Positions 1 to 64,000 of a DNA stretch of 64,000 nt are shown here, piece by piece. The position numbers were made by a program, and so were the translations under genes. The stretch covers positions 32,001 through 96,000 of IMG/VR virus record IMGVR_UViG_3300025424_000296; one strand, given 5' to 3'. The notes beneath the pieces were generated by a model, which was not told the origin of the DNA, did not search any database, and saw nothing but the letters and a program-made list of their open reading frames with translations. The stretch comes from a virus. How positions within the stretch are numbered: position 1 is the stretch's first letter; every line of letters begins with the position of its first letter.

Positions 1-2
1 TT

Positions 3-86
3 GTAGATAGAATGAAAAATAACAGATATACTGAACGTCAAATTAAACGTTTAGTAGATTGGTTTATAAGAACTCAAAAAAGTTAA
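3..86 (+). CDS. yeaG: C-terminal end of PrkA/YeaG-family AAA+/serine kinase (partial, runs in from left edge)
   Basis: Frame 3 reads VDRMKNNRYTERQIKRLVDWFIRTQKS*, resembling the YeaG C-terminus (FVDRM..GYT..QV..L.EWY.R..KS); yeaH and spoVR homologues follow. Confidence 0.8.
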   Translation, partial: VDRMKNNRYTERQIKRLVDWFIRTQKS

Positions 87-87
87 A

Positions 88-1059
88 ATGAATTACATAG
101 AACATTATAATAAATTAATTTTGCGAGGGAAAACCAGAGGTATTAAAAAAAGCTCTACGGTATATTATGAATTACATCATATAGTCCCTAAATGTTTAGG
201 TGGCACTAATAGTGATTCAAATCTTGTTTTATTAACACCAGAAGAACATTTTATTGCACATAAGTTATTGGTTAAAATTTATCCTAATAAAGGTAAATTA
301 ATCTATGCAGTTAATATGATGTGTGTAGGCAGAAATAATAAAATGTATGGTTGGCTTAAAAAGAAACTTCAGCAGGTGTTGAAAGATGATAAAGAAAGAT
401 CTGACAAAATTAGTAAATCTTTAACTGGTAGACATGTACCAGATTATATAGGAAGAAAAATTTCTAAATCTAATAAAGGTAGGATAATATCACAGTCAAC
501 AAGAGAGAAAATATCAAATAGTACTAAAGGTGTTTCTAAACCAACTAACTTTGGTAAAAAAATTAGTGCCAGATTAAAAGGTAGAAAACATAATGATTTA
601 CATCATAAAAAAGTTATAGATAGTAAATTAAGAAATGGTACATTACTGCAATCAAAATCTACAAAAGAAAAAATATCTAATAGCTTATCTAAATTGAAAT
701 GGTATAATAATGGGACAACCAACATAAGATCGTCTGTTAATCCAGGATGTGATTATGTACCTGGAAGACTGCCAATAGCAAAAAAGAAAAAAATAAATCA
801 AAAATATGATAAGGTTATTTTAGATACATCAACACTTCCTAAGTTCAAATATGATCATTACAAAAAATCTAACAACGGCAAACGAAATGGTGCATGGAAA
901 GGGTATATTGTTACCCCTGATGGAATTTTTGAATCATCTATGCAGGCAGCTATATATTATAGCCTTACAGACGGTACTATAAGAAATAGATGTTTAAGTG
1001 ATAATCCAAAATTTAAAGAATGGGTACAACTTACTAATTTAGGTAATGAAAATGAGTGA
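88..1059 (+). CDS. HNH homing endonuclease with NUMOD3-like DNA-binding repeats
   Basis: YELHHIVPKCLGG...SNLVLLTPEEHFIAHKLL HNH motif; repeated KISKS.KG units; very AT-rich; inserted between yeaG and yeaH. Confidence 0.88.
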   Translation: MNYIEHYNKLILRGKTRGIKKSSTVYYELHHIVPKCLGGTNSDSNLVLLTPEEHFIAHKLLVKIYPNKGKLIYAVNMMCVGRNNKMYGWLKKKLQQVLKDDKERSDKISKSLTGRHVPDYIGRKISKSNKGRIISQSTREKISNSTKGVSKPTNFGKKISARLKGRKHNDLHHKKVIDSKLRNGTLLQSKSTKEKISNSLSKLKWYNNGTTNIRSSVNPGCDYVPGRLPIAKKKKINQKYDKVILDTSTLPKFKYDHYKKSNNGKRNGAWKGYIVTPDGIFESSMQAAIYYSLTDGTIRNRCLSDNPKFKEWVQLTNLGNENE

Positions 1060-2338
1060 TTACCACATAATCGACCAACGTTCGAATCCTAAGGGTAAGA
1101 ACTTACCAAATCGTCAAAAGTTCCTTAAGAAGGTGCGCAAGCAGCTAACCGATCAGGTTAGGGGTGCCATTGGCAAACGTAAAATAACCGATAGCCGCGG
1201 AGAAGATATCAAAGTACCGGTAGACGGAATAAATGAACCCAGCTTTGATTATGACAGAACTACCGGCGAATGGGAAAGAATACTTCCTGGTAATAAAAAC
1301 TTCAGTGTGGGTGATCGAGTTAAAAAACCACCTAGCAGTGGAGGCAAAGGTGGCGGAAGCGGGTCTGGTGGTAACGGCGGTGAAGGTCAGGACGATTTCC
1401 GCTTTACTATAACCCGAGAAGAATATTTGGATATTGTGTTCGAAGATCTGGAATTGCCAGATATGATCAAACGTACCGAAAAGGCAGCTACAATATGGCA
1501 TAAGATACGTGCTGGATTTAAAACAGATGGCAACCCCAGTCAACTAGATCTTGTACGTAGCATGAAGAACAGTTTAGGACGTAGACTAGCACTACGCAAA
1601 CCGTTAGAACGCAAGGTTAATGAGATACAGTCGTTATTAGAGGACAGTGATAATCCAGAACTACTCTTAGAAGAAATTGAAAAGCTTCAGAAGAAACGCA
1701 GTAGTATTCCCTGGGTTGATCCTATGGACCTACGTTATCGTAGATTTGATAAGAACCCTGTGCCTAATAGTCAAGCAGTGATGTTTTGCTTGATGGATGT
1801 TAGTGGCAGTATGGGTCAACATGAAAAAGATATAGCCAAGCGATTTTATTTGTTGTTGTATTTGTTCCTGCAAAGAAAATATGAAAAGGTACAATTGGTA
1901 TTTGTACGTCACACAGAAGATGCTCGAGAAGTAGACGAAGATGAGTTTTTCAACAGTCAGGAAACAGGCGGAACTGTTGTAAGTAGTGGATTAGAATTGG
2001 TAAACAATATCATAAAAGAACGCTATCCGTTAGATGCCTGGAACATATATGTGGTGCAAGCCAGCGACGGTGATAATTATAGTCACGACAATCAGGTCTG
2101 TACAGAATTGTTAAATGAACTACTTCCCAAGGTTCAATATTATGTTTATGCTGAAGTCAAAAATTATAATAATTTGCGAGAAATATTCATGGTGAACCCC
2201 CGACATTCCGGTCTTTGGGAAATTATGAACAATCTGATGCCTCGTTATGAACAACTGGTGAGTGTCCAATTAACCGACGTAGAAAGTGTAGTACCCATAT
2301 TCAGAAGTGTATTTGCCCGGGAGAAGACCAATGGTTAA
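1046..2338 (+). CDS. yeaH: YeaH/YhbH (DUF444) vWA-domain protein
   Basis: IIDQRSNPKGKNLPNRQKF, PGNKNF..GD, AVMFCLMDVSGSM (MIDAS), QASDGDN motifs. Confidence 0.93.
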   Translation: MKMSDYHIIDQRSNPKGKNLPNRQKFLKKVRKQLTDQVRGAIGKRKITDSRGEDIKVPVDGINEPSFDYDRTTGEWERILPGNKNFSVGDRVKKPPSSGGKGGGSGSGGNGGEGQDDFRFTITREEYLDIVFEDLELPDMIKRTEKAATIWHKIRAGFKTDGNPSQLDLVRSMKNSLGRRLALRKPLERKVNEIQSLLEDSDNPELLLEEIEKLQKKRSSIPWVDPMDLRYRRFDKNPVPNSQAVMFCLMDVSGSMGQHEKDIAKRFYLLLYLFLQRKYEKVQLVFVRHTEDAREVDEDEFFNSQETGGTVVSSGLELVNNIIKERYPLDAWNIYVVQASDGDNYSHDNQVCTELLNELLPKVQYYVYAEVKNYNNLREIFMVNPRHSGLWEIMNNLMPRYEQLVSVQLTDVESVVPIFRSVFAREKTNG

Positions 2339-3809
2339 ACCTCTGTTCACAGGTTCTGAATGGGATTTTGAGTTATTAGACCGAGCAATGCGCGAGTGTG
2401 GCATTATAGCTAAAGAAGAATTAAGACTTGATACTTATAAAAATCAAATATGTGTAGTTAGTTCAGAACAAATGCTAGATGCTTATGCCAGCACAGGGCT
2501 TCCGGTTATGTATAAACATTGGAGTTTCGGTAAGAAATTCAGCCGAGAACGAGATCTATATCAAAAAGGAAAAAGAGGTCTTGCATATGAATTGGTATTA
2601 AACCTAGACCCTTGTATCAATTATTTAATGGAAGAGAATACAGCTTGTACTCAGGTCCTTGTTATTGCACATGCGGCGTATGGACACTGTCACGTGTTCA
2701 AAAACAATTATATGTTCAAGCAATGGACAGAAGCCGATTCAATGTTAGACTATCTAATCTTTGCACGTAATTATATAGTGCAATGCGAAGAACATTATGG
2801 TGAAGAAGCTGTTGAAGCGACATTAGATAGTGCTCATGCATTGATGATGAACGGTATTGATCGTTACAAGCGCCCACGTAAATTGTCCATGGTTGAAGAA
2901 CAGTTAAGACAGAAAGAGCGTACTGAATATCTTGAACGCACCGTTAACGATCTATGGCGTACATTACCCAGGACAGATAATGAAGATAACACTAATGAAG
3001 GTTATAAATTCCCAGCACAACCAGAAGAAAATATACTCTATTTCTTAGAAAAGAATAGCCCTGTATTAGAACCATGGCAGAGAGAAATACTTCGCATAGT
3101 ACGCAAACTTGCACAGTATTTCTATCCACAGTATCTTACCAAAATGTTAAACGAAGGCTGGGCCAGTTTTACACACTATTATATCATGAATAGATTACAT
3201 GATAAAGGCCTATTAACTGATGGTGCAATGTTAGAGTTCTTGAAATTACACACATCTGTACTTTATCAACCCGAGTACGATAGTCCATATTTCAGCGGGT
3301 TAAATCCCTACTATCTTGGCTTTGAAATATTCATGGACATCAAAAGAATGTGTGAAAATCCTGACGATGAGGATCGAGAACTATTCCCTGATATTGCGGG
3401 AAGTAACTGGGTTGATACCTGCTTAGATGCTGTGGCAAATTATCGCGATGAGAGTTTTGTACATCAATTCCTAAGTCCCAAAGTTGTACGCAAAATGAAA
3501 TTGTTCAAGGTTGTAGATGACAGCAGAGAAGATCATTTCGTGATTGATGCTATTCAAAACCGAGAAGGGTTCAAAGATATTCGCAGTAGACTAGCTCGTA
3601 GTTATGAGCTAGATGATTGGTGCCCTAAGGTAGAAGTATCTAATGCTGATATCAAAGGCGATAGAACATTAACATTAACCTATTACAGGGAGCGCGGTCG
3701 TAATATTGGAGGTAGCTGGCAGGTTATGCTATCTCATGTCCAAAGTCTATGGGGACATAAAGTCAAATTGGTTACTGCTAGAGGTAATACCATTGGCGAA
3801 ATAGCCTAA
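2331..3809 (+). CDS. ycgB: SpoVR/YcgB family protein
   Basis: LFTGSEWDF, YKHWSFGK, GLAYELV, AHAAYGH, TKMLNEGWASF; ATG at 2331 overlaps the yeaH stop. Confidence 0.93.
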   Translation: MVKPLFTGSEWDFELLDRAMRECGIIAKEELRLDTYKNQICVVSSEQMLDAYASTGLPVMYKHWSFGKKFSRERDLYQKGKRGLAYELVLNLDPCINYLMEENTACTQVLVIAHAAYGHCHVFKNNYMFKQWTEADSMLDYLIFARNYIVQCEEHYGEEAVEATLDSAHALMMNGIDRYKRPRKLSMVEEQLRQKERTEYLERTVNDLWRTLPRTDNEDNTNEGYKFPAQPEENILYFLEKNSPVLEPWQREILRIVRKLAQYFYPQYLTKMLNEGWASFTHYYIMNRLHDKGLLTDGAMLEFLKLHTSVLYQPEYDSPYFSGLNPYYLGFEIFMDIKRMCENPDDEDRELFPDIAGSNWVDTCLDAVANYRDESFVHQFLSPKVVRKMKLFKVVDDSREDHFVIDAIQNREGFKDIRSRLARSYELDDWCPKVEVSNADIKGDRTLTLTYYRERGRNIGGSWQVMLSHVQSLWGHKVKLVTARGNTIGEIA

Positions 3810-3870
3810 ATTAAATTTTAAACCTTATAATTTCAACAACTTATTACCCTTGTTTACAATTATATATTGG

Positions 3871-3898
3871 TTGACACAGTTTGTTATTGTGTTACTAT
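3871..3898 (+). promoter_or_regulatory. Early sigma70-type promoter
   Basis: TTGACA-16 nt-TACTAT with TG extension; same layout as 6232, 6727 and 7044. Confidence 0.65.
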
Positions 3899-3923
3899 TT
3901 TAATACAACGTGAGGATTGAATA

Positions 3924-4007
3924 ATGGCTAAGCTAATTGGATTTGTAATCGGACTTGGTATTCAGTTTGTTGTGTTAAGTGCCATTTCGGCAGTCATATA
4001 CCACTAA
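3924..4007 (+). CDS. 27-aa hydrophobic microprotein
   Basis: GAGGA RBS; MAKLIGFVIGLGIQFVVLSAISAVIYH*. Confidence 0.5.
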   Translation: MAKLIGFVIGLGIQFVVLSAISAVIYH

Positions 4008-4023
4008 TACAAGGAGCAAGCAA

Positions 4024-4287
4024 ATGGGTTACGTTGTTTTCCACATTAACTCTAAGCGCAATGTTGGTTGGAAGCGTACTGAGCGTGGTGCCAAGATTAG
4101 CGTTGCTGCTTGGAATCGTCGTAGTAAGGGTGTGAATTACGATATTATGGAAGAAAACGAGTTTAATGAAAAGCATAATGGTTATGTCACTGTTAAGAAT
4201 ATGATGAGCGGTAATGACGTTCAGATCCGTGCCCAGGACGTTGGTGGTCCGTGTGATCCCAGTACTGAATTATATCATTGTATGTAG
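4024..4287 (+). CDS. Hypothetical early protein
   Basis: AAGGAG RBS before ATG 4024; C-terminal CDPSTELYHCM. Confidence 0.7.
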   Translation: MGYVVFHINSKRNVGWKRTERGAKISVAAWNRRSKGVNYDIMEENEFNEKHNGYVTVKNMMSGNDVQIRAQDVGGPCDPSTELYHCM

Positions 4288-5046
4288 ACAACACCACCAC
4301 CCACCAAGGTGTGTTTTCTGAAATCCACTTGCAACACTTAACATAATTTTATATGTTAAGTGTTTTTCTTTACAAAATAGTTTTAGATTGTTGGTAATAA
4401 ATTCTTCATTTGTTGGACTGGTTATTTTGTAACATTTGTTACCGTTTGTCCCATTTTTAATTCTTGTTGCTACTGCTTTTTTTCTTGCTTGAGGCGTTGC
4501 AGCAGCTTTGGTCCAATGGTCTAAATTACCGCGTTGTTGTTGTGTTTTCCGACTTTTTGCTATTGATTCAGGAGTACAAGTCTTTAATGTCCCACGACGG
4601 GCTAATCGTGTTGCTAGTTGTTTTTTAATAGATTCGGGGCTGATAGTTACTAATGTATTATTGCGTCGTTTAGTCTCTAATTGTTTTTTAATAGAACTAG
4701 GAGAATTTGAATTTAATTTTCCATTTTTCTTTTTAGTTTCTATGATTTTCTTTTTACTTTCTTCTGATAACCTGCCGCCGTCTCCTGCTTCTTCTTTTAA
4801 GTTAGCCCAATTACGATCTTTAACAACATTCCATAATTTACTGTAATACAATCCCCATTCTATTAGTTCTTCTTCTGTTTGACATTCTCGTAGAATTTCT
4901 GTAGTGTAGTCATAGCCGTGCTTATCAAGATGGTTAAGCCATCTTGTTCCGGAGCCCGGGTACTTATGAGGATCTTTTCGAATAGTTTTACCTAGATATT
5001 TCAATCCTGTCTTATTATGTGTTTTAACATACAGATAAATAGGCAT
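4270..5046 (-). CDS. GIY-YIG homing endonuclease
   Basis: IYLYVKTHNKTGLKYLGKT, YPGSG..W, WANLKEE.GDGG; SPESIKK-type repeats; inverted relative to its neighbours. Confidence 0.88.
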   Translation of the reverse strand: MPIYLYVKTHNKTGLKYLGKTIRKDPHKYPGSGTRWLNHLDKHGYDYTTEILRECQTEEELIEWGLYYSKLWNVVKDRNWANLKEEAGDGGRLSEESKKKIIETKKKNGKLNSNSPSSIKKQLETKRRNNTLVTISPESIKKQLATRLARRGTLKTCTPESIAKSRKTQQQRGNLDHWTKAAATPQARKKAVATRIKNGTNGNKCYKITSPTNEEFITNNLKLFCKEKHLTYKIMLSVASGFQKTHLGGWWCCLHTMI

Positions 5047-5112
5047 TGCTGTTGCTCCTTATAAGCTATAGAGTAGCTGGGAATTGGCGTTCCGCGAGCT
5101 ACATCCTATTTA
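5047..5112 (-). promoter_or_regulatory. Late promoter plus structured 5' leader of the GIY-YIG gene
   Basis: TAAATA, then GUAGCU/AGCUAC stem enclosing a GGAA/UUCC hairpin, then GCU...AGC pairing over AAGGAG. Confidence 0.55.
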
Positions 5113-5195
5113 TTGCTTATTAGTCCAGTTAACCATAAATATTTCCGGGTAGGGTAGCATTCAGTTACCCTGCCTTGATCTATTTGAAGGTTAAC

Positions 5196-5837
5196 ATGAC
5201 ACAGATTATCACAGCCGACTATTGGCCACAATTTTTTAATCCTCCGATTGCTGGTCAACATACCGGGGCAAGATTTGCGTTTGCTGCTACTTCGCAATTA
5301 CCCGCAATGTTGATGACATTCTTTTATGATACTGCTACTAAATCAATGAAGTTGATGCAGTATGACGCTGCTAATAAATGGAACAGCAATTGGTATTTGC
5401 AAAAGGTGCCAGGATTTGGTCTTGCTGAAATACAGGATGATTTACCGCAGAATAATGCAGCCTTGAAGATACTATTTGGATCACAAATAATTGAACGTTA
5501 TAAAACGCCAATTGGTTGGGGTAATACAGAAACCGTCGGAGGTCAATACACTAACAAACCGCAATTTGATCTTTTCCGCTGCACCCCTCTGCAATCCGCC
5601 ACCGGCTTTCAAACAATTAATTTTGAACAGCTACTTCCAACATTTACCACAGCAGATGGGCAGATATACCATGATGTACTGGTACAATTGTATCAACAGT
5701 CCTGGGGATCCGGTAAGACTGCCAGCGGTGCAAGAATGTGGATGGCTAAGGGAATAGGGCCTGTGGCAAATCAGTGGGTTTCATTAACTTCTAAAGTGAC
5801 TACAGATAGACAAGATGCTACAATTACTTACTTTTAA
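5196..5837 (+). CDS. Hypothetical late protein
   Basis: TAAATA at 5136, 12-bp 5' hairpin, ORF ending in a WMAKGIGPV motif. Confidence 0.65.
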   Translation: MTQIITADYWPQFFNPPIAGQHTGARFAFAATSQLPAMLMTFFYDTATKSMKLMQYDAANKWNSNWYLQKVPGFGLAEIQDDLPQNNAALKILFGSQIIERYKTPIGWGNTETVGGQYTNKPQFDLFRCTPLQSATGFQTINFEQLLPTFTTADGQIYHDVLVQLYQQSWGSGKTASGARMWMAKGIGPVANQWVSLTSKVTTDRQDATITYF

Positions 5838-5853
5838 TCAGTAAGGATGCAGC

Positions 5854-6129
5854 ATGAAACCAAAGAAATCTGAGTTTGATAGATTTATTAAAAGAATGGA
5901 AAAAACCTTAGACACATATAGAATATTATTAGAAGACGAAAAAACTCGACAACATGTAAAAGGTTTTCCAGAACCAAATACCAGTTATTTTGAAGGTTGT
6001 ATACATGTATTAATGAGTTTGCTGTTTTCAGCAGCAGATATTAAACGTAAAGAAGATATGAAATTGGCAGAAGAGATACTGGCTAAAAAAGAAGCAGAAA
6101 AAAATGTCACTGATTCAACTGTTATATGA
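5854..6129 (+). CDS. Hypothetical protein
   Basis: AAGGA RBS, 91-aa ORF. Confidence 0.6.
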   Translation: MKPKKSEFDRFIKRMEKTLDTYRILLEDEKTRQHVKGFPEPNTSYFEGCIHVLMSLLFSAADIKRKEDMKLAEEILAKKEAEKNVTDSTVI

Positions 6130-6226
6130 CTTTGTTGGGTTTATAGTCGGTGCTACTTTTTCTATCTTGTTGATTTTATTAATAACATTATTTACACATA
6201 AAATCAACGACTTAATGCACAAATAA
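6104..6226 (+). CDS. 40-aa single-TM microprotein
   Basis: MSLIQLLYDFVGFIVGATFSILLILLITLFTHKINDLMHK*. Confidence 0.4.
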   Translation: MSLIQLLYDFVGFIVGATFSILLILLITLFTHKINDLMHK

Positions 6227-6231
6227 AATGG

Positions 6232-6259
6232 TTGACAGAGCATCATCTGATGCTATTAT
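6232..6259 (+). promoter_or_regulatory. Early promoter GGTTGACA-N13-TGCTATTAT
   Basis: TTGACA-16-TATTAT; identical spacing at 6727 and 7044. Confidence 0.75.
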
Positions 6260-6284
6260 TTGAGTATAGCAAAGGAGACAGCAA

Positions 6285-6695
6285 ATGGCTACTCGTAGCA
6301 TTATCGGAATGATGAACGAAGACGGTACTGTTACTGGCATATATGTACACTTTGATGGATATCCCGAAAATAATGGAGCTATTCTTGTCAACAATTATAC
6401 AAACAAAAACAAAATCCTTGAACTTTTGGATCTTGGCAACTTATCTTCGCTTGGCAGTGAAATTGGTAAAACACACGATTTTGATGATCGCAGCCACAGT
6501 GATTGGTGTACTGCTTATGGGAGAGATCGCAGGGAAAACGATACCCGGGCAATTGTATACAAAGATTTCGCAGAATTTCTAGCAGAAGATCGTGGACAAG
6601 ATTACTCATACTTGTATGTAAACGGTGTATGGGAGTGTCGTGATTATGATAAAAAACTCATAAACTTGGATAAATTTAAAGAACAAGCTGCTTAA
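6285..6695 (+). CDS. Conserved phage early protein (Y.H.DGYP motif family)
   Basis: MATRSIIG...IYVHFDGYP; AAGGAG RBS. Confidence 0.75.
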   Translation: MATRSIIGMMNEDGTVTGIYVHFDGYPENNGAILVNNYTNKNKILELLDLGNLSSLGSEIGKTHDFDDRSHSDWCTAYGRDRRENDTRAIVYKDFAEFLAEDRGQDYSYLYVNGVWECRDYDKKLINLDKFKEQAA

Positions 6696-6726
6696 AATCA
6701 GTGACTTATAACTGGTATTTTTTTGG

Positions 6727-6754
6727 TTGACAACTCCTATTTTGGTGCTATTAT
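6727..6754 (+). promoter_or_regulatory. Early promoter
   Basis: TTGACA-16-TATTAT preceded by TGC. Confidence 0.75.
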
Positions 6755-6773
6755 AGTGGTATAAAGCGAGGAG

Positions 6774-7037
6774 ATGATCATGGAACGTACTGTTTTTGTT
6801 ATAGTTGCGTTTACTGTGTGTGTGGTCGCTGGCATAGCCGGTTATACTGTTAAGCAGGAATTTGCTTGGCAGGAGTTTTCAGAACTACATGAGTGTCGAC
6901 TGGTCCATGCAGCACCCGAACACATGACATACCAGTCATCTTTTGATACAGTTACCAAAACAATCTCACTGAAGCCAATTCGTGTTTCCAATGAAAAGAT
7001 TTACATTTGCAATGACGGTAACGAGTACATCCGCTAA
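6774..7037 (+). CDS. Hypothetical membrane-anchored protein
   Basis: GAGGAG RBS; N-terminal TM segment. Confidence 0.65.
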   Translation: MIMERTVFVIVAFTVCVVAGIAGYTVKQEFAWQEFSELHECRLVHAAPEHMTYQSSFDTVTKTISLKPIRVSNEKIYICNDGNEYIR

Positions 7038-7043
7038 AAACGG

Positions 7044-7071
7044 TTGACAGCTATCCAATCTGTGCTATTAT
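7044..7071 (+). promoter_or_regulatory. Early promoter
   Basis: TTGACA-16-TATTAT preceded by TGC. Confidence 0.75.
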
Positions 7072-7092
7072 AAGGTATAGAACAAGGAGACC

Positions 7093-7482
7093 ATGATGCT
7101 TACTGTTGCTGAACGTGAGGAAATGCTTAATACCATTAGCGACCTTTCAAAAAGTGCTTACGGCTTCCGTGTTCGCAGGGACTATGCTGCTATGAGTGAC
7201 CTCGAGCTAGAAGCTGAATGGGATTATTTCCTTGAAGTTGCAGACCGTCGTACCCGGGAAGAAGCTGAGCAGGAGGCAATTGCACTAAAGGCATGGAACC
7301 TGCGTATTGCTGCCTTGGCCAAGAATTATGGTATTGGCATCGCTACTGCTGTACAGTGGGACATACAGGCTTCTGATTGTGAAGGTCAAGGTTTTGATTA
7401 CTATATGTGGGACCAAGGCATTGGATTCGAGGATGGTCGCCGCATTGCTCGTGAACTTGGATATTGGAAGGAAGTTGCATAA
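7093..7482 (+). CDS. Hypothetical early protein
   Basis: AAGGAG RBS; ISDLSKSAYGFRVR motif. Confidence 0.7.
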   Translation: MMLTVAEREEMLNTISDLSKSAYGFRVRRDYAAMSDLELEAEWDYFLEVADRRTREEAEQEAIALKAWNLRIAALAKNYGIGIATAVQWDIQASDCEGQGFDYYMWDQGIGFEDGRRIARELGYWKEVA

Positions 7483-7519
7483 TGAAGCTCTCTAACAATT
7501 TGACAGTAGGAGATCTAGT

Positions 7520-9685
7520 ATGAAGGTTGTTACCTCACCTACAGCCACAGTTGATCATGCTAATGCAAACACCGACCAACAGTTCAGCATCAACTTTGAT
7601 GCTAAAATGGCTCGCATTCTTGCAGACGGATTATATTCTGACAAGGTGCAGAGTGTTATACGTGAGCTGAGCTGCAATGCATATGACAGCCATGTTGAAG
7701 CCGGCAACAGGGATTATTCAATTGAAATTCATCTTCCGACATATGCAGAACCTTGGTTCCATGTCAGAGACTTTGGTGTCGGACTCAGCCATGACCAGGT
7801 AATGAAAATCTATACTCAGTATGGTGCTAGTACCAAGACCAACAGCAATGACGTTATCGGGCAGTTGGGTCTTGGTAGTAAGAGTCCGTTTAGTATCACT
7901 GACTCGTTTACAGTAGAGGCTCGTCAAAATGGCATCGAGAATCACTACAAGATGTACCGCAACGAACAGGGTATGCCTTGTGTTGCGCATCTGCATCAGG
8001 GTCCTACAAGTGAGACTGATGGAGTTACGGTTAAGGTGCCGGTAAACACTAGTATGACAGCAGAGTTTGCGGAAAAAGCTCGCAATGTTTATAAATGGTT
8101 CCCAATCAAGCCCACAGTTGTAGGCGGATCTATAATATATAACTCAGTTGAATATGCATATCGTGGATCAGGTTGGGGTATTGGTAAAGGACCGGAGAGT
8201 AACCGGTATGGATGGTCTCGTAGACACGACAATCCTGTAGCACTGATGGGTCTTGTGGCTTATCCGCTCGATGTAAACAGTATCAAAGACATCACTGATT
8301 CTGCTCGTACTATATTAACAGGTACGCCATTGGTGTTGGAATTTGATATCGGTGAGCTCGAAGTTGCGGCTAATCGCGAAGCTCTTGGGTATGATAGTCG
8401 TACCTGTGCTAATATTAATACCAAATTGTCACAAATGTTAAAAGATCTTGCTACAGATTTTGCTAATCAAATTTCCAGTGCTAAAACACTTTGGGAAGCC
8501 AAACTCAAGTTCGGCGAAATCTTTAGCAAGAGCACATATGCTAATGTGTTTGGTAATGTGTTCAGGGATCACGGATTTACCTGGGGTAGTTTTGAAATCA
8601 ACAACACTGTAATTGATTTCAGTACTCGCAACTACTATCCCATTGACAACAACGGTCATGTTGTAATTGACATATATCAGGCCAATCACCGATATAAACG
8701 CCCTCGAAAGATAATTGCCATCGAAGATAATATTTCGTTTCGATGTGACCCTACCACTGTTATCATGTTCAATGATCTGGACAAAGGTGGATTGAGCCGT
8801 GTAGCTGAATATAATAAGAACACCAGCTATAGAAACGAAATTTGGCTGTTTGGGCCAAGTCCTAGAAAATCTTGGAGTCAGTTACGTGAAGCTCTAGGTA
8901 ACCCAGAAGTCATAATGACCAGTTCTCTCGCCAAGCCAGAGCGTAAGGTATCTGAACGTACTGACATGCTCAAATGGAATGGCGGATTTAGCAACGGTAA
9001 GAAAGCCTGGTTGCAAGTTACTATAGATTTAGATAATGCCGGACACTGCTATTATGTTGAACTAAATGGTTGGGATGTGCAACGAGACGGCAAGTATGTC
9101 AGTGACCTTGGTTGGTATATTCGCGAAGCAAAGGCAGCAGGTATTATACATCCGACATCAGAAGTGTATGCTATGCGTAACAAGAACAAGAAATTGGTAC
9201 GCGAGCATGCCAATTGGAAGGAACTGTTCAGCACCATTAAAAATGGTGTAATGAATAAGATCAGTAAAGGCACACTAGCACAAGAAGTAGCTGATAATGA
9301 GGAATACACTCGCTTGTGCAGCTTATCAAGTTGGAGATTCTGGGAAAGTGGTATTGCTCCGCGAGCTCACGATAGTGTGTTCAAAGACTTCTGTGCTAAA
9401 ATTGATGCAATCAAATCTGTTAACAGGTTGGCTAACTTGGACGCAATCAAGAACTTGGCTAGTCGATATGAAGTTGCCATGGTTAAAGCTGCACCCAGAT
9501 ATGATTTAACCGCAGAATTTGAAAAGGTTAAGAAACACTATCCCATGCTTGATCTTATCCTGGGGCGTATTTCGTCATACAATCGACCAGACTCTGCTAT
9601 GTTAACAACGGTGGGTGACTATATTGACATGGTTGATGCATGTTGGGTGTTCTATGCATTGCAGGATCGAACGGAGGAAGAGTGA
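7520..9685 (+). CDS. rIIA: RIIA-like protein (N-terminal GHKL/Hsp90-type ATPase)
   Basis: LYSDK...IRELSCNAYDSH, VRDFGVGLS, GQLGLGSKSPFS, NREALGY; 721 aa. Confidence 0.8.
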   Translation: MKVVTSPTATVDHANANTDQQFSINFDAKMARILADGLYSDKVQSVIRELSCNAYDSHVEAGNRDYSIEIHLPTYAEPWFHVRDFGVGLSHDQVMKIYTQYGASTKTNSNDVIGQLGLGSKSPFSITDSFTVEARQNGIENHYKMYRNEQGMPCVAHLHQGPTSETDGVTVKVPVNTSMTAEFAEKARNVYKWFPIKPTVVGGSIIYNSVEYAYRGSGWGIGKGPESNRYGWSRRHDNPVALMGLVAYPLDVNSIKDITDSARTILTGTPLVLEFDIGELEVAANREALGYDSRTCANINTKLSQMLKDLATDFANQISSAKTLWEAKLKFGEIFSKSTYANVFGNVFRDHGFTWGSFEINNTVIDFSTRNYYPIDNNGHVVIDIYQANHRYKRPRKIIAIEDNISFRCDPTTVIMFNDLDKGGLSRVAEYNKNTSYRNEIWLFGPSPRKSWSQLREALGNPEVIMTSSLAKPERKVSERTDMLKWNGGFSNGKKAWLQVTIDLDNAGHCYYVELNGWDVQRDGKYVSDLGWYIREAKAAGIIHPTSEVYAMRNKNKKLVREHANWKELFSTIKNGVMNKISKGTLAQEVADNEEYTRLCSLSSWRFWESGIAPRAHDSVFKDFCAKIDAIKSVNRLANLDAIKNLASRYEVAMVKAAPRYDLTAEFEKVKKHYPMLDLILGRISSYNRPDSAMLTTVGDYIDMVDACWVFYALQDRTEEE

Positions 9686-9695
9686 CAGATATGAC

Positions 9696-10358
9696 TTAAT
9701 TGTATCTATTAGGATCTAGCCAGAGGTCGCCTATTAGACTCCCTTGATGATTAATCTTACGAGATTCTAACATATGAAGTAGTATATGTTCCGGTGTCGG
9801 GGCATGATCTATTAGAAAACTTAAATCTCGTTGATTACCATAATTATAAGCAGCATACATAACGTCGGGCGGTGCAACATTAATCCAATCACATATCCCG
9901 TTATCATCTAGTACATCACCTCTAATAGGTATAGGTCTCATAAAAGCGTAAGGTTCTATCCAATTTTTCATATGCTCGCCAAAATCAACATGCACATCTG
10001 TTCTCGAGTTTACAATTCGATCGTAACCTCCTGCCCCTAAGATTATTTCTATCGTTGACTTTATTTGATAATACATTTTATAAACATTTGGTACAGTTGC
10101 ATGTAAACCGTCAAAGTCTCTTCGAGTTATGTATCTTCGTATGTGATCTTCTGTGGGTTCGGCTAGTGCAATAACATTATCATAATATTTTAAATCTAAA
10201 TCGGATACATGATAATCTTTATGGTAAGTCCATGTAGCCAAGTATGAGTGTACTTCATGCCCTGTGTTAATTAACTGATCTAATAGAAATTTACTATTAT
10301 CTAGTACTGAACTGGGATTAGAACGTAGAGGACCTCTGAATATAACTGCTAGCTTCAA
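9696..10358 (-). CDS. Putative glycosyltransferase-like protein (paralogue of 26547..27296)
   Basis: MKLAVIFRGPLR...YDRIVNSRTDV...DW pattern shared with the 26547 ORF. Confidence 0.5.
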   Translation of the reverse strand: MKLAVIFRGPLRSNPSSVLDNSKFLLDQLINTGHEVHSYLATWTYHKDYHVSDLDLKYYDNVIALAEPTEDHIRRYITRRDFDGLHATVPNVYKMYYQIKSTIEIILGAGGYDRIVNSRTDVHVDFGEHMKNWIEPYAFMRPIPIRGDVLDDNGICDWINVAPPDVMYAAYNYGNQRDLSFLIDHAPTPEHILLHMLESRKINHQGSLIGDLWLDPNRYN

Positions 10359-10454
10359 TAAATTTCTCCAATTTTATGTATCATTTAGTATAAAATTATT
10401 GATTAATGGTGTCAAATTGCGATATATATTTGTAGTTAACCCAGGGGATTATTC

Positions 10455-11168
10455 ATGCAACTTACTCCAGAGCAAGTAAAAGTACTGCAAGCAGCTCGCT
10501 TACATTTTTGTATTCCGTGTTACGGCGGTCAAATAAACGAAGGCTGCTTTATTAGCATGTTAAAATATATGGCCACTGCTCAACGTCTCGGATTGAACTT
10601 TACCATTGACACTATGGTAAACGAAAGCCTGATTCCTAGAGGACGTAATAGTCTAGTAGCTAAGTTTCTACACTTCGAACCAAAGAGTACACACTTAATG
10701 TTTGTTGATGCTGATATCGGATTTGAGCCAGAAGAAATTTTCAAATTGATCTTAGCTGATAAGGATGTATGTGGCGGACTTTATCCTAAAAAAGCACTTC
10801 CAATTAGTTATGTAGTAAATAAAGTTCCAGACGCCAAGAAAGAAGGCAATATGGTTGAAGTACTTAATATAGGCACTGGTTTCATGCTTGTTAAACGTAG
10901 CGCAATTGAATCAATGATTGCTAAACATCCAGAACTACATTATCAGGATAACATTGGATTAGATCCAAAATATGCACCGTTTAAATACGCATTGTTTGAC
11001 ACTGAGATTGACCCAGAAACAAAAGAATATTTGAGTGAGGATTATTTGTTCTGTAAGCGTTGGAGAGCGATGGGCGGACATATTTGGGCAGATTTAACGA
11101 TAACACTAACACACATGGGCTATCATAGTTTCAGAGGCGATGCAACATTACTACAACCTCATTTGTAA
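10455..11168 (+). CDS. GT-A fold glycosyltransferase-like protein
   Basis: IPCYGG, ESLIPRGRN, HLMFVDAD (DxD), GTGFML, YLSEDYLFC. Confidence 0.75.
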   Translation: MQLTPEQVKVLQAARLHFCIPCYGGQINEGCFISMLKYMATAQRLGLNFTIDTMVNESLIPRGRNSLVAKFLHFEPKSTHLMFVDADIGFEPEEIFKLILADKDVCGGLYPKKALPISYVVNKVPDAKKEGNMVEVLNIGTGFMLVKRSAIESMIAKHPELHYQDNIGLDPKYAPFKYALFDTEIDPETKEYLSEDYLFCKRWRAMGGHIWADLTITLTHMGYHSFRGDATLLQPHL

Positions 11169-11547
11169 ACAAGTAAATAACCATGAGTTAATTGAGTATT
11201 CTATTCGATTAACTCATTCTCCTAGAATTACCGTTAAATATTTAAAAGAAGGAAAATATTCTGACTTCTTTCAAATGTTATCCGTGCATATAAGCAGTGA
11301 TGAACCTCGACAATTGCTATGGCATGTAGTAAATCAAAAATCAGAAGTTCAATTGTGTGCATGCGGTAAGCCACTAAAATGGGTTCGAAGTTTACAAAGA
11401 TACAGAACTACATGCTCACCTGCTTGTGCTGGGAAGAATAAGTCCGATCAATTTTCAAAAAAAGAAAAAATAAAAAAAGTTCCGTACTATAAAGACCCTG
11501 TTCGACTTGCTGCTGGTCAAAGCAAATGGGTTTTAACAATAAAATGA
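11140..11547 (+). pseudogene. Probable truncated homing-endonuclease N-terminal zinc-finger fragment
   Basis: CACGKPLKW...TTCSPACA motif; no nuclease domain and no convincing start. Confidence 0.4.
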
Positions 11548-11558
11548 GGGTTGCGACT

Positions 11559-11717
11559 ATGATTGAATGGTTTAAATCTACTAAACTAGGTCAATGGTTT
11601 ATGAAGCATAAATGGGCTAGACGCGGTGCGCTAGCCTTTTTGGCTTTTCAGCTGCTTAAAAGTACAGCTTGGACTGTGTTTTTTATCATGTTGTATTTAG
11701 GCTATATTAAACACTAA
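11559..11717 (+). CDS. Small membrane protein
   Basis: GAGG RBS; hydrophobic C-terminus. Confidence 0.55.
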   Translation: MIEWFKSTKLGQWFMKHKWARRGALAFLAFQLLKSTAWTVFFIMLYLGYIKH

Positions 11718-13697
<1,980 letters not shown>

Positions 13698-13775
13698 TTA
13701 CCAATATTTAGCTCGTAACATTACAAGTTTGTTAAGCCTGATACTTGACTAACAGATTAGATCCATAAATAAAAG

Positions 13776-14210
13776 ATGAGTACATATGTAGAATGGCCAA
13801 TACCATATGGCATAAATTTGATAACAGAACTAGCACCAGATAACTATTATCAAATAGCACGTAGCCAAACGGCTGTTTTCCCATTTAAAATGTCTGGCTA
13901 TTCTGCTGTAAGAGTAGATGCAGGGCATAGCAGCTTCTATGATAATCAACAAGGTACACTGTCAGTATGGGCAAGTGATCAAGTAAATGGAAGAAGTATT
14001 ACAGGTTATCCAAATTCTAATTTAACTAGAATACAGTTACAAGGATCTGGATCTAGTTGGTTGTTTCATAAATTGGGCGCAGATTTATCAGCCTTTCAAA
14101 ATGCCACAATAACACAATGGATCAATCCAATCCAAACATACTATATGTGTTTTCAAAATCTTGAAAATAAGGATAATGGATTATATGCTAAGTTTACTTA
14201 CATAATCTGA
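13776..14210 (+). CDS. Hypothetical late/structural protein
   Basis: TAAATA 4 nt before ATG; beta-rich sequence. Confidence 0.65.
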   Translation: MSTYVEWPIPYGINLITELAPDNYYQIARSQTAVFPFKMSGYSAVRVDAGHSSFYDNQQGTLSVWASDQVNGRSITGYPNSNLTRIQLQGSGSSWLFHKLGADLSAFQNATITQWINPIQTYYMCFQNLENKDNGLYAKFTYII

Positions 14211-14227
14211 GAACTTATAATGCTCAT

Positions 14228-15037
14228 ATGAGCAATGATCATTTCCTACATTCAATTACAGTGTTAGATACAGAAACTACCAACTTGATACCTGAACTAG
14301 CAGAAGTAGTTGAAATTGCTGCGGCAAGATGGACCAAAACTGGTTGGAATATAGATTCTCTACTATTAGGCGCAGTGAATGGTATTCCGCCAGAAGCCAG
14401 CGCCAAAAATAATATTAGTAATAAAATGATTGACGGATTGCCAACATTTGCAGATTCAGCTGATAGTATCATCAAATTATTAAATTGGACAACCAGTAAC
14501 TATTATGTGGCACACAATGCCAAATACGATCGTGCTGTATTATCACATGCATGGAAAGGTACAACACATCAAAAAGCTGCAAAAGAGTGTGATGATCAAT
14601 CCAAATGGTTATGCACATGGAGACTTAGTCAGCACATACTACGACACGAGTTTACAGATTGTGAATATGGATTAAATTATTTAAGATATAAACTAGATTT
14701 AACTGTTAAAGATGATATTCAAACACATAGAGCTGGTGATGATACACTACTTTGTGCTACACTATTAGATTACCTAATAGCTGCTGCTATTAAAAATCGA
14801 CAAATTGATCCAGAGGATGATGTATTACGTCAATTAAATGAATTATGCTGGAGACCAATTATTCAAACCACTTGGCCGTTTGGTAAATATCGCGGTAAGC
14901 TGTTAACAGATTTACCAAATGACTATTATGCCTGGGCATTTGCTAACATACCGTCATTGAACGAATCGTCGACAGATTTTAATAGTGATTTAGCAGAAAG
15001 TGTTAGATTAGTGTTGGAAGAAAGATTATCTGATTGA
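14228..15037 (+). CDS. DEDDh 3'-5' exonuclease, exonuclease X-like
   Basis: VLDTETT, VAHNAKYD, HRAGDD; C-terminal WPFGKYRG. Confidence 0.85.
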   Translation: MSNDHFLHSITVLDTETTNLIPELAEVVEIAAARWTKTGWNIDSLLLGAVNGIPPEASAKNNISNKMIDGLPTFADSADSIIKLLNWTTSNYYVAHNAKYDRAVLSHAWKGTTHQKAAKECDDQSKWLCTWRLSQHILRHEFTDCEYGLNYLRYKLDLTVKDDIQTHRAGDDTLLCATLLDYLIAAAIKNRQIDPEDDVLRQLNELCWRPIIQTTWPFGKYRGKLLTDLPNDYYAWAFANIPSLNESSTDFNSDLAESVRLVLEERLSD

Positions 15038-15062
15038 TACTATAACTATATTGGGTGTTATT

Positions 15063-15245
15063 ATGACAGAACCTGCTGAAAAAATTCGAGAAGAACATGA
15101 TAAACAATTTCTATTAGACATGGCCGAAATTGTTTGGTTGCAGGTAAAAGGATATCCTATACCCAATTGTTATTCAGAAGAAGATAGATTAGATATATTT
15201 GCTAGATACTATCACCGGGCTGTTTCTCAGTCACAGGGAGAGTGA
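15063..15245 (+). CDS. Hypothetical protein
   Basis: Short ORF following the exonuclease. Confidence 0.55.
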   Translation: MTEPAEKIREEHDKQFLLDMAEIVWLQVKGYPIPNCYSEEDRLDIFARYYHRAVSQSQGE

Positions 15246-15291
15246 TAGCAAGCTTTAACTAAATATGTGCATCATATCTTGGAGATATCTG

Positions 15292-18200
15292 ATGCGCAAT
15301 TATGTTAGTAAAAATACTACATCTAACTCAAACACATATGTAGGATCACACGGCGAGTTAACAGTAGATCCGGTTACATTATCACTTAGAGTACACGATG
15401 GGTCAAGTCCGGGCGGTTTTCCAATAAGCGGTGGTAGCGGATTAGGAAACCTAACTGTAGCTGATCAGACCGTATCCCCATCAAACGACCACGATATTGT
15501 GCTAGGTGGTGGTAGTTTTGGGCACGGTTCCGTAACCATGCAAAATCAAGCTGCTGGTGGTAATGTTGTAATTTCAACAACAACACAAGATTGGATCAGT
15601 TCCTACGGTGTTTTACCAGTCAATTCTACAGCAGACATATTTGGAACCAGTGTGGCATTAGATGCAGATGTCAACATATATACCATAGGGTCAGATACCA
15701 GTGGTGCTAAGCATGGATACATATTAAAATATCAACCAGATGGCACTCAAGCGTGGCAAAAACAAGTCAATCTGTCTAATAGCGCAGGCGAAAGTCTTGC
15801 AGTAGATTCGGGTGGTAACGTTTGGGCACTATTTACTAACTATTCAGATGCCAGCTTCAATGTTTATAAATTAGATCCAACTGGAACTGTAGTAAGCCAA
15901 TGGGCTGTAGCAAGTTCCCCACAAACCAGCTATGGTTATGACCTAACACTGGATTCTGCTGACAATGTTATTGTTACTGGTAGAACGTATACCGTTAATA
16001 ATACATTTGCCAATATCACATCTGCAGCACCGAGTGGTGTGCTGGGTACTATATTAATAAATCCATCAGTTTTTGGTACTGAGATACCTGCAAATGACGG
16101 GTCGTGGACCATGACAGGTACTGGTATCAGTGGCACAGCTAGTGTAACAGCAGTTGTAGTAAGCTCTAACATTTCAGTAACCATTGACCAACGTGTTAAT
16201 TTTAGTACCGTCGGGGGTTCGTGGACATTAACTCACTATCGTAACGGTGATGTTGTTATCATAAAGTTAGATACACATGCTAATCAAATTGCATGGCAGT
16301 GGGCATTTGGTAATAATTATGCCGACTACGGATATGGTATCACAGTTGATTCTGGTGATAATGTTATTGTTACAGGTAACATAGCAGATCCAACATTACC
16401 ATATTATAATCGTACCCTTGCAGCAATTAAGTTGAATACTAACGGAAACATATTATGGAAAAAGGTGTTTACTCAGGTTGATTCTGGTACACCGGGATAC
16501 GCAACAGGATACGGCGTAACTGTTGACAACTCGGATAACATTTACATATTAGGTGAAACAAATCCGCTCAATGAAAATGATCAAGTTCTAATATTAAAAC
16601 TGGATTCTAATGGTAGTATAGTTTGGTCAAAGACACTTTATGCTGCTGGAACATTCGCGTACGGTACTGGTATAGGATACAGCCAATATGATGGCAGATT
16701 GTATATAACCGGAGTGGATCAAGGAACACAAATTTATGTCGGCGTTGGGTGTTTAGATACAGACGGTAATGCAATCTGGGAAAGAATTTTATCCTATAAT
16801 CCGGATAATGTAACAGAAAAATACTATACAAACGGTCATAAAGCTATTGCTGTCGACCGTGACCACTTGGTGGTAACAGGTTATTATTACGGAACAGATG
16901 CTAATCAATTTACAATTAAATTACCTGTAGACGGTAGTGGCATAGGTACATACGGTGATTGGTCATATGTGCCAGGATTTTTTGCCATAGTGGATAATTT
17001 TGCTAATATAACCGGAACTGATTTAACAACAAATCCGGTAGCAACCGGATTAACAGTTAGTATTCCCACAAACTCTACTGTTGATTTATCATACAGTGAT
17101 CAACTAATACAGTTACCTGATCCAACAAATGGGTTTGTTGCTCCTAGTATCATATCTAATATTGTTCAAACAAATGAAATCAAAGGTAATACTGATTTAA
17201 TTTTAACAACACCAAGCAATGTTTTAATTACAACAGGTCGAGAAACATTTATAATTGGTGTAAATGGTAGCTTGACATTGCCAGCAGGTGGTGATATCAA
17301 AGACAGCAATAATAACAGTGTATTATTCAAAGCTAATCAAAGTGTTAACACAAACAGTTCAGTAATATTTTCTAATGTTATAGTATCTAGCAATTTAACA
17401 GTTCAAGGAACAACCACAACTGTTAATCAAAGTGTGTTGAATATTGCGGATAACAAAATAACATTGAATAGTGGACAAACAGGTACTCCCACACAAAATG
17501 GTACTTTTGAAGTAGATCGTGGATCTAGCCCAAATACCAGCATACGTTGGAATGAGTCTACTGGAAAGTGGGAACAGACTCGTGACGGTAACACATATGT
17601 TGTATTACCTATTAACACATCAGAACTTGCAGAAGGTACAAACCTATACTTTACCAGTGCAAGAGCAAGAAGTGCGATTAGTGTTACAGGTAGCGGTAGC
17701 TACAATAGTTCAACTGGTGTTATTACAATATCTGGAGGAGTTACCAGTGTTAATACACAAACCGGTGCAGTTACACTAACCACAACTAACATAAACGAAG
17801 GCACTAATTTATATTTCAGTAACGCAAGAGTAAGAAGTGCATTGGTAGCAGGCACCGGAATTAATTACAATAGCGGTACTGGCAGTATTAGTGTAATCAA
17901 CGGTGTTTATACAACGGACACAGGCACGGTTACAAATACCATGTTAGCTGGTAATATTGCTGTTTCTAAGATAACTGGACTAGCTGTATCAGCAACAACA
18001 GATACTACAAATGCTAGCAACATTACAAGCGGTACATTACCTAATGCAAGATTAAGTAGTATTCCTAATTCAGCTTTAGCTAACGTTGCAGTAACAATTG
18101 GTACAACTTCAGTTAACCTAGGCTCTGCTTCAACAACATTAACTGGTTTAACCACAGTTAACATAGGATCAGCAGTTGCTAACTTGTATAATACTGCACC

Positions 18201-20022
18201 ATTAAATATTGTAGGTAACAGTGCCGGCAATACCATAATTGGAGTCAATCTTATCAACACTGCGGGCGGTGCTGGTAGTGGTTCTGGTATAGACTTCTAC
18301 ACTTATACTGGATCCTCGAGTCCTCCAGAAGCAAGAATATTTGCTTACGACAACGGTGACTATTCGGCAAGTATTCAGTTTGCTAACAAGATACCTGGTG
18401 CCAATACCAATGTTCTACAAACAAATATGACCTTGACTACCAGCGGTAACTTGAACGTTGTTGGTTCTGTTAGTGCTCCAAGTTTTGTAATTAACGGTCA
18501 GCCAACAAGTTTTGGTTTAGTAAACAGTTCTTACTTGTTTGCACAAAATAACGCTGATCAAACAGTAGGGCAAAATGTTGCAGTTAACTTCCAAGTTACA
18601 AATGCAAGTAACGGCAGTCTTATAAACAAGATAAGCAATACACAAGTAACACTAACAGCAGGTAATACTTATAAACTAGAAGCTGTTGTGAGAAGAATGC
18701 AATCAAGTTCAACTTGGGGTGCATTCAGATGGTATGATGTAACCAATTCTACTTATGTTGGCTTAGAAGGATTTAGTGAAGTAGCAAATTCAAGCGGTGC
18801 TATTGGTTCAACTGATGTAGCTACATACTATGTAACTCCTAGTGTTAATACCACATATGAACTAAGACAAACCACAGTTAATTCTGTTATTGCAAATGGT
18901 AATTATGTTTCAATGGAAATTACGCAAATCAATCCTGCAATAGCAGTTCAAGCAACTGCTACTGGCACATTGAATGCTAACTATGCCAAATATACAAGAA
19001 CGACATCACAAAGTGTATCCGCTAATACGGTAGTTGTTTGTAACGTGGTAGAAAACGTATCAGGCAGCGATATATCAGTTAATACTTCAACTGGACAGGT
19101 AACATTAGTTGCAGGCAAAACTTATAGACTTCGAGGAACAGTAGGAACCATGGCAGGTAGCACAGTATCATCATTGCTGGGTTACTGCTGGTATAATGAA
19201 ACTACCAGTTCTTGGATCGGTGAAGGTTCTGGGTGGGTAAGTCCAGGTAGCACCAACTGGAACTCGGCTGCTGGGGGCACTGCTGAAGCAATATTTACTG
19301 CTGCATCAACCACAGTAGTATCATTTAGAATAATATCTGCAAATAATGTATCTAGTATAGGCGGAACGGCTGCAGACTGGGGATCACCATATGGTTATCC
19401 TTGGATTGACATAGAAGAGATTGGAACAGCTTTCAGCCTAAACACAATTAATACATTAACCACTACATCCAGTGTAAGTGTTGGTGGTAATTTATCTGTT
19501 GCAGGTAATATAACTGGCACATTAAATGTTACTGCTCCAACTTTCCATGGTGTTACACCGTCGTGGTCACTGGGAGATTCAGCTTCAGCTGCTTGGTTCT
19601 TGTTAGGAACATGGAATACAACAAATGCTGGTACCTCATTATATATGAGATTGATAGCACACTGCGGGTACAATGCTGTAGCACTTCAAAATCAAGTAAC
19701 CGAATTGATGTTTGTTACTAGTAATGCAAGTTCATACATTGCAGGTTCTAGTGGTAACTTCTATGCCAACGGATTAGCTAGTGCAAACAGTCGTTTGGGC
19801 ACAGGTGGAACAAGTCCTAGCTATCAAGCACCAAATTATTTTAGAATTGTTCAAGTATCTCTAACTCAGTATCAAATATATGCTTATTTTGGTTCGGCGT
19901 ATATGAGAAATAGTAACTACAGTATTCAAATCAGCTCAGGTGATACTTGGGTAGATGGCGGCGGCGGTGTAGTATCAGCACCTAGCGGCAACTATATAAC
20001 TATTACTCCAACATCATTCTAA
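15292..20022 (+). CDS. Large tail fibre/spike-like protein
   Basis: N-terminal GELTVD...LRVHDG motif, beta-propeller repeats (VDSGDNVIVTG), twin EGTNLYF repeats; TAAATA at 15260 and GGAG RBS. Confidence 0.8.
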   Translation: MRNYVSKNTTSNSNTYVGSHGELTVDPVTLSLRVHDGSSPGGFPISGGSGLGNLTVADQTVSPSNDHDIVLGGGSFGHGSVTMQNQAAGGNVVISTTTQDWISSYGVLPVNSTADIFGTSVALDADVNIYTIGSDTSGAKHGYILKYQPDGTQAWQKQVNLSNSAGESLAVDSGGNVWALFTNYSDASFNVYKLDPTGTVVSQWAVASSPQTSYGYDLTLDSADNVIVTGRTYTVNNTFANITSAAPSGVLGTILINPSVFGTEIPANDGSWTMTGTGISGTASVTAVVVSSNISVTIDQRVNFSTVGGSWTLTHYRNGDVVIIKLDTHANQIAWQWAFGNNYADYGYGITVDSGDNVIVTGNIADPTLPYYNRTLAAIKLNTNGNILWKKVFTQVDSGTPGYATGYGVTVDNSDNIYILGETNPLNENDQVLILKLDSNGSIVWSKTLYAAGTFAYGTGIGYSQYDGRLYITGVDQGTQIYVGVGCLDTDGNAIWERILSYNPDNVTEKYYTNGHKAIAVDRDHLVVTGYYYGTDANQFTIKLPVDGSGIGTYGDWSYVPGFFAIVDNFANITGTDLTTNPVATGLTVSIPTNSTVDLSYSDQLIQLPDPTNGFVAPSIISNIVQTNEIKGNTDLILTTPSNVLITTGRETFIIGVNGSLTLPAGGDIKDSNNNSVLFKANQSVNTNSSVIFSNVIVSSNLTVQGTTTTVNQSVLNIADNKITLNSGQTGTPTQNGTFEVDRGSSPNTSIRWNESTGKWEQTRDGNTYVVLPINTSELAEGTNLYFTSARARSAISVTGSGSYNSSTGVITISGGVTSVNTQTGAVTLTTTNINEGTNLYFSNARVRSALVAGTGINYNSGTGSISVINGVYTTDTGTVTNTMLAGNIAVSKITGLAVSATTDTTNASNITSGTLPNARLSSIPNSALANVAVTIGTTSVNLGSASTTLTGLTTVNIGSAVANLYNTAPLNIVGNSAGNTIIGVNLINTAGGAGSGSGIDFYTYTGSSSPPEARIFAYDNGDYSASIQFANKIPGANTNVLQTNMTLTTSGNLNVVGSVSAPSFVINGQPTSFGLVNSSYLFAQNNADQTVGQNVAVNFQVTNASNGSLINKISNTQVTLTAGNTYKLEAVVRRMQSSSTWGAFRWYDVTNSTYVGLEGFSEVANSSGAIGSTDVATYYVTPSVNTTYELRQTTVNSVIANGNYVSMEITQINPAIAVQATATGTLNANYAKYTRTTSQSVSANTVVVCNVVENVSGSDISVNTSTGQVTLVAGKTYRLRGTVGTMAGSTVSSLLGYCWYNETTSSWIGEGSGWVSPGSTNWNSAAGGTAEAIFTAASTTVVSFRIISANNVSSIGGTAADWGSPYGYPWIDIEEIGTAFSLNTINTLTTTSSVSVGGNLSVAGNITGTLNVTAPTFHGVTPSWSLGDSASAAWFLLGTWNTTNAGTSLYMRLIAHCGYNAVALQNQVTELMFVTSNASSYIAGSSGNFYANGLASANSRLGTGGTSPSYQAPNYFRIVQVSLTQYQIYAYFGSAYMRNSNYSIQISSGDTWVDGGGGVVSAPSGNYITITPTSF

Positions 20023-20221
20023 TATATTAAATTTTAATATAAGGATTTCAATGATATACAACATTGGTTAGTTAATAATAATCAATGTTGTATAAATATA
20101 TCGTAAGCCATTAATAAATTTAAAAATCAAGTGAACTATGATTAGTGTTCAAAACGTAGCAGTGATCCGGGATCACAGCAGTTTAAACATTAATTTAAGA
20201 TTCACCGGTTAAAAACCAAAG

Positions 20222-20256
20222 AACTCTAGGGTTACAGAATAGTCCTAGAGTTTTTT
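20222..20256 (+). terminator. Rho-independent terminator
   Basis: AACTCTAGGGTTA-cagaa-TAGTCCTAGAGTT followed by a T run. Confidence 0.75.
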
Positions 20257-20700
20257 GTTAGGTAATTGATATTAGGCTGGTTTCTTAAAATAATGAGTAT
20301 AGCTACAAACAGCAACTAGTTCCCAACCCTGTGCACCAAAACTATTAAGTGTATCTAAATCTGGATTGCCACTATAAATCATATATTGCCACATGGTAAT
20401 TCCTCCATTTTTGATATTTAGTTTATTTTGGTTAACTTTTTGGTTAAAATACCATATTATTGTGGTTAATTTTCATTGACATGATTAAATAAACATGATA
20501 AACTATGCAGATAACCACAAGGTTATGTTGAGATAGGGGAGTCTCATCACTCCGAAAAGATTAGTTATGAGTTCCGTGTGAGACACACAAGGCAGTGAAT
20601 TCTTGTGTACGTGAAAATAACAAGATCTTCTCAGCATTACCATGTGGTTGACACTTCTAATAAAGATGCTAATATAATCTATAGCAAAGGAAGTGATGTT

Positions 20701-20829
20701 ATGAATCAAAATGAATTAAAATCAGTGCCCACATGGGCAGTTATACTTGTAGCAGTTGGTATGATTGCTGCTAGTGTTGTATATGCTTATACAACTGATC
20801 CAACCACAATCGCCGATGTAATCAAATAA
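20701..20829 (+). CDS. Small membrane protein
   Basis: AGGAAG RBS; single TM. Confidence 0.5.
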   Translation: MNQNELKSVPTWAVILVAVGMIAASVVYAYTTDPTTIADVIK

Positions 20830-20833
20830 TGAC

Positions 20834-20909
20834 GGTTGTGTAACTTGGCAGGCGGGATGACGTTCTCATATGTCCTCAAGTCGTAGGTTCCAGTTCTGAC
20901 ACCAAAACT
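20834..20909 (+). pseudogene. Degenerate tRNA remnant, CAT anticodon-like
   Basis: Residual ctcata loop and gtcgtaggttccagttctg T-arm; stems broken. Confidence 0.35.
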
Positions 20910-20953
20910 ATTTTAATACTTGACATAAAAATTACTGTAGAGTAACATAAAGT

Positions 20954-21145
20954 ATGAGCATACATGAAAAAATAATTATGATACTTGTGATATTGGTTAT
21001 GCTTGTAATCAGTATACATTCTGATCAATCACACAATAATAAAGATATCGAAGCTTGTAAACAAGCGGGTAGTGTTGTAGTTATTAAAGATATCACCGGC
21101 AAAACTGTTTGTTTACACCCTGGTGCAGCCATTAACACCAATTAA
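20954..21145 (+). CDS. Hypothetical secreted/membrane protein
   Basis: TTGACA-17-TAACAT 5 nt before ATG; hydrophobic N-terminus. Confidence 0.6.
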   Translation: MSIHEKIIMILVILVMLVISIHSDQSHNNKDIEACKQAGSVVVIKDITGKTVCLHPGAAINTN

Positions 21146-21152
21146 CAGGAGC

Positions 21153-21356
21153 ATGGACATGTCCAAAGATATTAATTTCAAAGACTATGAACTAACTCAG
21201 ATGGGAATAGATGAAATACTAGATAAGGCTGCTCGTCTACAGGTATTTCTCAGTGAAAATTATAATAACATCACACTTCAAATGTGTATCGATCATGTGA
21301 TCCGTGCATATGCATCATATAATCCAGCCGAAGAAACTGTGGGTAAATACGCCTAA
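21153..21356 (+). CDS. Hypothetical protein
   Basis: AGGAG RBS. Confidence 0.55.
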   Translation: MDMSKDINFKDYELTQMGIDEILDKAARLQVFLSENYNNITLQMCIDHVIRAYASYNPAEETVGKYA

Positions 21357-21526
21357 TACAGTCCGGGCTAATCCTCTACTAGGCCAATGCAAATTTGAGC
21401 TTAGATATGATGTTAAATCTGGGATTTACCAGTGAACTTAGAGGACGCTCTAAGGTACGGATATCCAGGGGTGACAAGCCCCATTAAAATCATTTCTAAC
21501 TAGGCAATATGACTTATAAGTAACAT

Positions 21527-22981
21527 ATGATATATGACCTACTAATTGTCGGCGGCGGAATTAACGGCTGTGCTATAGCAAGAGATGCAGCAGGTCGTGG
21601 TTTACGAGTTCTGTTAGTCGAACAAAACGACCTAGCAAGTGCTACTTCTTCAGCATCAACAAAACTAATACACGGCGGCTTACGCTATCTTGAAACATAC
21701 GATTTCAGATTGGTACACGAAGCACTAGCAGAACGTGAAATATTACTGGCTAACGCACCTCACATCATTTGGCCCTTGAACTTTGTACTACCTCATGCAA
21801 AAGGACTGCGTCCAAAATGGATGATCAAACTTGGTCTTTGGTTATATGATCATCTAGCAACACGTAAAACATTACCCAAGTCTAAAATGGTAATGCTCCA
21901 GGGTAACTGGATGGGCAAACCTCTTAAGAAAGAATACGAAATAGGGTTTACCTACGCAGATTGCTGGGTAGATGATGCTAGACTAGTTGTGCTTAATGCA
22001 GTTAATGCTAGAGAATATGGAGCGGAAATATGTGTAGGTACTCGTCTATTGAATGCTACGTCTCAAAATGGATCGTGGACTGCAACACTTAGTAATAGAC
22101 GAGAAGTTCAATCACGAGTACTGATTAATGCAGCAGGACCGTGGGTGTCTGAAGTACTTGATAATATAGAAATAAAATCTCATAAACATGTGAAATTAGT
22201 CAAGGGATCGCATATTGTAGTACATAGACAGTATCCGGGTAGTCATGCTTATATACTACAGAACAATGACGGACGTATTGCATTTGCTATTCCCTATGAA
22301 GGGGCATATACATTAATTGGTACAACTGACTTTGTTCATAATGATGCACCCGGACCTGTTGCTATCAGTGATGTTGAAACTGATTATTTGATTGAGTTAG
22401 TTAATCACTTTTGGGACAAACCGATCGCTCACAGTGATATAGTCTGGAGTTATGCAGGATTGAGACCACTATATGATGACGGTTCGGTAAATGCATCAGT
22501 TGTAACTAGAGATTATGCGTTTGACCTTAATACAGATTCTGCACCGGTATTATCTATATTTGGTGGTAAGATTACAACTGCTCGTAGATTGGCAGAACAT
22601 GCACTGGACGAGTTAGGCAAGTTTCTACCCAGTTGCGGAAACAAATGGACCAAGTCAGCAGCATTACCTGGCGGCGGTATAGATTTTGATAGATTTGTTA
22701 GACAACTACGTGAAGATAAACCTCTGATAGATTTTCACTTGTTATACAGACTTGCTCGTGCCTATGGTACACGAGCGTATGACCTATTAGGTGATGCTAC
22801 AACAAATGAGGATCTTGGACGAGACTTTGGGCATGGATTGACACAAGCCGAAGTTGATTATTTAATTGCAAATGAGTGGGCAAGATCTGCTGACGATATT
22901 CTATGGAGACGCAGTAAATTAGGATTGCACATGACTCAAGACGAGCAAGCAGTATTACGTGAATTTGTCAACAAAGAATAG
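21527..22981 (+). CDS. glpD: FAD-dependent glycerol-3-phosphate dehydrogenase
   Basis: GGGING, ATSSASTKLIHGGLRYLE, VDDARLV, VKGSHIV, GGKITT, WRRSKLG. Confidence 0.95.
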   Translation: MIYDLLIVGGGINGCAIARDAAGRGLRVLLVEQNDLASATSSASTKLIHGGLRYLETYDFRLVHEALAEREILLANAPHIIWPLNFVLPHAKGLRPKWMIKLGLWLYDHLATRKTLPKSKMVMLQGNWMGKPLKKEYEIGFTYADCWVDDARLVVLNAVNAREYGAEICVGTRLLNATSQNGSWTATLSNRREVQSRVLINAAGPWVSEVLDNIEIKSHKHVKLVKGSHIVVHRQYPGSHAYILQNNDGRIAFAIPYEGAYTLIGTTDFVHNDAPGPVAISDVETDYLIELVNHFWDKPIAHSDIVWSYAGLRPLYDDGSVNASVVTRDYAFDLNTDSAPVLSIFGGKITTARRLAEHALDELGKFLPSCGNKWTKSAALPGGGIDFDRFVRQLREDKPLIDFHLLYRLARAYGTRAYDLLGDATTNEDLGRDFGHGLTQAEVDYLIANEWARSADDILWRRSKLGLHMTQDEQAVLREFVNKE

Positions 22982-23036
22982 TTGACATTAAGTTATAAGG
23001 CACTATATTAAACATATAAAAGAAAGGAAACCGACT

Positions 23037-23225
23037 ATGAATAGATTCTTTATTACAACAACTCTAATGGTCGTACTTGCTACAACTTCGATCCCTAACT
23101 ATCTAGGATCTCTGATCGATGGAAATAGTGGTGGCTATCGATACGAAGCCAATGCTTCTACAATTAATAGAAAGCTGTCTTGTTTTACTCGTAGCTGGGA
23201 TGGACACACTACAGACTGTCTCTGA
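23037..23225 (+). CDS. Short ORF, possible leader peptide before tRNA-Asn
   Basis: TTGACA promoter at 22982, AAGGA RBS; stop overlaps a CTCTG/CAGAG-TTTT hairpin. Confidence 0.45.
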   Translation: MNRFFITTTLMVVLATTSIPNYLGSLIDGNSGGYRYEANASTINRKLSCFTRSWDGHTTDCL

Positions 23226-23272
23226 GGTTAACAGAGTTTTAAAAGATGCTAGTATATATGAGTAATAAATGT

Positions 23273-23355
23273 TTCCTTGTAGCTCAGTTGGTAAAGTAGT
23301 GACTGTTAATCACTTAATCACTTAGTCGTTGGTTCGAGTCCAACCGGGGGAGACA
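23273..23355 (+). pseudogene. tRNA-Asn(GTT) pseudogene
   Basis: Cloverleaf with CTGTTAA loop, but 8-nt TTAATCAC duplication, weakened D and acceptor stems, ACA instead of CCA. Confidence 0.75.
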
Positions 23356-23412
23356 AAATTAAATAATTTTGTGATTTGACTCAGTTACGTACATCACTTA
23401 TAATCATTGATT

Positions 23413-24081
23413 ATGTTAGAACATTTAGAAGATCAAATCAGGAAATTAAAACCTTTCTTTGCCAAAGGTGCTGTTAAAGATATATTTTCCTGGCAAGAAT
23501 TAGAGTCTTTAATAAATCTTAAACCTTTATTAAACCACCAGAGATTTCATATAATATCTGGAAAAAGATATGATCCTGGATTTTTTGCATGGACAACTGA
23601 TCGTGAATTATATAGTATAGAATCATTAGAAAATGATGTACCCAAATATCTATGCTTTTTACAGGATGCGTCGCGTGTAAATTCACAAGTTAACACAGTG
23701 TGTTCAGAATTAGAGGAATTAACCAAATGTCCAACAGATGCGCATATATATTTTGATTTAAATCCGGTCGCTAAAAATGGGTTTGGAATACATTATGATA
23801 TGTCACATAATTTAATTGTGCAAATTGAAGGAAAAACTCAGTTTGAATGCTGGGACATCAAAGGCGGACCAGAGCCAATGGGTCCTAAACCAGAGTCTTT
23901 ACCAGAAGATCCTATTTTAGATGTAACAATGGAACCAGGTGATGCGATTTTTGTTCCTGTTTATCATTATCACAGAGCAAGATCGATAACTAAAAGACTA
24001 TCTATTAGTCTCCCTAGCTGTGCCACTTCTCCATTCACTCCGTGTCAGGAAAGACAATGGATTAAATTAAATATAGATTAG
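23413..24081 (+). CDS. JmjC/cupin-like Fe(II) oxygenase
   Basis: GFGIHYD...QIEGK...MEPGDAIFVP..YH (HxD...H triad). Confidence 0.8.
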   Translation: MLEHLEDQIRKLKPFFAKGAVKDIFSWQELESLINLKPLLNHQRFHIISGKRYDPGFFAWTTDRELYSIESLENDVPKYLCFLQDASRVNSQVNTVCSELEELTKCPTDAHIYFDLNPVAKNGFGIHYDMSHNLIVQIEGKTQFECWDIKGGPEPMGPKPESLPEDPILDVTMEPGDAIFVPVYHYHRARSITKRLSISLPSCATSPFTPCQERQWIKLNID

Positions 24082-24088
24082 GAAATTA

Positions 24089-24832
24089 ATGTTCACTTTT
24101 TTTCATCGCAAACCTACTATAACAATTGACTGTTTTACCTGTAATGAATTTGCATATGAACACACACCGATAGTAAAGACTTCAAGATCTTTACCAGACT
24201 GGTGGCGTAAACTGCCGAGAAGTAAACCCACAAATCCAATCTATCCACAGTTACAAAAAACCAATATGAGACACTGTTATGGCTTTATAGAACTTTTCAG
24301 ACGTGGTCTGATTATACCGACATGGTGTGAAGCACATATCAAGTGTTACAGTGATAATGTAGTGTGTGAACCATCTAAATCAAATATTACTGGGTTTGAA
24401 AGTCACGAGAGAGAGTTATTTGCAGGTGGGTTTTCTAGCTATAATCATTTCAAATGGCACCCGCCTTGGTTAATTAAAGAAAAAACAGGATTGCACTTTT
24501 TCTTTACTGAAGCAACTTGGTTAATAGAAAATCAATGTTACACTATTCTACCAGGTGTAGTTGAATATAAACTAAATCATAGTACTGCTATTAATTTCTT
24601 TTTTCCAAAGTCAGACGTACCGTATGATGTTTATCTACAAGCAGGTCAACCTCTGATTCAGATAGTTCCGTTGTTAGATGATAAGAATATTGAACATAAA
24701 AATCATCTAATAAGTTCTGAAGAATATAACAGGATGCATGGTGCGTGTGCCATGGGATTATTTGGCGGATATAAATCTCTTACTAGATTATCTAAGAAAA
24801 ATGAAGAACAATCTAAATGTCCATTTGACTAA
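24089..24832 (+). CDS. Hypothetical protein (paralogue of 27411..28145)
   Basis: MFTFFHR..., PDWW, CYGF, LPGVVE, AGQPL, C-terminal KCPF. Confidence 0.75.
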   Translation: MFTFFHRKPTITIDCFTCNEFAYEHTPIVKTSRSLPDWWRKLPRSKPTNPIYPQLQKTNMRHCYGFIELFRRGLIIPTWCEAHIKCYSDNVVCEPSKSNITGFESHERELFAGGFSSYNHFKWHPPWLIKEKTGLHFFFTEATWLIENQCYTILPGVVEYKLNHSTAINFFFPKSDVPYDVYLQAGQPLIQIVPLLDDKNIEHKNHLISSEEYNRMHGACAMGLFGGYKSLTRLSKKNEEQSKCPFD

Positions 24833-24895
24833 AATCAAATTGAATTTCATATCATTGATAGATTAAACAAATTTTATTTTTAAACGGAGAAAAAT

Positions 24896-25210
24896 ATGAA
24901 GAAGCCTTTTATTTCACTACTAGCAATACTTGTTATCTCACTATCTAGTATCACTCAGGCCAGTGCATGGCGAGGCGGCGGCTGGGGTGGTCACGGCGGA
25001 TATGGCTGGGGTCGCGGTGGCTATTATGGTGGTTATGGTAGGGGCTATGGTTACGGTGGTGGTTGGGGAGGCTACGGCGCTGCTGCTGGTATTGGATTAG
25101 GACTAGGTATACTAGGTGGTGCTATTGCTGGTAGCCAGTATTACAACCAAACTTGTATTAACCCTTATAATGGTGTTAGGTACTATTGCAACGGGTATAA
25201 CGGTTGGTGA
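24896..25210 (+). CDS. Gly/Tyr-rich secreted protein
   Basis: Signal peptide (ASA), GGWGG/GYG repeats, GLGILGGAIA. Confidence 0.7.
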   Translation: MKKPFISLLAILVISLSSITQASAWRGGGWGGHGGYGWGRGGYYGGYGRGYGYGGGWGGYGAAAGIGLGLGILGGAIAGSQYYNQTCINPYNGVRYYCNGYNGW

Positions 25211-25217
25211 GTTAAAT

Positions 25218-25259
25218 TAACTCCGCTGTGTTAGAATAAATATCAGCGTAGCGGAGTTA
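25218..25259 (+). promoter_or_regulatory. RBS-sequestering hairpin with a late promoter in its loop
   Basis: 15-bp stem TAACTCCGCTGTGTT/AGCGTAGCGGAGTTA; TAAATA in the loop; GGAG in the 3' arm. Confidence 0.75.
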
Positions 25260-25263
25260 TTAG

Positions 25264-25986
25264 ATGAAAATAAACGAATTAGAACGCAACATTATTAAAA
25301 AGAGTGACGCTAAACTTTGGCCCTATAAGCGAAGCGATTACACAAAAGAATTACCTATTTCTATCGGCGAGTATGATGTTCTTTCTAAAACACACAGTCA
25401 ACGAGCAGGTGATAATATATCAACTATTAGCGGTATAATGGTTGGTGTATTTGACGGCGAAACAGGTGTTGCTAATATGTTTATTTCTCCTAGTGATTAC
25501 CAGGGCATTAAATGTTATCATGTTGAATATACGTTTCTTAATCCAAAATACCAAGGACAGGCTATAGGCTATGAATTATACAGAGGTTTGATAGTATTAA
25601 TGGGTATACCATTGATAACTGTTGGCAGCCAAAGTCCGGGTGCAAGAAAGACTTGGCTACGATTAGCACAAGATCCTCAGATAACAGCATACGGACTTGA
25701 TATTGATAGAGACATTGTGTTCAATTTACAAGCAAATAAAAATCAAACAGAATTAAAAAGTTCAGGTAAAAAGATACAGGTTTATGACAATTATAGCACG
25801 GGTATTATTTTGGTAATTAAGAATGGCCCATATGCTCGTAAGTTAGAAAAGTTAAGAAGAGAAACACAAGATCGTGTTGGATATTATGATCCATTATTTT
25901 ATGATAAACTAAGTGTTGATAAAAATATCAAGAAGCCAACCAAGCCAGATATTTTCGGCACTAAGAAATTTGATCCAATAACTTGA
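25264..25986 (+). CDS. Late protein with GNAT-like motif
   Basis: LNPKYQGQAIGYELY acetyl-CoA-binding-like motif, QSPGARKTW; MKINEL N-terminus. Confidence 0.55.
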   Translation: MKINELERNIIKKSDAKLWPYKRSDYTKELPISIGEYDVLSKTHSQRAGDNISTISGIMVGVFDGETGVANMFISPSDYQGIKCYHVEYTFLNPKYQGQAIGYELYRGLIVLMGIPLITVGSQSPGARKTWLRLAQDPQITAYGLDIDRDIVFNLQANKNQTELKSSGKKIQVYDNYSTGIILVIKNGPYARKLEKLRRETQDRVGYYDPLFYDKLSVDKNIKKPTKPDIFGTKKFDPIT

Positions 25987-26117
25987 GAGTATTTGTGTAA
26001 TGATAGATTGTAAATTAATTATTTGGTTTTTGTGTGGTATTGTTATAATAATATTAATGACAATGTTTGATGACGTATTATTGGGGCCGCCAAACTTTCC
26101 CTAAAAGGAGAACTGCA

Positions 26118-26231
26118 ATGGATGAAAAAAATGCAATTAAGGCTATTACAATTTTAGCTGTTGGATTTGGTTGTACAATACTTCTTGGATTTGTGTTTAG
26201 TTCATTAGTAATGAAGTACGGTTTTAATTAA
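26118..26231 (+). CDS. 37-aa single-TM microprotein
   Basis: AAGGAG RBS. Confidence 0.55.
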   Translation: MDEKNAIKAITILAVGFGCTILLGFVFSSLVMKYGFN

Positions 26232-26247
26232 AAGGTAGCGCAATCAA

Positions 26248-26538
26248 ATGAAAAAATTATTCACAGTGGTATTGACAATTTTTATAATAAGTACCAACCT
26301 TGCTATAGCTCAAGTTTATTATGCACCATATCCTGTATACGGTGTTCAGGTAGTAGTACCTCCACCTGTTGTAGTAGCACCTGCTCCTGTAATTGTACAG
26401 CAACCCATAATTGTACAGCAACCCATAATCGTACAGCAACCTGTTACAGTGTATACCCCGACTTGTTGGATGCAACCGGATCCTTACACTTTTCTTGGTG
26501 AAATATTCGGATATGATTACTATCAAGTTTGCAGGTAA
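26248..26538 (+). CDS. Pro/Val-rich secreted protein
   Basis: Signal peptide; 18-bp IVQQP repeat x3. Confidence 0.6.
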   Translation: MKKLFTVVLTIFIISTNLAIAQVYYAPYPVYGVQVVVPPPVVVAPAPVIVQQPIIVQQPIIVQQPVTVYTPTCWMQPDPYTFLGEIFGYDYYQVCR

Positions 26539-26546
26539 TCTTATTA

Positions 26547-27296
26547 TTATTGGTTAGAAAGCATTCTTTTGGATGTTATGGGTATATTTGCATTTATATC
26601 CCATTTTACACCATTATATTTTAACCAATCTGTATAAATTTTATGCGGATCAAAGGTATATAAATTCAAATCTGCAAATCTATTTAAATTATTATAAATG
26701 TCTGCCCAAATATCCATACTCTGGCTATTACCACTCACCCATAAATCATGTAAAATCGCATACTTATCTTTGTAAAATCCGTTATATGTCAAAATGTCGG
26801 GGTTTAGTATGGTAAGATCAATATCTTGTTCAAATAATACATCCCACCTTGTAGCAATTACGTAATCGTATTTTTTCCCAGTGAAAACTTCTTGTTGTTT
26901 TTTAAGGGTTATTACTGCACTTCTAGAATGCATTAAGCCAAAAACACCAAGAGGTCTATGTTTAGCAAACGGCATACCAAATCTTTTAAATTGTGTGGTT
27001 AATTCTTTAAATCTATTGATGTGCAAATTAAAATTATCTAGATGTAAACCTACTGGTTTGGTACAGTTAATCATACCCTCGATGACTCCCAGATCTACAG
27101 GCGAACTTGATAAATGATACCCGGGGTGATAAAGAGAAGACATACATTGCTCTGGCTCTATTTGAAGTCCGATACTATCAGTCCATGTCATAGCAAATAT
27201 ATCAGGATTATATGGTTTGATTAACTTCTGGTAAATTCCTTCCCAACACAACTCAAAAGTTCTAAGATGGCCGTATAAACAAAGAGCAATATTCAT
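26547..27296 (-). CDS. Putative glycosyltransferase-like protein
   Basis: MNIALCLYGHLRTF...YDYVIATRWDV...HDLW.SG. Confidence 0.55.
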   Translation of the reverse strand: MNIALCLYGHLRTFELCWEGIYQKLIKPYNPDIFAMTWTDSIGLQIEPEQCMSSLYHPGYHLSSSPVDLGVIEGMINCTKPVGLHLDNFNLHINRFKELTTQFKRFGMPFAKHRPLGVFGLMHSRSAVITLKKQQEVFTGKKYDYVIATRWDVLFEQDIDLTILNPDILTYNGFYKDKYAILHDLWVSGNSQSMDIWADIYNNLNRFADLNLYTFDPHKIYTDWLKYNGVKWDINANIPITSKRMLSNQ

Positions 27297-27410
27297 AATT
27301 TATCCTCAGTTTTCTTTGTAATAAACTTGATTGACAAGGTTTTAATTTACAAATATACTTATCTATAATAAAGTGCATATTTAACATTTATAACTAAATT
27401 ATGAGGATAT

Positions 27411-28145
27411 ATGTTTACATTTTTTCACAGAACAACAAAAATAACTCTAGATTGTTTTACAGCTATGCCCGAAGTTTATAACTGTGTGCCAATAATTAAA
27501 ACATCGAGAACTATACCAGACTGGTGGAAATCTTTACCAAATCCTGGCAAAGGAAATGCATTAGTGAATCCTAACGACAATAACAATATGCGGCGTTGTT
27601 ACGGATTTGTTGAGCTGTTGAAAAAAGGTGTAACCTTATGTAATTGGGCAGATATGCATCTCCGTGTGACCGATGCTGGATATAAATTTAAAGTTACTGC
27701 CGGAGTAGAACCGGGATGCCATCATACTGATCAATATCAAGGAGCATTTTTAGACTGGTTTCACGTTAAGATGCATAGTCCTTGGTACTTCAGAGAAAAA
27801 ACAGGAGTACAATTTTTGTTTATGGGTGCTGAATGGCTGTTAGACAAATACGACTTTAAAGTTTTACCAGGTGTCGTTGAATTTCAAGTTAATGCTGCAA
27901 CTAATGTTAATATTATGGTACAAGCCAGAAGAGATCCGTATGATATATTTTTACCAGCAGGCCAGCCGTTAGTACAGTTAATACCATTAACTGAAAATAA
28001 AACAATAGAAGTAAAATGCCATGTAGTAACAGATGCAGAATACAGTAAAATTGCTCGACATCATATAACTTATAGGGGAATTAAAGAACAATTAAAATTA
28101 TATAAAAAGGCGCATACACCTGAATCAAAGTGTCCTTTTCACTGA
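27411..28145 (+). CDS. Hypothetical protein (paralogue of 24089..24832)
   Basis: Same motifs as the 24089 ORF. Confidence 0.75.
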   Translation: MFTFFHRTTKITLDCFTAMPEVYNCVPIIKTSRTIPDWWKSLPNPGKGNALVNPNDNNNMRRCYGFVELLKKGVTLCNWADMHLRVTDAGYKFKVTAGVEPGCHHTDQYQGAFLDWFHVKMHSPWYFREKTGVQFLFMGAEWLLDKYDFKVLPGVVEFQVNAATNVNIMVQARRDPYDIFLPAGQPLVQLIPLTENKTIEVKCHVVTDAEYSKIARHHITYRGIKEQLKLYKKAHTPESKCPFH

Positions 28146-28175
28146 TTTTAAATCTTTAAAACAAGGTAGAGTTAA

Positions 28176-29735
28176 ATGCAAATTAATAGTATAATAATTG
28201 TAGGCGGGGGATCATCAGGATGGATGACTGCTGCTCTAATTTCAAAATTACTACCTGAAATTAATTTATCACTAGTAGAATCTAAACATATACCTATCAT
28301 CGGCGTCGGGGAATCAACTTTATCAAGTATTAACTCATATTTGCGAAGACTTGAAATACATGATGATCAATGGATGAGTAAATGTAATGCTACTTATAAA
28401 ACATCTATTAGATTTACTAATTTTTTTGAACAGGGTAAATCATATCATGACGTATTAAAATATCTAGAGGTTCCATTTCCCATACCAGGTAATTTTGGAA
28501 TTACAATATTTAATCTATTATGCCTTAGATTTCCTGACGAATTTAGACCAGAAGATTTACCTAAATTTGCAGATGACACTTGGCAAATGATAGAAAATAA
28601 CAGGTACACCGATGATCCTGGTCCAATGAGTTGGGATACTAAAAAAGAAAAAGCATATCATTTTGATGCTTATAAATTTGGATTGGTATTAAAAGATTTA
28701 TTAGCCATTCCGAATGGAACAACACACATACAAGACGATGTATTAGAAGTACAAACTGATAAATTTGGTGTTAGCGGACTTGTGACTAAAGAACATGGAA
28801 TATTAACAGCCGACTTATACATAGACTGTACAGGATTTAAGTCGTTATTGCTAGGTGAAACATTGGATACCCCTTTTAATAGGTTTGATGATACGCTGTT
28901 AAATAATAAAGCTGTAGTTACCAACATACCATATCTTGATAAAGTTAATGAATTAACCAGTTATACTGATTGTACAACCATGCCAAATGGTTGGCTATGG
29001 ACTATCCCTACATGGGATAAACTCGGAACAGGATATGTTTATTCAGATAAATTTGTTGATAATGAAACTGCAAAAAAACAATTTATAGACACTCTGAGAT
29101 CTCGATATGGAGACAGAGTTAACGAATGTGAATTCCGTTACATTGAATTCACTCCCGGTGTGAGGGATATACCATGGAATAAAAATGTCGTCGGTATTGG
29201 ACTAAGTTGTGGATTTATAGAACCACTTAGATCAACCGGACTTCAGGTTACACATGATATGGCAATAACATTAACTGATATATTAATTAAAAACAGTAGG
29301 AAAATAGGTAGTATTAATAAAGAAATTTATAATTTTAATGTTAAAGTACTCTTGCACAATGCTAGAGATTTTGTATCTTTACATTACGCATTATCTAAAA
29401 GATGCGACACAGATTATTGGAAACACGCAGTAAATGATGTAAGTTATTTTAAGGATAATGATCTTTTTAAACAATTTGCATATTCTGGAACTAGTAATGT
29501 ATTGAATAAATTTAACAGTAATGATCAAATGTTTAGAACGTATGCTAGTTCTGGATATAATAGAATGACAGAAGCTGATTTTAAAATTTTATTAGACGAT
29601 AATCCTGATTTAGATAGAGATTTACAAACTGTTAAAAAGATATGGACAAGACGGCATCAAGAAATCGGAGCATATGTAAAAACGTTGCCTACTACAGCTG
29701 AATTTTTAAAGAAAAATATATATAATACCGATTGA
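28176..29735 (+). CDS. Tryptophan halogenase-like flavoprotein
   Basis: GGGSSG, IGVGEST, AYHFDA, YIDCTGF, GWLWTIP (WxWxIP), GFIEPL.STG. Confidence 0.88.
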   Translation: MQINSIIIVGGGSSGWMTAALISKLLPEINLSLVESKHIPIIGVGESTLSSINSYLRRLEIHDDQWMSKCNATYKTSIRFTNFFEQGKSYHDVLKYLEVPFPIPGNFGITIFNLLCLRFPDEFRPEDLPKFADDTWQMIENNRYTDDPGPMSWDTKKEKAYHFDAYKFGLVLKDLLAIPNGTTHIQDDVLEVQTDKFGVSGLVTKEHGILTADLYIDCTGFKSLLLGETLDTPFNRFDDTLLNNKAVVTNIPYLDKVNELTSYTDCTTMPNGWLWTIPTWDKLGTGYVYSDKFVDNETAKKQFIDTLRSRYGDRVNECEFRYIEFTPGVRDIPWNKNVVGIGLSCGFIEPLRSTGLQVTHDMAITLTDILIKNSRKIGSINKEIYNFNVKVLLHNARDFVSLHYALSKRCDTDYWKHAVNDVSYFKDNDLFKQFAYSGTSNVLNKFNSNDQMFRTYASSGYNRMTEADFKILLDDNPDLDRDLQTVKKIWTRRHQEIGAYVKTLPTTAEFLKKNIYNTD

Positions 29736-29770
29736 CTTTATCAACAAAGACTATATAGTATAAAAACGTT

Positions 29771-29860
29771 ATGAGAAAGAACAAAACAGTGGGCTACTGG
29801 CTAAATTTTATTTGTTTGCAACTAACCTGGATTGAACCAGGGGAGGGGCCTATCGTATAG
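29771..29860 (+). CDS. Putative attenuator leader peptide (29 aa)
   Basis: MRKNKTVGYWLNFICLQLTWIEPGEGPIV*, directly after the TTGACT promoter at 29732; stop lies within the antiterminator arm. Confidence 0.6.
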   Translation: MRKNKTVGYWLNFICLQLTWIEPGEGPIV

Positions 29861-29926
29861 TGTGATGTGATGACATTATACGACTTTTAGGCCCTTGGAA
29901 CAGACGTGTTTCAAGGGTTTTTGTTT
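29846..29926 (+). promoter_or_regulatory. Overlapping antiterminator (29846-29894) and intrinsic terminator (29890-29926)
   Basis: GGGCCTA/TAGGCCC plus TCGTATAGTGT/ACATTATACGA, versus CCCTTGGAACA/TGTTTCAAGGG followed by TTTTTGTTT; GGCCC is shared. Confidence 0.75.
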
Positions 29927-29944
29927 ATCAAAGGAGAAACTGAA

Positions 29945-30100
29945 ATGAAATGGTCCAAGTTGATTCAACGAACATACAAAGCTATAATCAAGGGCGATGT
30001 AGAAAAAGAAGCCAAACTATGGCATAGAGCTCTTAAGAAAAATATGAAAGCGCATGCCAAAGGTAAAAAGAGAAAACCAGGCGATACTGTTATACGTTAA
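29945..30100 (+). CDS. Small basic protein
   Basis: AAGGAG RBS; 51-aa Lys-rich ORF directly before tRNA-Glu. Confidence 0.6.
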   Translation: MKWSKLIQRTYKAIIKGDVEKEAKLWHRALKKNMKAHAKGKKRKPGDTVIR

Positions 30101-30110
30101 AATCCAGTAT

Positions 30111-30187
30111 GCTCCCATAGATTACGTTGGTTAGATCGTTGCCCTTTCACGGCAAAGAACCCGGATCGTCGCCGGGTGGGAGCACCA
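30111..30187 (+). tRNA. tRNA-Glu(TTC)
   Basis: GCTCCCA/TGGGAGC acceptor, TTGCC-CTTTCAC-GGCAA anticodon arm, encoded CCA. Confidence 0.9.
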
Positions 30188-30201
30188 TTTAAAAGTTATA
30201 A

Positions 30202-30278
30202 TGGCGTGTAGCTCGGTTGGTCAGAGCATTCGACTGATAATCGAAAGGTCGGTAGTTCAAATCTACCCATGCCAACCA
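30202..30278 (+). tRNA. tRNA-Ile(GAT)
   Basis: TTCGA-CTGATAA-TCGAA anticodon arm, GTTCAAATC T-loop, CCA. Confidence 0.93.
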
Positions 30279-30344
30279 TTATAAATAGATTTACTACAAT
30301 TTATACCATAAAATATCATATTTATAATACATAAAGGAACATTC

Positions 30345-31112
30345 ATGCTCATCGATTGTGTTTCATTTCTAAATGAATATGAAATGTTAGAGGGTAGATT
30401 AAAATATCTTTATGATATAGTCGACCACTTTATTATAGTAGAATCAGACTTTACATACACAGGTACACCTAAACCATTTAATTTTCAAGAAAATCGTGAT
30501 AGATACATGCCATTCATGGATAAAATCATTTATCTTCCTACACATCTTGATTATCAACCAGGAGTTAATCCCTGGCATATAGAAGACCGTCAACGAAATA
30601 GATATAATGATGCACTACAAGAATTCAGTAATGACACAGTGGTTATGATGAGCGACTGTGACGAAATACCATTGAAAGCTACGATACCTGCAGCAATTGA
30701 AGATTTAAAACAGAAAGGAACAACAACTGCATTCCAACAGCAATGCTTTTGGTTTAATTTTGATTGTTATGCAACATATCATAGCAATCCATGGCCGGGT
30801 ACAATCATGTCAACAGTTGGAATTTTAAGAAATCAAACAACTGGCCCAATGCGCGGACAACGATACCATTATAGACCAACTCAAAATGGTGGCTATCATC
30901 TTTCATACTTTTTTGACAACGAACGAATCAGTTTTAAAATACAAAGCTCGTCGCATAGAGAACAAGACTCTGAGACTGTTAGAAATTTAGACTACATTAG
31001 TGATAAAATTAAAAATCGTATTTGTTTGTTTAACAATGTACCATTTGACACCCCGCCTCCAATTGATCCTGAAATTTATGAAATTTTTCACGGATTACAA
31101 AATATGGGATAA
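30345..31112 (+). CDS. GT17-like (beta-1,4-GlcNAc transferase family) glycosyltransferase
   Basis: FLNEYEMLEGRL, VESDFTYTG.PK, QRN, MSDCDEIP, GYHLSYF. Confidence 0.82.
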   Translation: MLIDCVSFLNEYEMLEGRLKYLYDIVDHFIIVESDFTYTGTPKPFNFQENRDRYMPFMDKIIYLPTHLDYQPGVNPWHIEDRQRNRYNDALQEFSNDTVVMMSDCDEIPLKATIPAAIEDLKQKGTTTAFQQQCFWFNFDCYATYHSNPWPGTIMSTVGILRNQTTGPMRGQRYHYRPTQNGGYHLSYFFDNERISFKIQSSSHREQDSETVRNLDYISDKIKNRICLFNNVPFDTPPPIDPEIYEIFHGLQNMG

Positions 31113-31176
31113 ATCCTTAATTTATTGACTTTGTAACTTTTATTACAAAATAATAAATGATCAAGGAGGAAAGACC

Positions 31177-31368
31177 ATGAATAAGATTTTAATCACACTA
31201 ATAGTATCACTATTTGCTACATCTGTTGTGGCACTAACCGTCATACCGGCAGCAGTAAAAACTTCAAATGATGTTGCAGTTTCCAAACCAGCTGCTAAAT
31301 CCCACACAGGAACTTGGTTGCCACCAAAAGAAATACAAGACAAGGTTGCAAAAGAAAAACAAAAATAA
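31177..31368 (+). CDS. Small secreted protein
   Basis: AGGAGG RBS; signal peptide. Confidence 0.6.
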   Translation: MNKILITLIVSLFATSVVALTVIPAAVKTSNDVAVSKPAAKSHTGTWLPPKEIQDKVAKEKQK

Positions 31369-31382
31369 TATACTTTAAAGAT

Positions 31383-31458
31383 GCTGGTGTAGCTCAGTTG
31401 ATAGAGCGCGGCATTAGTAATGCCGATGTCGGGAGTTTGAACCTCTCCACCAGCACCA
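31383..31458 (+). tRNA. tRNA-Thr(AGT)
   Basis: GCTGGTG/CACCAGC acceptor, CGGCA-TTAGTAA-TGCCG anticodon arm, CCA; D-loop and T-loop slightly non-canonical. Confidence 0.8.
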
Positions 31459-31463
31459 CCTTA

Positions 31464-31590
31464 GCCCTTGTAGCCCAACTGGCAGAGGCAGGAGACTTAC
31501 GAGAAAGGGTTAAAGCCCATAACGGTGCGATTCCGGAATCTCGGAGATAAAATCTCCCAAGTATCAGTTCGAATCTGATCAAGGGCACCA
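31464..31590 (+). tRNA. tRNA-Leu(TAA) interrupted by a 50-nt insert (31500-31549) in the anticodon loop
   Basis: GCCCTTG/CAAGGGC acceptor, GGAGA-CTTA[insert]AAA-TCTCC, ATCAG-TTCGAAT-CTGAT T-arm, CCA. Confidence 0.85.
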
Positions 31591-31660
31591 GAAATTATAA
31601 GTCCGACCGCTGGTATCACAACTTCAATAAGTAGTATTAGTACAACTTGTGAGATTTTTA

Positions 31661-31840
31661 ATGAAAGACCGTGTAATTTTAACAACATTTTTGATTTTAA
31701 TTCTAGCAATGGCATTGGTAGGATGTAATTCAGTTGAGAACATTGATACTAACGGCTATTACACTCATAGCAACAGTATAACTCAACATGTTTGTCCGGT
31801 GCAGGTTAGACATAACGTCGTTAAATGGTTACCATGCTGA
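31661..31840 (+). CDS. Putative lipoprotein
   Basis: LVGC lipobox. Confidence 0.55.
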   Translation: MKDRVILTTFLILILAMALVGCNSVENIDTNGYYTHSNSITQHVCPVQVRHNVVKWLPC

Positions 31841-31877
31841 TATTGTAATCAGTTGTATGTTAACCTATACTTGATAC

Positions 31878-32234
31878 ATGATTACAACAACTATATTACT
31901 ATTGGGCACAGTCGTATGGCTTATTCTAACTATAATTGTTTTTGGTTTAACTGGATTTGATAGAATTTTGGCATGCTTGCAAATGTGGTTTGATAGAAAA
32001 TATTGGACCGGTTATAATCTAGTTGAAGCAACAAGTTATGCAGCTAAGGCTATTGTAATTGTCCCTGGATTAATATGGGGCATACAATTTTGGTGGTTTT
32101 ATATATTAACCTTAATAACAAGTTTAAGTTTAATTTGGTCTAGTAATCGAAAGTTATTACCTACTCTTGTTGTATTTAACACAGTCTGGGTGTGGGTTAG
32201 TGTAATGGCTATTGCAAAATATTTTTTCTCATAA
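31878..32234 (+). CDS. Multi-pass membrane protein
   Basis: About 4 hydrophobic segments; leaderless-type promoter. Confidence 0.7.
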   Translation: MITTTILLLGTVVWLILTIIVFGLTGFDRILACLQMWFDRKYWTGYNLVEATSYAAKAIVIVPGLIWGIQFWWFYILTLITSLSLIWSSNRKLLPTLVVFNTVWVWVSVMAIAKYFFS

Positions 32235-32305
32235 TTATATTTTTATTTTGCATTATTATACCATATTATGGTAAAATTTTCAAGTTATCTAATAAGGAAA
32301 AATAA

Positions 32306-33529
32306 ATGGAAAAGTTATTAGAACTTGGAAATCATTATGTTAGTGATTTTATTAAACCTAACGATCAATTGAGAAATGCCAACAAGTACAGTCTAGACGT
32401 ATATTTAGATGATGCAATTGGTGCAGCTCGTCTTAAAGAGACCCCGCCAGCAGAAAGTATGTGGGGGCAGTATTGGTATCGTTCTGGTATCAATGCCAGT
32501 ATGACCAAACAGTTGGGTCAGATCGTTGATGAAATATCAGGTAGAATTAAACTAAATGACGGCGACATTTGGTTAGATATTGCTTGTAATGACGGAACAC
32601 TGTTAAAGCAACTTCCTGATAATTTAATCAAGTTGGGGATTGATCCAGCTGATGACAGTTACCATGCAGAAAGTAGCAGGGTTGCCACAAAGGTTGTACA
32701 GGACTATTTCAGTGAGTCGGCATATCAACGCACAGGGTACGGTGATCGCAAGGCCAAGGTAATAACATGTATAGCTATGTTTTACGATTTAGATAATCCC
32801 CGTCCATTTATCAGAGACATACATAAAGTATTAGATGACAATGGTGTTTTTGTTGTTCAAATGAGTTATACACCCTTAATGCTTAAACAGTTGGCATTTG
32901 ATAATATTTGTCACGAGCATGTTTATTATTATAGTCTTACCAGTATCAAGAGACTATTTGAGTCTGAAGGATTTGTTGTACGTGATTGTAGTCTAAATGA
33001 TACTAATGGTGGTAGTTTCCGAGTATACCTACAGAAGAATACCAGCGACTACACCAAGTTTTCTACTGCACCACAGCGTGATGTGTTTGACTTCCAGGTC
33101 GAAAGTATTCTCAAGTTAGAAGCTACAAAATGGGATATTGGTAATCCTGATCTTTGGATTAGTTTTGGTAATCAAATAAACGCTCTTAAGACTCAAGTAT
33201 TAGAATTTCTACACCAGGCTAAACGTGAAGGCAAGACTGTATATGGATATGGTGCCAGCACCAAGGGCAATACACTACTACAATTGTTTGGAATTGATAA
33301 TACTTTAGTAACTGCTATTGCAGAACGCAGCCCATATAAGTTTGGATTACAAACCGTTGGTACTAACATTCCTATAGTAAGTGAAGAAGAAATGCGAGCT
33401 GCAAAGCCAGACTATCTCTTAGTTCTACCTTGGCACTTTATTAATGAATTTGTTGCTAGAGAACAAGAGTTTATATCAGGTGGTGGTAAATTAGTAGTAC
33501 CATGTCCGCGCTTTGAGATTTTTGGATAA
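32306..33529 (+). CDS. NDP-sugar C-methyltransferase-like protein
   Basis: YWYRSG, LDIACNDGTLL, FDNICHEH, GGSFR, YGASTKGNT, LVLPWHF. Confidence 0.85.
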   Translation: MEKLLELGNHYVSDFIKPNDQLRNANKYSLDVYLDDAIGAARLKETPPAESMWGQYWYRSGINASMTKQLGQIVDEISGRIKLNDGDIWLDIACNDGTLLKQLPDNLIKLGIDPADDSYHAESSRVATKVVQDYFSESAYQRTGYGDRKAKVITCIAMFYDLDNPRPFIRDIHKVLDDNGVFVVQMSYTPLMLKQLAFDNICHEHVYYYSLTSIKRLFESEGFVVRDCSLNDTNGGSFRVYLQKNTSDYTKFSTAPQRDVFDFQVESILKLEATKWDIGNPDLWISFGNQINALKTQVLEFLHQAKREGKTVYGYGASTKGNTLLQLFGIDNTLVTAIAERSPYKFGLQTVGTNIPIVSEEEMRAAKPDYLLVLPWHFINEFVAREQEFISGGGKLVVPCPRFEIFG

Positions 33530-33601
33530 TCAAGTGTACTAGACAACATCTTCTTTTTCAGTTATAATGAAAAATTATCAACTGAAAAAGAAGGAAATGT
33601 T

Positions 33602-34093
33602 ATGATTAAATTATCTAAATTTGTAGTAGCTGCTATTGTTGTTATTGCAATGTGTGGTCCTGACACAGCATCGGCAGATCCAATTACAGATCTTTTTGAC
33701 GGAGTTTTTCATCAAACTCGCAATCAACCTGTTGCCAATAATGGTCGTCGAGGACATCATTCAGTAACAGCAGAGCCTGCTGATAATAATTGGGTTGCTA
33801 CTACATCTTCACATAGCGGGTCGCGCATGGTTGCTTCATACTACGGACACGGTGAGCGTTTAAGTCGTCATACTGCTAGCGGTCAGCGTTTTAATCCTCA
33901 TGCCATGACAGCAGCTCATCGTACATATCCATTTGGAACACGACTACATGTTTGTCACCGCGGGTGTGTCACTGTAGTAGTCAATGACCGCGGGCCGTTT
34001 GTTCGAGGACGTCATTTAGATTTATCATATGGTGCTGCTCGTGCAATTGGTATGACCAGTACTTCAACAATTACTGTGCAACGATTAGATTGA
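33602..34093 (+). CDS. RlpA-like (DPBB) lytic transglycosylase
   Basis: ASYYG, TASGQRF, TAAHRTYPFGT, VNDRGPF, LDLSYGAA. Confidence 0.9.
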   Translation: MIKLSKFVVAAIVVIAMCGPDTASADPITDLFDGVFHQTRNQPVANNGRRGHHSVTAEPADNNWVATTSSHSGSRMVASYYGHGERLSRHTASGQRFNPHAMTAAHRTYPFGTRLHVCHRGCVTVVVNDRGPFVRGRHLDLSYGAARAIGMTSTSTITVQRLD

Positions 34094-34153
34094 TATAAAA
34101 TAACCAATATGGTGGGACTTGATTTTCCCACCATATTGCTCTATAATAGCATG

Positions 34154-34588
34154 ATGAGACACTTACATGTTATAATAGATATTAATGATCCATTAACACA
34201 GTTAATCAAAGATGATCCTGTTCGTCCTGAAATACCTGTAGAACAACGTATTAGTAACACCAAAGAAGTACATGTTCTATTAGAAGATGATACCCCATTA
34301 GCTGTTGTTTGTGTAAGTTATCAAGACTTTGTACCAAAAATAACTGAAGAATTATTTGGATCAAACAAACCAACTGTTGCTGTATTTTATACTATTTGGA
34401 GTTATGGGTCAGGTGCTGCTAAAGAACTTTTGTCAAGATCTACTGATTACATTAAGAACAGTAGAACAACTATTTCCAGATTTGTAACCCTCAGTCCAAA
34501 AACTCAAATGGCTGAAAAATTTCATATGGGCAATGGTGCTGTATTACTAGAAAATAATGCTGATACTGTGAATTATGAATATCTATAA
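34154..34588 (+). CDS. Conserved phage hypothetical protein
   Basis: DDPVRP, FYTIWSY, VTLSPKT motifs; TATAAT 6 nt before ATG. Confidence 0.7.
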   Translation: MRHLHVIIDINDPLTQLIKDDPVRPEIPVEQRISNTKEVHVLLEDDTPLAVVCVSYQDFVPKITEELFGSNKPTVAVFYTIWSYGSGAAKELLSRSTDYIKNSRTTISRFVTLSPKTQMAEKFHMGNGAVLLENNADTVNYEYL

Positions 34589-34952
34589 GTTAGTGGTCAA
34601 CATGTCTAGAATAACACTTATTTGTTTATTGTTTCTTATACTTATTGGAATATTTTCTAAAGATCAAACAGAATCTGACAAACTCAATGTTAGTTGTTAT
34701 ACCAAAAATCAGTTAGATACTATAATAGATAATAGAAAATTTCAAACTTTTACACAGTCATTCTACGATAATGGTAAAGTACTTGAAATAATGATTACGC
34801 CACTATTTAATAAAGAAATTATAACAATTGAATATGTTCGTGGTACATCTAACTATTGTATTACATCAATTACTCATGGCACTACAATAAATGAGGAATG
34901 GATAGAAATATTGTATAATACTTTACAAAAAATAAAAGGTCTCAAAGTTTAA
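34575..34952 (+). CDS. Hypothetical membrane-anchored protein
   Basis: N-terminal TM segment. Confidence 0.6.
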   Translation: MNIYKLVVNMSRITLICLLFLILIGIFSKDQTESDKLNVSCYTKNQLDTIIDNRKFQTFTQSFYDNGKVLEIMITPLFNKEIITIEYVRGTSNYCITSITHGTTINEEWIEILYNTLQKIKGLKV

Positions 34953-35015
34953 GTTTTAAACTCGGTGGATTATAAATATGGTGTGTTTATAATAAACACT
35001 GTAAGGAGAATTACC

Positions 35016-35261
35016 ATGAATTTAGAGGGATATAAAACATATATAGTTGCGGCCCTCATGGCTGCATTGCCAACTATAACAACCGCTGTTAATCATATTG
35101 ATTGGGTTACAGTACTAACTGGATTGGGTGTTCAAAAGGAGTGGATCGTACCACTTGCAAGTTTCGCAGCAGCAGTGGTTATGGCCATAATGAGAAAAAT
35201 TACTCAGGCTACGACTGTTAAGACTGCATTAGAAACAGAGCCTCCAAAAAAGCAGGGTTGA
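35016..35261 (+). CDS. Small late membrane protein, holin-like
   Basis: TATAAATA at 34971, AAGGAG RBS, GYKTYIVA, two hydrophobic segments. Confidence 0.55.
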   Translation: MNLEGYKTYIVAALMAALPTITTAVNHIDWVTVLTGLGVQKEWIVPLASFAAAVVMAIMRKITQATTVKTALETEPPKKQG

Positions 35262-35332
35262 CAAAACGCTAAAAAACACTATATTTAAACTTTAGCATTG
35301 GCATGATGATGAGTCTGTAAGACCTGTGTTAT

Positions 35333-35407
35333 GTTCCGGTGCCAGAGTAGTTATGGAGCAGACTGCAAATCTGTTTTAGGTGGGTGCAAGTCCCTCCCGG
35401 AACTCCA
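35333..35407 (+). tRNA. tRNA-Cys(GCA)
   Basis: GTTCCGG/CCGGAAC acceptor, GCAGA-CTGCAAA-TCTGT anticodon arm, U73, CCA. Confidence 0.85.
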
Positions 35408-35414
35408 AATTTAT

Positions 35415-35491
35415 AGCGGGGTAGAGCAGAAGCAGCTCGCTTGGTTCATACCCAAGAGGTCGTGGTAGAGCATTTCCCACCCCCGCTTCCA
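35415..35491 (+). tRNA. tRNA-Met(CAT), initiator-like, with aberrant T-loop
   Basis: AGCGGGG/CCCCGCT acceptor, CTTGG-TTCATAC-CCAAG, CCA; T-loop reads TAGAGCATTTC. Confidence 0.7.
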
Positions 35492-35511
35492 TTTTTAGTA
35501 GAGGTGAGTAA

Positions 35512-35625
35512 ATGAGTTTAGATACTTTCTTTGTTTTTAGTGCAATTACAACTTTAGGAGTTACAATACTTTTAACACTGTGTTGGATCGGACTTGCTGT
35601 ATATGATCATTTGAAAAATACATAA
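35512..35625 (+). CDS. 37-aa single-TM microprotein
   Basis: GAGGTG RBS. Confidence 0.5.
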   Translation: MSLDTFFVFSAITTLGVTILLTLCWIGLAVYDHLKNT

Positions 35626-35649
35626 TACACGGTGATAATGGAGAGTAAC

Positions 35650-37347
35650 ATGGAATACAAGGCCCCAGTTGATAGTGTTTTATTTCTACTACGAGATGTG
35701 TTAAAATTTGATAGTGATATTACTGAAGCTATTTTAACTGAGGCTGCTAAATTAGCCGAGGAATCAATTGCTCCTACTAATCAACAGGGCGACGAAGCGG
35801 GATGTTTCTTAGTCAATGGACCAGGATTAGAACGCCCAGAAGTGGTAACACCGGCATCATTTAAAGAACCATGGAAGCAATTTTGCAAGGGTGGTTGGCT
35901 GGGATTATCAGTACCCGAAGAGTATGGCGGACAGGGATTACCATATACCATTGCTTGTGTTATTAATGAGTTTGTATCCAGCGCCAATATGGCTTTAAGT
36001 CTTTATCCCGGTCTGACTCGCGGTGCTATTCAAGCATTGCTAGAGGTAGCAACAGAGGAACAGAAACAACAATTTATTCCCAAAATGGCCACCGGTGAGT
36101 GGACAGGTACTATGAACCTAACAGAACCGCACTGTGGAACTGATCTGGGATTGCTTAAAACCAAAGCAACAGTTAGTGAGAATGGTACATATAACATAAC
36201 TGGACAAAAGATCTTTATCAGTTGTGGCGAACACGATCTCAGCAAGAATATCATTCACCTTGTGCTGGCAAGAGTAGAAGGTGATCAACCGGGGACAAAA
36301 GGTATTAGTTTATTCATTGTTCCCAAAATGATTGATGATCAGTATAATGCAGTATCGTGTGGCTCTATTGAACATAAGATGGGTATTCACGGGTCAAGTA
36401 CCTGTGTTATGAACTATGACGGGGCCGTTGGGTATCTTGTAGGTGAACGTGGTAAAGGTTTAAATGCCATGTTTATCATGATGAATGAAGCGCGACTAGG
36501 AGTTGCAGTACAGGGATTATCACAAAGTGAATTGGCTTACCAAAATGCTGTTGCATATGCTAAAGATAGACTCCAGGGGCGTTCGCTTACTGGTGCAAAG
36601 TTTCCGGACCGAGCAGCCGATCCTATTATTGTTCACCCTGATGTGCGTCGTATGCTTATGGATATTAAGGCTGTAAATGAAGCTGGACGTCTTTTGATAT
36701 TAGAAGCAGCTTTGCTATGTGAAGATAAGTCAGATGCTGCACAAGACAGATTAGGATTGATGACTCCGATTCTTAAAGGTCTTCTTACAGATTTGGGATT
36801 CGAAAATGCTGTAAAGGCACAGCAGGTATTCGGCGGACATGGTTATATTCGAGAATGGGGTATGGAACAAATTGTTCGTGACGCTCGTATTGCTCAAATA
36901 TACGAGGGTGCCAATGGTGTTCAAGCTATGGATTTAATTGGGCGTAAACTTCCAAAGAATATGGGCCGTGCAGTTAAGAACTTTTTTGATGAAAATGAAA
37001 AGATTCTCATCGACTTCATGCTTGATCCGCTTACAACAGTATCTCCTATAGCGACAGATGTATATGGAGCATTAAACGACCTAAAGGCAGCAACTAAATG
37101 GTTGATGCAAAATGCACTTAAAAATCCCAATAATGCTGGATCTGCTGCTTATGATTACATGTACTTGTTTGGTATTGTGTTGCTGGGACTTGCGCATGTT
37201 AAGATAGTTGCTGCCACTGATGATGCGGATAGACACATAACAGCCAAATATTTCATTGAACGTATTTTACCAGAAACTAAATTACGTCTCTCCCGTATCC
37301 AAGCAGGATCAGGTACAATGATGTCATTGAGTGACACTGGTTTTTGA
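35650..37347 (+). CDS. Acyl-CoA dehydrogenase
   Basis: GTMNLTEPHCGTDLG, GQKIFIS, EHKMGIHGS, QVFGGHGYI.E, IYEGANGVQA. Confidence 0.95.
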   Translation: MEYKAPVDSVLFLLRDVLKFDSDITEAILTEAAKLAEESIAPTNQQGDEAGCFLVNGPGLERPEVVTPASFKEPWKQFCKGGWLGLSVPEEYGGQGLPYTIACVINEFVSSANMALSLYPGLTRGAIQALLEVATEEQKQQFIPKMATGEWTGTMNLTEPHCGTDLGLLKTKATVSENGTYNITGQKIFISCGEHDLSKNIIHLVLARVEGDQPGTKGISLFIVPKMIDDQYNAVSCGSIEHKMGIHGSSTCVMNYDGAVGYLVGERGKGLNAMFIMMNEARLGVAVQGLSQSELAYQNAVAYAKDRLQGRSLTGAKFPDRAADPIIVHPDVRRMLMDIKAVNEAGRLLILEAALLCEDKSDAAQDRLGLMTPILKGLLTDLGFENAVKAQQVFGGHGYIREWGMEQIVRDARIAQIYEGANGVQAMDLIGRKLPKNMGRAVKNFFDENEKILIDFMLDPLTTVSPIATDVYGALNDLKAATKWLMQNALKNPNNAGSAAYDYMYLFGIVLLGLAHVKIVAATDDADRHITAKYFIERILPETKLRLSRIQAGSGTMMSLSDTGF

Positions 37348-37350
37348 TAC

Positions 37351-37545
37351 ATGGATGAATTAGATCAGATATTATTAGATCAACTTAAATCTTTAAAAAG
37401 AAGAGTTGACCTGGTATCAAAAAAAACTCTAACAGTTGCTGGTATATCAATACAACTGCCAGACGATTTTGATGAGTTAGACATGGTAAGAGACCAGATT
37501 CTTTTAAAAATACAATTTTTTGAGAACATGTTAAAGAGTGACTAA
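37351..37545 (+). CDS. Hypothetical protein
   Basis: ORF abutting the acyl-CoA dehydrogenase gene. Confidence 0.55.
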   Translation: MDELDQILLDQLKSLKRRVDLVSKKTLTVAGISIQLPDDFDELDMVRDQILLKIQFFENMLKSD

Positions 37546-37601
37546 CGATCATATAATTATTCATTTTGATAAGTATGTGGTATGAAATTGGGAGAGCTCT
37601 T

Positions 37602-37760
37602 ATGAAAGTATTAGTTGTTGCAACTATATTTGTTATGCTTCAAAATGGCATGGGTCATCAACAAACAATCAAAATTGATCCAAGAGCTTGCGCTCATCCG
37701 ACATATCAAGCAGAAGTTGAAGGACAGCCTGCTACAGTTGGAATTAGGTGCCATAAATAA
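37602..37760 (+). CDS. Hypothetical protein
   Basis: GGAG RBS. Confidence 0.5.
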   Translation: MKVLVVATIFVMLQNGMGHQQTIKIDPRACAHPTYQAEVEGQPATVGIRCHK

Positions 37761-37808
37761 TTTTATTAAACCTTTACATTACTAATGGTAATGTTTATAT
37801 AATAGTAT

Positions 37809-38003
37809 ATGAAAACTTTTTATTTCAAATTAGCTCTGGCATTAGATAAGATCAGTAATCTCATGATCGAACATGCTAACAGATGGTATATCAAAAGTAA
37901 ATTTTCAAAATTAATCAAAGAATTTATATTTTTATTTTCAATTTTACCTGCTACATTATTATGTAATCTAGCACAATATTTTGAAAATAAATCTAAAAAT
38001 TGA
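37809..38003 (+). CDS. Hypothetical protein
   Basis: Promoter-proximal ATG. Confidence 0.45.
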   Translation: MKTFYFKLALALDKISNLMIEHANRWYIKSKFSKLIKEFIFLFSILPATLLCNLAQYFENKSKN

Positions 38004-38029
38004 GTCTAATGTCTCATAAGGAGGGAAAA

Positions 38030-38728
38030 ATGTACTCGAATTCTGCAAATAAGTCTGTAACTGCTACTCAATATGACGAGGGGTTACGACAGTTCATGCA
38101 AAGTGTGTTCAATAACATGGCCACAGGTCTTGCTATTAGTGCTGTTATATCATTTCTAGTTGGTACCAATCCAGAACTGTTAAAATTATTCTTTGCTGGT
38201 CCGCAACGTTGGGTTGTAATGCTAGCACCTTTGGCTATGGTATTCTTTATCAGCTTCAGAGTGCATACCATGAGACCGGAAACGGCAAGGCTATGGTTTT
38301 TTGCCTATGCAGCCGTAATGGGATTGAGTCTAGCAACTATATTTGTTGTATATAAGATGGGTAGTATTGTCACAGTGTTTTTTGCCAGTTCTGCCATGTT
38401 TGGCGGTATGGCATTATATGGTCACACTACCAAAAGAGATCTTACACAATTGGGATCATTCTTTATTATGGGTGTATGGGGTATAGTTATTGCAGGATTG
38501 ATTAATTTATTTTTCATGAGTTCTGTTGTAACCACTGCAATCAGTATCGTTGCTGTGGTATTATTTGCAGGACTAACTGCATATGATGTGCAAATGCTTA
38601 GAGCTATGTATGATGGGTTAGATTATGAAGACCGAGAACGGTCTGGAGTTATTGGTGCTCTGAGTCTTTACTTAGACTTTATCAACATGTTTATGAGTTT
38701 GTTACAGTTATTTGGAGAGCGCAAATAA
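38030..38728 (+). CDS. Bax inhibitor-1/YccA family membrane protein
   Basis: About 7 TM; YGHTTKRDL, FAGLTAYD, GALSLYLDFINMF; AAGGAGG RBS. Confidence 0.93.
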   Translation: MYSNSANKSVTATQYDEGLRQFMQSVFNNMATGLAISAVISFLVGTNPELLKLFFAGPQRWVVMLAPLAMVFFISFRVHTMRPETARLWFFAYAAVMGLSLATIFVVYKMGSIVTVFFASSAMFGGMALYGHTTKRDLTQLGSFFIMGVWGIVIAGLINLFFMSSVVTTAISIVAVVLFAGLTAYDVQMLRAMYDGLDYEDRERSGVIGALSLYLDFINMFMSLLQLFGERK

Positions 38729-38749
38729 TAAAATATTATTGTAATGTAA

Positions 38750-38784
38750 TATTTCCCAAGGTGCACAATACAGCTTGGGAAATA
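38750..38784. terminator. Probable bidirectional terminator between convergent genes
   Basis: ATTTCCCAAG...CTTGGGAAAT inverted repeat. Confidence 0.6.
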
Positions 38785-38847
38785 ACTTTTTATAAATATA
38801 TTATTTTAAATAATTGAATTTATTGAAAATAATTTTTAATTTTTATA

Positions 38848-40764
38848 TTATACTAACCTAATATGCAAAACTCCATTATTTTGATAAATTCCGTTTATCG
38901 GCACTCCTGCTGCTGCTGCTGTTACATCATCTGTTGCTGCAAGAATTCCTGGCATAATTGGATAATTTCCAGTTGGAGCTAGATATATTGTCCAAGCAAT
39001 TACTTCCACAGTTTCTCCACCTGTTAATGGTGTATTAAGAATAACTGATGTACCATTTGTTGCAGTATACGAATTGACTAGTAGTTTAGCACCGTTTACA
39101 TATATGTCTACGTAATTTATTGAATAATTTACTGTAAATGTAGTCTGTCCCGCTGAAGCAATGAAGTCTACTGCGGTATAGGATCCCACAGTTGGCGGAC
39201 CTTCTGGACCTGTTGGTCCTTGTATACCCGGTATACCTGTAACACCAATTGGACCTTGTGAGCCAGTTGGACCTTGTGAGCCAGTCGGACCTGTTACTGT
39301 ACTTGCTGCACCAGTTGGACCTGTTACTGTACTTGCTGCACCAGTTGGGCCAGTTACACCAAACCCAGTTGGACCAGTTGCACCTTGTATTCCCTGTGGA
39401 CCTGTCAATCCAGTTGGACCAGTATTGCCCTGTGGTCCGGTTGGACCTTGTATTCCCTGTGTGCCTATAGGACCTGTTGGTCCTAAGTTCCCGGGAACGC
39501 CCTGATTACCTTGTGTTCCTTGTGGCCCTGTTTGACCTACATTGCCTTGCAAACCAGTTGGACCAGTTGGACCAGTAGTTCCTGCCCCGCCGCCCCCGGC
39601 TGTTGTTTGAACTGTACCGTCAGAAAATTTGATACCAAATCCCTGAGTTCCGATAACTATGTTACCGCCATATACTGCTAATTTTCCAGATGATATTGAA
39701 ACTGTACCAATACCAACTGCTCCCTGAACTATCAATCCATTTGCAGGTGCTGTTGCTGAACCGGCATATGCACCACCACCTCCGATAACTGCACTGCCAC
39801 TAACGTCTAATGTGTTAACAGGGACGACGCCGTTTAGTCCAATACCACTAGATGTCCAAATTAACATTTGATTGCCACTTGGACTTGGACTTAGATAGCT
39901 ATAATTACTTGAAATGTTATAACCAATTGTAGCACCGACAGTGACACTTGTGCCAACTATAATTTGCGGATCAGCACTGTTTAATGTATCGAACAACGCT
40001 GGGGCATTACCTACAACATTTAGGGTTAATGAACTTGTATCATTTGTACCCACTGCCAACCTGTGGTTAGAATAGTCATAATAAAATTTATTACTATCTC
40101 CGGCGAAATTTGTTCCAGATGCATATTGTACTGCTCCATTACCACCAATAGCCGGACTTTCAAAACCAGCAGGGCCAGTTGCACCTGTGGATCCGGTTGG
40201 TCCAGAACCTTGTGGTCCTGTCCATCCTGTTGGACCTGTTACTATACTTGCCGGGCCTGTTGGACCCTGTGGTCCCGGCGGTCCTTGTAATCCATTATTA
40301 TTTGAAATATATTGCGGCGCTATAGCAGCAGGACTCACAGCACCGTAATTTAACAGTATTTTAATTACAGATCCAACAAGATTAGCATCCACGGGGGGCG
40401 GTATAATATATGTACGATCAACCCTGGCACGTATCCATATAAAGTTACCAGAAAAGCTGTAAGCAAAGTTACCGGTATCCCCTACTGCATCTCCATAGGC
40501 AGACAAGTCTCCAACTGGTTTAAATGGATTTTTTGGGAATTGCAAGTACTGTTGATTAGTTACCAGTGGTATTGGCACCCAGTCGCGGTCGGATGGAGTT
40601 CTTGCCAAGCTACCTTCTATATATATTCTACCAACAAAGTTATTCAATCCTATACTAACTGTATGGTTGTTACCTATTGTATTAGAATATCCGGCCCCTT
40701 GTTGTGGCTGACCAGTTACATTTAATTGGCCACTGGTTGTATCAAGTAGGGTAATACTTTGCAT
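38848..40764 (-). CDS. Collagen-like virion fibre protein
   Basis: GPTG/GPQG repeats; C-terminal GQTTF...VYVNG module; TAAATA at 40787. Confidence 0.85.
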
Positions 40765-40833
40765 CTGACACCTCTGAATTGTCAGATATTTATTAGTTAT
40801 TTTTGTTTTACTGTTTGGTACATTAAATGAAAA

Positions 40834-41016
40834 TTAATTTAGTTCTGCTACTTCAACAATTATTGTATTGTCATTAATTACTTCTTCGACTAGTGCGGGC
40901 ACTGTTTCTTCTATTAATTTCTTTTGATCTACTGATACAACAGTAGAAGTTTTACTATCATCTTTAACTATTTTACTGAGTTTAATAACTATGATTTCTT
41001 CTAATACCTTGGCCAT
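40834..41016 (-). CDS. Hypothetical protein
   Basis: GGAG RBS; 60 aa. Confidence 0.65.
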   Translation of the reverse strand: MAKVLEEIIVIKLSKIVKDDSKTSTVVSVDQKKLIEETVPALVEEVINDNTIIVEVAELN

Positions 41017-41031
41017 GTTGTTGCTCCGGTT

Positions 41032-41367
41032 TTAAACTGTTTGAGATTTTGGTTTCCTGCCACGTTTTTTACCAATCTTTTTATTACTGCCGTCTTTGTT
41101 TATATCATAAACATCAGCATACCTTGAAATATCCATGCCATCTATGGCTATGATAGATTCATCATTTATTTTAATTCGTTTTTTTTCAATTATATCTTGC
41201 ATGGTAAAATTTATATTATTTTCAGTTACCTCAAAGCTCACAATACCAAAATTACCAATTTTATTTAAAGTCCTGCCCAATGCATCTCTTATGGTGTACG
41301 CAACTGTGATAACATTGTCCTCAGTGATCGCGTGTCTGTCAAGTAACGCTGATATTATTTGGTTCAT
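41032..41367 (-). CDS. Hypothetical protein with AT-hook-like tail
   Basis: IDGMD..R, C-terminal GKKRGRKPK. Confidence 0.7.
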   Translation of the reverse strand: MNQIISALLDRHAITEDNVITVAYTIRDALGRTLNKIGNFGIVSFEVTENNINFTMQDIIEKKRIKINDESIIAIDGMDISRYADVYDINKDGSNKKIGKKRGRKPKSQTV

Positions 41368-43650
41368 TTAAATTTCTCCGTTATTTACTGTATCCAGTAA
41401 TTCAAACTCTTCTGTATCTGACAGCTCAGCTGTTTCCATATATTCGAATTCTAATTGATCATCGTTAACATGTACTGTTACAGCACCGCCATTTTTAAGA
41501 CGTCCAAATAGCATTTCTTTGGCAAGAGGTTTCTTGATATTTTCCTGTATAACTCTGGCTAGTGGCCTTGCACCCATGTTGCGATCAAAACCTCTTTTGA
41601 TAAGCCATTCTTTAGTAACTGAATCTAGTACAATATTAACTCTCTTTTTGCTACTGAGTTCGTTCATTTGATTTATAAATTTGTCAATGATTTTATTCAT
41701 GTTTTCTTTAGATAGCTTGTTGAATCTCACAATACCATCCAGTCTGTTACGGAATTCTGGTTTAAAGTAACTGTTGATAGCATTAATGTCTTCGTCTGTG
41801 CGCTCTGTACTACCAAATCCTATAGCAGATCGTTCCATATCTGCTGCTCCGAGATTACTGGTAAAGATAACGATAGCATGTCTAGCACTTGCAACTTTAC
41901 CATTTTGGCCAGTTATGATACCACTGTCCATGACTTGTAAGAAAATGTTATAAACATCCGGATGTGCTTTTTCAATTTCGTCAAATAGTAATACACAGTG
42001 CGGATTTGTTTCTAGTGTATTAATCAATATGCCAGATCCAGCAGACCCGTCACTATAGCCCACGTAGCCCGGAGGAGATCCAATCAGTTTGCTAACAGCA
42101 TGTCTTTCTTGGAACTCACTCATATCAAATCGCACAAATTCTACACCCAGACTTTTGGACAGTTGTTTTGCTAATTCTGTTTTACCTACCCCACTAGGAC
42201 CGCTGAATAAAAAAGATCCAACAGTTTTATCTGCTTCTCTGAGTCCACTTCTGCTGAGCCAGATCATGCTTGACAGTGTTTCTACTGCGTCATCTTGTCC
42301 AAATATGGCACCTTTGAGATCTGCATCAAGTTTTGCAAGCTTATCAGCTTCGGAAGTTTTAATTGTAGCCACTGGAATTTTAGCTACTCGACCAACTTCA
42401 GCTTCAATTTCTTTTTTGGTAATATTTTTAATTCTTTCATATTCTGGCCTAATTTTTTGCCAAGCAGCAGAACTATCAATTATATCAATGGCTTTATCTG
42501 GTAAGAATTTATCATGAATATGCTTAGCTGTTAACTCTACAGCAGCATCAAGTGCTGCGATATCATAGGTCACATCGTGATATTCTTCATAGTATTTGGC
42601 AACACCTCTGAGAATACGTTTAGCATCTTCGATACTGGGTTCATGAATATTTAATTTTTGAAAACGACGTACAAGAGCACGATCTTTTTCAAAATGTTTA
42701 CGGTATTCATCCATTGTTGTTGAGCCAATACAATGAATTTCACCTCTACTCAGAGGCGGCTTCAACATGTTAGCTGCATCAAGTGACCCATTGCCACCGC
42801 CGGCATTACCGGCGCCCATGATCATGTGAATTTCGTCAATGAACATAACAGCGTCTGGTAGACTACAAAATGCCTTAATAATGGCTTTCATACGTTCTTC
42901 AAAATCGCCGCGGAATTTAGTACCAGCTACTAGTGTACTGATATCCACACTCCAAATGGTTTTATTTAATAATGTTTCTGGAACTGATTTTTCTGTAATC
43001 CTTTTGGCAAGACCTTCGATTATCTGAGTCTTACCTACGCCTGCATCGCCAGTCATTACTACATTATGTTTGTTACGACGTGCTAAAATCTGCGTAATCT
43101 GTTCAACTTCTCGTTCACGTCCAATAAGCGGATCAATTTTTCCGTTTTCAGCCTTGCGATTGAGGTTAATGCAGAAGGTTTCTAGTGTTTCTATTGCTTC
43201 GGTTAGATCCATCTTTTCAGAATCTGCAGCTTGACTTTTATTGATAATATCTATGATAGCTTCTTTACTAGGGCCGTGCTTGTCTAGAAAGTATGCTGCA
43301 TGACTATCTGTTGTTCCATATATAGCCAGTAATAAATCCACCGGTCCAACTTCGTTTCGACCACTGAATATGCTCTGAGTTTTGGCTTTCTTAACCACAT
43401 TCATTAATAATTGAGTGTGTCTTGGACTAGAAGAATTATCTTGTACTATCACATGATTATCCGGCTCATCTAAATAATCAAATGTGTCTTTGGCAACTGC
43501 TTCTGGATTACCATTGGCTTTTTTCATTAATTTAACTAATTCTTGATCATCTAATAATGCAGCCAGTAGATGTTCAAGTGTCACCAATTCATGATGACGA
43601 GCAGAAGCTAATTGATAACTATGCTGGACAGTCTGCTCAAAGGTTTTCAT
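41368..43650 (-). CDS. clpA: ATP-dependent Clp protease ATP-binding subunit ClpA
   Basis: ClpN domain; GDAGVGKT and GPSGVGKT Walker A motifs; GTKFRGDFEER; RFDMSEF; PPGYVG; no ClpB M-domain. Confidence 0.93.
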   Translation of the reverse strand: MKTFEQTVQHSYQLASARHHELVTLEHLLAALLDDQELVKLMKKANGNPEAVAKDTFDYLDEPDNHVIVQDNSSSPRHTQLLMNVVKKAKTQSIFSGRNEVGPVDLLLAIYGTTDSHAAYFLDKHGPSKEAIIDIINKSQAADSEKMDLTEAIETLETFCINLNRKAENGKIDPLIGREREVEQITQILARRNKHNVVMTGDAGVGKTQIIEGLAKRITEKSVPETLLNKTIWSVDISTLVAGTKFRGDFEERMKAIIKAFCSLPDAVMFIDEIHMIMGAGNAGGGNGSLDAANMLKPPLSRGEIHCIGSTTMDEYRKHFEKDRALVRRFQKLNIHEPSIEDAKRILRGVAKYYEEYHDVTYDIAALDAAVELTAKHIHDKFLPDKAIDIIDSSAAWQKIRPEYERIKNITKKEIEAEVGRVAKIPVATIKTSEADKLAKLDADLKGAIFGQDDAVETLSSMIWLSRSGLREADKTVGSFLFSGPSGVGKTELAKQLSKSLGVEFVRFDMSEFQERHAVSKLIGSPPGYVGYSDGSAGSGILINTLETNPHCVLLFDEIEKAHPDVYNIFLQVMDSGIITGQNGKVASARHAIVIFTSNLGAADMERSAIGFGSTERTDEDINAINSYFKPEFRNRLDGIVRFNKLSKENMNKIIDKFINQMNELSSKKRVNIVLDSVTKEWLIKRGFDRNMGARPLARVIQENIKKPLAKEMLFGRLKNGGAVTVHVNDDQLEFEYMETAELSDTEEFELLDTVNNGEI

Positions 43651-44126
43651 TTTGATCTCCTAGCCCTTTTTCTAGCTAAATGTAGTGTAACTTTACCCAC
43701 TCGATCTGTAAAGACAATTCCTTGACAGTGATCCCACTCATGTAGAAAGCATCTTGCTTCTAGCTCCATTAGTGTTTCAGTGTGTTCATATCCTGTTTCA
43801 TCAATCCAGTTTGCAACAATGCTAAATGGTCTCGATATTGGCAATTTTAACCTAGGAAAACTAAGACAACCTTCTTCCTCAGTTGACATTTCATCGGTTG
43901 TGCTTAATACCGTTGGATTAATACAAGTACGTTTCTTACCCATACAATTCATGACAAACATGTTAAGGTCTAATCCAACTTGAGGAGCAGCTAAACCAAT
44001 GCCATCCCCTTTGTTCATAACTCTGTGCATTTCTTCGAAAGTTTCTAGTAACGTTGGTATTTGCTCTAGCTCTACCAACTTAGCCGCTGTTCTTAATATG
44101 GGATCGTAGCTGTTTGTGAGTTTCAT
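43647..44126 (-). CDS. def: Peptide deformylase
   Basis: GIGLAAPQVG, EGCLS, HEWDH. Confidence 0.95.
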   Translation of the reverse strand: MKLTNSYDPILRTAAKLVELEQIPTLLETFEEMHRVMNKGDGIGLAAPQVGLDLNMFVMNCMGKKRTCINPTVLSTTDEMSTEEEGCLSFPRLKLPISRPFSIVANWIDETGYEHTETLMELEARCFLHEWDHCQGIVFTDRVGKVTLHLARKRARRSK

Positions 44127-44157
44127 GTTATTACTTTGCGGCTAAAATGCAATCTTG

Positions 44158-45033
44158 TCAAGTGGTTCTTTGATCAACAAGTTCTCTTATTTTTTGTTTG
44201 AGAGAGTTGTCTAATCCAGTTGGCACAGTGATTTTAACTGTAACAATACAATCTCCGCGAGCATGTCCGTTCCCTCTCAAAGGCATTCCGCGCCCGCTAA
44301 TTTTTAAATTGGTATCAGGTTGTGTACCCTCTGGTATGGTTAATCTGACTTTTTGACCATCTATACATGTTAAAGTGTGATCACATCCAATAATAGCTGA
44401 CAATGCATCGACAGTTATTTCTGTATGAAGATTTGCTCCGTTCCTGCGGAAAACAGCGTGATTTAAAATCAAAACATTTATGTATAAATCCCCAGGAGGG
44501 GCATTTGGTATAGATCTATCACCGTGTCCCTGGTAACGTATACGGGTACCATTTTCAATACCAGCTGGTATTTCCACGTTCAAATTGTAATTTTGTCCGT
44601 TAACTGTAAATTGTATCGGAGTGTGTTTGCCTGTAAATGCTTCTTCCAGTGTTAGATGTAGTTCAAATGTAAAATCTTTGTTACGTGCTTGACGACCGGG
44701 ATGTCCAAATCCGTGTTGATTAAAAAATTGATTAATTATGTCTTCCATACCACCACCGCCAAATTCAAAATTAAAGTTGAATCCGCCGTGTTGGAATGGA
44801 TTTCCACCTGGATGCCCGCCGCCGAATTGACGCATTTGGTCATATCTGGCTCTAGCCTCAGGATCGCCTATTTCAGAATAAGCAGTGCTTATTTTTTTAA
44901 AGCGTTCTTCAGCAGCAGCATTACCCTGATTTTTGTCAGGGTGAAACTGCATTGCTAGCTTGCGATAAGCTGATTTTATTTCTTCTTGTGAGGCGTTTTC
45001 TGCAACGCCGAGAGTGCTATAATGATTTTCCAT
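44158..45033 (-). CDS. dnaJ: DnaJ/CbpA-type co-chaperone (no Zn finger)
   Basis: J domain with HPD, G/F region, C-terminal domains. Confidence 0.92.
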   Translation of the reverse strand: MENHYSTLGVAENASQEEIKSAYRKLAMQFHPDKNQGNAAAEERFKKISTAYSEIGDPEARARYDQMRQFGGGHPGGNPFQHGGFNFNFEFGGGGMEDIINQFFNQHGFGHPGRQARNKDFTFELHLTLEEAFTGKHTPIQFTVNGQNYNLNVEIPAGIENGTRIRYQGHGDRSIPNAPPGDLYINVLILNHAVFRRNGANLHTEITVDALSAIIGCDHTLTCIDGQKVRLTIPEGTQPDTNLKISGRGMPLRGNGHARGDCIVTVKITVPTGLDNSLKQKIRELVDQRTT

Positions 45034-45120
45034 AGTAAAATAATTATAATATCTTTAACCACACTGTCAATGGTTGATAGATCAAAAGTAAATATTATTA
45101 CAAAAATTTTTGAGACTGCT

Positions 45121-45855
45121 ATGACTGATAACACCGATAATACTGATAACGACCTTGATACACAACTAAAAGTTGAAATTAAACCAACTATGTTGCAGAT
45201 TTTAGTAGAATATCTTACTAAAACCAGTCCGGGTTTATTGATATTACACTTATTTTATATCATGATGGTATGTGCATCATTGAGTTTTTCATATGTAATG
45301 GCTTTCCATTGGGCCACAGTTGTTCAAATCTATACAGATGCACACGATGTTAAAGGTTTTAGCAAAAATCTTAAAATGAGTGTGGAAAATGACACTAAGA
45401 TTGCAGAATTGTTACACGAAACATTAGACAAAACTGGTGGAATTAGAGCATATGTTTATAGATATCATAATGGTTTAGCTGCTATCAGCAGTGTTCCATT
45501 CTTTTTTCAAACCAATACACATGAAATTATAGCACCAGGTGGCACCAGACTGTTACCATATGAACAAAGAATTCCAGCTAGTTTTAATATTCTTATCAAT
45601 AATCAATTTATTAAAAATCAATGTGCTATAGTCACTAATACTGATGAGGACAAAGGTAGTAACTATTATTATTTTTGGACCAGTAGAGGAGCAAAATCAT
45701 TTATACGTTGTCCAATCTATTTAGATAACGGTGATTTATTCGGATTTGTCGGTGTCGACTATGCAACCAACGGCACTCAACTTAAAAAAGATGCTCAGGA
45801 CTTGGAAGAAGTTGCTACACAAATAGGCAATATATTTGAAACTGGTAGAAAATAA
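45121..45855 (+). CDS. Membrane protein with GAF-like C-terminal domain, T4 holin T-like architecture
   Basis: One TM, then YRYHNG...CPIY...GFVGVDY; TAAATA at 45089. Confidence 0.55.
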   Translation: MTDNTDNTDNDLDTQLKVEIKPTMLQILVEYLTKTSPGLLILHLFYIMMVCASLSFSYVMAFHWATVVQIYTDAHDVKGFSKNLKMSVENDTKIAELLHETLDKTGGIRAYVYRYHNGLAAISSVPFFFQTNTHEIIAPGGTRLLPYEQRIPASFNILINNQFIKNQCAIVTNTDEDKGSNYYYFWTSRGAKSFIRCPIYLDNGDLFGFVGVDYATNGTQLKKDAQDLEEVATQIGNIFETGRK

Positions 45856-45892
45856 TTTGTTATTGTTAAGCATATTATCATATGCTTAACAA

Positions 45893-46942
45893 ATGGATAT
45901 AATAATACCGTGTGCTAGTACTGACACAAACTTTCCAAATATGAGACCTAATTACTTGTTAGCTGACTATCTCAGCCGACGAATGTTAGAGTTGGTTGTA
46001 GAACCATATCTATCTAAATATCGTATACATGTTGTAATAACACAACAAGCTCAGGACTCTTATAATGTTGTCAAGGAGTTTGACACTATATTTGGTGATC
46101 AAGTTAATGTAGTAATACTGTCAAAATCTACATCAGGGTCTGCTGAGTCAGCTTATCAAGCATTAATAAAGTTAAATTTAGAATCAACTGCATTTATGAT
46201 CCGTGAATGTACTGGTATGTTTGCACATGATACAGTATTATCTGGTAATATTATTCATGTTGGAAGTCTAAATCACAGCATAAATTTAACAAATATCACC
46301 AATAAAGATTATGTAAAGGCTAATGGACAGGGTTTCATTAGTTGTATAGCAGAAAAAGAGGTAATTGGTGATTTATTCTGTGCAGGGGGTTATCAATTTG
46401 AGTCTGCCAGAAAATACAAATTAGCTTACACCAATCTTTTAAAATCTAATGTAGATAAAATTTCGATTAAATCAATTGTTGATTACTATAGTGTGTCTTG
46501 GGGGGAAGATTTTTCAGTAAATAAAGTCAGCGACTTTGTTGATCTAAGTACTATACAAGATTGGGAAGCTTTTAACGATCGTCCTACAATATTTTGTGAC
46601 ATAGATGGAACTATTATACACAATCAAACACCTTATGGCGATAATAACTACGGTGCAACGCCCACAGTGTTAGAAAAGAATGTACAAACATTGAGACACT
46701 TTTTAATAAGAGGCAGTCAGATCATATTTACTACGTCAAGAACCACCAAGTGGTATGCTGAGACTAGACAAATGCTAGATAGTTTGGGTTTTCACAACTG
46801 CCAGTTGATTATGGATTTACATCATGCAAGAAGAATATTAATAAATGATCATGCACTTACTAACCCTTATCCTAGTGCTGTTGCAATTAATATCAGACGC
46901 AATGATGACTCGTTGGATCAAATGATTGGCAAGAGGAACTAA
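45893..46942 (+). CDS. Nucleotidyltransferase-like domain fused to a HAD phosphatase
   Basis: MDIIIPCA...FPNMRP N-terminus; FCDIDGT, FTTSR, RILIND HAD motifs. Confidence 0.75.
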   Translation: MDIIIPCASTDTNFPNMRPNYLLADYLSRRMLELVVEPYLSKYRIHVVITQQAQDSYNVVKEFDTIFGDQVNVVILSKSTSGSAESAYQALIKLNLESTAFMIRECTGMFAHDTVLSGNIIHVGSLNHSINLTNITNKDYVKANGQGFISCIAEKEVIGDLFCAGGYQFESARKYKLAYTNLLKSNVDKISIKSIVDYYSVSWGEDFSVNKVSDFVDLSTIQDWEAFNDRPTIFCDIDGTIIHNQTPYGDNNYGATPTVLEKNVQTLRHFLIRGSQIIFTTSRTTKWYAETRQMLDSLGFHNCQLIMDLHHARRILINDHALTNPYPSAVAINIRRNDDSLDQMIGKRN

Positions 46943-46944
46943 TT

Positions 46945-47667
46945 ATGCAGATTCTTATCCCAATGGCCGGTGCTGGCAGCAGATTTGCAAAAGTAGGATA
47001 TTCAAAACCAAAGCCATTAATAGACGTTGATGGTCTTCCGATGATCTCTAGAGTTATTGATAATCTTGGACCAGACAATGATTATATTTTCATAGTACAA
47101 AAATCGGTTCTAGATGATTATGAAAAAGATTTAATTTCAGCTACTGATTTTGCAAAATCTAGTAAATTTTTAATTGCTAATGGATTAACAGAGGGTGCTG
47201 CACAAACCTGCTTACTAGCCAAAGACTCGTTGGATATGGATTCTCCATTAATGATTGCCAATTGTGATCAAATTATGGATTGGAATTATGATCATTTTTA
47301 CAAATGGTTTGACACAACATTTAGTGACGGATCAATAATCACTTTCTCAAGCATAGAACCTAACAATAGTTATGTAACTCTGAGAGAGGACGGATATATA
47401 TTAGAAGCACAAGAAAAAATAGTTATATCAGACATAGCTACCACAGGTGTTTATATATGGCGACAAGCACGAGATTTTATGGTATCAGCTGAGGAAATGA
47501 TATCAAAAAATATCAGATATAATAATGAATTTTATGTATGTCCTGTTTATAATCAAATTGTAGAGAAGGGCAAGTTAATTAACGTTTATCATATTAAAAG
47601 TCACTGGCCGATCGGAACACCAGAAGATTTAGAAATATATTTGAAGCATAGACATGAAAGAATATAG
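46945..47667 (+). CDS. Sugar-phosphate nucleotidyltransferase
   Basis: IPMAGAGSRF...PKPLI, TEGAA, NCDQ, NNEFYVCP, GTPEDL. Confidence 0.88.
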   Translation: MQILIPMAGAGSRFAKVGYSKPKPLIDVDGLPMISRVIDNLGPDNDYIFIVQKSVLDDYEKDLISATDFAKSSKFLIANGLTEGAAQTCLLAKDSLDMDSPLMIANCDQIMDWNYDHFYKWFDTTFSDGSIITFSSIEPNNSYVTLREDGYILEAQEKIVISDIATTGVYIWRQARDFMVSAEEMISKNIRYNNEFYVCPVYNQIVEKGKLINVYHIKSHWPIGTPEDLEIYLKHRHERI

Positions 47668-47983
47668 TGTAGAACAATTTAAATTAGGATGGTTTATCGG
47701 AGACTTCGAACCCAGTGTCCTCCGAACATCTGACTTTGAAGTCTGTTATAGAATCCAGAAAAAAGGCGAGATACATAAACCACATGTTCATCCCATTGGC
47801 ACAGAGTATAACTATCTTATTCGAGGCGAAATGACAGTAAATGGTAAAAAGTTTATAGGACCTGTTATATTTGTTATAGAACCCGGGGAAGCTGTTTATC
47901 CAACGATGGACACAGACTGCGAGTTAATTATAGTTAAGACTCCTAGCTTAGTTACAGATAAGATATTGGTAGAAGACCTATGA
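47654..47983 (+). CDS. Cupin-fold protein
   Basis: GWFIGDFEP, HVH...E, VKTPS...DK. Confidence 0.75.
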   Translation: MKEYSVEQFKLGWFIGDFEPSVLRTSDFEVCYRIQKKGEIHKPHVHPIGTEYNYLIRGEMTVNGKKFIGPVIFVIEPGEAVYPTMDTDCELIIVKTPSLVTDKILVEDL

Positions 47984-49113
47984 ATATTATAATTAATACA
48001 AAAGATCTTAAAAAGTATTTTTGGGTAAAGTATTGGGTATCATCAAAAACGGATCTCAATACCGCAGCACATGAAATAGCCATTGGACAGAGTATAGGTA
48101 ACCCAAACAAACGTAGTCTCTGGGAAACTGATACAATGATCAACGACTATTGTAATAAGATATTAGATACAGGTAACCTTGACCAGCCACAGGGCTATGT
48201 AGAAATAGGTTTTCCTTATGAACTATTAGATTGGCAAGAAGATGGTATAAGTCAACTGCTTTGTGTAATCATGGGCGGGCAAATGGATATTGACAACATA
48301 ACCAGTTGTCGTGCAACTGATATTGAATTTGATGATAGTGTAATTGCTCCCTATTTTCTCGGTCCGCAGTTTGGTATTAGTGGTATAAGAAATCGGGTAA
48401 AAGTCCATAACAAACCCCTATTTGGCGGTATTATTAAACCAAAAACTGGTATTACACCCAACCAGTTACTAGACATGACCAAAGAGTTAGTAGAGGGCGG
48501 TGTAAACTTTATTAAGGAAGATGAGATACTGGGAAATCCTAGTGTTTGTAGACTACGGGATCGTGTTCCACTTATATCAAAATATTTACAGGATAAAAAT
48601 GTAATCTACTGCTACTGTATAAATAGTGATCCTTTATATGTATTAGACCGAGCTAAATTTGTTGCAGAAAATGGCGGCAACGGTGTTCATGTAAATGTAT
48701 GGAGCGGTCTAGGTGTTTATAAAAGTATTAGAGATTTAGATCTACCACTTTTCATACACTATCAAAAAAGTGGTGATAGAACTTTTACAAATAGTTTGCA
48801 TGACTTTAACATAAGCTGGGATATATTGTGTAAACTTGCAGGCATGTGCGGAGTTGACTTTATACATGCCGGAATGTGGGGAGGATATTTGAGTAATACA
48901 GACGACGAGCTACATCGCACATTAGGCATACTTAGAAGTCTCGGTGTAATGCCTGCATTAAGTTGCGGAATGCATGCGGGATTAATAGCACCTATCACTG
49001 AAAGATTTGGTACAGATTGGATGGCAAACGTAGGCGGTGCAATACATGCAGATCCCGGTGGTACTCGTGCTGGTAGTTTACGAATAAAACATGCCATTGA
49101 GAATCTAAAATGA
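47980..49113 (+). CDS. RuBisCO-like protein (form IV)
   Basis: IIKPKTG, GGVNFIKEDE, DFIHAG, PALSCG, NVGGAIH; lacks the H294 and K334 equivalents. Confidence 0.9.
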   Translation: MNIIINTKDLKKYFWVKYWVSSKTDLNTAAHEIAIGQSIGNPNKRSLWETDTMINDYCNKILDTGNLDQPQGYVEIGFPYELLDWQEDGISQLLCVIMGGQMDIDNITSCRATDIEFDDSVIAPYFLGPQFGISGIRNRVKVHNKPLFGGIIKPKTGITPNQLLDMTKELVEGGVNFIKEDEILGNPSVCRLRDRVPLISKYLQDKNVIYCYCINSDPLYVLDRAKFVAENGGNGVHVNVWSGLGVYKSIRDLDLPLFIHYQKSGDRTFTNSLHDFNISWDILCKLAGMCGVDFIHAGMWGGYLSNTDDELHRTLGILRSLGVMPALSCGMHAGLIAPITERFGTDWMANVGGAIHADPGGTRAGSLRIKHAIENLK

Positions 49114-49580
49114 AATTAATTTCACACCGAGGTTTGATAAATGGGCCAGATTTGCAATTGGAAAATACCGAGGATGCTATAACACAATGTTTGTTAAAAG
49201 GTCTTGAAGTAGAAGTAGATGTGTGGTTCAACGAAGATAGTAGCACTTGGTGGTTAGGTCACGATTTTCCTCAGTATAAAACTTCAAGAGATTTCGTATT
49301 CCAACTTGGGTTATGGATACACGCTAAAAATTTTGCAGCAGCTAAAGAATTAAATTCGTGTTGGAAGTCTGGCAATGTACATCTCAATTATTTTTGGCAT
49401 GAGAATGACCATAGAACATTGACAAGTCTCGGATATTGGTGGACATTTCCGCAACAAGAACTCGGTCCTACTAGTGTAGCAGTAATGCCAGAAAGATATA
49501 CGCTATTAACCGATTTACATTTATGTGTTACATGGAATTGTTATGGTGTATGCAGTGATTATATTAATAAACTGATATAA
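49110..49580 (+). CDS. Glycerophosphodiester phosphodiesterase-like protein
   Basis: ISHRG, EN, VEVDVW, LGHD, WIHAKN, GVCSD. Confidence 0.78.
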   Translation: MKLISHRGLINGPDLQLENTEDAITQCLLKGLEVEVDVWFNEDSSTWWLGHDFPQYKTSRDFVFQLGLWIHAKNFAAAKELNSCWKSGNVHLNYFWHENDHRTLTSLGYWWTFPQQELGPTSVAVMPERYTLLTDLHLCVTWNCYGVCSDYINKLI

Positions 49581-49659
49581 TAAAATTTATCAATATTATT
49601 GATAAAAATTGAATAATTACCGTATAATTAAAGCATAATTTATTGGAGACTTAAATTCC

Positions 49660-50904
49660 ATGTCAAAAATTGATTTGTCTACATATGAACAAGATCCTAG
49701 TAATCCTTCAGAAATATTGAATATAGCTGGGCACTGTGCTGAGCAGGGACAACATGATTCTGCCATGTTATTTGCTGAATCAGTTTATAGGATGAATAAT
49801 CTGTCAAATGAAGTAAAGGTACAAGCATTAGAACGTTTTGCAATATCCGGTTTCTATAGTAAAATACCTTCTAGAAAACTATTAGGTAAACAGGCCTGCG
49901 AATTATTAGCCATGAACAAAGATATTAACTGGAATACCAGATATGTAGCTGGTCAAAATAGCACTTGGTATGCAAGTTCATCTAATGAATTATTTTCCAA
50001 CACTGTATTGAAGCATTTAGACTTTACACCGCCAGACGATTATCTTCCATTAAACCCATCTATATACAGGTGGGGTAATCAGTTATGGATGATACAACGT
50101 ACGGTGAATTATGTTATAACTCCAAGCGGTCATTATGACATGCGCGGTGACACCGCCATAAGAACTCGTAATTGGTTGTTGAAATTAAATTCTGATCTAA
50201 CGGTACATAGTGCTAGAGAAATATTACCGCCAGTTGATCTTCCAGAACCACTTTATAATTTAGTAATTGGTTTTGAAGACAATAGACTATTTGTGTGGCA
50301 AGATCAGCTATGGTGTACGTCAACTGTCAGGGAATTAAACCAACCGGGTAATTGCGAAATAGTACTATCAAGAATAGATGATACTGAAGACGGTAAGTGT
50401 CGATATAGTAACTGGAGAGTTATACATCCAAAGGGTGTGGAATTTCAACATCAAAAAAATTGGATGCCTGTAGTAATAAATCAAGATCTAAGATTTATAT
50501 ATAGCAGTGATCCTGTTAGAATCATTGATGACCAAGGTGAAATAGTTATGCAGCACGAAGCTGTTGATGCCACTGATAGTTTCAGAGGCGGGTCACAAGC
50601 TATTAGATTTAATAATGGGTGGTTGGCTATAATACATGAAAGCCATATGATGCCCGATCAACGTCGTAGATACATGCATCGATTTGTATGGTATAATGAA
50701 AATTTTGATTTAGCAGCTTATACGCCGGCATTTTATATAGCCAAACTTGGTATTGAATTTGCAGCAGGAATAGCAGAACATCCACTTACTAACAAAATAA
50801 TTGTAAGCTTTGGATTAGCAGACAACGAAAGCTGGTTAGCTGAATTTGAACCAGTTTCGATACTTGCTGCATTAAAATATATCAAAAGAAAAGAATCAAA
50901 CTGA
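49660..50904 (+). CDS. Beta-propeller glycosidase/glycosyltransferase-like protein
   Basis: NPSI, FEDNRLF, QKNWMP, FRGGSQ, IEFAAG; helical N-terminus. Confidence 0.6.
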   Translation: MSKIDLSTYEQDPSNPSEILNIAGHCAEQGQHDSAMLFAESVYRMNNLSNEVKVQALERFAISGFYSKIPSRKLLGKQACELLAMNKDINWNTRYVAGQNSTWYASSSNELFSNTVLKHLDFTPPDDYLPLNPSIYRWGNQLWMIQRTVNYVITPSGHYDMRGDTAIRTRNWLLKLNSDLTVHSAREILPPVDLPEPLYNLVIGFEDNRLFVWQDQLWCTSTVRELNQPGNCEIVLSRIDDTEDGKCRYSNWRVIHPKGVEFQHQKNWMPVVINQDLRFIYSSDPVRIIDDQGEIVMQHEAVDATDSFRGGSQAIRFNNGWLAIIHESHMMPDQRRRYMHRFVWYNENFDLAAYTPAFYIAKLGIEFAAGIAEHPLTNKIIVSFGLADNESWLAEFEPVSILAALKYIKRKESN

Positions 50905-50905
50905 T

Positions 50906-52822
50906 ATGAATGACATAGAAACAAAGTCTCCATTAGAAGATCCTCAGGTACTATTAGGGATATGTCAATATTTCGATTCAAAAGATAAACACAATGATGT
51001 TATGAAAATCTATGAACAGTCAATGCCTATACCTCAGTTGGATAGCGTAAAAACAGACTTTCTTCGATTAGCAGCGGTCAGTGGATTTTACAGTGATTTA
51101 GACTACTATAAAAAACTAGGTAAAGAAGCTAGCGAACAGTTAATGTCTAGCCGTAAAGTTTCTGCCACTGATAGAGACTTTGCAAGGCGTAACGGTACTT
51201 GGTACAATAATCTAATCAAAGATCTCATTCCGTCTGCCATTTTAAAAAAGATTGAATTCAATTGTCCAGTTGGATATCGTTCAACTACTCCGAGTATCAC
51301 ATCCCATGGTGGTAAAATATGGATGTTACAACGGTCAATAAATCTACACGATGAGAATTATAATTTTGTTGATCCGGATGCAATATGGTGGTGTACAAAA
51401 AATTACATACTACAACTAGATAATGATTTGAATGTTGTATATAGTGAAGAAATTAAACCGCCTGCTGATATGCAATTACCTGTTAGAGGTTTTGAAGATG
51501 CAAGACTGTTTTTTCTAGGCAACGAACTTTGGTGTTCGTGCTCATCATTAGATTTCAACGAAAACGGTGTATCTCAAATGCTTACAACTAGAATAGACGG
51601 TATAGGAACAGGAGATTGCAGATTCACTAACTATCAAGTAATGAAACCCAATTTTGGTTATGGTCAAGTTGAAAAAAATTGGATGCCGTTTGTCGAAAAC
51701 AATTTACCATATTTCATATACAATTGTGATCCTGTGATCATAGTAGATAATAACGGTCACCTGATTGATTCTCGAGCAACACATATTGCTGCTGAAAGTT
51801 ATAGGGGCGGTACTCAATTATTGGAATTCGATGATGGGTATCTGGCATTGATACATGAATCACTGGACATGGATTGGGGTGTTCGTCGTTATATGCATAG
51901 ATTTGTTTGGTTTAATAGAAGTTTACAACTGACAAAGTATAGCAATTATTTTTCAATTGATGAAATAACATTAGAAGTTAGTGTTGAATTTGCTGCTGGT
52001 ATAACTGTTCATCCAATAACAGATAAATTACTGATAAGTTTTGGTAAAAATGAGTTAGAGACATGGATTGTAACAGTTGATCCAGATGATGTAAGAAATG
52101 TATTGAAGCCGGCTGGTTTAGCCTGTGAAAGATTGCCATTTGATGCAGAAACATTAAAACTATTGGAATATGAAACCAACAGAGCACTTAAAGATACCGC
52201 TACGGTAGAAAAATTTACTAATTTATTAAAAAAATATAACCTGCCATTACACGTAACACCGCAGAAAAATTGGGATAACTTGATTGCAATATATCATACA
52301 GTGCTAACCACTGACGTTGATACTCCCATAATGGATATAGCAGGAACAGCTGACTCGGCATATCTTCCAAGCTTGTATAAATTTGGTTACAGAGATTTAA
52401 CCAGTATTAACCTGTCAGAACATGAACCTGTATTAAAAGATGGTGTTGTATATCAATACGGGGACTGTACTAACACAGGTTTCCCTGATGAATACTTTGG
52501 ATTTATATCTTGTCTAAGTGTTATCGAACATGGTGTAGATATTGATGGATTCTTCAGAGAATCACATAGAATACTAAAGAAAAAAGGTAGATTGTTTGTT
52601 AGTACAGATTACTGGCAGCATCCTGTCAATACGTTTGGCAAAATGGCATATTGGAACCCAGTTGTAATATTTGATGCAGCAGGAATAAGTGACATGGTTG
52701 CTAAAGCAGAAGCACACGGATTTGAATTAACTGGACCAGCGGATTTAACTTGTTATGACAAGGCAGTACACTGGGACGAAATGGACTACACATTTATTAA
52801 TTTGTTGTTCAGCAAACGGTAA
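50906..52822 (+). CDS. Beta-propeller paralogue fused to a SAM methyltransferase domain
   Basis: FEDARLF, EKNWMP, YRGGTQ; C-terminal CLSVIEH, RILKKKGRLFVSTDY. Confidence 0.65.
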   Translation: MNDIETKSPLEDPQVLLGICQYFDSKDKHNDVMKIYEQSMPIPQLDSVKTDFLRLAAVSGFYSDLDYYKKLGKEASEQLMSSRKVSATDRDFARRNGTWYNNLIKDLIPSAILKKIEFNCPVGYRSTTPSITSHGGKIWMLQRSINLHDENYNFVDPDAIWWCTKNYILQLDNDLNVVYSEEIKPPADMQLPVRGFEDARLFFLGNELWCSCSSLDFNENGVSQMLTTRIDGIGTGDCRFTNYQVMKPNFGYGQVEKNWMPFVENNLPYFIYNCDPVIIVDNNGHLIDSRATHIAAESYRGGTQLLEFDDGYLALIHESLDMDWGVRRYMHRFVWFNRSLQLTKYSNYFSIDEITLEVSVEFAAGITVHPITDKLLISFGKNELETWIVTVDPDDVRNVLKPAGLACERLPFDAETLKLLEYETNRALKDTATVEKFTNLLKKYNLPLHVTPQKNWDNLIAIYHTVLTTDVDTPIMDIAGTADSAYLPSLYKFGYRDLTSINLSEHEPVLKDGVVYQYGDCTNTGFPDEYFGFISCLSVIEHGVDIDGFFRESHRILKKKGRLFVSTDYWQHPVNTFGKMAYWNPVVIFDAAGISDMVAKAEAHGFELTGPADLTCYDKAVHWDEMDYTFINLLFSKR

Positions 52823-52838
52823 TTTAATGGAGACTTAG

Positions 52839-53918
52839 ATGAGTACAAAGAAATTAAGAATCGGTGTTTACTGCCCTGCTAAAAATGAATTAAAGCATGT
52901 AGAACCCTGGTATGAAAGTTGCAGGAATGCTGATGTTGTAGTATGTGCTGATACGGGTAGCACAGACGGTACAAAAGAAAAGATGTTGGAACTTGGAGTA
53001 AAAGTAACCGATTTAAGAATACTACCGTGGCGGTTTGACGACGCATTTAATTTTGCAATGGCATTGTTACCTGACGATATTGATGTTTGCATACGATTAG
53101 ATTTGGATGAACGTCTGCAGCCTGGTTGGCGGGCTGCACTTGAAGCAGCATGGACCCCTGAGACTACTCGTTTACGTTATCCATATGTTTGGAATTGGAA
53201 CCCAGATGGTTCTCCCGGACGTCAATGGTACGGAGACCGTATTCATCATAGAAATGGTTTTCGTTGGATGGGAGCAACTCATGAGGGGCTGTGTTCTAGA
53301 ATACATGAAGTACAGACATTTACGGACGATGTTAAAATATATCAATATCCAGATGCCAAGGATAAGAAGCATGATCTTCCTCTGTTATTAGAAGCAACTA
53401 AAGAGTATCCAACTGATGCAAGATTGCGGGCATATCTGGGTAGAGAATATTTTTATAGAGGAGAAAATGACAAGGCAGTTGAAACTTATAAAGAGTTTCT
53501 TGGCATGAGCTGGGACAAGATTGAACGAGGTCAGGCTATGATTAACCTATCAAATGCAGATCCAAAAAATAAAGTATTTTGGTTAAAGATGGCTATTATA
53601 GAAACACCCGGTCATAGAGAACCATTAACAAATCTATCTCAGCATTATTATAATAATGAGGATTGGACCAAGTGTTACAAGTATGCTATGGATGCCTTAA
53701 AGATCACAAAACATCCTATGGATTATACTTGCACACCAGAAGCCTGGGGATACTTGCCGCATGATTTAGCCAGTATTTCTGCTTGGCATCTTGGTTTATA
53801 TAAAGAAAGTATGGAACAGGCAAAATTAGCACTAGAACGTAGTCCAAATGACAAACGATTAGAGAATAATCTTAAGATTGTGGAAGAATTCATGAATGAA
53901 CGATTAACTAACGAGTAA
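52839..53918 (+). CDS. GT2 glycosyltransferase with TPR repeats
   Basis: KNE, DTGSTDGT, PWRFD, LDLDE, HE; TPR-like C-terminus. Confidence 0.85.
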   Translation: MSTKKLRIGVYCPAKNELKHVEPWYESCRNADVVVCADTGSTDGTKEKMLELGVKVTDLRILPWRFDDAFNFAMALLPDDIDVCIRLDLDERLQPGWRAALEAAWTPETTRLRYPYVWNWNPDGSPGRQWYGDRIHHRNGFRWMGATHEGLCSRIHEVQTFTDDVKIYQYPDAKDKKHDLPLLLEATKEYPTDARLRAYLGREYFYRGENDKAVETYKEFLGMSWDKIERGQAMINLSNADPKNKVFWLKMAIIETPGHREPLTNLSQHYYNNEDWTKCYKYAMDALKITKHPMDYTCTPEAWGYLPHDLASISAWHLGLYKESMEQAKLALERSPNDKRLENNLKIVEEFMNERLTNE

Positions 53919-53948
53919 TAGGTGATTAAACTGTTAATAAATAAAAGT

Positions 53949-54158
53949 ATGAAATTGTTTGAGTTATTCGTTGACTACGATAAACCTATTGTAATTGAAG
54001 CAGGTGGTGTTGGCCGCATAGTACCAGGTATCAACACCACATCTGACGTCGGGCCAAATGAAGTTGCCAAACAAGCAAAGAAGTTTGGTAATAAAGTTAC
54101 CCGAGATGGCCGTCCCCCCATTGCCAGACCTGATGGCAAAAATGTTAACAAAAAATGA
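53949..54158 (+). CDS. Small late protein
   Basis: TAAATA 5 nt before ATG; MKLFEL...EAGGVG.I..G.NTT.DV. Confidence 0.65.
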   Translation: MKLFELFVDYDKPIVIEAGGVGRIVPGINTTSDVGPNEVAKQAKKFGNKVTRDGRPPIARPDGKNVNKK

Positions 54159-54505
54159 CACATTGGTTAGTACTATGGAAAACATGGTTAGAAGAAGAGA
54201 TTGAAACACCATGGCCTTTTGTAGTAGTTGATCGTACTGCTGATTTCAAAAACAGAGAAACAAGTGTTCGAGTTCCCCAAGAATTGGTAGATTCTATATT
54301 TTTATCTTTTGATGTAGATAAAGTTCATAAATTTCAATCAGAACATGTATATGCACTTGTGTTATCGTGTGTGCTAGAAGCAGCTGATCAACCAGCTGCT
54401 GTGCAGTTGGTACAATCGGTATTTCCGGATGCCGAGGTTACTAACTGTGCCCTAATACCTCTGGAAATGTTATCAACTGTTATGGAAAACTTTTCACAAA
54501 AATAG
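54155..54505 (+). CDS. Hypothetical protein
   Basis: ATGA overlap with the upstream gene. Confidence 0.65.
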   Translation: MTHWLVLWKTWLEEEIETPWPFVVVDRTADFKNRETSVRVPQELVDSIFLSFDVDKVHKFQSEHVYALVLSCVLEAADQPAAVQLVQSVFPDAEVTNCALIPLEMLSTVMENFSQK

Positions 54506-54528
54506 GCACTGAATTTCCTCAGTGCCTA
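54503..54528. terminator. Hairpin between convergent genes
   Basis: TAGGCACTGA...TCAGTGCCTA. Confidence 0.55.
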
Positions 54529-54539
54529 GTGTTATTTAA

Positions 54540-54773
54540 TTAGATTCTTGAACGTTTGCTAGCTGATTCTGCTTCATCCTGAGTATTACAAACTGCGATT
54601 GGGACCCAACGTTGTGGAACTGGAAGTCCGCTACGACGATGATAATCTAAATCCGCATTGGGATCATCTACCTGTGTCCAAACCACCCACTTACCATCAC
54701 CCTTACGCTGAGCAATATCGTGATTCTTTTTCATACTTTTACCTATTGTTTTACTTGGTTGCAGGAAATGCAA
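54540..54773 (-). CDS. Hypothetical protein
   Basis: ORF; start probably at the internal MKKNHD. Confidence 0.5.
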   Translation of the reverse strand: MHFLQPSKTIGKSMKKNHDIAQRKGDGKWVVWTQVDDPNADLDYHRRSGLPVPQRWVPIAVCNTQDEAESASKRSRI

Positions 54774-54816
54774 GCTTTGCTTGCAGTGTTAAGTATAAGT
54801 CTGTTTAAATCATTGT

Positions 54817-55110
54817 CTAGTGTTTTTTTGGTACTATTACAAGTCCCTCCTCTACTACATCAATATCCCAATTATGAAACACATCTTTTAATTTAGAAAC
54901 TATGGTTCTTAAATAAAATCTAGTTTTTTCCCAATTTAGATATGCATTTAATTCAGTTTCGGATGCATTATGACCAACTATACTAAACAATATTTCGTCG
55001 TCTATGATTTTAATGTGTTCGCCTTTTTTTATGTGAAACGGAATATTTAGAATTTCTTTTTCAAGAAATTCTATTATTTGTGCAGCTTCTTTTACTTCGT
55101 TTGGCGTCAT
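54817..55110 (-). CDS. Hypothetical protein
   Basis: ATGA overlap with the PRTase stop. Confidence 0.6.
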   Translation of the reverse strand: MTPNEVKEAAQIIEFLEKEILNIPFHIKKGEHIKIIDDEILFSIVGHNASETELNAYLNWEKTRFYLRTIVSKLKDVFHNWDIDVVEEGLVIVPKKH

Positions 55111-55667
55111 CTTAACCACCATTCCTCCCAGGGAAATACTATCCACGAATCATCTTCTTCCTTGTTAATTTCCATACTATAATAGTCTACATCTGATTTG
55201 CTTGCTAGATTGTTTATAATGGTAGCAAATCTTACGTTTTTCCCCCAAATTTCTGTTTCCCAATTAATATCATCAGGCAGACATGCCGACTGCCAATCAT
55301 TTTTAATCCACTGAATAGTTGCTCCACTATCATTAATATCATCAACAATTAAAATCTTCTTACGTCTTTGTTCAGCATTGGTATTGATGTAATTATCGTT
55401 TTCGTCATATTGCGCACCCAATGCATCATCTGCCATCCAGCAGTTATGATCGCAGTCGTCTTCTTGACCGTCCCTAAGTGTTACCTTGAGAGTGTACATG
55501 GTAACGTTTAGATAGTGACTTAGCATAACTGCGGGAATTAATCCACCGCGGCTTAGTCCCACAATATAATCTGGTTTCCAACCATCTAGAGTAATTTTTC
55601 TACCAATATCAGCCATCATTGCGCGAATTTGTTCATTATCTATGTGTATTTCTTTAGTCATGTCCAC
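55107..55667 (-). CDS. Purine phosphoribosyltransferase (Gpt-like)
   Basis: VGLSRGGLIPA, ILIVDDINDSGAT PRPP-binding loop, WIVFPWE. Confidence 0.88.
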   Translation of the reverse strand: MDMTKEIHIDNEQIRAMMADIGRKITLDGWKPDYIVGLSRGGLIPAVMLSHYLNVTMYTLKVTLRDGQEDDCDHNCWMADDALGAQYDENDNYINTNAEQRRKKILIVDDINDSGATIQWIKNDWQSACLPDDINWETEIWGKNVRFATIINNLASKSDVDYYSMEINKEEDDSWIVFPWEEWWLR

Positions 55668-56446
55668 AAACTCCCTCTGATTCTAATCAATCTCATTAGC
55701 ATTTCAGTATCTTCGTTGAATTGATCTTCTTCTATCGTACGACTAAGATCTAACACTCTACGTTCCTCAATTTTATCTTCCTCACTATACTGGCTTTTGT
55801 CAAATAGTCTATGACCTTTTTTCTCTCTGTATCTGCACCAGTTGCTCCAGCCGCTTGCATCTATATGGTCTGGACGATTTGGGCGTACTTCTGTCCACCA
55901 TTTATACAATTCCAAAATTTCATATGCTACTTGAGCTTGGCTTTCGCAACGTTCATTTTCATCTAGAGTTGGACTACCTAGTGAACACTCCCAATCCAAA
56001 TGAGCCAGTCCTGCTTCTGGACAGCGGAAACTGCGGATGCGTAGCCAACCCAGGCTAAACCGCGGATACTTGTACTTTTTACGTGCATCCTTGTCAAACA
56101 CTACATGCATCCAAGCCTTTTCAACTTCTACAAAGTCTACTAAAAGATTGAACATACCATGCAATAGACGAGTATCACAGTCGGCATAACCAGGCTCTAA
56201 ACCAGTATTAATAACGTGATACCGGTCGAAAACTCTACAGCGAATCCAGTAACGTAAATCATTGAACGGCTTAGTGATAAAATTGTACATATCTGCAAAA
56301 AATCTGGGTACAGTCTCGTTAAGCCAATAGGCTACCGGACGTTCTGTTCGCATTTTAGCTTCCCACTCGTCCCATTCATGCCACGGTAAGGCAAAGGGTT
56401 TTTCGTAGGTTAAACGATCTTTCAGAATTTTGAAATAATTTTTCAT
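55658..56446 (-). CDS. Conserved phage hypothetical protein
   Basis: D.DTRLLH, EILELYKWW...RP, EDTEMLMRLIRIR.SLWT. Confidence 0.75.
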   Translation of the reverse strand: MKNYFKILKDRLTYEKPFALPWHEWDEWEAKMRTERPVAYWLNETVPRFFADMYNFITKPFNDLRYWIRCRVFDRYHVINTGLEPGYADCDTRLLHGMFNLLVDFVEVEKAWMHVVFDKDARKKYKYPRFSLGWLRIRSFRCPEAGLAHLDWECSLGSPTLDENERCESQAQVAYEILELYKWWTEVRPNRPDHIDASGWSNWCRYREKKGHRLFDKSQYSEEDKIEERRVLDLSRTIEEDQFNEDTEMLMRLIRIRGSLWT

Positions 56447-56476
56447 ATTGTTACAATACTACCTCTACGTTATTTG

Positions 56477-56845
56477 TCAACCAGAAACCCATACCATTCT
56501 AAACAGCATGATATCTTTTTGGTCAAGCCTTATTTTGAATTCAGTTGATGTCCTATCTTGTTTATATCCTCGCTTGCGACGATTATCCCAAGCCAGTTTA
56601 TTATTGCTATGACCTCCCGCCAATGCCTCAGTTGTATCTTTAAGAACTATGAAATTTTCAGTACAATTAGTAGCCAACCAATCACACAATGTTTCGGATT
56701 CTGGTTTAGAAAGTGATTGAATTGTTGAAAGTTGGTAATCAAACAGTCCAGCAGGCCAATTGGTTGACCATTTACCGTTTTCGGATTGAAAATCCTTTTT
56801 GAAGATTTCCAATAAGTCTTCTGGATCTAATCTAAATGGTCGCAT
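56477..56845 (-). CDS. Hypothetical protein
   Basis: Leaderless-type promoter; C-terminal FRMVW. Confidence 0.65.
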   Translation of the reverse strand: MRPFRLDPEDLLEIFKKDFQSENGKWSTNWPAGLFDYQLSTIQSLSKPESETLCDWLATNCTENFIVLKDTTEALAGGHSNNKLAWDNRRKRGYKQDRTSTEFKIRLDQKDIMLFRMVWVSG

Positions 56846-56872
56846 GCACTTATTATGCAGTGCAAGAAAGTG

Positions 56873-57664
56873 TTAGTCAAGTAGCTCCAATATCAAATAA
56901 CCGTTATCGCTGCTGACTAGTAGACCATTATCTACTGCCTCAACTGTATAAGCAGAGCCTAATACTTTTGATAATCTAGCACTTTCATTGATTAACGGAT
57001 TACCAATTTCAAATCCAATGATCGGAACACTTGGTTCAGTTTTTGATATATGTGCTACACGGTATTTAAGTGTTGACCCTGGACTTGTAAGGAATACTGT
57101 GTCACCAAGAATTTCAATAGATTCCATTAGACCATTTTTCAGTATGGGGGCAATGTATTCTTTCATTGAATTGGGCTCTTCCTCGGTTTCCTCAGCTTCC
57201 TGATCAGCGTCCTCTATATCATCTTGTATATCATCTTCTGCTGGTGGAACTGATTCTGGGTCTAGGTTAACATGTTCTTTGATGTTATCTTCGGTGAGAT
57301 CATATATTTCATCATCATGTAGTGTCTTGAATTGCCACTGGTCTACATTGGTTAAATTGTCAACACTATCGACCATTTTAACTAGTAGTTCTGGTAAATC
57401 AGCATTGCGGTCCATTTCGATGAATACTACATAGTATCCATCTTCTGTGGGTGCAGGACTGGTTTCTGCATCTAATATAGTAATATCACCTTTTTCTATA
57501 AATCTTTCCAAATCTTTGGCGGGTTCTTGTTCGAATACATAGAATGCAACAACAACAGCTTTGGCATTGTCGATTTTAGATTCGTAAGTATCTAGTTCTA
57601 CCAATGGTAATACGAGATAGTCCAAATCGTTTCGTAATAGTCCTGCTTCATTTAAAGATATCAT
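56873..57664 (-). CDS. Conserved jumbo-phage late protein
   Basis: LNEAGL..DL, YESKI, PAKDLERFIEKG, LDAETS; overlaps the upstream stop. Confidence 0.7.
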   Translation of the reverse strand: MISLNEAGLLRNDLDYLVLPLVELDTYESKIDNAKAVVVAFYVFEQEPAKDLERFIEKGDITILDAETSPAPTEDGYYVVFIEMDRNADLPELLVKMVDSVDNLTNVDQWQFKTLHDDEIYDLTEDNIKEHVNLDPESVPPAEDDIQDDIEDADQEAEETEEEPNSMKEYIAPILKNGLMESIEILGDTVFLTSPGSTLKYRVAHISKTEPSVPIIGFEIGNPLINESARLSKVLGSAYTVEAVDNGLLVSSDNGYLILELLD

Positions 57665-58194
57665 GTTTGCTCCGCTGGTTGATCTTGAGCTGCTTGATCT
57701 GGTGTTGTACCCTGCGACACTGCTTCATCTGCTGTGTCTAGATCAACATCTTCGTCATAAAGGTCCATGATTTCTTTACTGATACTTTCAACAAATCTAC
57801 GAGGTATTAATAAATCTATCAACCATATTTTAACTTTTTCCATTTTTGGTTTCTTAGTACCTGGTTGATAGTCGTCAGGGCTTTTAATTTCAATTGGAAT
57901 TTCTTCAGTTGAAATATGATAACTTATTTTGGTTCCATGTTTCAATAATCTTAATCCGCCGCTTGGATCTGGCATATCCCTATAGTCATATTTTAATGTA
58001 ACCTTAACCCAGTATTTTCTAACATATGGTCCAGAAACTATTTCACCTTTGATCCAATTCTTAAAACTATACATGTCATTGGTATCTAAGTAATCTTCTA
58101 TAGATATCATGATATCTACAAGATCAGTATTATCAGATAATCTGGTGATTACCTGATCAGGTGATGTGGGATCATATTGATTATTGTCTGTCAT
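57661..58194 (-). CDS. Conserved jumbo-phage late protein
   Basis: YSFKNW..GE..GP...KYWV, MPDP.GG.RL; TAAATA 5 nt before ATG. Confidence 0.7.
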   Translation of the reverse strand: MTDNNQYDPTSPDQVITRLSDNTDLVDIMISIEDYLDTNDMYSFKNWIKGEIVSGPYVRKYWVKVTLKYDYRDMPDPSGGLRLLKHGTKISYHISTEEIPIEIKSPDDYQPGTKKPKMEKVKIWLIDLLIPRRFVESISKEIMDLYDEDVDLDTADEAVSQGTTPDQAAQDQPAEQT

Positions 58195-58275
58195 GTGATT
58201 ATTTAGCTTATATTAGAATATAATTTTGTATTATTGGTATTATCAAAATAAATATAAAAAAAATAAAGGTGTAAA

Positions 58276-59190
58276 ATGCCGAACAAAATTACAGATTTAA
58301 ATTTAATTTCTAATATTGTAGACGATTTTAAAAACGGCTTATCTAAAGCTGCACTTTGTAAAAAATACAATTTATCATCTCCAACTATTCATAGGTTAAT
58401 CAAAGAAAATTATCAGCAAATTTTCAGTAGAATTCCAGAAGTTACTATTAATAAAGTTATTGAATTGTCTAGTATATTTAATTCTAAAAGTAAAATAGCT
58501 GAAACTTTAAAAATCGATATTAATACTGTTACAAAAATTCTTAAATATTATAATGTTGCAGTTATACCTCGCCCCCCCATGCAAAAAATAAAAAAAGAAA
58601 CCGAGTATGACAAATTAATGAAACTAACGTCACCTAGTTATATAACAAATCAACTTAAAAATCGAAGTGTACATAATCTATCTTTAGAATTTAATGTTTC
58701 ACATAACACCCTATTAAGGTATATGAAAGATAATGACATCGAATATAAAAAATTTGTTCTTTTGACAAAAGATATTTCAGAAGACATAAAGAAAAAGATT
58801 ATTACAGATTTTTCTAATCAATGCACGAAACGAGAAATTTGTAAAAAATATAATGTGAGTAGTAAACATATCGATTCAATATTACAGAAATATAAATTGC
58901 CAACACGTCAACTTAAAATTAATAAATTAATAGATTGCGATTATATAAGGTATGTTAAACTAGCGAGAAGATTAACAAATGTAGTGAAAAATACGTATAA
59001 ATTAAAAACTCCTGATGGATTTCATTGGGATCATAAATTGTCAATTGTAGACGGTTATAAACAATCTATTCCAGTTTACTTAATTGCATCTAGAGAAAAT
59101 TTAGAGTTAGTACCGTCTACTGTTAATTTAAGTAAAGGTACTAACTCTAGCATTACTAAAGATAACTTATATCAATTAATTGGTTTATGA
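58276..59190 (+). CDS. Putative HNH homing endonuclease with HTH repeats
   Basis: Repeated CKKYN.S HTH-like units; C-terminal HWDHKLSI...ENL...NLSKG; very AT-rich and inverted. Confidence 0.7.
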   Translation: MPNKITDLNLISNIVDDFKNGLSKAALCKKYNLSSPTIHRLIKENYQQIFSRIPEVTINKVIELSSIFNSKSKIAETLKIDINTVTKILKYYNVAVIPRPPMQKIKKETEYDKLMKLTSPSYITNQLKNRSVHNLSLEFNVSHNTLLRYMKDNDIEYKKFVLLTKDISEDIKKKIITDFSNQCTKREICKKYNVSSKHIDSILQKYKLPTRQLKINKLIDCDYIRYVKLARRLTNVVKNTYKLKTPDGFHWDHKLSIVDGYKQSIPVYLIASRENLELVPSTVNLSKGTNSSITKDNLYQLIGL

Positions 59191-59946
59191 ATTATAAAGG
59201 TTTAGTATATCTTCGATAATTGGATGTCTTTCAACATCTTTGTCATTAAACTTAATAAATGATATTTTGTTATTTGGTTTTTCTGAAATACGGTTAATAA
59301 AATCTAATAGTCCATTCTCACAGTAACCTCTATCATGTTGTGTAAGATCACCTGTTACGACCATTTTACTTCCGATACCAATTCTAGTAAGTAGCATTTT
59401 CATTTGACTAGCAGTGGAATTTTGAAATTCATCTGCTATAATAAAACTATTAGCAAAAGTTCTCCCTCTCATATATGCTAAAGGTGCAATTTCTAGTGTT
59501 CCGTGCTCGATTAAATTTAGTACTTCTTTTTTGCTGTAGTATTGATAAAAGTAATCTAATATTGGTAGAACCCACGGTTGCATTTTATCAACTAATGTAC
59601 CTGGTAAAAATCCATGTTGTTCATCAACACTAATAGCAGGTCTGGTTATAATTATTTTATCAATTTCTCCTTTAGTAAGTTTATCTATTGCTGAGAGTGT
59701 TCCTAACATGGTTTTACCTGTACCTGCGGCACCTACAGCAAAAACAATGTCAACGTTGGGATCTTCGAGCGCATCTATATAATTCTCTTGCGCTAAGTTT
59801 TTTGGTAGTAAAGCTAGTTTCTTTTGTGGTTTTCTGTATTCTGTTATGTTTAATACATTATCCTTTGATTTTCTATTGTTACTGTAACTTGTGTTACGCT
59901 CTTCATTAACAGCTCGAGCGTTCGAGCGTTTCATGCGTCTACTCAA
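59185..59946 (-). CDS. phoH: PhoH-like ATPase
   Basis: GAAGTGKT, ITRPA, GFLPG, PLAYMRGRTF, DEFQN, MLLTRIG, VTGD; probable TTG start with GGAGG RBS. Confidence 0.95.
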   Translation of the reverse strand: MSRRMKRSNARAVNEERNTSYSNNRKSKDNVLNITEYRKPQKKLALLPKNLAQENYIDALEDPNVDIVFAVGAAGTGKTMLGTLSAIDKLTKGEIDKIIITRPAISVDEQHGFLPGTLVDKMQPWVLPILDYFYQYYSKKEVLNLIEHGTLEIAPLAYMRGRTFANSFIIADEFQNSTASQMKMLLTRIGIGSKMVVTGDLTQHDRGYCENGLLDFINRISEKPNNKISFIKFNDKDVERHPIIEDILNLYNS

Positions 59947-60044
59947 ATGACCCTCCTTTAAAAAAGGTACCAATAATATTTAGCGGCTATAGATACAAAT
60001 AATGTGTACACATAACCTAAACTTTTGGAAATGCTTGGCATTGA

Positions 60045-64000
<3,956 letters not shown>

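Follow-up and report, generated by a model that had tools for sequence, protein, structure and literature searches.

In the enterobacterial attenuators of amino-acid operons (trp, his, leu, thr, ilv, and pheA), a promoter-proximal short open reading frame (ORF) is followed by an antiterminator and a terminator that share a strand, the intrinsic terminator lies just ahead of the first structural gene, and a ribosome at the stop codon favors termination. The phage leader analyzed here has the same layout and, by inference, the same response to a ribosome at its stop codon; again as in those attenuators, a hairpin within the ORF could act as a pause site. It differs from them in that it carries no runs of cognate codons, its peptide is not conserved, its antiterminator and terminator overlap by only 3 to 5 nt, and its cargo consists of a small basic protein and viral tRNA genes. 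Moreover, unlike the trp/his type, the hairpin within the ORF (P1) shares no nucleotides with the G-run helix of the antiterminator in our folds, which leaves no anti-antiterminator (1:2) helix. Because P1 does not compete with the antiterminator, an absence of translation should give read-through and not super-attenuation. The best Rfam leader match, His_leader, reached 17.6 bits against a threshold of 49, and when the curated Rfam models for leaders, T-box, riboswitches, tmRNA, and put RNA were applied at gathering score, only the tRNAs passed.

Stalling-responsive leader attenuators of antibiotic-resistance genes (the Bacillus bmrB-bmrCD and vmlR leaders and Listeria lmo0919) were reportedly described by Dar et al. 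in 2016. There, as proposed for the phage leader, progress of the ribosome through an arbitrary short ORF picks the antiterminator or the terminator, and a general slowing of translation switches the operon on; unlike the phage leader, they respond to specific ribosome-targeting drugs and control bacterial efflux or ribosome-protection genes. In Escherichia coli pyrBI and pyrE, a ribosome following close behind the polymerase is a physical obstacle to the terminator, and translation thus leads to read-through. As in our model, what is read out is how far the leading ribosome trails RNA polymerase at an intrinsic terminator and not a specific amino acid, but the phage polarity would be the opposite because the stop codon lies 28 to 37 nt before the 5' arm of the terminator. 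The tRNA regions of T4 and T5 are interspersed with early promoters, small ORFs, terminators, and small RNAs whose role is unknown, and the tRNA islands considered here resemble them in this respect. To our knowledge, a leader-peptide attenuator has never been described in the T4/T5 tRNA regions, and a literature search for one there found none.

The window analyzed here is a 64,000-nt stretch of viral DNA, taken from the 113-kb IMG/VR record IMGVR_UViG_3300025424_000296 (positions 32,001 to 96,000). On in silico evidence alone, positions 29732-29926 of the window are probably, though far from certainly, a ribosome-dependent (leader-peptide) transcription attenuator, one of a family gating phage tRNA genes.

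Promoter, leader ORF, and competing hairpins

The features on which this reading rests are as follows.

29732-29759, plus strand: sigma-70-type promoter (TTGACT, 16 nt, TATAGT), 10/12 match
29771-29860, plus strand: leader ORF of 29 codons, ending in TAG and lacking a Shine-Dalgarno sequence; encoded peptide not conserved
29826-29841, plus strand: hairpin P1, CCUGG/CCAGG with a 6-nt loop, inside the leader ORF; candidate pause or synchronizing hairpin
29845-29848, plus strand: G-run, 5' strand of the antiterminator base helix, 10 to 13 nt upstream of the stop codon
29846-29894, plus strand: hairpin P2 (putative antiterminator), 20 bp; base helix 29846-29852 with 29888-29894
29891-29926, plus strand: intrinsic terminator with a 12-bp stem formed by 29891-29902 and 29907-29918, a GACG loop, and UUUUUGUUU after the stem
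29931-30100, plus strand: AAGGAG Shine-Dalgarno sequence and 51-aa basic two-helix protein, the first gene gated in the proposed model
30111-30187, plus strand: tRNA-Glu (UUC), ARAGORN and Rfam, 45.3 bits
30202-30278, plus strand: tRNA-Ile (GAU), ARAGORN and Rfam, 69.6 bits

An initial annotation had named a TTGACT promoter, and a promoter-like sequence was indeed present, with hexamers at 29732-29737 and 29754-29759 and a predicted transcript start at ~29766. Promoter-like sites were enriched on the plus strand of the region (118 versus 84.9 +/- 10.4), and other modules of small ORFs plus tRNAs were also preceded by similar promoters. The -35 hexamer contains the stop codon of the upstream halogenase gene. 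The leader ORF was likewise as it had been described, with 16 different amino acids across its 29 codons; the chance of an ORF of at least 29 codons in this spacer was P ~0.04. No Shine-Dalgarno sequence was found at the window's leader AUG, where the 5' untranslated region is only ~5 nt long from the predicted start; such sequences were present in 42% of long ORFs and in every neighboring small ORF. Codon usage in the leader fell between that of coding and that of spurious ORFs, as would be expected of a leader peptide. Ile and Glu codons near the end of the leader had been offered as a hint to its function, but this hint found no support: together they made up 5 of 29 codons, about background, and a ribosome stalled at those numbered 22, 25, and 28 would favor termination, not read-through. 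The tandem or enriched cognate codons that mark the stall site of trp/his-type attenuators were absent, and the peptides differ among relatives.

The claimed hairpin at 29846-29894 was present, with a stem of 20 bp (-26.6 kcal/mol, z = -6.7) and the leader stop codon (TAG, 29858-29860) within its 5' arm. The terminator, also claimed as strong, bore this out (-17 to -18 kcal/mol, z = -5.0), ranking second in strength in the 113-kb record and first on the plus strand. No other strong terminator lay within a long block of co-directional genes, and the 5 nt between this terminator and the Shine-Dalgarno sequence of the next gene leave no space for another promoter. Competition between the strands of P2 and the terminator was upheld as well, but its extent was not, since the P2 base helix and the terminator have 4 nucleotides in common (G29891-C29894) and not the 7 that had been implied. 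The whole leader folded with z = -4.4, its first 80 nt being unstructured (z = -1.0) and followed by stable 3' hairpins. Base pairing of the antiterminator gained -9.2 kcal/mol in the window, whereas the 31 other terminators of this genome used as controls gained -2.3 on average. An alternative antiterminator register (29837-29843 with 29892-29898) was rejected, its ensemble probability being 0.

In prefix folds, the 4 shared nucleotides belonged to P2 until the 3' arm of the terminator emerged; the minimum-free-energy fold kept both hairpins and assigned these nucleotides to the terminator, whose upper 8 bp can nucleate freely. Full-length folds favored the terminator by 0 to 10 kcal/mol. With just 4 nt of overlap and a thermodynamically favored terminator, antitermination has to be kinetic and is possibly only partial; read-through would thus rely on a kinetic trap, which branch migration could resolve quickly. 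When the window leader was folded with a ribosome mask, a mask at codon 23 or beyond or at the stop codon gave the complete terminator, and a mask stalled at codons 13 to 21 gave the antiterminator. The logic that had been proposed, in which a ribosome at the stop codon leads to termination and a stalled one to read-through, was thereby reproduced; selection of the fold by ribosome position is supported in silico only, by mask folding and by the conserved spacing of stop codon, G-run, and C-run.

The small basic ORF and both tRNAs that had been reported downstream were found, the tRNAs by ARAGORN and Rfam. The AAGGAG sequence (29931-29936) lies 8 nt upstream of the 51-aa ORF (29945-30100), which is a member of a conserved small-protein family adjoining phage tRNA or tmRNA genes. 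Pfam, PHROGs, ESM Atlas, and Foldseek against the PDB gave nothing usable on the function of this protein; its modeled structure (mean pLDDT, 82) combines a two-helix hairpin and a basic tail.

Recurrence and conservation of the leader in relatives

Relatives were found by scanning with the 51-aa protein, which yielded 14 IMG/VR loci with full-length homologues on other phage fragments of ~350 kb. All 14 had the same leader upstream of the homologue and tRNA arrays downstream on the same strand, 199 to 1944 nt away. The shared order was a strong sigma-70-type promoter, an ORF of 23 to 29 codons, P1, the G-run, a P2 of 18 to 20 bp containing the stop codon, and the terminator, and in the relatives the C-run of the terminator was complementary to either G-run (a three-way G-run:C-run:G-run relation). 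A variant leader with an ORF of 46 to 48 codons was present upstream of tRNA arrays at two extra loci (L043 and L083). The initial annotation had staked its claim on conservation of the ORF and antiterminator arrangement in relatives; this comparison was made, and the arrangement was conserved in all 11 distinct leader sequences, which came from 16 loci of other jumbo-phage fragments. The 51-aa gene always adjoined the leader in group A; the leader occurred without the gene in L043 and L083, and the gene without the leader in L183-L195. The window promoter aligned with TTGACA-N17-TATAAATA in 7 of 8 group A relatives, the -35 element of L180 lying outside the aligned stretch. A covariance model built from the window alone recovered all relatives; matches of covariance model R2 at L193:4266-4346 and L014:7572-7654 were set aside as resembling ordinary gene-end terminators. 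Judged from these sequence comparisons, the element belongs to a family kept in a group of uncultured jumbo phages of about 350 to 400 kb.

Searches for close relatives of the window phage itself gave only a tRNA-Ile match by blastn against GenBank phages and nothing from an exact-motif scan in IMG/VR, from tRNA-Glu motif scans, or in GTDB genomes, and scans with the family-17 glycosyltransferase (GT17) and rIIA proteins gave no matches. The best halogenase homologues were 44 to 45% identical, and the GT17 protein, present on 9 contigs, formed a cluster of its own and fell into no other.

Each of the 11 distinct leaders had one frame without stops that began close to the -10 box and ended at a stop codon within the P2 5' arm, with several stops in each of the remaining two frames. 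An open frame of this kind had a shuffle P of 0.01 to 0.04 in each of the 9 sequences tested. The peptide sequence was not conserved even though the frame stayed open. The UAA of L170 is lost from L171 through an insertion of 1 nt, but the frame then meets a UGA 2 codons later that also falls within the P2 arm. Unlike the window, most relatives had AAGGA or GAGAG ahead of the leader ORF. A single Trp codon was present in 11 of 11 leaders at inconsistent distances from the G-run; as a specific sensor it was not supported, because in L170-L172 it lies 9 nt from the G-run, inside the footprint of a stalled ribosome.

The geometry was similarly constrained. The spacing of 28 to 37 nt from the stop codon to the C-run held in 11 of 11 leaders, and the last G of the G-run lay 9 to 15 nt upstream of the stop codon in group A and 19 to 23 nt upstream in the long-ORF variants, at or beyond the edge of the ribosome footprint. 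A terminator with a GC-rich stem and a U-tract was present in all members, with the next ATG 23 to 32 nt past the start of the U-tract (74 nt in L083). When the leaders were folded as they would be before the terminator, 4 to 12 nt of the terminator 5' arm paired upstream in 11 of 11, the C-run shared between antiterminator and terminator comprising only 3 to 5 nt. Stabilization by the antiterminator ranged from -4.0 to -14.4 kcal/mol across the leaders; only 2 of the 31 control terminators reached -6 or below.

P2 was found in all group A relatives (45 to 52 nt, 18 to 20 bp, z from -4.1 to -5.9), and its apical stem carried a conserved motif, UGAUGUGA. P1 was kept with changed sequences (CUGGUAU/AUACCAG, CCAGAA/UUCUGG, and GGGA/UCCC). 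Helix cells were paired in 93.8% of cases, compared to 64.6% after shuffling and 35 to 48% with the partner slid, and 27 of 33 helix pairs had compensatory changes. Covariation was counted on a structure-fitted alignment of few, related sequences; an alignment by MAFFT only was too poor for RNAalifold beyond the terminator. Since the model-fitted alignment misregistered P1 of L170-L172 and the C-run in some rows, the antiterminator helix was judged from the fold of each sequence. The 5' region was the least conserved part of the leader. Anatomy, conservation, covariation, geometry, and energetics are thus matters of observation in silico.

Proposed mechanism and alternative explanations

The effect of leader translation on termination, leader translation itself, pausing, effect size, and the physiological signal are inferred. 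In the proposed mechanism, the strong early-type promoter would start a transcript that, within its first 160 nt, encodes a short peptide with no set sequence, and P1, within the ORF, would probably pause RNA polymerase until a ribosome arrives. A ribosome reaching the stop codon in the 5' arm of P2 would cover or unwind the G-run and that arm, and the freed C-run would close the base of the terminator, so that transcription would end at ~29925. Were the ribosome late through failed initiation, scarce ribosomes, or a stall in the first two-thirds of the ORF, P2 would form down to its G-run:C-run base, the terminator would lose 3 to 4 basal G:C pairs beside the U-tract, and polymerase would continue into the 51-aa protein gene and the genes for tRNA-Glu and tRNA-Ile. 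With such a switch, the supply of phage tRNA would therefore be coupled inversely to translation capacity.

The conserved and bistable architecture could also belong to a factor-dependent attenuator or riboswitch, in which a protein, a tRNA, or a small ligand stabilizes P1/P2 or the terminator and the short ORF is secondary. Candidates for the protein are an antiterminator of phage or host and, by autoregulation, the co-transcribed 51-aa protein, which is basic and in group A is always found beside the leader; moreover, P1 and a P2 of ~20 bp exceed the size needed for a 4-nt competition, and the conserved motif in the P2 apical stem would suit a bound factor. However, dependence on a factor does not explain an open frame and a fixed stop position that persist despite peptide drift, leader and 51-aa gene each occur without the other, and there is neither an Rfam family match nor more than a little conserved unpaired sequence of the aptamer kind. 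We regard this explanation as unlikely.

It appears quite improbable that the terminator is simply constitutive and partly leaky, ending the halogenase operon and insulating the tRNA module, with P2 as a 3'-end stabilizer or RNase III site and an ORF that is not regulatory. Phage terminators within co-directional blocks are often leaky, P2 is a near-perfect 20-bp duplex retained together with the terminator at minimum free energy, and the window leader has no Shine-Dalgarno sequence, all of which would agree with such a role. Against it, a consensus promoter immediately precedes the leader in the relatives, which places the terminator ~150 nt behind a promoter of its own; conservation extends to the open frame, to the position of the stop, and to G-run:C-run pairing; and the antiterminator pairing energy is an outlier among the 31 terminators of the same genome.

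We give very little credence to the ~160-nt transcript from promoter to terminator being chiefly a trans-acting small RNA, like the T4 tRNA region's stable small RNAs or the attenuator-derived rnTrpL, with downstream expression as incidental read-through. Its own promoter and strong terminator, the unstructured 5' 80 nt ahead of stable 3' hairpins, and a tmRNA gene at the equivalent position in a related contig (L082) would fit, and liberated attenuator RNAs are able to act in trans (PMC6614838). Nevertheless, the locus does not qualify as an independent small RNA gene, because its 5' region is the least conserved part, where seed conservation would be expected, and carries a conserved open frame that a small RNA leaves unexplained; the rest of the 113-kb record showed no significant complementarity to it, and action in trans would in any case be compatible with attenuation, not exclusive of it. 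Also rejected were a degenerate tRNA or a two-piece tmRNA such as L082 has at this position (neither ARAGORN nor Rfam gave a match, and there is no acceptor complement), a repeat element (the sequence is unique in the 113-kb record), and a T-box (no model match, and a bulge on the wrong side).

Implications for viral tRNA genes

Why and when phages use their own tRNA genes is a long-standing question, and the current ideas are that these genes compensate for codon usage, that they replace host tRNAs lost to degradation, or that they allow anticodon nucleases to be evaded. The searchable literature yielded no element that regulates tRNA genes in phages. If transcription of the tRNA array depends on leader translation, as the attenuator reading holds, its expression would respond to translation stress and would not be constitutive; the replacement and counter-defense ideas would then be favored and made testable with simple reporter constructs. 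The element also marks out an unstudied family of 51-aa basic proteins that travels with phage tRNA and tmRNA genes.

It is possible, although we put this forward only tentatively, that these leaders form a family of translation-capacity sensors in jumbo phages that lack any cognate-codon run and that keep the tRNA array and the 51-aa protein off under prompt translation and switch both on once a shortage of ribosomes, depletion of tRNAs, or a tRNA-cleaving defense impairs initiation or elongation. A reading as a sensor of tRNA depletion or of anticodon nucleases in particular is inference only and remains unproven. As proposed, the element would reduce the classical attenuator to two states, with ON corresponding to an absence of translation. 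If the translation-capacity reading is true, no cis-regulatory switch of tRNA genes in viruses would have been described before this one, which would provide homeostatic feedback from translation to tRNA supply.

Leader region of the window and its phage

The source record of the window spans 113 kb at an estimated completeness of 28%, implying a genome of about 400 kb. Its genes, which include rIIA, a DUF444/SpoVR pair, a ClpB-like ATPase, and collagen-repeat tail fibers, identify the source as a tailed bacterial jumbo phage, to which bacterial promoter, terminator, and ribosome logic applies. When GenBank phages, IMG/VR, one metagenome scan, and GTDB were searched, nothing closer than 45% identity was found for the halogenase adjacent to the leader, and no relatives were found for the family-17 glycosyltransferase (GT17) gene or for rIIA; as far as these comparisons reach, the phage is an orphan in the searched databases. 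The locus lies within a long + strand gene block in which sigma-70-like promoters are enriched (118 sites versus 84.9 +/- 10.4 in shuffles). All of the features listed in the initial annotation (promoter, ORF, hairpin, terminator, small ORF, and tRNAs) were found in the sequence:

29732-29759, + strand, promoter TTGACT-16-TATAGT
29771-29860, + strand, leader ORF of 29 codons
29846-29894, antiterminator hairpin P2, with the stop codon in its 5' arm; 20 bp, -26.6 kcal/mol, z = -6.7
29891-29918 plus UUUUUGUUU, + strand, canonical terminator
29945-30100, + strand, 51-aa ORF with AAGGAG upstream
3' of the 51-aa ORF, tRNA-Glu(UUC) and tRNA-Ile(GAU)

The halogenase stop codon lies inside the -35 hexamer of the leader promoter, and the terminator is the strongest on the + strand across the whole record. 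The leader AUG of the window has no Shine-Dalgarno sequence and sits about 5 nt from the predicted transcript start; Shine-Dalgarno-like motifs precede 30 of 72 long ORFs (background, 2 of 72) and are strong in every neighboring small ORF. The chance of a complete ATG ORF of at least 29 codons in this spacer is P ~0.04, and the codon usage of the leader ORF is between coding and spurious. On the window sequence alone, control by a translating ribosome was judged improbable.

The 51-aa family and the gene neighborhood

An exhaustive protein search returned three homologues of the 51-aa ORF of equal length (44 to 50% identity), and an IMG/VR scan with an alignment of the homologues returned 27 loci. 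The basic protein (window 29945-30100; IMG/VR loci L169-L195) belongs to a conserved phage-only family with the motifs MKW(S/P)KL and KALKKN and a predicted structure of a two-helix hairpin with a basic tail; no relative of the family was found in Pfam, PHROG, PDB, or GTDB. Forms of 51 to 52 aa lie upstream of tRNA arrays. Most of the 43-aa forms (KEKKLWFKALKKSLKHKHT) come after a gene with a metallophosphatase-like C terminus, and some precede a tmRNA. A permuted two-piece alphaproteobacterial-type tmRNA gene (tag ANDNDASFGAYALAA) occurs on phage contigs:

L082:3014-3397, tmRNA gene, Rfam tmRNA_permuted 91.5 bits, alpha_tmRNA 81.6 bits

In L082, it is directly 3' of the halogenase and 5' of tRNA-Arg, the position of the attenuator in the window; the tmRNA is also present in L183, L188, and L194, about 500 to 820 nt 3' of the small ORF. 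In several distant phages (L043, L082, and L083), the halogenase borders the tRNA island. Other parts of the window hold repeated modules and auxiliary genes:

22982-23354, promoter / Shine-Dalgarno small ORF / tRNA module
31125-31458, promoter / Shine-Dalgarno small ORF / tRNA module
34997-35488 (also given as 35258-35488), promoter / Shine-Dalgarno small ORF / tRNA module
1046-3809, 21527-22981, 28176-29735, 35632-37347, and 41368-43650, auxiliary genes unusual for phages

Each module comprises a sigma-70-like promoter, a small ORF (about 60 to 80 aa, with hydrophobic N termini in two) with a strong Shine-Dalgarno sequence, and then one or two tRNA genes; CACTATATT at -10 is common to two of the promoters. 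The auxiliary genes are a DUF444 plus SpoVR pair, a GlpD-like FAD oxidoreductase, a tryptophan-halogenase-family flavoenzyme, an acyl-CoA dehydrogenase, and a ClpB-like ATPase. Two more tRNAs missed by ARAGORN were detected with Rfam, one at 31464-31587 (44 bits), whose 124-nt span indicates an insertion of about 50 nt, and one at 35415-35488 (42 bits) directly 3' of tRNA-Cys. The tRNA-Glu (30111-30187; only 45 bits) has an unusual T-loop, AUCGUCG in place of UUCRANY, and tRNA-Thr (31383-31458) has the anticodon AGU (A34). The strongest terminator-like hairpin of the record (34105-34138, - strand, -22.2 kcal/mol, 13 bp) lies where two + strand ORFs meet (33602-34093 and 34109-34588).

Leader relatives and the conserved open frame

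Full-length 51-aa homologues occur at 14 loci (L169-L182), and at all 14 a window-type leader lies upstream and a tRNA array lies 3' on the same strand. The records are 48- to 113-kb fragments rated 14 to 31% complete, which makes their sources jumbo phages with genomes of comparable size; a single copy was present in each of the four such records that were searched in full. With only the window as input, a covariance model detected all eight relatives in group A (the leaders before the full-length gene, nine distinct sequences with the window). A second-round model gave E values of 1e-8 to 1e-15 and also found a variant in L043 and L083, in which the ORF has 46 to 48 codons, the logic of G-run (5' strand of the P2 base), P2, C-run (start of the terminator 5' arm), and terminator is unchanged, and a different gene follows the terminator, with tRNA arrays beyond. 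At L083:3349-3730, that gene resembles an HNH endonuclease (CxxC ... CHRRIH) and appears to be an insertion ahead of the tRNA array.

The initial annotation had made its model depend on the arrangement of ORF and antiterminator being conserved in relatives, and this arrangement is kept in folds, frames, and spacing in 11 distinct sequences. The group A order is promoter, 23- to 29-codon ORF containing a small hairpin (P1), G-run, P2 (45 to 52 nt, 18 to 20 bp, z of -4.1 to -5.9), a terminator whose 5' arm starts with the C-run that also closes P2, Shine-Dalgarno sequence, and 51-aa gene. The promoter is TTGACA-N17-TATAAATA in seven relatives and TTGACT-16-TATAGT in the window; L180 was left out, its -35 being outside the aligned stretch. 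The C-run is 28 to 37 nt downstream of the stop codon in all 11 sequences, and the last G of the G-run precedes the stop by 9 to 15 nt in group A and by 19 to 21 nt (also given as 19 to 23 nt) in the long-ORF variant. Given the accepted footprint of a bacterial ribosome, about 15 nt to each side of the A site, a ribosome terminating at the stop would cover the P2 5' arm and reach onto, or just to, the G-run, leaving the C-run free.

In the model-fitted alignment, paired cells reached 93.8%, versus 64.6% in column shuffles and 35 to 48% with partners slid; 27 of 33 helix pairs had changes on both sides, and P1 occurred in at least four sequence versions. Alignment-free folds of each sequence gave identical helices. 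This covariation may be taken as supportive, not decisive, because it rests on a few related sequences whose alignment was itself guided by the structure.

Every sequence contains one frame that stays open from around the -10 box until a stop within the P2 5' arm; the two other frames are each interrupted by several stops. In dinucleotide shuffles, the probability of an ATG ORF of at least 23 codons ending in the observed 8-nt slot was 0.01 to 0.04 for each of nine sequences tested, the product being 10^-14.7 if these are independent and about 10^-8 with perhaps five independent lineages. Relative to L170, L171 has a 1-nt insertion that abolishes the UAA, and its frame closes two codons later at a UGA still in the P2 arm; the same stem carries a compensatory A-U to G-C change. 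AAGGA or GAGAG lies 5' of the leader start in most relatives. The peptides are unrelated except where RNA helices constrain them, and by these comparisons, what selection preserves in the leader ORF is the openness of the frame and not the encoded protein. All 11 peptides have at least one Trp codon and 10 of 11 have Cys, with no constant distance from the Trp codon to the G-run; the group A UGG within the P1 stem (CUGG/CCAG) may be the source of the Trp conservation. The leader could instead be a switch that depends on a factor or ligand, for instance one through which the 51-aa protein regulates its own expression; this reading leaves the open frame unexplained and is weakened in that the leader and the 51-aa gene also occur separately.

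Competing folds and proposed control by ribosome position

The competition between P2 and the terminator for a common strand is present, but the overlap is narrower than was initially implied, with only G29891-C29894 shared. Both hairpins persist in the minimum-free-energy structure of the complete leader. In prefix folds of the window, P2 holds the shared nucleotides until the terminator 3' arm emerges, after which the terminator is ahead by about 2 kcal/mol. In the pre-terminator fold, 4 to 12 nt of the terminator 5' arm are paired upstream in 11 of 11 sequences, and pairing of the basal 5 nt gains -9.2 kcal/mol in the window and -4.0 to -14.4 kcal/mol in relatives, compared to an average of -2.3 kcal/mol for 31 other terminator-like hairpins of the same genome, only 2 of which reach -6 kcal/mol or lower. 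A terminated 160-nt RNA acting in trans, possibly together with attenuation, is not excluded; the leader had no match among Rfam families. Three observations contradict the reading as a simple leaky terminator with a processing hairpin: a dedicated promoter lies upstream, the frame is conserved, and the pairing energy is an outlier.

The best reading of the leader is a ribosome-dependent attenuator, a wholly computational conclusion in which leader translation, a transcript end near 29925, and the magnitude of the switch are inferred. In full-length leaders, the terminator state is equal or favored by up to 10 kcal/mol; the choice of fold must therefore be kinetic, as in classical attenuators. 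When a 29-nt ribosome footprint was masked codon by codon along the window leader, terminator and antiterminator were about 50:50 without a ribosome, the antiterminator base was at 0.55 to 0.98 with the A site at codons 13 to 21, and the terminator base was at 0.95 to 1.0 with the A site at codon 23 or beyond or at the stop. The initial hint about Ile and Glu codons was not supported: these codons are at background frequency, and those at positions 22, 25, and 28 are where stalling favors termination in the mask folding.

Prompt translation to the stop codon would thus remove the antiterminator and end transcription. With the ribosome missing, late, or stalled early, P2 would stay intact down to its G:C base and would strip the terminator of the base pairs next to the U-tract, which are known to be critical in intrinsic terminators; polymerase would then go on to transcribe the 51-aa gene and the tRNAs. 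A plausible role for P1, by inference, is that of a pause hairpin synchronizing polymerase and ribosome. No description of attenuation control of phage tRNA genes was found in the literature searched. The stalling-responsive leaders of some antibiotic-resistance genes are closest in logic. The trp and his leaders carry runs of cognate codons and undergo super-attenuation without translation, whereas the phage leader has no such run and, since P1 does not compete with the antiterminator, should be ON in the absence of translation. With this design, the leader would be a sensor of translation capacity.

Follow-up and report, generated by a model that had tools for sequence, protein, structure and literature searches.

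The window analysed here is a 64,000-nt stretch of DNA, bases 32001-96000 of the 113,210-bp IMG/VR virus record IMGVR_UViG_3300025424_000296, and it contains a tRNA-Leu(UAA) gene that is split in its anticodon loop by a 50-nt intervening sequence (Table 1). ARAGORN with introns allowed (-i) calls the gene as tRNA-Leu(taa) at 31464-31590 with a 50-nt intron and skips it in default mode, and Rfam RF00005 matches it end to end (31464-31587, 44 bits, gathering score 29), with 53 nt inserted at the anticodon loop; both calls bear out the initial annotation of a tRNA carrying a 50-nt insert. Only Watson-Crick pairs occur in the acceptor (7 bp), anticodon (5 bp), and T (5 bp) stems, the D stem has 3 bp, the same as in uninterrupted relatives, and ACCA stands at the 3' end of the gene. 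The anticodon-loop junction is degenerate, as had been pointed out: cuts at 33/34, 34/35, or 35/36 yield the same product. The placement of the insert at 31500-31549 in the initial annotation is therefore an equivalent register, but the pattern of the insert family sets it between U34 and A35, at 31499-31548.

The split gene and the tRNA-Thr(AGU) gene upstream of it are probably on one transcript, and a weak promoter-like site is present at 31346-31374. The A34 anticodon (AGU) of this tRNA-Thr is unusual for bacteria and phages. The window holds seven tRNA matches, each above the Rfam gathering score, and no sub-gathering tRNA match was found at E <= 0.5 in 22500-36500; the idea that decaying neighbour tRNAs mark the intact split gene as selected thus falls away. 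The seventh tRNA (35415-35488, Rfam 42 bits), directly after tRNA-Cys, is not reported by ARAGORN.

Table 1. Features of the split tRNA-Leu(UAA) locus (window coordinates) and, in the last row, the genes with ACCA-ended inserts used for comparison
Feature	Position	Strand	Evidence or remarks
tRNA-Thr(AGU)	31383-31458	+	ARAGORN; Rfam 63.4 bits; 5 nt upstream of the split gene
5' exon, tRNA positions 1-34	31464-31498	+	ARAGORN/Rfam; alignment A1 with uninterrupted phage tRNA-Leu
5' exon: acceptor; D arm; anticodon stem, 5' strand	31464-31470; 31473-31489; 31491-31495	+	
C32 U33 U34	31496-31498	+	5' exon end
50-nt intervening sequence	31499-31548	+	50-nt gap against uninterrupted homologues; family table
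N+1 (A31499, mismatch with G31544) and P1 5' strand CGAGA	31499-31504	+	4 of 5 P1 pairs change on both sides (N+1/N72 column counted apart)
P2 hairpin GGGU-UAAA-GCCC, variable module	31507-31518	+	3 of 4 pairs change on both sides
P3 hairpin CGG-UGCGAUU-CCG, T-loop-like 7-nt loop, conserved core	31523-31535	+	U-K-C-R-A-H-Y (H = A, C, or U) in 11/11 rows
J31 linker GAA	31536-31538	+	GAA in 8 of 11 rows, AAA in 2, AUA in 1
P1 3' strand UCUCG and N72 (G31544)	31539-31544	+	fold, covariation, family table
4-nt 3' tail AGAU	31545-31548	+	4-nt tail in 11/11 rows
3' exon, tRNA positions 35-76	31549-31590	+	ARAGORN/Rfam; alignment A1
3' exon: A35 A36 A37 A38; anticodon stem, 3' strand; 5-nt variable loop	; 31553-31557; 	+	
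3' exon, continued: T arm; acceptor; A73; CCA	31563-31579; 31580-31586;; 	+	
ACCA-ended insert genes	L095:174-277; L096:1806-1908; L097:3111-3213; L105:2231-2334		

The source of the split gene is an uncultured freshwater giant phage. The record (GC 37.5%) is rated 28% complete by CheckV, which suggests that the whole genome is near 400 kb, and its genes include RIIA, collagen-type tail fibres, a ClpB-like ATPase, DUF444 and SpoVR (PrkA neighbours), and a tryptophan halogenase. The closest GenBank relative found through RIIA is a 595-kb uncultured phage (28% identity), and the GT17 protein encoded near the tRNA genes is also on record on a 305.6-kb contig. As queries in IMG/VR, this GT17 protein and RIIA gave no related loci, and there was no related tRNA among 80 tryptophan-halogenase loci of ~40% identity. 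Near-identical DNA occurs in seven freshwater metagenome runs of 2017, and the sequencing runs with this DNA number 13, all of freshwater DNA; in the four of them that were compared the insert is unchanged and no insert-less form occurs. Host-like metabolic genes lie around the tRNA cluster (1046-3809, 28176-29735, and 35632-37347) and encode DUF444 and SpoVR (PrkA operon partners), tryptophan halogenase, GT17 glycosyltransferase, a C-methyltransferase, and an acyl-CoA dehydrogenase. A 4,416-codon open reading frame starts at window 60096 (genome 92096-105346), and a second one, of 1,627 codons, comes after it.

The identity of the tRNA can be read from its exons. When joined (77 nt), they can be aligned along positions 1-77 to uninterrupted tRNA-Leu genes annotated in phages (74-77 nt), with identities of 79% for Bacillus phage P59, 83% over 1-72 for Synechococcus phage S-CREM1, and 91% over 8-63 for Pseudomonas phage PHB09; Felixounavirus wV8 and cyanophage P-RSM6 also match. 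In this alignment (A1), the D arm is invariant, and what sets the split gene apart is a single clean gap of 50 nt, located in a loop that reads CUUAAAA or CUUAGAA. The gene has every mark of short phage tRNA-Leu, namely this D arm (UAGCCCAA..GG.AGAG.CA), the 5-nt variable loop, and A73, and ARAGORN calls all five spliced short-Leu members tRNA-Leu(taa). Judged by sequence, the split gene is a tRNA-Leu(UAA) of a widespread short-variable-arm phage family, as the initial annotation had it, rather than a tRNA-Val(UAC), because the predicted spliced product aligns over its full length with uninterrupted phage tRNA-Leu(UAA/UAG) genes. The valine reading would place the intron at 36/37 or at the canonical 37/38, take five or six loop bases from the 5' side, and leave a CUUACAA or CUUACGA loop. 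It draws on the 5-nt variable loop, which is odd for Leu and unlike cellular tRNA-Leu, and on the match of CUUACAA to the loop of E. coli tRNA-Val(UAC), but it has a negligible probability: the body and invariant D arm are those of the short phage tRNA-Leu family with its CUUAAAA or CUUAGAA uninterrupted loops, the homologous inserts of L094, L104, and L111 are compatible only with the UAA register. The Val(UAC) register was accordingly rejected on homology. The short-arm phage family as a whole (A1; L085-L090; many of L091-L126) combines the 5-nt variable loop with a Leu-type 3-bp D stem, has anticodons UAA, UAG, CAA, and GAG, and extends from Felixounavirus through to cyanophages and Bacillus phages. 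In the long open reading frames of the fragment, UUA accounts for 41% of leucine codons, more than any other, and neither ARAGORN nor R1, the covariance model described below, found another Leu(UAA) gene in the 113 kb.

The MFE fold of the insert is a three-way junction of CGAGA/UCUCG, GGGU-UAAA-GCCC, and the T-loop-like CGG-UGCGAUU-CCG, just as it was drawn in the initial annotation. The folding energy of the insert alone is no better than that of shuffled sequences (z = -0.86). We consider the fold to be beyond chance because homologous inserts fold alike, the same three helices being found by independent MFE prediction in four of five, and because the helices covary over 12 aligned rows. 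The acceptor-like and T-like stack has ~11 layers with a 1-nt bulge, not 12. By inspection of the predicted fold, the 5' site is immediately next to P1, and the 3' site falls within a single-stranded stretch of 8 nt. In the computed MFE of the interrupted tRNA, the tail pairs with the 3' strand of the anticodon stem (-39.0 vs -34.5 kcal/mol for the native fold), a predicted misfold that disrupts the anticodon stem and is favoured by 4.5 kcal/mol in the nearest-neighbour model. The alternative pairing of a second GGAGA with UCUCC that had been noted is present in the MFE, but it occurs in no relative, so that its reading as a designed feature is not supported; a 'cage' role for it was rejected on the same ground. 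Two further candidates were also set aside. The 12-nt palindrome GATTCCGGAATC (31529-31540) is incidental, being single-copy in the genome with non-palindromic counterparts in the relatives, which have AATCCGGAATC. As for a target-site duplication of GGAGA or TA, removal of the corresponding unit gives no valid loop, or inverted ends are missing.

Homologous inserts were sought in IMG/VR and JGI metagenomes with an exon-anchored pattern allowing 50-80 extra bases and with a core-anchored scan, and the covariance model R1 was built from four short members, the window included. Pattern scans and model together gave 10 distinct homologues of the insert, 50-80 nt long, on other phage contigs, most of them from giant phages; the genes that they interrupt are tRNA-Leu(UAA) of the short and class II kinds, tRNA-Leu(CAA), tRNA-Ala(UGC), and tRNA-Thr(UGU). 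The exon-anchored scan found short tRNA-Leu(UAA) genes with inserts in L094 (54 nt), L104/L109 (50 nt), and L111 (51 nt). The record behind L094, G001 (134.5 kb), has 33 tRNAs by ARAGORN with introns allowed, and the same type of insert interrupts its tRNA-Ala(UGC) (62 nt) and tRNA-Thr(UGU) (80 nt). The core scan added class II tRNA-Leu(UAA) members in L134 (71 nt), L150 (63 nt), and L137, L140, L154, and L157 (62 nt, identical); L134 is located in G004, a 455-kb record rated 100% complete by CheckV and the only complete genome with a member. R1 recovered all members from the pattern scans and added a tRNA-Leu(CAA) case (L109:869-936), with scores of 23.8-62.8 bits for non-seed members; the 83.7 bits of the window are high by construction, as it is part of the seed. 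No second copy of the insert was found by R1 in the 113-kb record. Exact-word scans of IMG/VR with the 3' half of the insert and the 3' half of the tRNA returned nothing, and megablast and blastn against GenBank phages found no relative of the locus or insert. Against cellular genomes, one per species, the core pattern gave 30 hits, which is about the chance number; only one of them, L197, is a real member. This contig (JALOAT010000054.1, 24,983 bp) carries the interrupted tRNA-Leu of L134, with R1 scores equal to those of the G004 locus; its assignment to a Gammaproteobacteria MAG either hints at the host of that phage or reflects wrong binning. The present fragment has only 2 weak protein matches in common with G001, and with G004 it shares 25 of 152 ORFs (21-54% identity).

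The searches also brought up inserts of other kinds. A CAU-anticodon tRNA of G001 (33663-33807, equal to L094 ~55-196, minus strand) is interrupted by 66-67 nt that include a canonical GGTTCGATCC T arm and, as a stem, GCCUUU/AAAGGC; this is another tRNA-like insert type, and G001 has over-long tRNAs for Ile-UAU (92 nt), Pro (90 nt), and Met (90 nt). The tRNA-Leu-like genes of L103, L106, L112, L118, L123, L119, L120, L098, L108, and L115 have 30-70 extra bases in or near the anticodon arm and fit neither insert family.

Every member of the family has the same order of parts, which is N+1, P1, AA, P2, P3, a 3-nt linker, P1', N72, and a 4-nt tail. P1 has 5 bp (4 in L111), and P2 consists of one or two hairpins of 12 to ~50 nt. 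The P3 core reads YGG-UKCRAHY-CCR, and the linker departs from GAA to AAA in L104/L109a and to AUA in L111. Of the aligned rows, four pair N+1 with N72 as C-G, and six have a mismatch at this position. In alignment A7, 96.2% of the cells are standard pairs and 13 of 18 pairs change on both sides, figures that its fit to the model favours somewhat, although the independent MFE folds agree with it in four of five inserts. Its covariation is 0.553 vs 0.135 in shuffles, with 0 of 500 reaching 0.553, and at most 0.108 when partners are slid. The P3 core is kept across the family while P1 covaries and P2 is freely replaced; the P2 of the G001 tRNA-Thr insert (L129:15632-15711) contains three tandem GTGATCA repeats, another sign that P2 changes freely. 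The existence of homologues with a covarying fold in several phages means that the insert is not a one-off lesion, which is how the initial annotation would have read an insert without relatives showing compensatory changes.

The ends of the insert are fixed as well. Between rows, the insertion point lies anywhere from 32/33 to 35/36, 1 to 4 of the tail and loop bases are on the 5' side, and insert lengths are 50-80 nt. The unpaired bases flanking P1, that is, 7 from the loop and 4 from the tail, nevertheless sum to 11 in 11/11 rows including the window, so that every unit begins at N+1 and ends four bases after N72, at the equivalent of tRNA base 76. In every row, removal of the insert restores a 7-nt anticodon loop with the right anticodon. 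The base preceding the insert is U in 8 of 11 rows, the tails of relatives read CCCA, CCGA, CCUA, CCAA, and others, and the L094 insert ends in C followed by CCA. The element is a conserved folded unit with fixed ends that occurs in four kinds of tRNA in several phages.

Our favoured reading, which we hold with moderate confidence, is that the tRNA-Leu(UAA) gene is interrupted by a mobile tRNA-like mini-intron that is removed by proteins or RNPs and not by itself; the removal we infer from the architecture of the family. In its build the insert resembles the top of a tRNA. Its acceptor-like closing stem has 5 bp and, before them, an often mismatched first pair; the other parts are a variable hairpin, a hairpin resembling a T arm with a T-loop-type loop, and a 4-nt tail where NCCA would sit. 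RNase P would cut at the 5' end of the acceptor-like stem, leaving U34 with a 3'-OH, an endonuclease acting at tRNA-like 3' ends would cut after the 4-nt tail, leaving A35 with a 5'-phosphate, and an ATP-dependent RNA ligase of the Rnl1 or Rnl2 type would seal the nick in the anticodon loop, the product being a tRNA for UUA. Bacterial RNase P favours U before its cut site. These three activities would fit because the ends of the unit correspond to tRNA positions +1 and 76, because the L094 insert ends in C+CCA, and because U precedes the insert in most rows. The mimicry of tRNA ends is imperfect in the window, as its tail is AGAU and not CCA and its first pair is an A.G mismatch, and we know of no bacterial enzyme that would cut after a non-CCA 4-nt tail.

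The enzymes themselves are unevenly distributed over the records. G004 encodes an Rnl1 match (100 bits, at 54477-55052) and three Rnl2-type matches, which lend weak support because RNA ligases are common in giant phages (PMC7824862). Cleavage plus ligation had been envisaged initially, but the 113-kb fragment contains no ligase or endoribonuclease gene that was found, and Rnl1, Rnl2, and RtcB have no match in it or in G001, each of which covers about a quarter of its genome. No splicing endonuclease (tRNA_int_endo, PF01974) was over cut-off in G000, G001, G004 (complete), or G005.

The chief competing explanation is that the insert is a selfish element with fixed ends that is never removed, the interrupted tRNA copy being inactivated and UUA being read by a host tRNA or another phage tRNA. 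We regard this as unlikely, though far from negligible. The interrupted copy could be dispensable because G001 and G004 also carry uninterrupted Leu(UAA) genes beside the interrupted one; the 113-kb fragment yielded no ligase, the anticodon stem is disrupted in the computed MFE, and the constant sum of 11 requires only an element with fixed ends, since insertion of such a unit, without duplication or splicing, gives the same arithmetic. On the other hand, ten distinct members in four kinds of tRNA all keep intact cloverleaf exons and an exact 7-nt loop after removal, the conserved core and covarying stems argue that the element is selected as a folded RNA, its ends match positions of tRNA-like processing that a DNA-level parasite would not need, and the insert encodes no protein able to move it.

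It is quite improbable that the locus instead makes an RNA that is tRNA-shaped but does not decode, with the insert as a permanent functional arm, either for Ro60 docking as in Y RNA or YrlA or as a decoy for anticodon nucleases. G004 does encode a TROVE/Ro60 protein (174838-175542), but its gene and the interrupted tRNA are ~23 kb apart, no Y RNA family matched in G004 170000-180000, there is no TROVE gene in the fragment, G001, or G005, and neither YrlA (RF02553) nor any Rfam family other than tRNA matches the region at E <= 10. Moreover, the split loop bases are kept according to the anticodon (CUU/AAAA here, CUU/GCAC in Ala, UU/UGUAA in Thr), which would be needless in a non-decoding RNA.

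The mini-intron proposed here differs from the group I intron of cyanobacterial and plastid tRNA-Leu(UAA), even though the tRNA species is the same. That intron also sits between U34 and A35. It exceeds 200 nt, whereas the insert has 50 nt, lacks a P1-P9 core and any RF00028 match at E <= 10, and has U or A as its last base whichever loop-restoring register is chosen, where a group I intron has a 3' terminal G. The insert cannot self-splice by group I chemistry, and the view that it is neither group I nor group II stands, as it is too short and is without their features. Self-processing by a small ribozyme formed from the junction bases, with ends left for an RtcB-type ligase, is very improbable as well. 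The compact three-way junction with its conserved unpaired A-rich joiners (AA, AUAA, GAA) has a superficial likeness to nucleolytic ribozymes, but Rfam gave no hammerhead, twister, pistol, hatchet, hairpin, or group I match at E <= 10, a CUGANGA core is absent, two separate cuts would be needed, and RtcB has no match in G000, G001, G004, G005, G006, or G007. Introns of archaeal and eukaryal tRNAs follow the same logic as the one proposed here, protein-dependent cutting of a short anticodon-loop insert followed by ligation, but they are cut at a bulge-helix-bulge at 37/38; none can be drawn here and the site is 34/35 (32/33 to 35/36 in relatives), so that archaeal-type splicing fails on motif, position, and enzyme. 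In tRNA punctuation, where RNase P and RNase Z act at tRNA mimics in mitochondrial transcripts, a tRNA-like fold serves purely as a cutting signal, as we propose for the insert; the difference is that here the mimic would lie inside a tRNA whose flanks must be rejoined.

The closest published system is that of the 'enigmatic' introns in tRNA genes of Lak megaphages, which have no Rfam hit and one of which possibly encodes a tRNA (Devoto et al. 2019, PMC6784885). They too are short non-group-I inserts in the anticodon region of giant-phage tRNA genes (PMC6784885, Fig. 4, Table S6), and in the Tyr and Phe introns a T-arm (GGTTCGAATCC or GGTTCGATTCC) is flanked by an acceptor-like stem. They differ in being 79-93 nt long and in occurring in Tyr, Phe, Gly, and Thr genes of gut Prevotella phages, and they are unrelated in sequence, with no GGTGCRAA core among the Table S6 entries listed; that paper gives no fold family, covariation, end rule, or mechanism for them. 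Their existence makes the statement that bacterial tRNA introns are all group I or II incomplete (PMC6784885). Full-text literature searches yielded no paper with a mechanism for, or description of, the insert family of the window.

Nearer in position are the ACCA-ended inserts of L095, L096/L097, and L105, which interrupt short tRNA-Leu(UAA) at the same U34/A35 site with 49-50 nt, a T-like hairpin, and a 4-nt tail. They have a 7-bp acceptor stem and a literal ACCA, in contrast to the 5 bp and often mismatched first pair of the window's family, which has a distinct core of its own, YGG-UKCRAHY-CCR, with GAA after it in most rows, and tails that vary freely in sequence; R1 scores them at 27-28 bits, and their sequence is unrelated. 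An Rnl2-type ligase is encoded in both IMG/VR records behind L095 and L096. An acceptor-like stem stacked on a T-arm-like hairpin in the anticodon loop is common to the window, the ACCA-ended, and the Lak inserts, and a discriminator plus CCA at the insert end is not found in the window.

We tentatively suggest, as a possibility that may well prove wrong, that these inserts represent a third kind of tRNA intron besides the self-splicing and bulge-helix-bulge kinds, in which a mini-tRNA serves as the intron, its ends made by the enzymes of tRNA maturation and sealed by Rnl ligases. It might spread by the reverse chemistry, a processed mini-tRNA being ligated into an anticodon loop cut by a host nuclease and then copied back into DNA. 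Such reverse ligation would explain why the family, its ends always at +1 and 76, has spread among genes for Leu, Ala, and Thr tRNAs.

Textbooks hold that bacteria and their viruses have only self-splicing tRNA introns. The insert points to a barely described type of intron that would need proteins for its removal, and a family of inserts without a ribozyme core in unrelated giant phages would mean either a protein-dependent bacterial splicing route or a new RNA-shaped mobile element. What is new here is the insert family with its model R1 and its fixed ends, short tRNA-like phage introns being already known in Lak megaphages (PMC6784885). Annotation pipelines run in bacterial mode miss such tRNAs, as the default ARAGORN run did with the split tRNA-Leu, so that the tRNA repertoires of phages are undercounted. 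To our knowledge, phage RNA ligases have so far been seen only as repair enzymes against anticodon nucleases; if the proposed removal is true, they would gain a housekeeping job.

What the first reader, a model, noticed from the sequence alone, without database searches (positions are those of the whole stretch)
45893..49580. Phage RuBisCO-like protein in a nucleotide-sugar-type operon
Seen: five tightly packed or overlapping genes encoding a nucleotidyltransferase-like/HAD fusion, a nucleotidyltransferase, a cupin, an RLP and a GDPD-like enzyme. The RLP keeps KPK (K175/K177), KxDE (K201/D203/E204) and H327, but has Q/K at H294/R295 and Y at K334. Established: form IV RLPs do not fix CO2; characterised ones act in methionine salvage or in catabolism of sugar acids and branched sugars such as apiose. 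Inference: a biosynthetic RLP making an unusual sugar or acyl-phosphate donor, activated as an NDP derivative for the adjacent glycosyltransferases. I cannot assign this role to a characterised RLP clade.
Basis: partly seen in the sequence, partly recalled or inferred. Interest (0 to 1): 0.72.

Follow-up and report, generated by a model that had tools for sequence, protein, structure and literature searches.

The report
Phage RuBisCO-like sugar-activation cassette
A very large phage carries an intact RuBisCO relative that cannot fix CO2 and is wired into a gene cassette with a sugar-activating enzyme, a small cupin and a miniature phosphodiesterase, which points to an untested glycan-building job for the RuBisCO fold.

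Summary
Five coupled genes at 45893-49580 encode a variant-nucleotidyltransferase/HAD fusion, a nucleotidyltransferase (NT), a cupin, a RuBisCO-like protein (RLP) and a 156-aa trimmed GDPD-type phosphodiesterase.

The RLP belongs to the divergent phage/Beckwithbacteria "IV-like" clade reported by Jaffe et al. 2019, whose function is unknown. It does not group with MtnW (AU test p=0.009).

Context is strongly conserved. With at least 4 kb of flank, NT lies within 4 kb of the RLP in 66/67 viral and 29/30 cellular loci. RLP-NT, NT-cupin and RLP-NT-cupin fusions exist.

Points I did not find in the earlier notes of this scan:
- The HAD fusion is not conserved, and its N-terminal half is a recurrent NT paralog without the GxGxR motif.
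- NT plus mini-GDPD is the wider core; only 8 of 57 mini-GDPD loci carry an RLP, and cultured cyanophages have the cassette without one.
- Legionellaceae pair RLP-NT with LicD.
- A DUF7796-like putative transferase travels with the cassette.

Together these suggest a nucleotide-activated phospho-sugar or polyol attached through a phosphodiester. The chemistry is inferred, not shown.

This scan has found the same cassette on other genomes many times.

The parts
45893..46942 (+). 349-aa fusion of a variant nucleotidyltransferase-like domain (NT') and a HAD phosphatase-like domain.
   Evidence: Residues 2-188 match the NT profile at E 1.7e-13. PCASTDTNF stands in place of GxGxR, as in the NT' paralogs of SAR11 and DPANN archaea. 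The HAD part has a DIDGT motif and Pfam hits Acid_phosphat_B and HAD_PNKP just under cut-off. The fusion is not conserved next to the RLP: 2 of 80 viral loci.
46945..47667 (+). 240-aa sugar-phosphate nucleotidyltransferase (NT), the near-constant partner of the RLP.
   Evidence: PF00483 scores 28.3 against a cut-off of 21.2. It matches phrog_3980 at 7.7e-62 and PDB 4evw at 5e-17, and has the AGAGSRF motif. NT lies beside the RLP in 78/80 viral and 44/48 cellular loci. It is fused to the RLP or to the cupin elsewhere.
47654..47983 (+). 109-aa monocupin.
   Evidence: It matches phrog_24762 at 6.4e-27. Invariant residues G12, W13, H44, H46 and E51 include cupin motif 1. The AF2 model has pLDDT 96.6. 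Best folds are 3h8u and the Thermococcus cupin-type phosphomannose isomerases 7zvy and 7zvm. It is present in 70/80 viral and 14/48 cellular loci.
47980..49113 (+). 377-aa RuBisCO-like protein of the 'IV-like' phage/CPR/DPANN/SAR11 clade.
   Evidence: PF00016 at 7.8e-29. Best PDB matches are form III RuBisCOs at 1.5e-31. It is below all NCBIfam cut-offs. The clade is separated with SH-aLRT 100, and the AU test against MtnW gives p 0.0087.
49110..49580 (+). 156-aa trimmed GDPD-type phosphodiesterase (mini-GDPD).
   Evidence: It matches phrog_34507 at 2.6e-18. Invariant or near-invariant H6, R7, G8, E18, N19, E35, D37, H51 and D52. The profile matches GDPD 7e0v at 1.2e-4. AF2 pLDDT is 95.8. Foldseek's best matches are GDPDs.
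49660..50904 (+). 414-aa protein, glycosyltransferase/TPR-like by predicted structure. Context gene, specific to this phage.
   Evidence: No Pfam or PHROG hit. The ESM Atlas structure search gives TM 0.82 to viral GT2+TPR clusters. It is absent from the other RLP loci.
50906..52822 (+). 638-aa protein with a C-terminal class I methyltransferase domain. Context gene.
   Evidence: Methyltransf_11 at 2.1e-8 over residues 501-565. Not found in other RLP loci.
52839..53918 (+). 359-aa GT2-like glycosyltransferase with TPR repeats.
   Evidence: It matches phrog_13126 (beta-1,4-glycosyltransferase) at 2.9e-84 and has a weak Glycos_transf_2 hit plus TPR hits. It is syntenic in L005, L006, L009 and L010 at 66-68% identity.
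45022..45855 (+). 277-aa gene of unknown function at the head of the + strand block.
   Evidence: Only a weak GAF hit. It is conserved just upstream of the NT in the four syntenic megaphage contigs L005, L006, L009 and L010 at 47-54% identity.
54503..54528 (.). Two-way terminator-like hairpin that closes the + strand block.
   Evidence: This is a pattern match only.
26547..27296 (-). DUF7796-like 'capsular polysaccharide biosynthesis' family protein (called the A4 family here), a frequent cassette partner that lies elsewhere in this genome.
   Evidence: It matches the A4-family profile at E 3.3e-37, and the ESM Atlas neighbours agree. The family occurs in 44/80 viral and 14/48 cellular RLP loci. 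A second, weaker copy lies at 9696-10358 on the - strand (E 5.4e-12).

Best explanation
The 377-aa protein is an intact, non-carboxylating member of the divergent 'IV-like' RuBisCO-like clade found in phages, CPR bacteria, DPANN archaea, SAR11 and a few other bacteria.

It keeps the Mg2+/carbamate enolisation machinery (K175, K177, K201, D203, E204, H327 and the P1 phosphate site). It has lost the residues needed for CO2 addition and C-C cleavage (K334 is Y, H294 is Q, N123 is G, and E60 appears lost). It most likely enolises, and so isomerises or epimerises, a phosphorylated keto-sugar.

It works with the neighbouring nucleotidyltransferase, which converts a phospho-sugar or phospho-polyol into a nucleotide-activated donor. 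The cupin probably acts as a small sugar(-phosphate) isomerase.

The mini-GDPD, the DUF7796-like putative transferases and, in Legionellaceae, LicD suggest that the unit ends up on a surface or virion glycan through a phosphodiester. The mini-GDPD would handle that bond.

In this phage an NT'-HAD fusion, a GT/TPR-like protein, a methyltransferase protein and a GT2-TPR enzyme complete a local glycan island.

Shown here: gene identities, residue pattern, clade placement, co-occurrence and fusions. Inferred: the direction of the pathway, the substrate, the nucleotide used and the phosphodiester outcome.
For: - RLP identity and residues.
- It is separate from form III, MtnW and OiaX-like clades.
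- NT is beside the RLP in 78/80 viral and 44/48 cellular loci, in varied order and orientation. With at least 4 kb of flank on both sides the counts are 66/67 and 29/30.
- Fusions: NT-cupin in 18 viral loci; RLP-NT in at least 24 clusters and one RLP-NT-cupin protein, P0125; mini-GDPD fused to the DUF7796-like family in L046; NT' fused to a mini-GDPD N-terminal part in L103.
- The surrounding islands are glycan genes: Gmd in 37 loci, DegT in 21, plus methyltransferases, GT2 and GT10; GT17, GT61 and RmlD-like genes in SAR11.
- LicD (3e-43) lies next to RLP-NT in all four Legionellaceae loci, which lack mini-GDPD, cupin and the DUF7796-like family.
- RLP-less cultured cyanophages keep NT, mini-GDPD and the DUF7796-like family. 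S-SM2 and Bellamy also keep the cupin and carry a class II aldolase-family enzyme in the cassette. That is consistent with the RLP being an exchangeable enediolate-forming front end.
Against: - No substrate, product or nucleotide is known, and nothing here is biochemical.
- Only 8 of 57 well-flanked mini-GDPD loci hold an RLP, so the cassette works without it, and its step could lie before or after activation.
- The LicD link rests on one bacterial family.
- The mini-GDPD could be a hydrolase that supplies substrate or edits the product, rather than part of a transfer step.
- The NT is nearest to sugar-1-phosphate NTs of the RmlA/GlmU/GMPP type. That fits a classic NDP-sugar as well as a CDP-alcohol.
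- The NT'-HAD fusion, p414 and the methyltransferase protein are not conserved with the RLP.
- The target glycan in a phage is unknown.
Confidence: 0.6

Rival explanations
1. The RLP acts after activation. It takes a nucleotide-linked keto-sugar, with the diphosphate in the retained P1 phosphate site, and isomerises or epimerises it. The RLP would then be a tailoring enzyme of a nucleotide sugar rather than a maker of the precursor.
For: RLP-NT and RLP-NT-cupin fusions exist. NT plus mini-GDPD cassettes work without an RLP, as expected for an optional tailoring step. The P1-site glycines and S379 are kept, while the P2 site is altered (R295 to K).
Against: No RuBisCO-superfamily enzyme is known to accept a nucleotide-linked substrate (established knowledge). 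Fusions do not give the order of steps. In S-SM2 and Bellamy the cassette holds a class II aldolase-family enzyme, a family that acts on free sugar phosphates.
Confidence: 0.2
2. The cassette makes a nucleotide-activated small molecule for something other than a glycan, for example a modification of phage DNA or proteins, or a metabolite used in host takeover.
For: Phages use nucleotide-sugar enzymes for DNA hypermodification (established knowledge). The window holds many unusual metabolic genes, including a Trp halogenase, a GlpD/GlpO-like oxidoreductase and an acyl-CoA dehydrogenase.
Against: The same RLP-NT pair sits in cellular genomes among glycosyltransferases, RmlD-like genes and LicD. 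Viral loci are rich in Gmd, DegT, GT2 and GT10.
Confidence: 0.1
3. The RLP is a catabolic or salvage enzyme of a known type, such as an MtnW-type enolase of methionine salvage (HAD and cupin recalling MtnX and MtnD) or an apiose or acid-sugar RLP. Under this reading the link to NT would be incidental.
For: HAD plus RLP plus cupin resembles the Bacillus MtnX/MtnW/MtnD trio (established knowledge). There are weak matches to the MtnW and OiaX models.
Against: Scores are far below cut-off: 124 against 409, 93 against 514, and 111 against 700. The AU test rejects a clade with MtnW. The HAD is not conserved. The cupin is 109 aa and is fused to the NT in 18 loci. NT adjacency is near-universal.
Confidence: 0.04
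4. The RLP is a non-catalytic scaffold or regulatory subunit of the nucleotidyltransferase.
For: It is fused to NT in many proteins, and several RuBisCO catalytic residues are lost.
Against: K175, K177, K201, D203, E204, H327, S379, G381, G403 and G404 are invariant across 35 diverse members at 51-75% identity to the window protein. That is the pattern of a working active site.
Confidence: 0.05

Closest known systems
'Form IV-like' RuBisCO-related proteins of phages and Beckwithbacteria (Jaffe, Castelle, Dupont, Banfield 2019, Mol Biol Evol; PMC6389311)
   Same: It is a divergent RLP on large myovirus-type phage contigs and clusters with a Beckwithbacteria protein. The window protein is 49% identical to a Beckwithbacteria MAG protein and shares a clade with it at SH-aLRT 100. 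Key residues are only partly conserved, as the paper reports.
   Different: The paper gives no function or gene context for the phage proteins. Here the clade is tied to a nucleotidyltransferase, cupin and mini-GDPD cassette and extended to SAR11, DPANN archaea, Verrucomicrobia, Legionella and Azospirillum. I did not have the paper's own sequences to compare.
MtnW/YkrW 2,3-diketo-5-methylthiopentyl-1-phosphate enolase (methionine salvage RLP)
   Same: Same fold. It also performs enolisation without carboxylation and works with a HAD phosphatase and a cupin enzyme in Bacillus (established knowledge).
   Different: It scores 124 against a cut-off of 409 (NF007095) and 93 against 514 (TIGR03332). 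It is in a separate clade, and the AU test gives p 0.0087. Its partners are NT, mini-GDPD and glycan genes, not mtnK, mtnA or mtnB.
Form III RuBisCO (Thermococcus kodakarensis, PDB 3kdo/3a13/1geh)
   Same: These are the best sequence matches among solved structures (1.5e-31), and the KPK, KxDE and H327 residues are the same.
   Different: K334 is Y, H294 is Q, R295 is K and N123 is G. The protein is about 65 residues shorter. It scores 160 against a TIGR03326 cut-off of 497.
Bifunctional type II phosphomannose isomerase / GDP-mannose pyrophosphorylase (NT domain plus C-terminal cupin, e.g. AlgA/ManC)
   Same: The NT-cupin fusions in 18 related loci have the same domain order. The cupin model resembles the Thermococcus cupin-type phosphomannose isomerases.
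   Different: The cupin is only about 105 aa, has low sequence identity (17-20%) and lacks a conserved second-motif histidine. No PMI activity has been tested.
LicD / CDP-alcohol phosphotransferase systems (phosphocholine, ribitol-phosphate and glycerol-phosphate decoration)
   Same: In Legionellaceae a LicD gene sits beside RLP-NT. The general logic is an NT that activates a phospho-alcohol, followed by transfer that forms a phosphodiester.
   Different: There is no LicD in the window or in any viral locus. A mini-GDPD and a DUF7796-like family stand there instead. The activated unit is unknown.
RLP-less glycan cassettes of cultured cyanomyoviruses (S-SM2, Bellamy, S-CAM9, B23)
   Same: They share the NT (as HAD-NT or NT-NT fusions), the mini-GDPD and the DUF7796-like family. 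S-SM2 and Bellamy also carry the cupin family.
   Different: They have no RLP. S-SM2 and Bellamy carry a class II aldolase-family gene in the cassette instead.

Membership tests
RuBisCO large-subunit superfamily | Matches the catalytic-domain and N-terminal-domain models above the curated cut-offs. | tested here: met
   PF00016 scores 101.3 against 30.1. PF02788 scores 23.0 against 20.7.
Bona fide RuBisCO (forms I-III) | Complete carboxylase residue set, including N123, H294, R295 and K334. | tested here: not met
   N123 is G, H294 is Q, R295 is K and K334 is Y. TIGR03326 scores 160 against 497, and NF003252 scores 153 against 438.
MtnW/YkrW enolase | Equivalog model score above cut-off, and phylogenetic grouping with MtnW. 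| tested here: not met
   Scores are 124 against 409 and 93 against 514. The clade is separate. The AU test rejects the union (log-likelihood difference 73, p 0.0087), though the group was named after the tree had been seen.
OiaX 3-oxo-isoapionate-4-phosphate decarboxylase RLP | Equivalog model score above cut-off. | tested here: not met
   It scores 111 against 700. The OiaX-like clade (P0261) lies elsewhere in the tree.
'IV-like' phage/Beckwithbacteria RLP clade (Jaffe et al. 2019) | Clusters with phage-contig RLPs and a Beckwithbacteria RLP, apart from other RLPs. | tested here: met
   It falls in a 33-row clade with SH-aLRT 100 that holds IMG/VR phage contigs and a Beckwithbacteria MAG protein. 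The paper's own sequences were not on hand.
Sugar-phosphate nucleotidyltransferase (PF00483) | Model above cut-off, and an N-terminal G-x-G-[ST]-R motif. | tested here: met
   For the 240-aa protein PF00483 scores 28.3 against 21.2 and the motif reads AGAGSRF. The N-terminal half of the 349-aa protein matches the NT profile but lacks the motif, so the motif criterion is not met for that domain.
GDPD (glycerophosphodiester phosphodiesterase) | Catalytic HRG, EN, ExD and HD motifs. | tested here: met
   These residues are invariant or nearly so in 57 sequences. They align to GDPD 7e0v.
GDPD (glycerophosphodiester phosphodiesterase) | Full TIM barrel of about 220-250 aa that matches the Pfam GDPD model. 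| tested here: not met
   The protein is only 156 aa, with no Pfam or NCBIfam hit. Foldseek TM by query is 0.42-0.56 to GDPDs. It is a trimmed relative.
Cupin superfamily | Motif 1, G(X)5HXH(X)3-4E(X)6G, and a double-stranded beta-helix fold. | tested here: met
   H44, H46 and E51 are invariant. The AF2 model has cupin fold matches at probability 1.00. The Pfam Cupin_2 hit is below cut-off (17.6 against 27.2).
HAD phosphatase superfamily | Motif I DxDGT and a family model above cut-off. | tested here: inconclusive
   DIDGT is present at residues 236-240. The best Pfam hits are just under cut-off: Acid_phosphat_B at 25.4 against 27.

The most novel reading that the evidence does not exclude
A whole branch of the RuBisCO superfamily is biosynthetic. 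Its members enolise or isomerise a phosphorylated (or even nucleotide-linked) keto-sugar to make the precursor of a nucleotide-activated unit. That unit is then attached to surface or virion glycans through a phosphodiester, in phages, SAR11, Legionella, CPR bacteria and DPANN archaea. This would be the first anabolic, glycan-building role for the RuBisCO fold. It would also define a new sugar or polyol-phosphate decoration.
Probability: 0.5. Interest if true: 0.78.

Novelty: new variant of a known kind. Interest (0 to 1): 0.6.

Why it matters
All characterised RuBisCO-like proteins work in salvage or catabolism (methionine salvage, apiose and acid-sugar breakdown). A branch devoted to building an activated glycan unit would widen the known chemistry of the RuBisCO fold. 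It would also bear on how that fold diversified.

The clade is common in abundant marine and freshwater phages and in SAR11. Its product may therefore be a widespread surface decoration that affects phage-host recognition.

Cultured carriers exist (Legionella drozanskii, L. maceachernii, L. nautarum, Azospirillum oleiclasticum). RLP-less sister cassettes exist in cultured cyanophages. The question can therefore be tested at the bench now.

Tried and rejected
- The RLP has no match in the GenBank phage collection at E 1e-5.
- Plasmids hold only distant RLPs of at most 33% identity, of the OiaX and other types.
- Literature searches found no functional study of this clade. Nothing was found on DUF7796 or DUF8374. 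The 2025 rubisco survey preprint does not mention phages.
- The GOS 2007 paper reports unclassified RuBisCO homologues that may be the same clade, but I could not check this.
- The sigma-70 promoter scan was at chance level: 53 sites found against 49 expected.
- The mini-GDPD alignment was too diverse to seed a collection scan, so the single protein was used.
- The 370-aa S-SM2 protein is not a hidden RLP, and the 103-aa 'phosphoheptose isomerase' is not this cupin.
- No class II aldolase homologue was found in the RLP loci or the mini-GDPD-seeded loci, so that replacement is confined to S-SM2 and Bellamy-type phages.
- The AU test on all 116 rows did not finish in 864 s, so it was run on 39 rows.
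- The methionine-salvage reading (HAD, RLP and cupin as MtnX, MtnW and MtnD) was considered and rejected on scores, on the tree and on the non-conservation of the HAD.
The RLP itself and the NT' domain were therefore not folded. LicD-like genes could be sought in the other loci only by BLAST with the L. drozanskii LicD, not with a profile.

Full report
**What is there**

The window is bases 32001-96000 of a 113-kb IMG/VR virus record rated 28% complete. It is a tailed phage. It has an RIIA homologue (phrog_612, 1.4e-119), a homing endonuclease and a virion structural protein, and five tRNAs. A ClpA-like ATPase is closest to those of 470-490-kb jumbo phages.

On the + strand, ORFs run from 45022 to 54505 and end at a two-way hairpin. 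The five ORFs of the finding are real and tightly coupled: a 2-nt gap, then overlaps of 14, 4 and 4 nt.

**Gene identities**

- The 349-aa protein is a fusion.
  - Residues 2-188 match a profile of the cassette's nucleotidyltransferases (E 1.7e-13). They carry PCASTDTNF where the G-x-G-x-R motif should be.
  - Residues 228-307 are HAD-like, with a DIDGT motif and Pfam hits just below cut-off.
- The 240-aa protein is a sugar-phosphate nucleotidyltransferase, called NT below. Evidence: PF00483 above cut-off, PDB 4evw at 5e-17, RmlA-long and archaeal GlmU models as the best NCBIfam hits, and the motif AGAGSRF.
- The 109-aa protein is a cupin.
  - Forty-two relatives share invariant residues including H44, H46 and E51, which form cupin motif 1.
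  - The profile finds cupins in the PDB.
  - The AF2 model (pLDDT 96.6) matches small cupins, among them the Thermococcus cupin-type phosphomannose isomerases.
- The 156-aa protein is a trimmed GDPD-type phosphodiesterase.
  - The HRG, EN, ExD and HD motifs are invariant or nearly so in 57 relatives.
  - They align to a Pyrococcus GDPD (E 1.2e-4).
  - The AF2 model (pLDDT 95.8) finds GDPDs first, at probability 0.99 and TM by query 0.42-0.56.
  - It is about 90 residues shorter than a full GDPD barrel and hits no Pfam model.

**The RLP**

PF00016 matches at 7.8e-29. The best solved relatives are form III RuBisCOs (1.5e-31), then an Alicyclobacillus RLP and MtnW.

In the alignment to T. kodakarensis RuBisCO:
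- Kept: K175-P-K177, K201-E-D203-E204, H327, S379, G381 and G403/G404.
- Changed: H294 to Q, R295 to K, K334 to Y, N123 to G.
- E60 also appears to be lost, read by eye from the N-terminal alignment.

All of these positions are invariant in 35 clade members that are 51-75% identical to the window protein. By the established RuBisCO mechanism this pattern keeps metal-assisted enolisation. It removes CO2 addition and C2-C3 cleavage. That step is inference.

**Clade placement**

- Every named NCBIfam model scores far below its cut-off: rubisco_III 160 against 497, MtnW 124 against 409 and 93 against 514, OiaX 111 against 700.
- An exhaustive search of 1.8 billion cluster representatives gave 52 hits at or below 1e-30.
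- In a tree of 116 full-length rows, the window protein lies in a 33-row clade split from the rest at SH-aLRT 100. The clade holds phage contigs, Pelagibacter, Beckwithbacteria, Woesearchaeota, Verrucomicrobia, Legionella, Azospirillum and Turneriella.
- Labelled outgroup clades include a true form III protein (P0242), MtnW (P0254) and OiaX-like proteins (P0261).
- On a 39-row subset, the best tree that forces the clade together with MtnW is 73 log-likelihood units worse (p-AU 0.0087). The group was named after the tree had been seen.
- This is the 'IV-like' phage and Beckwithbacteria clade of Jaffe et al. 2019 (PMC6389311), which was left without a function.

**Context across genomes**

- IMG/VR holds 143 contigs with a relative at 51-62% identity. 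GTDB species genomes hold 48, including SAR11, CPR bacteria, DPANN archaea, Legionella drozanskii, L. maceachernii, L. nautarum and Azospirillum oleiclasticum.
- By profile search of all loci:
  - NT is in the same locus as the RLP in 78/80 viral and 44/48 cellular loci.
  - The mini-GDPD is in 69/80 and 29/48.
  - The cupin is in 70/80 and 14/48.
- Restricted to loci with at least 4 kb on both sides, and to within 4 kb of the RLP:
  - NT is in 66/67 viral and 29/30 cellular loci.
  - The cupin is in 57/67 and 11/30.
  - The mini-GDPD is in 51/67 and 17/30.
- Order and orientation vary, which argues for functional linkage rather than inherited synteny.
- Fusions confirm the link:
  - NT-cupin in 18 viral loci.
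  - RLP-NT in at least 24 protein clusters, and one RLP-NT-cupin protein, P0125.
- The islands around the cassette hold GDP-mannose 4,6-dehydratase (37 loci), DegT aminotransferases (21 loci), methyltransferases, GT2, GT10 and UDP-glucose dehydrogenase-like genes. In SAR11 they hold GT17, GT61 and RmlD-like genes.
- In the window the genes downstream are:
  - a GT/TPR-like protein;
  - a protein with a methyltransferase domain;
  - a GT2-TPR enzyme (phrog_13126, 2.9e-84).

1. The NT'-HAD fusion, p414 and the methyltransferase protein are not part of the conserved set. Four syntenic megaphage contigs (L005, L006, L009, L010) have Clp-PDF-DnaJ-g277-NT-cupin-RLP-miniGDPD-GT-GT without them.
2. 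The N-terminal half of the fusion belongs to a recurrent second NT paralog, NT'. Its motifs read AGPNxxF or AGKDKNFE instead of GxGxR. It is found beside the RLP in SAR11 and DPANN archaea. In cyanophages it appears as NT-NT double-domain proteins.
3. Starting from the mini-GDPD instead of the RLP gives a different picture.
   - Of 57 well-flanked viral loci, 53 have NT, 26 have a DUF7796-like family, 23 have the cupin, and only 8 have an RLP.
   - The commonest neighbour is a 455-aa protein, apparently the HAD-NT fusion type, in 67 of 80 loci. Its identity is inferred from size and position, by comparison with the HAD-NT proteins seen.
   - Cultured cyanophages (S-CAM9, B23, S-SM2, Bellamy) carry NT, mini-GDPD and the DUF7796-like family without any RLP; S-SM2 and Bellamy also carry the cupin.
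   - S-SM2 and Bellamy have a class II aldolase-family gene in the cassette (fuculose-1-phosphate aldolase-like, 1.9e-9). This is another metal-dependent enzyme family that acts on ketose phosphates.
   - So NT plus mini-GDPD is the general core, and the RLP (usually with the cupin) is an exchangeable part.
4. All four Legionellaceae loci lack mini-GDPD, cupin and the DUF7796-like family but have a LicD gene next to RLP-NT (PF04991, 3e-43). LicD-family enzymes transfer phospho-alcohols from CDP-activated donors (established knowledge).
5. The DUF7796-like family ('capsular polysaccharide biosynthesis protein') occurs in 44/80 viral and 14/48 cellular RLP loci. It is often adjacent to the cassette and is fused to the mini-GDPD once. 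This genome has two copies elsewhere.

**Best explanation**

The RLP enolises a phosphorylated keto-sugar and so isomerises or epimerises it. The NT turns a phospho-sugar or phospho-polyol into a nucleotide-activated donor. The cupin probably acts as a small isomerase, by analogy with the NT-cupin enzymes that combine phosphomannose isomerase and GDP-mannose pyrophosphorylase.

The mini-GDPD, the DUF7796-like family and LicD all point to a unit attached through a phosphodiester rather than a simple glycoside.

Not known: whether the RLP acts before or after activation, which nucleotide is used, and what the substrate is. I put 0.6 on the pathway-level reading and 0.2 on the variant in which the RLP tailors a nucleotide-linked sugar.

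Catabolic or MtnW-like roles, a scaffold role and a non-glycan target are less likely, for the reasons given under the rival explanations.

**Novelty**

The clade was published in 2019 without a function. I found no paper that links it to nucleotide activation. This scan has met the same cassette on many other genomes. Those notes agree on the main reading, and I re-tested their leads here (fusions, SAR11 and Legionella context, mini-phosphodiesterase).

I did not find the following in those notes:
- the asymmetry between RLP-seeded and mini-GDPD-seeded loci;
- the NT' paralog;
- LicD in Legionellaceae;
- the DUF7796-like partner family;
- the RLP-less cassettes of cultured cyanophages.

**Limits**

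- Nothing here is biochemical.

Noticed in passing
window 41368-45033 (- strand): A chaperone and protein-maturation block: a ClpA/ClpB-like double AAA+ ATPase (760 aa, phrog_4871 at 8.9e-250), a peptide deformylase (159 aa) and a DnaJ with its C-terminal domain (291 aa). It is syntenic with the cassette in four other megaphage contigs (L005, L006, L009, L010).
   Followed up: partly
window 11718-13673 (-), 38848-40764 (-), 60096-63998 (+, open end): Three large proteins with collagen triple-helix repeats (Pfam Collagen, 5.8e-34, 9.3e-16 and 6.4e-13). They may be fibre proteins and possible acceptors for the phage's glycan genes.
   Followed up: no
window 21527-22981, 28176-29735, 35632-37347 (+): Unusual metabolic genes for a phage: a GlpD/GlpO-like FAD oxidoreductase (DAO plus DAO_C), a tryptophan halogenase-family protein (6.7e-92) and an acyl-CoA dehydrogenase with all four domains.
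   Followed up: no
window 15265-20022 (+): A 1585-aa ORF with no Pfam or PHROG match.
   Followed up: no
window 23272-35407: Five tRNA genes (Asn-GTT, Glu-TTC, Ile-GAT, Thr-AGT, Cys-GCA) scattered over 12 kb.
   Followed up: no
window 26547-27296 (-) and 9696-10358 (-): Two paralogs of the DUF7796-like 'capsular polysaccharide biosynthesis' family. In other genomes this family sits next to the mini-GDPD. By predicted structure it resembles a Campylobacterota capsular biosynthesis protein family (DUF8374) and sulfotransferase-like viral proteins.
   Followed up: partly
L050, L056, L065, L067, L068, L072, L077 (IMG/VR contigs labelled GVMAG): Contigs binned as giant-virus MAGs carry the same RLP, NT-cupin and mini-GDPD cassette. 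I did not check whether they are true Nucleocytoviricota or mis-binned phage contigs.
   Followed up: no
L133 (Synechococcus phage S-SM2) 1382-6997; L134 (phage Bellamy) 1163-9586: In these cultured cyanophages the mini-GDPD is annotated 'hypothetical protein' and the cupin family is annotated 'cysteine dioxygenase'. The NT-NT double-domain protein is called 'dN-sugar pyrophosphorylase' in S-SM2 and 'hypothetical protein' in Bellamy. The annotations hide a shared cassette.
   Followed up: partly
window 88-1059 and 7520-9685 (+): A homing endonuclease (phrog_655, 1.6e-49) and an RIIA homologue (1.4e-119), which tie this megaphage to T4-like lineages.
   Followed up: no
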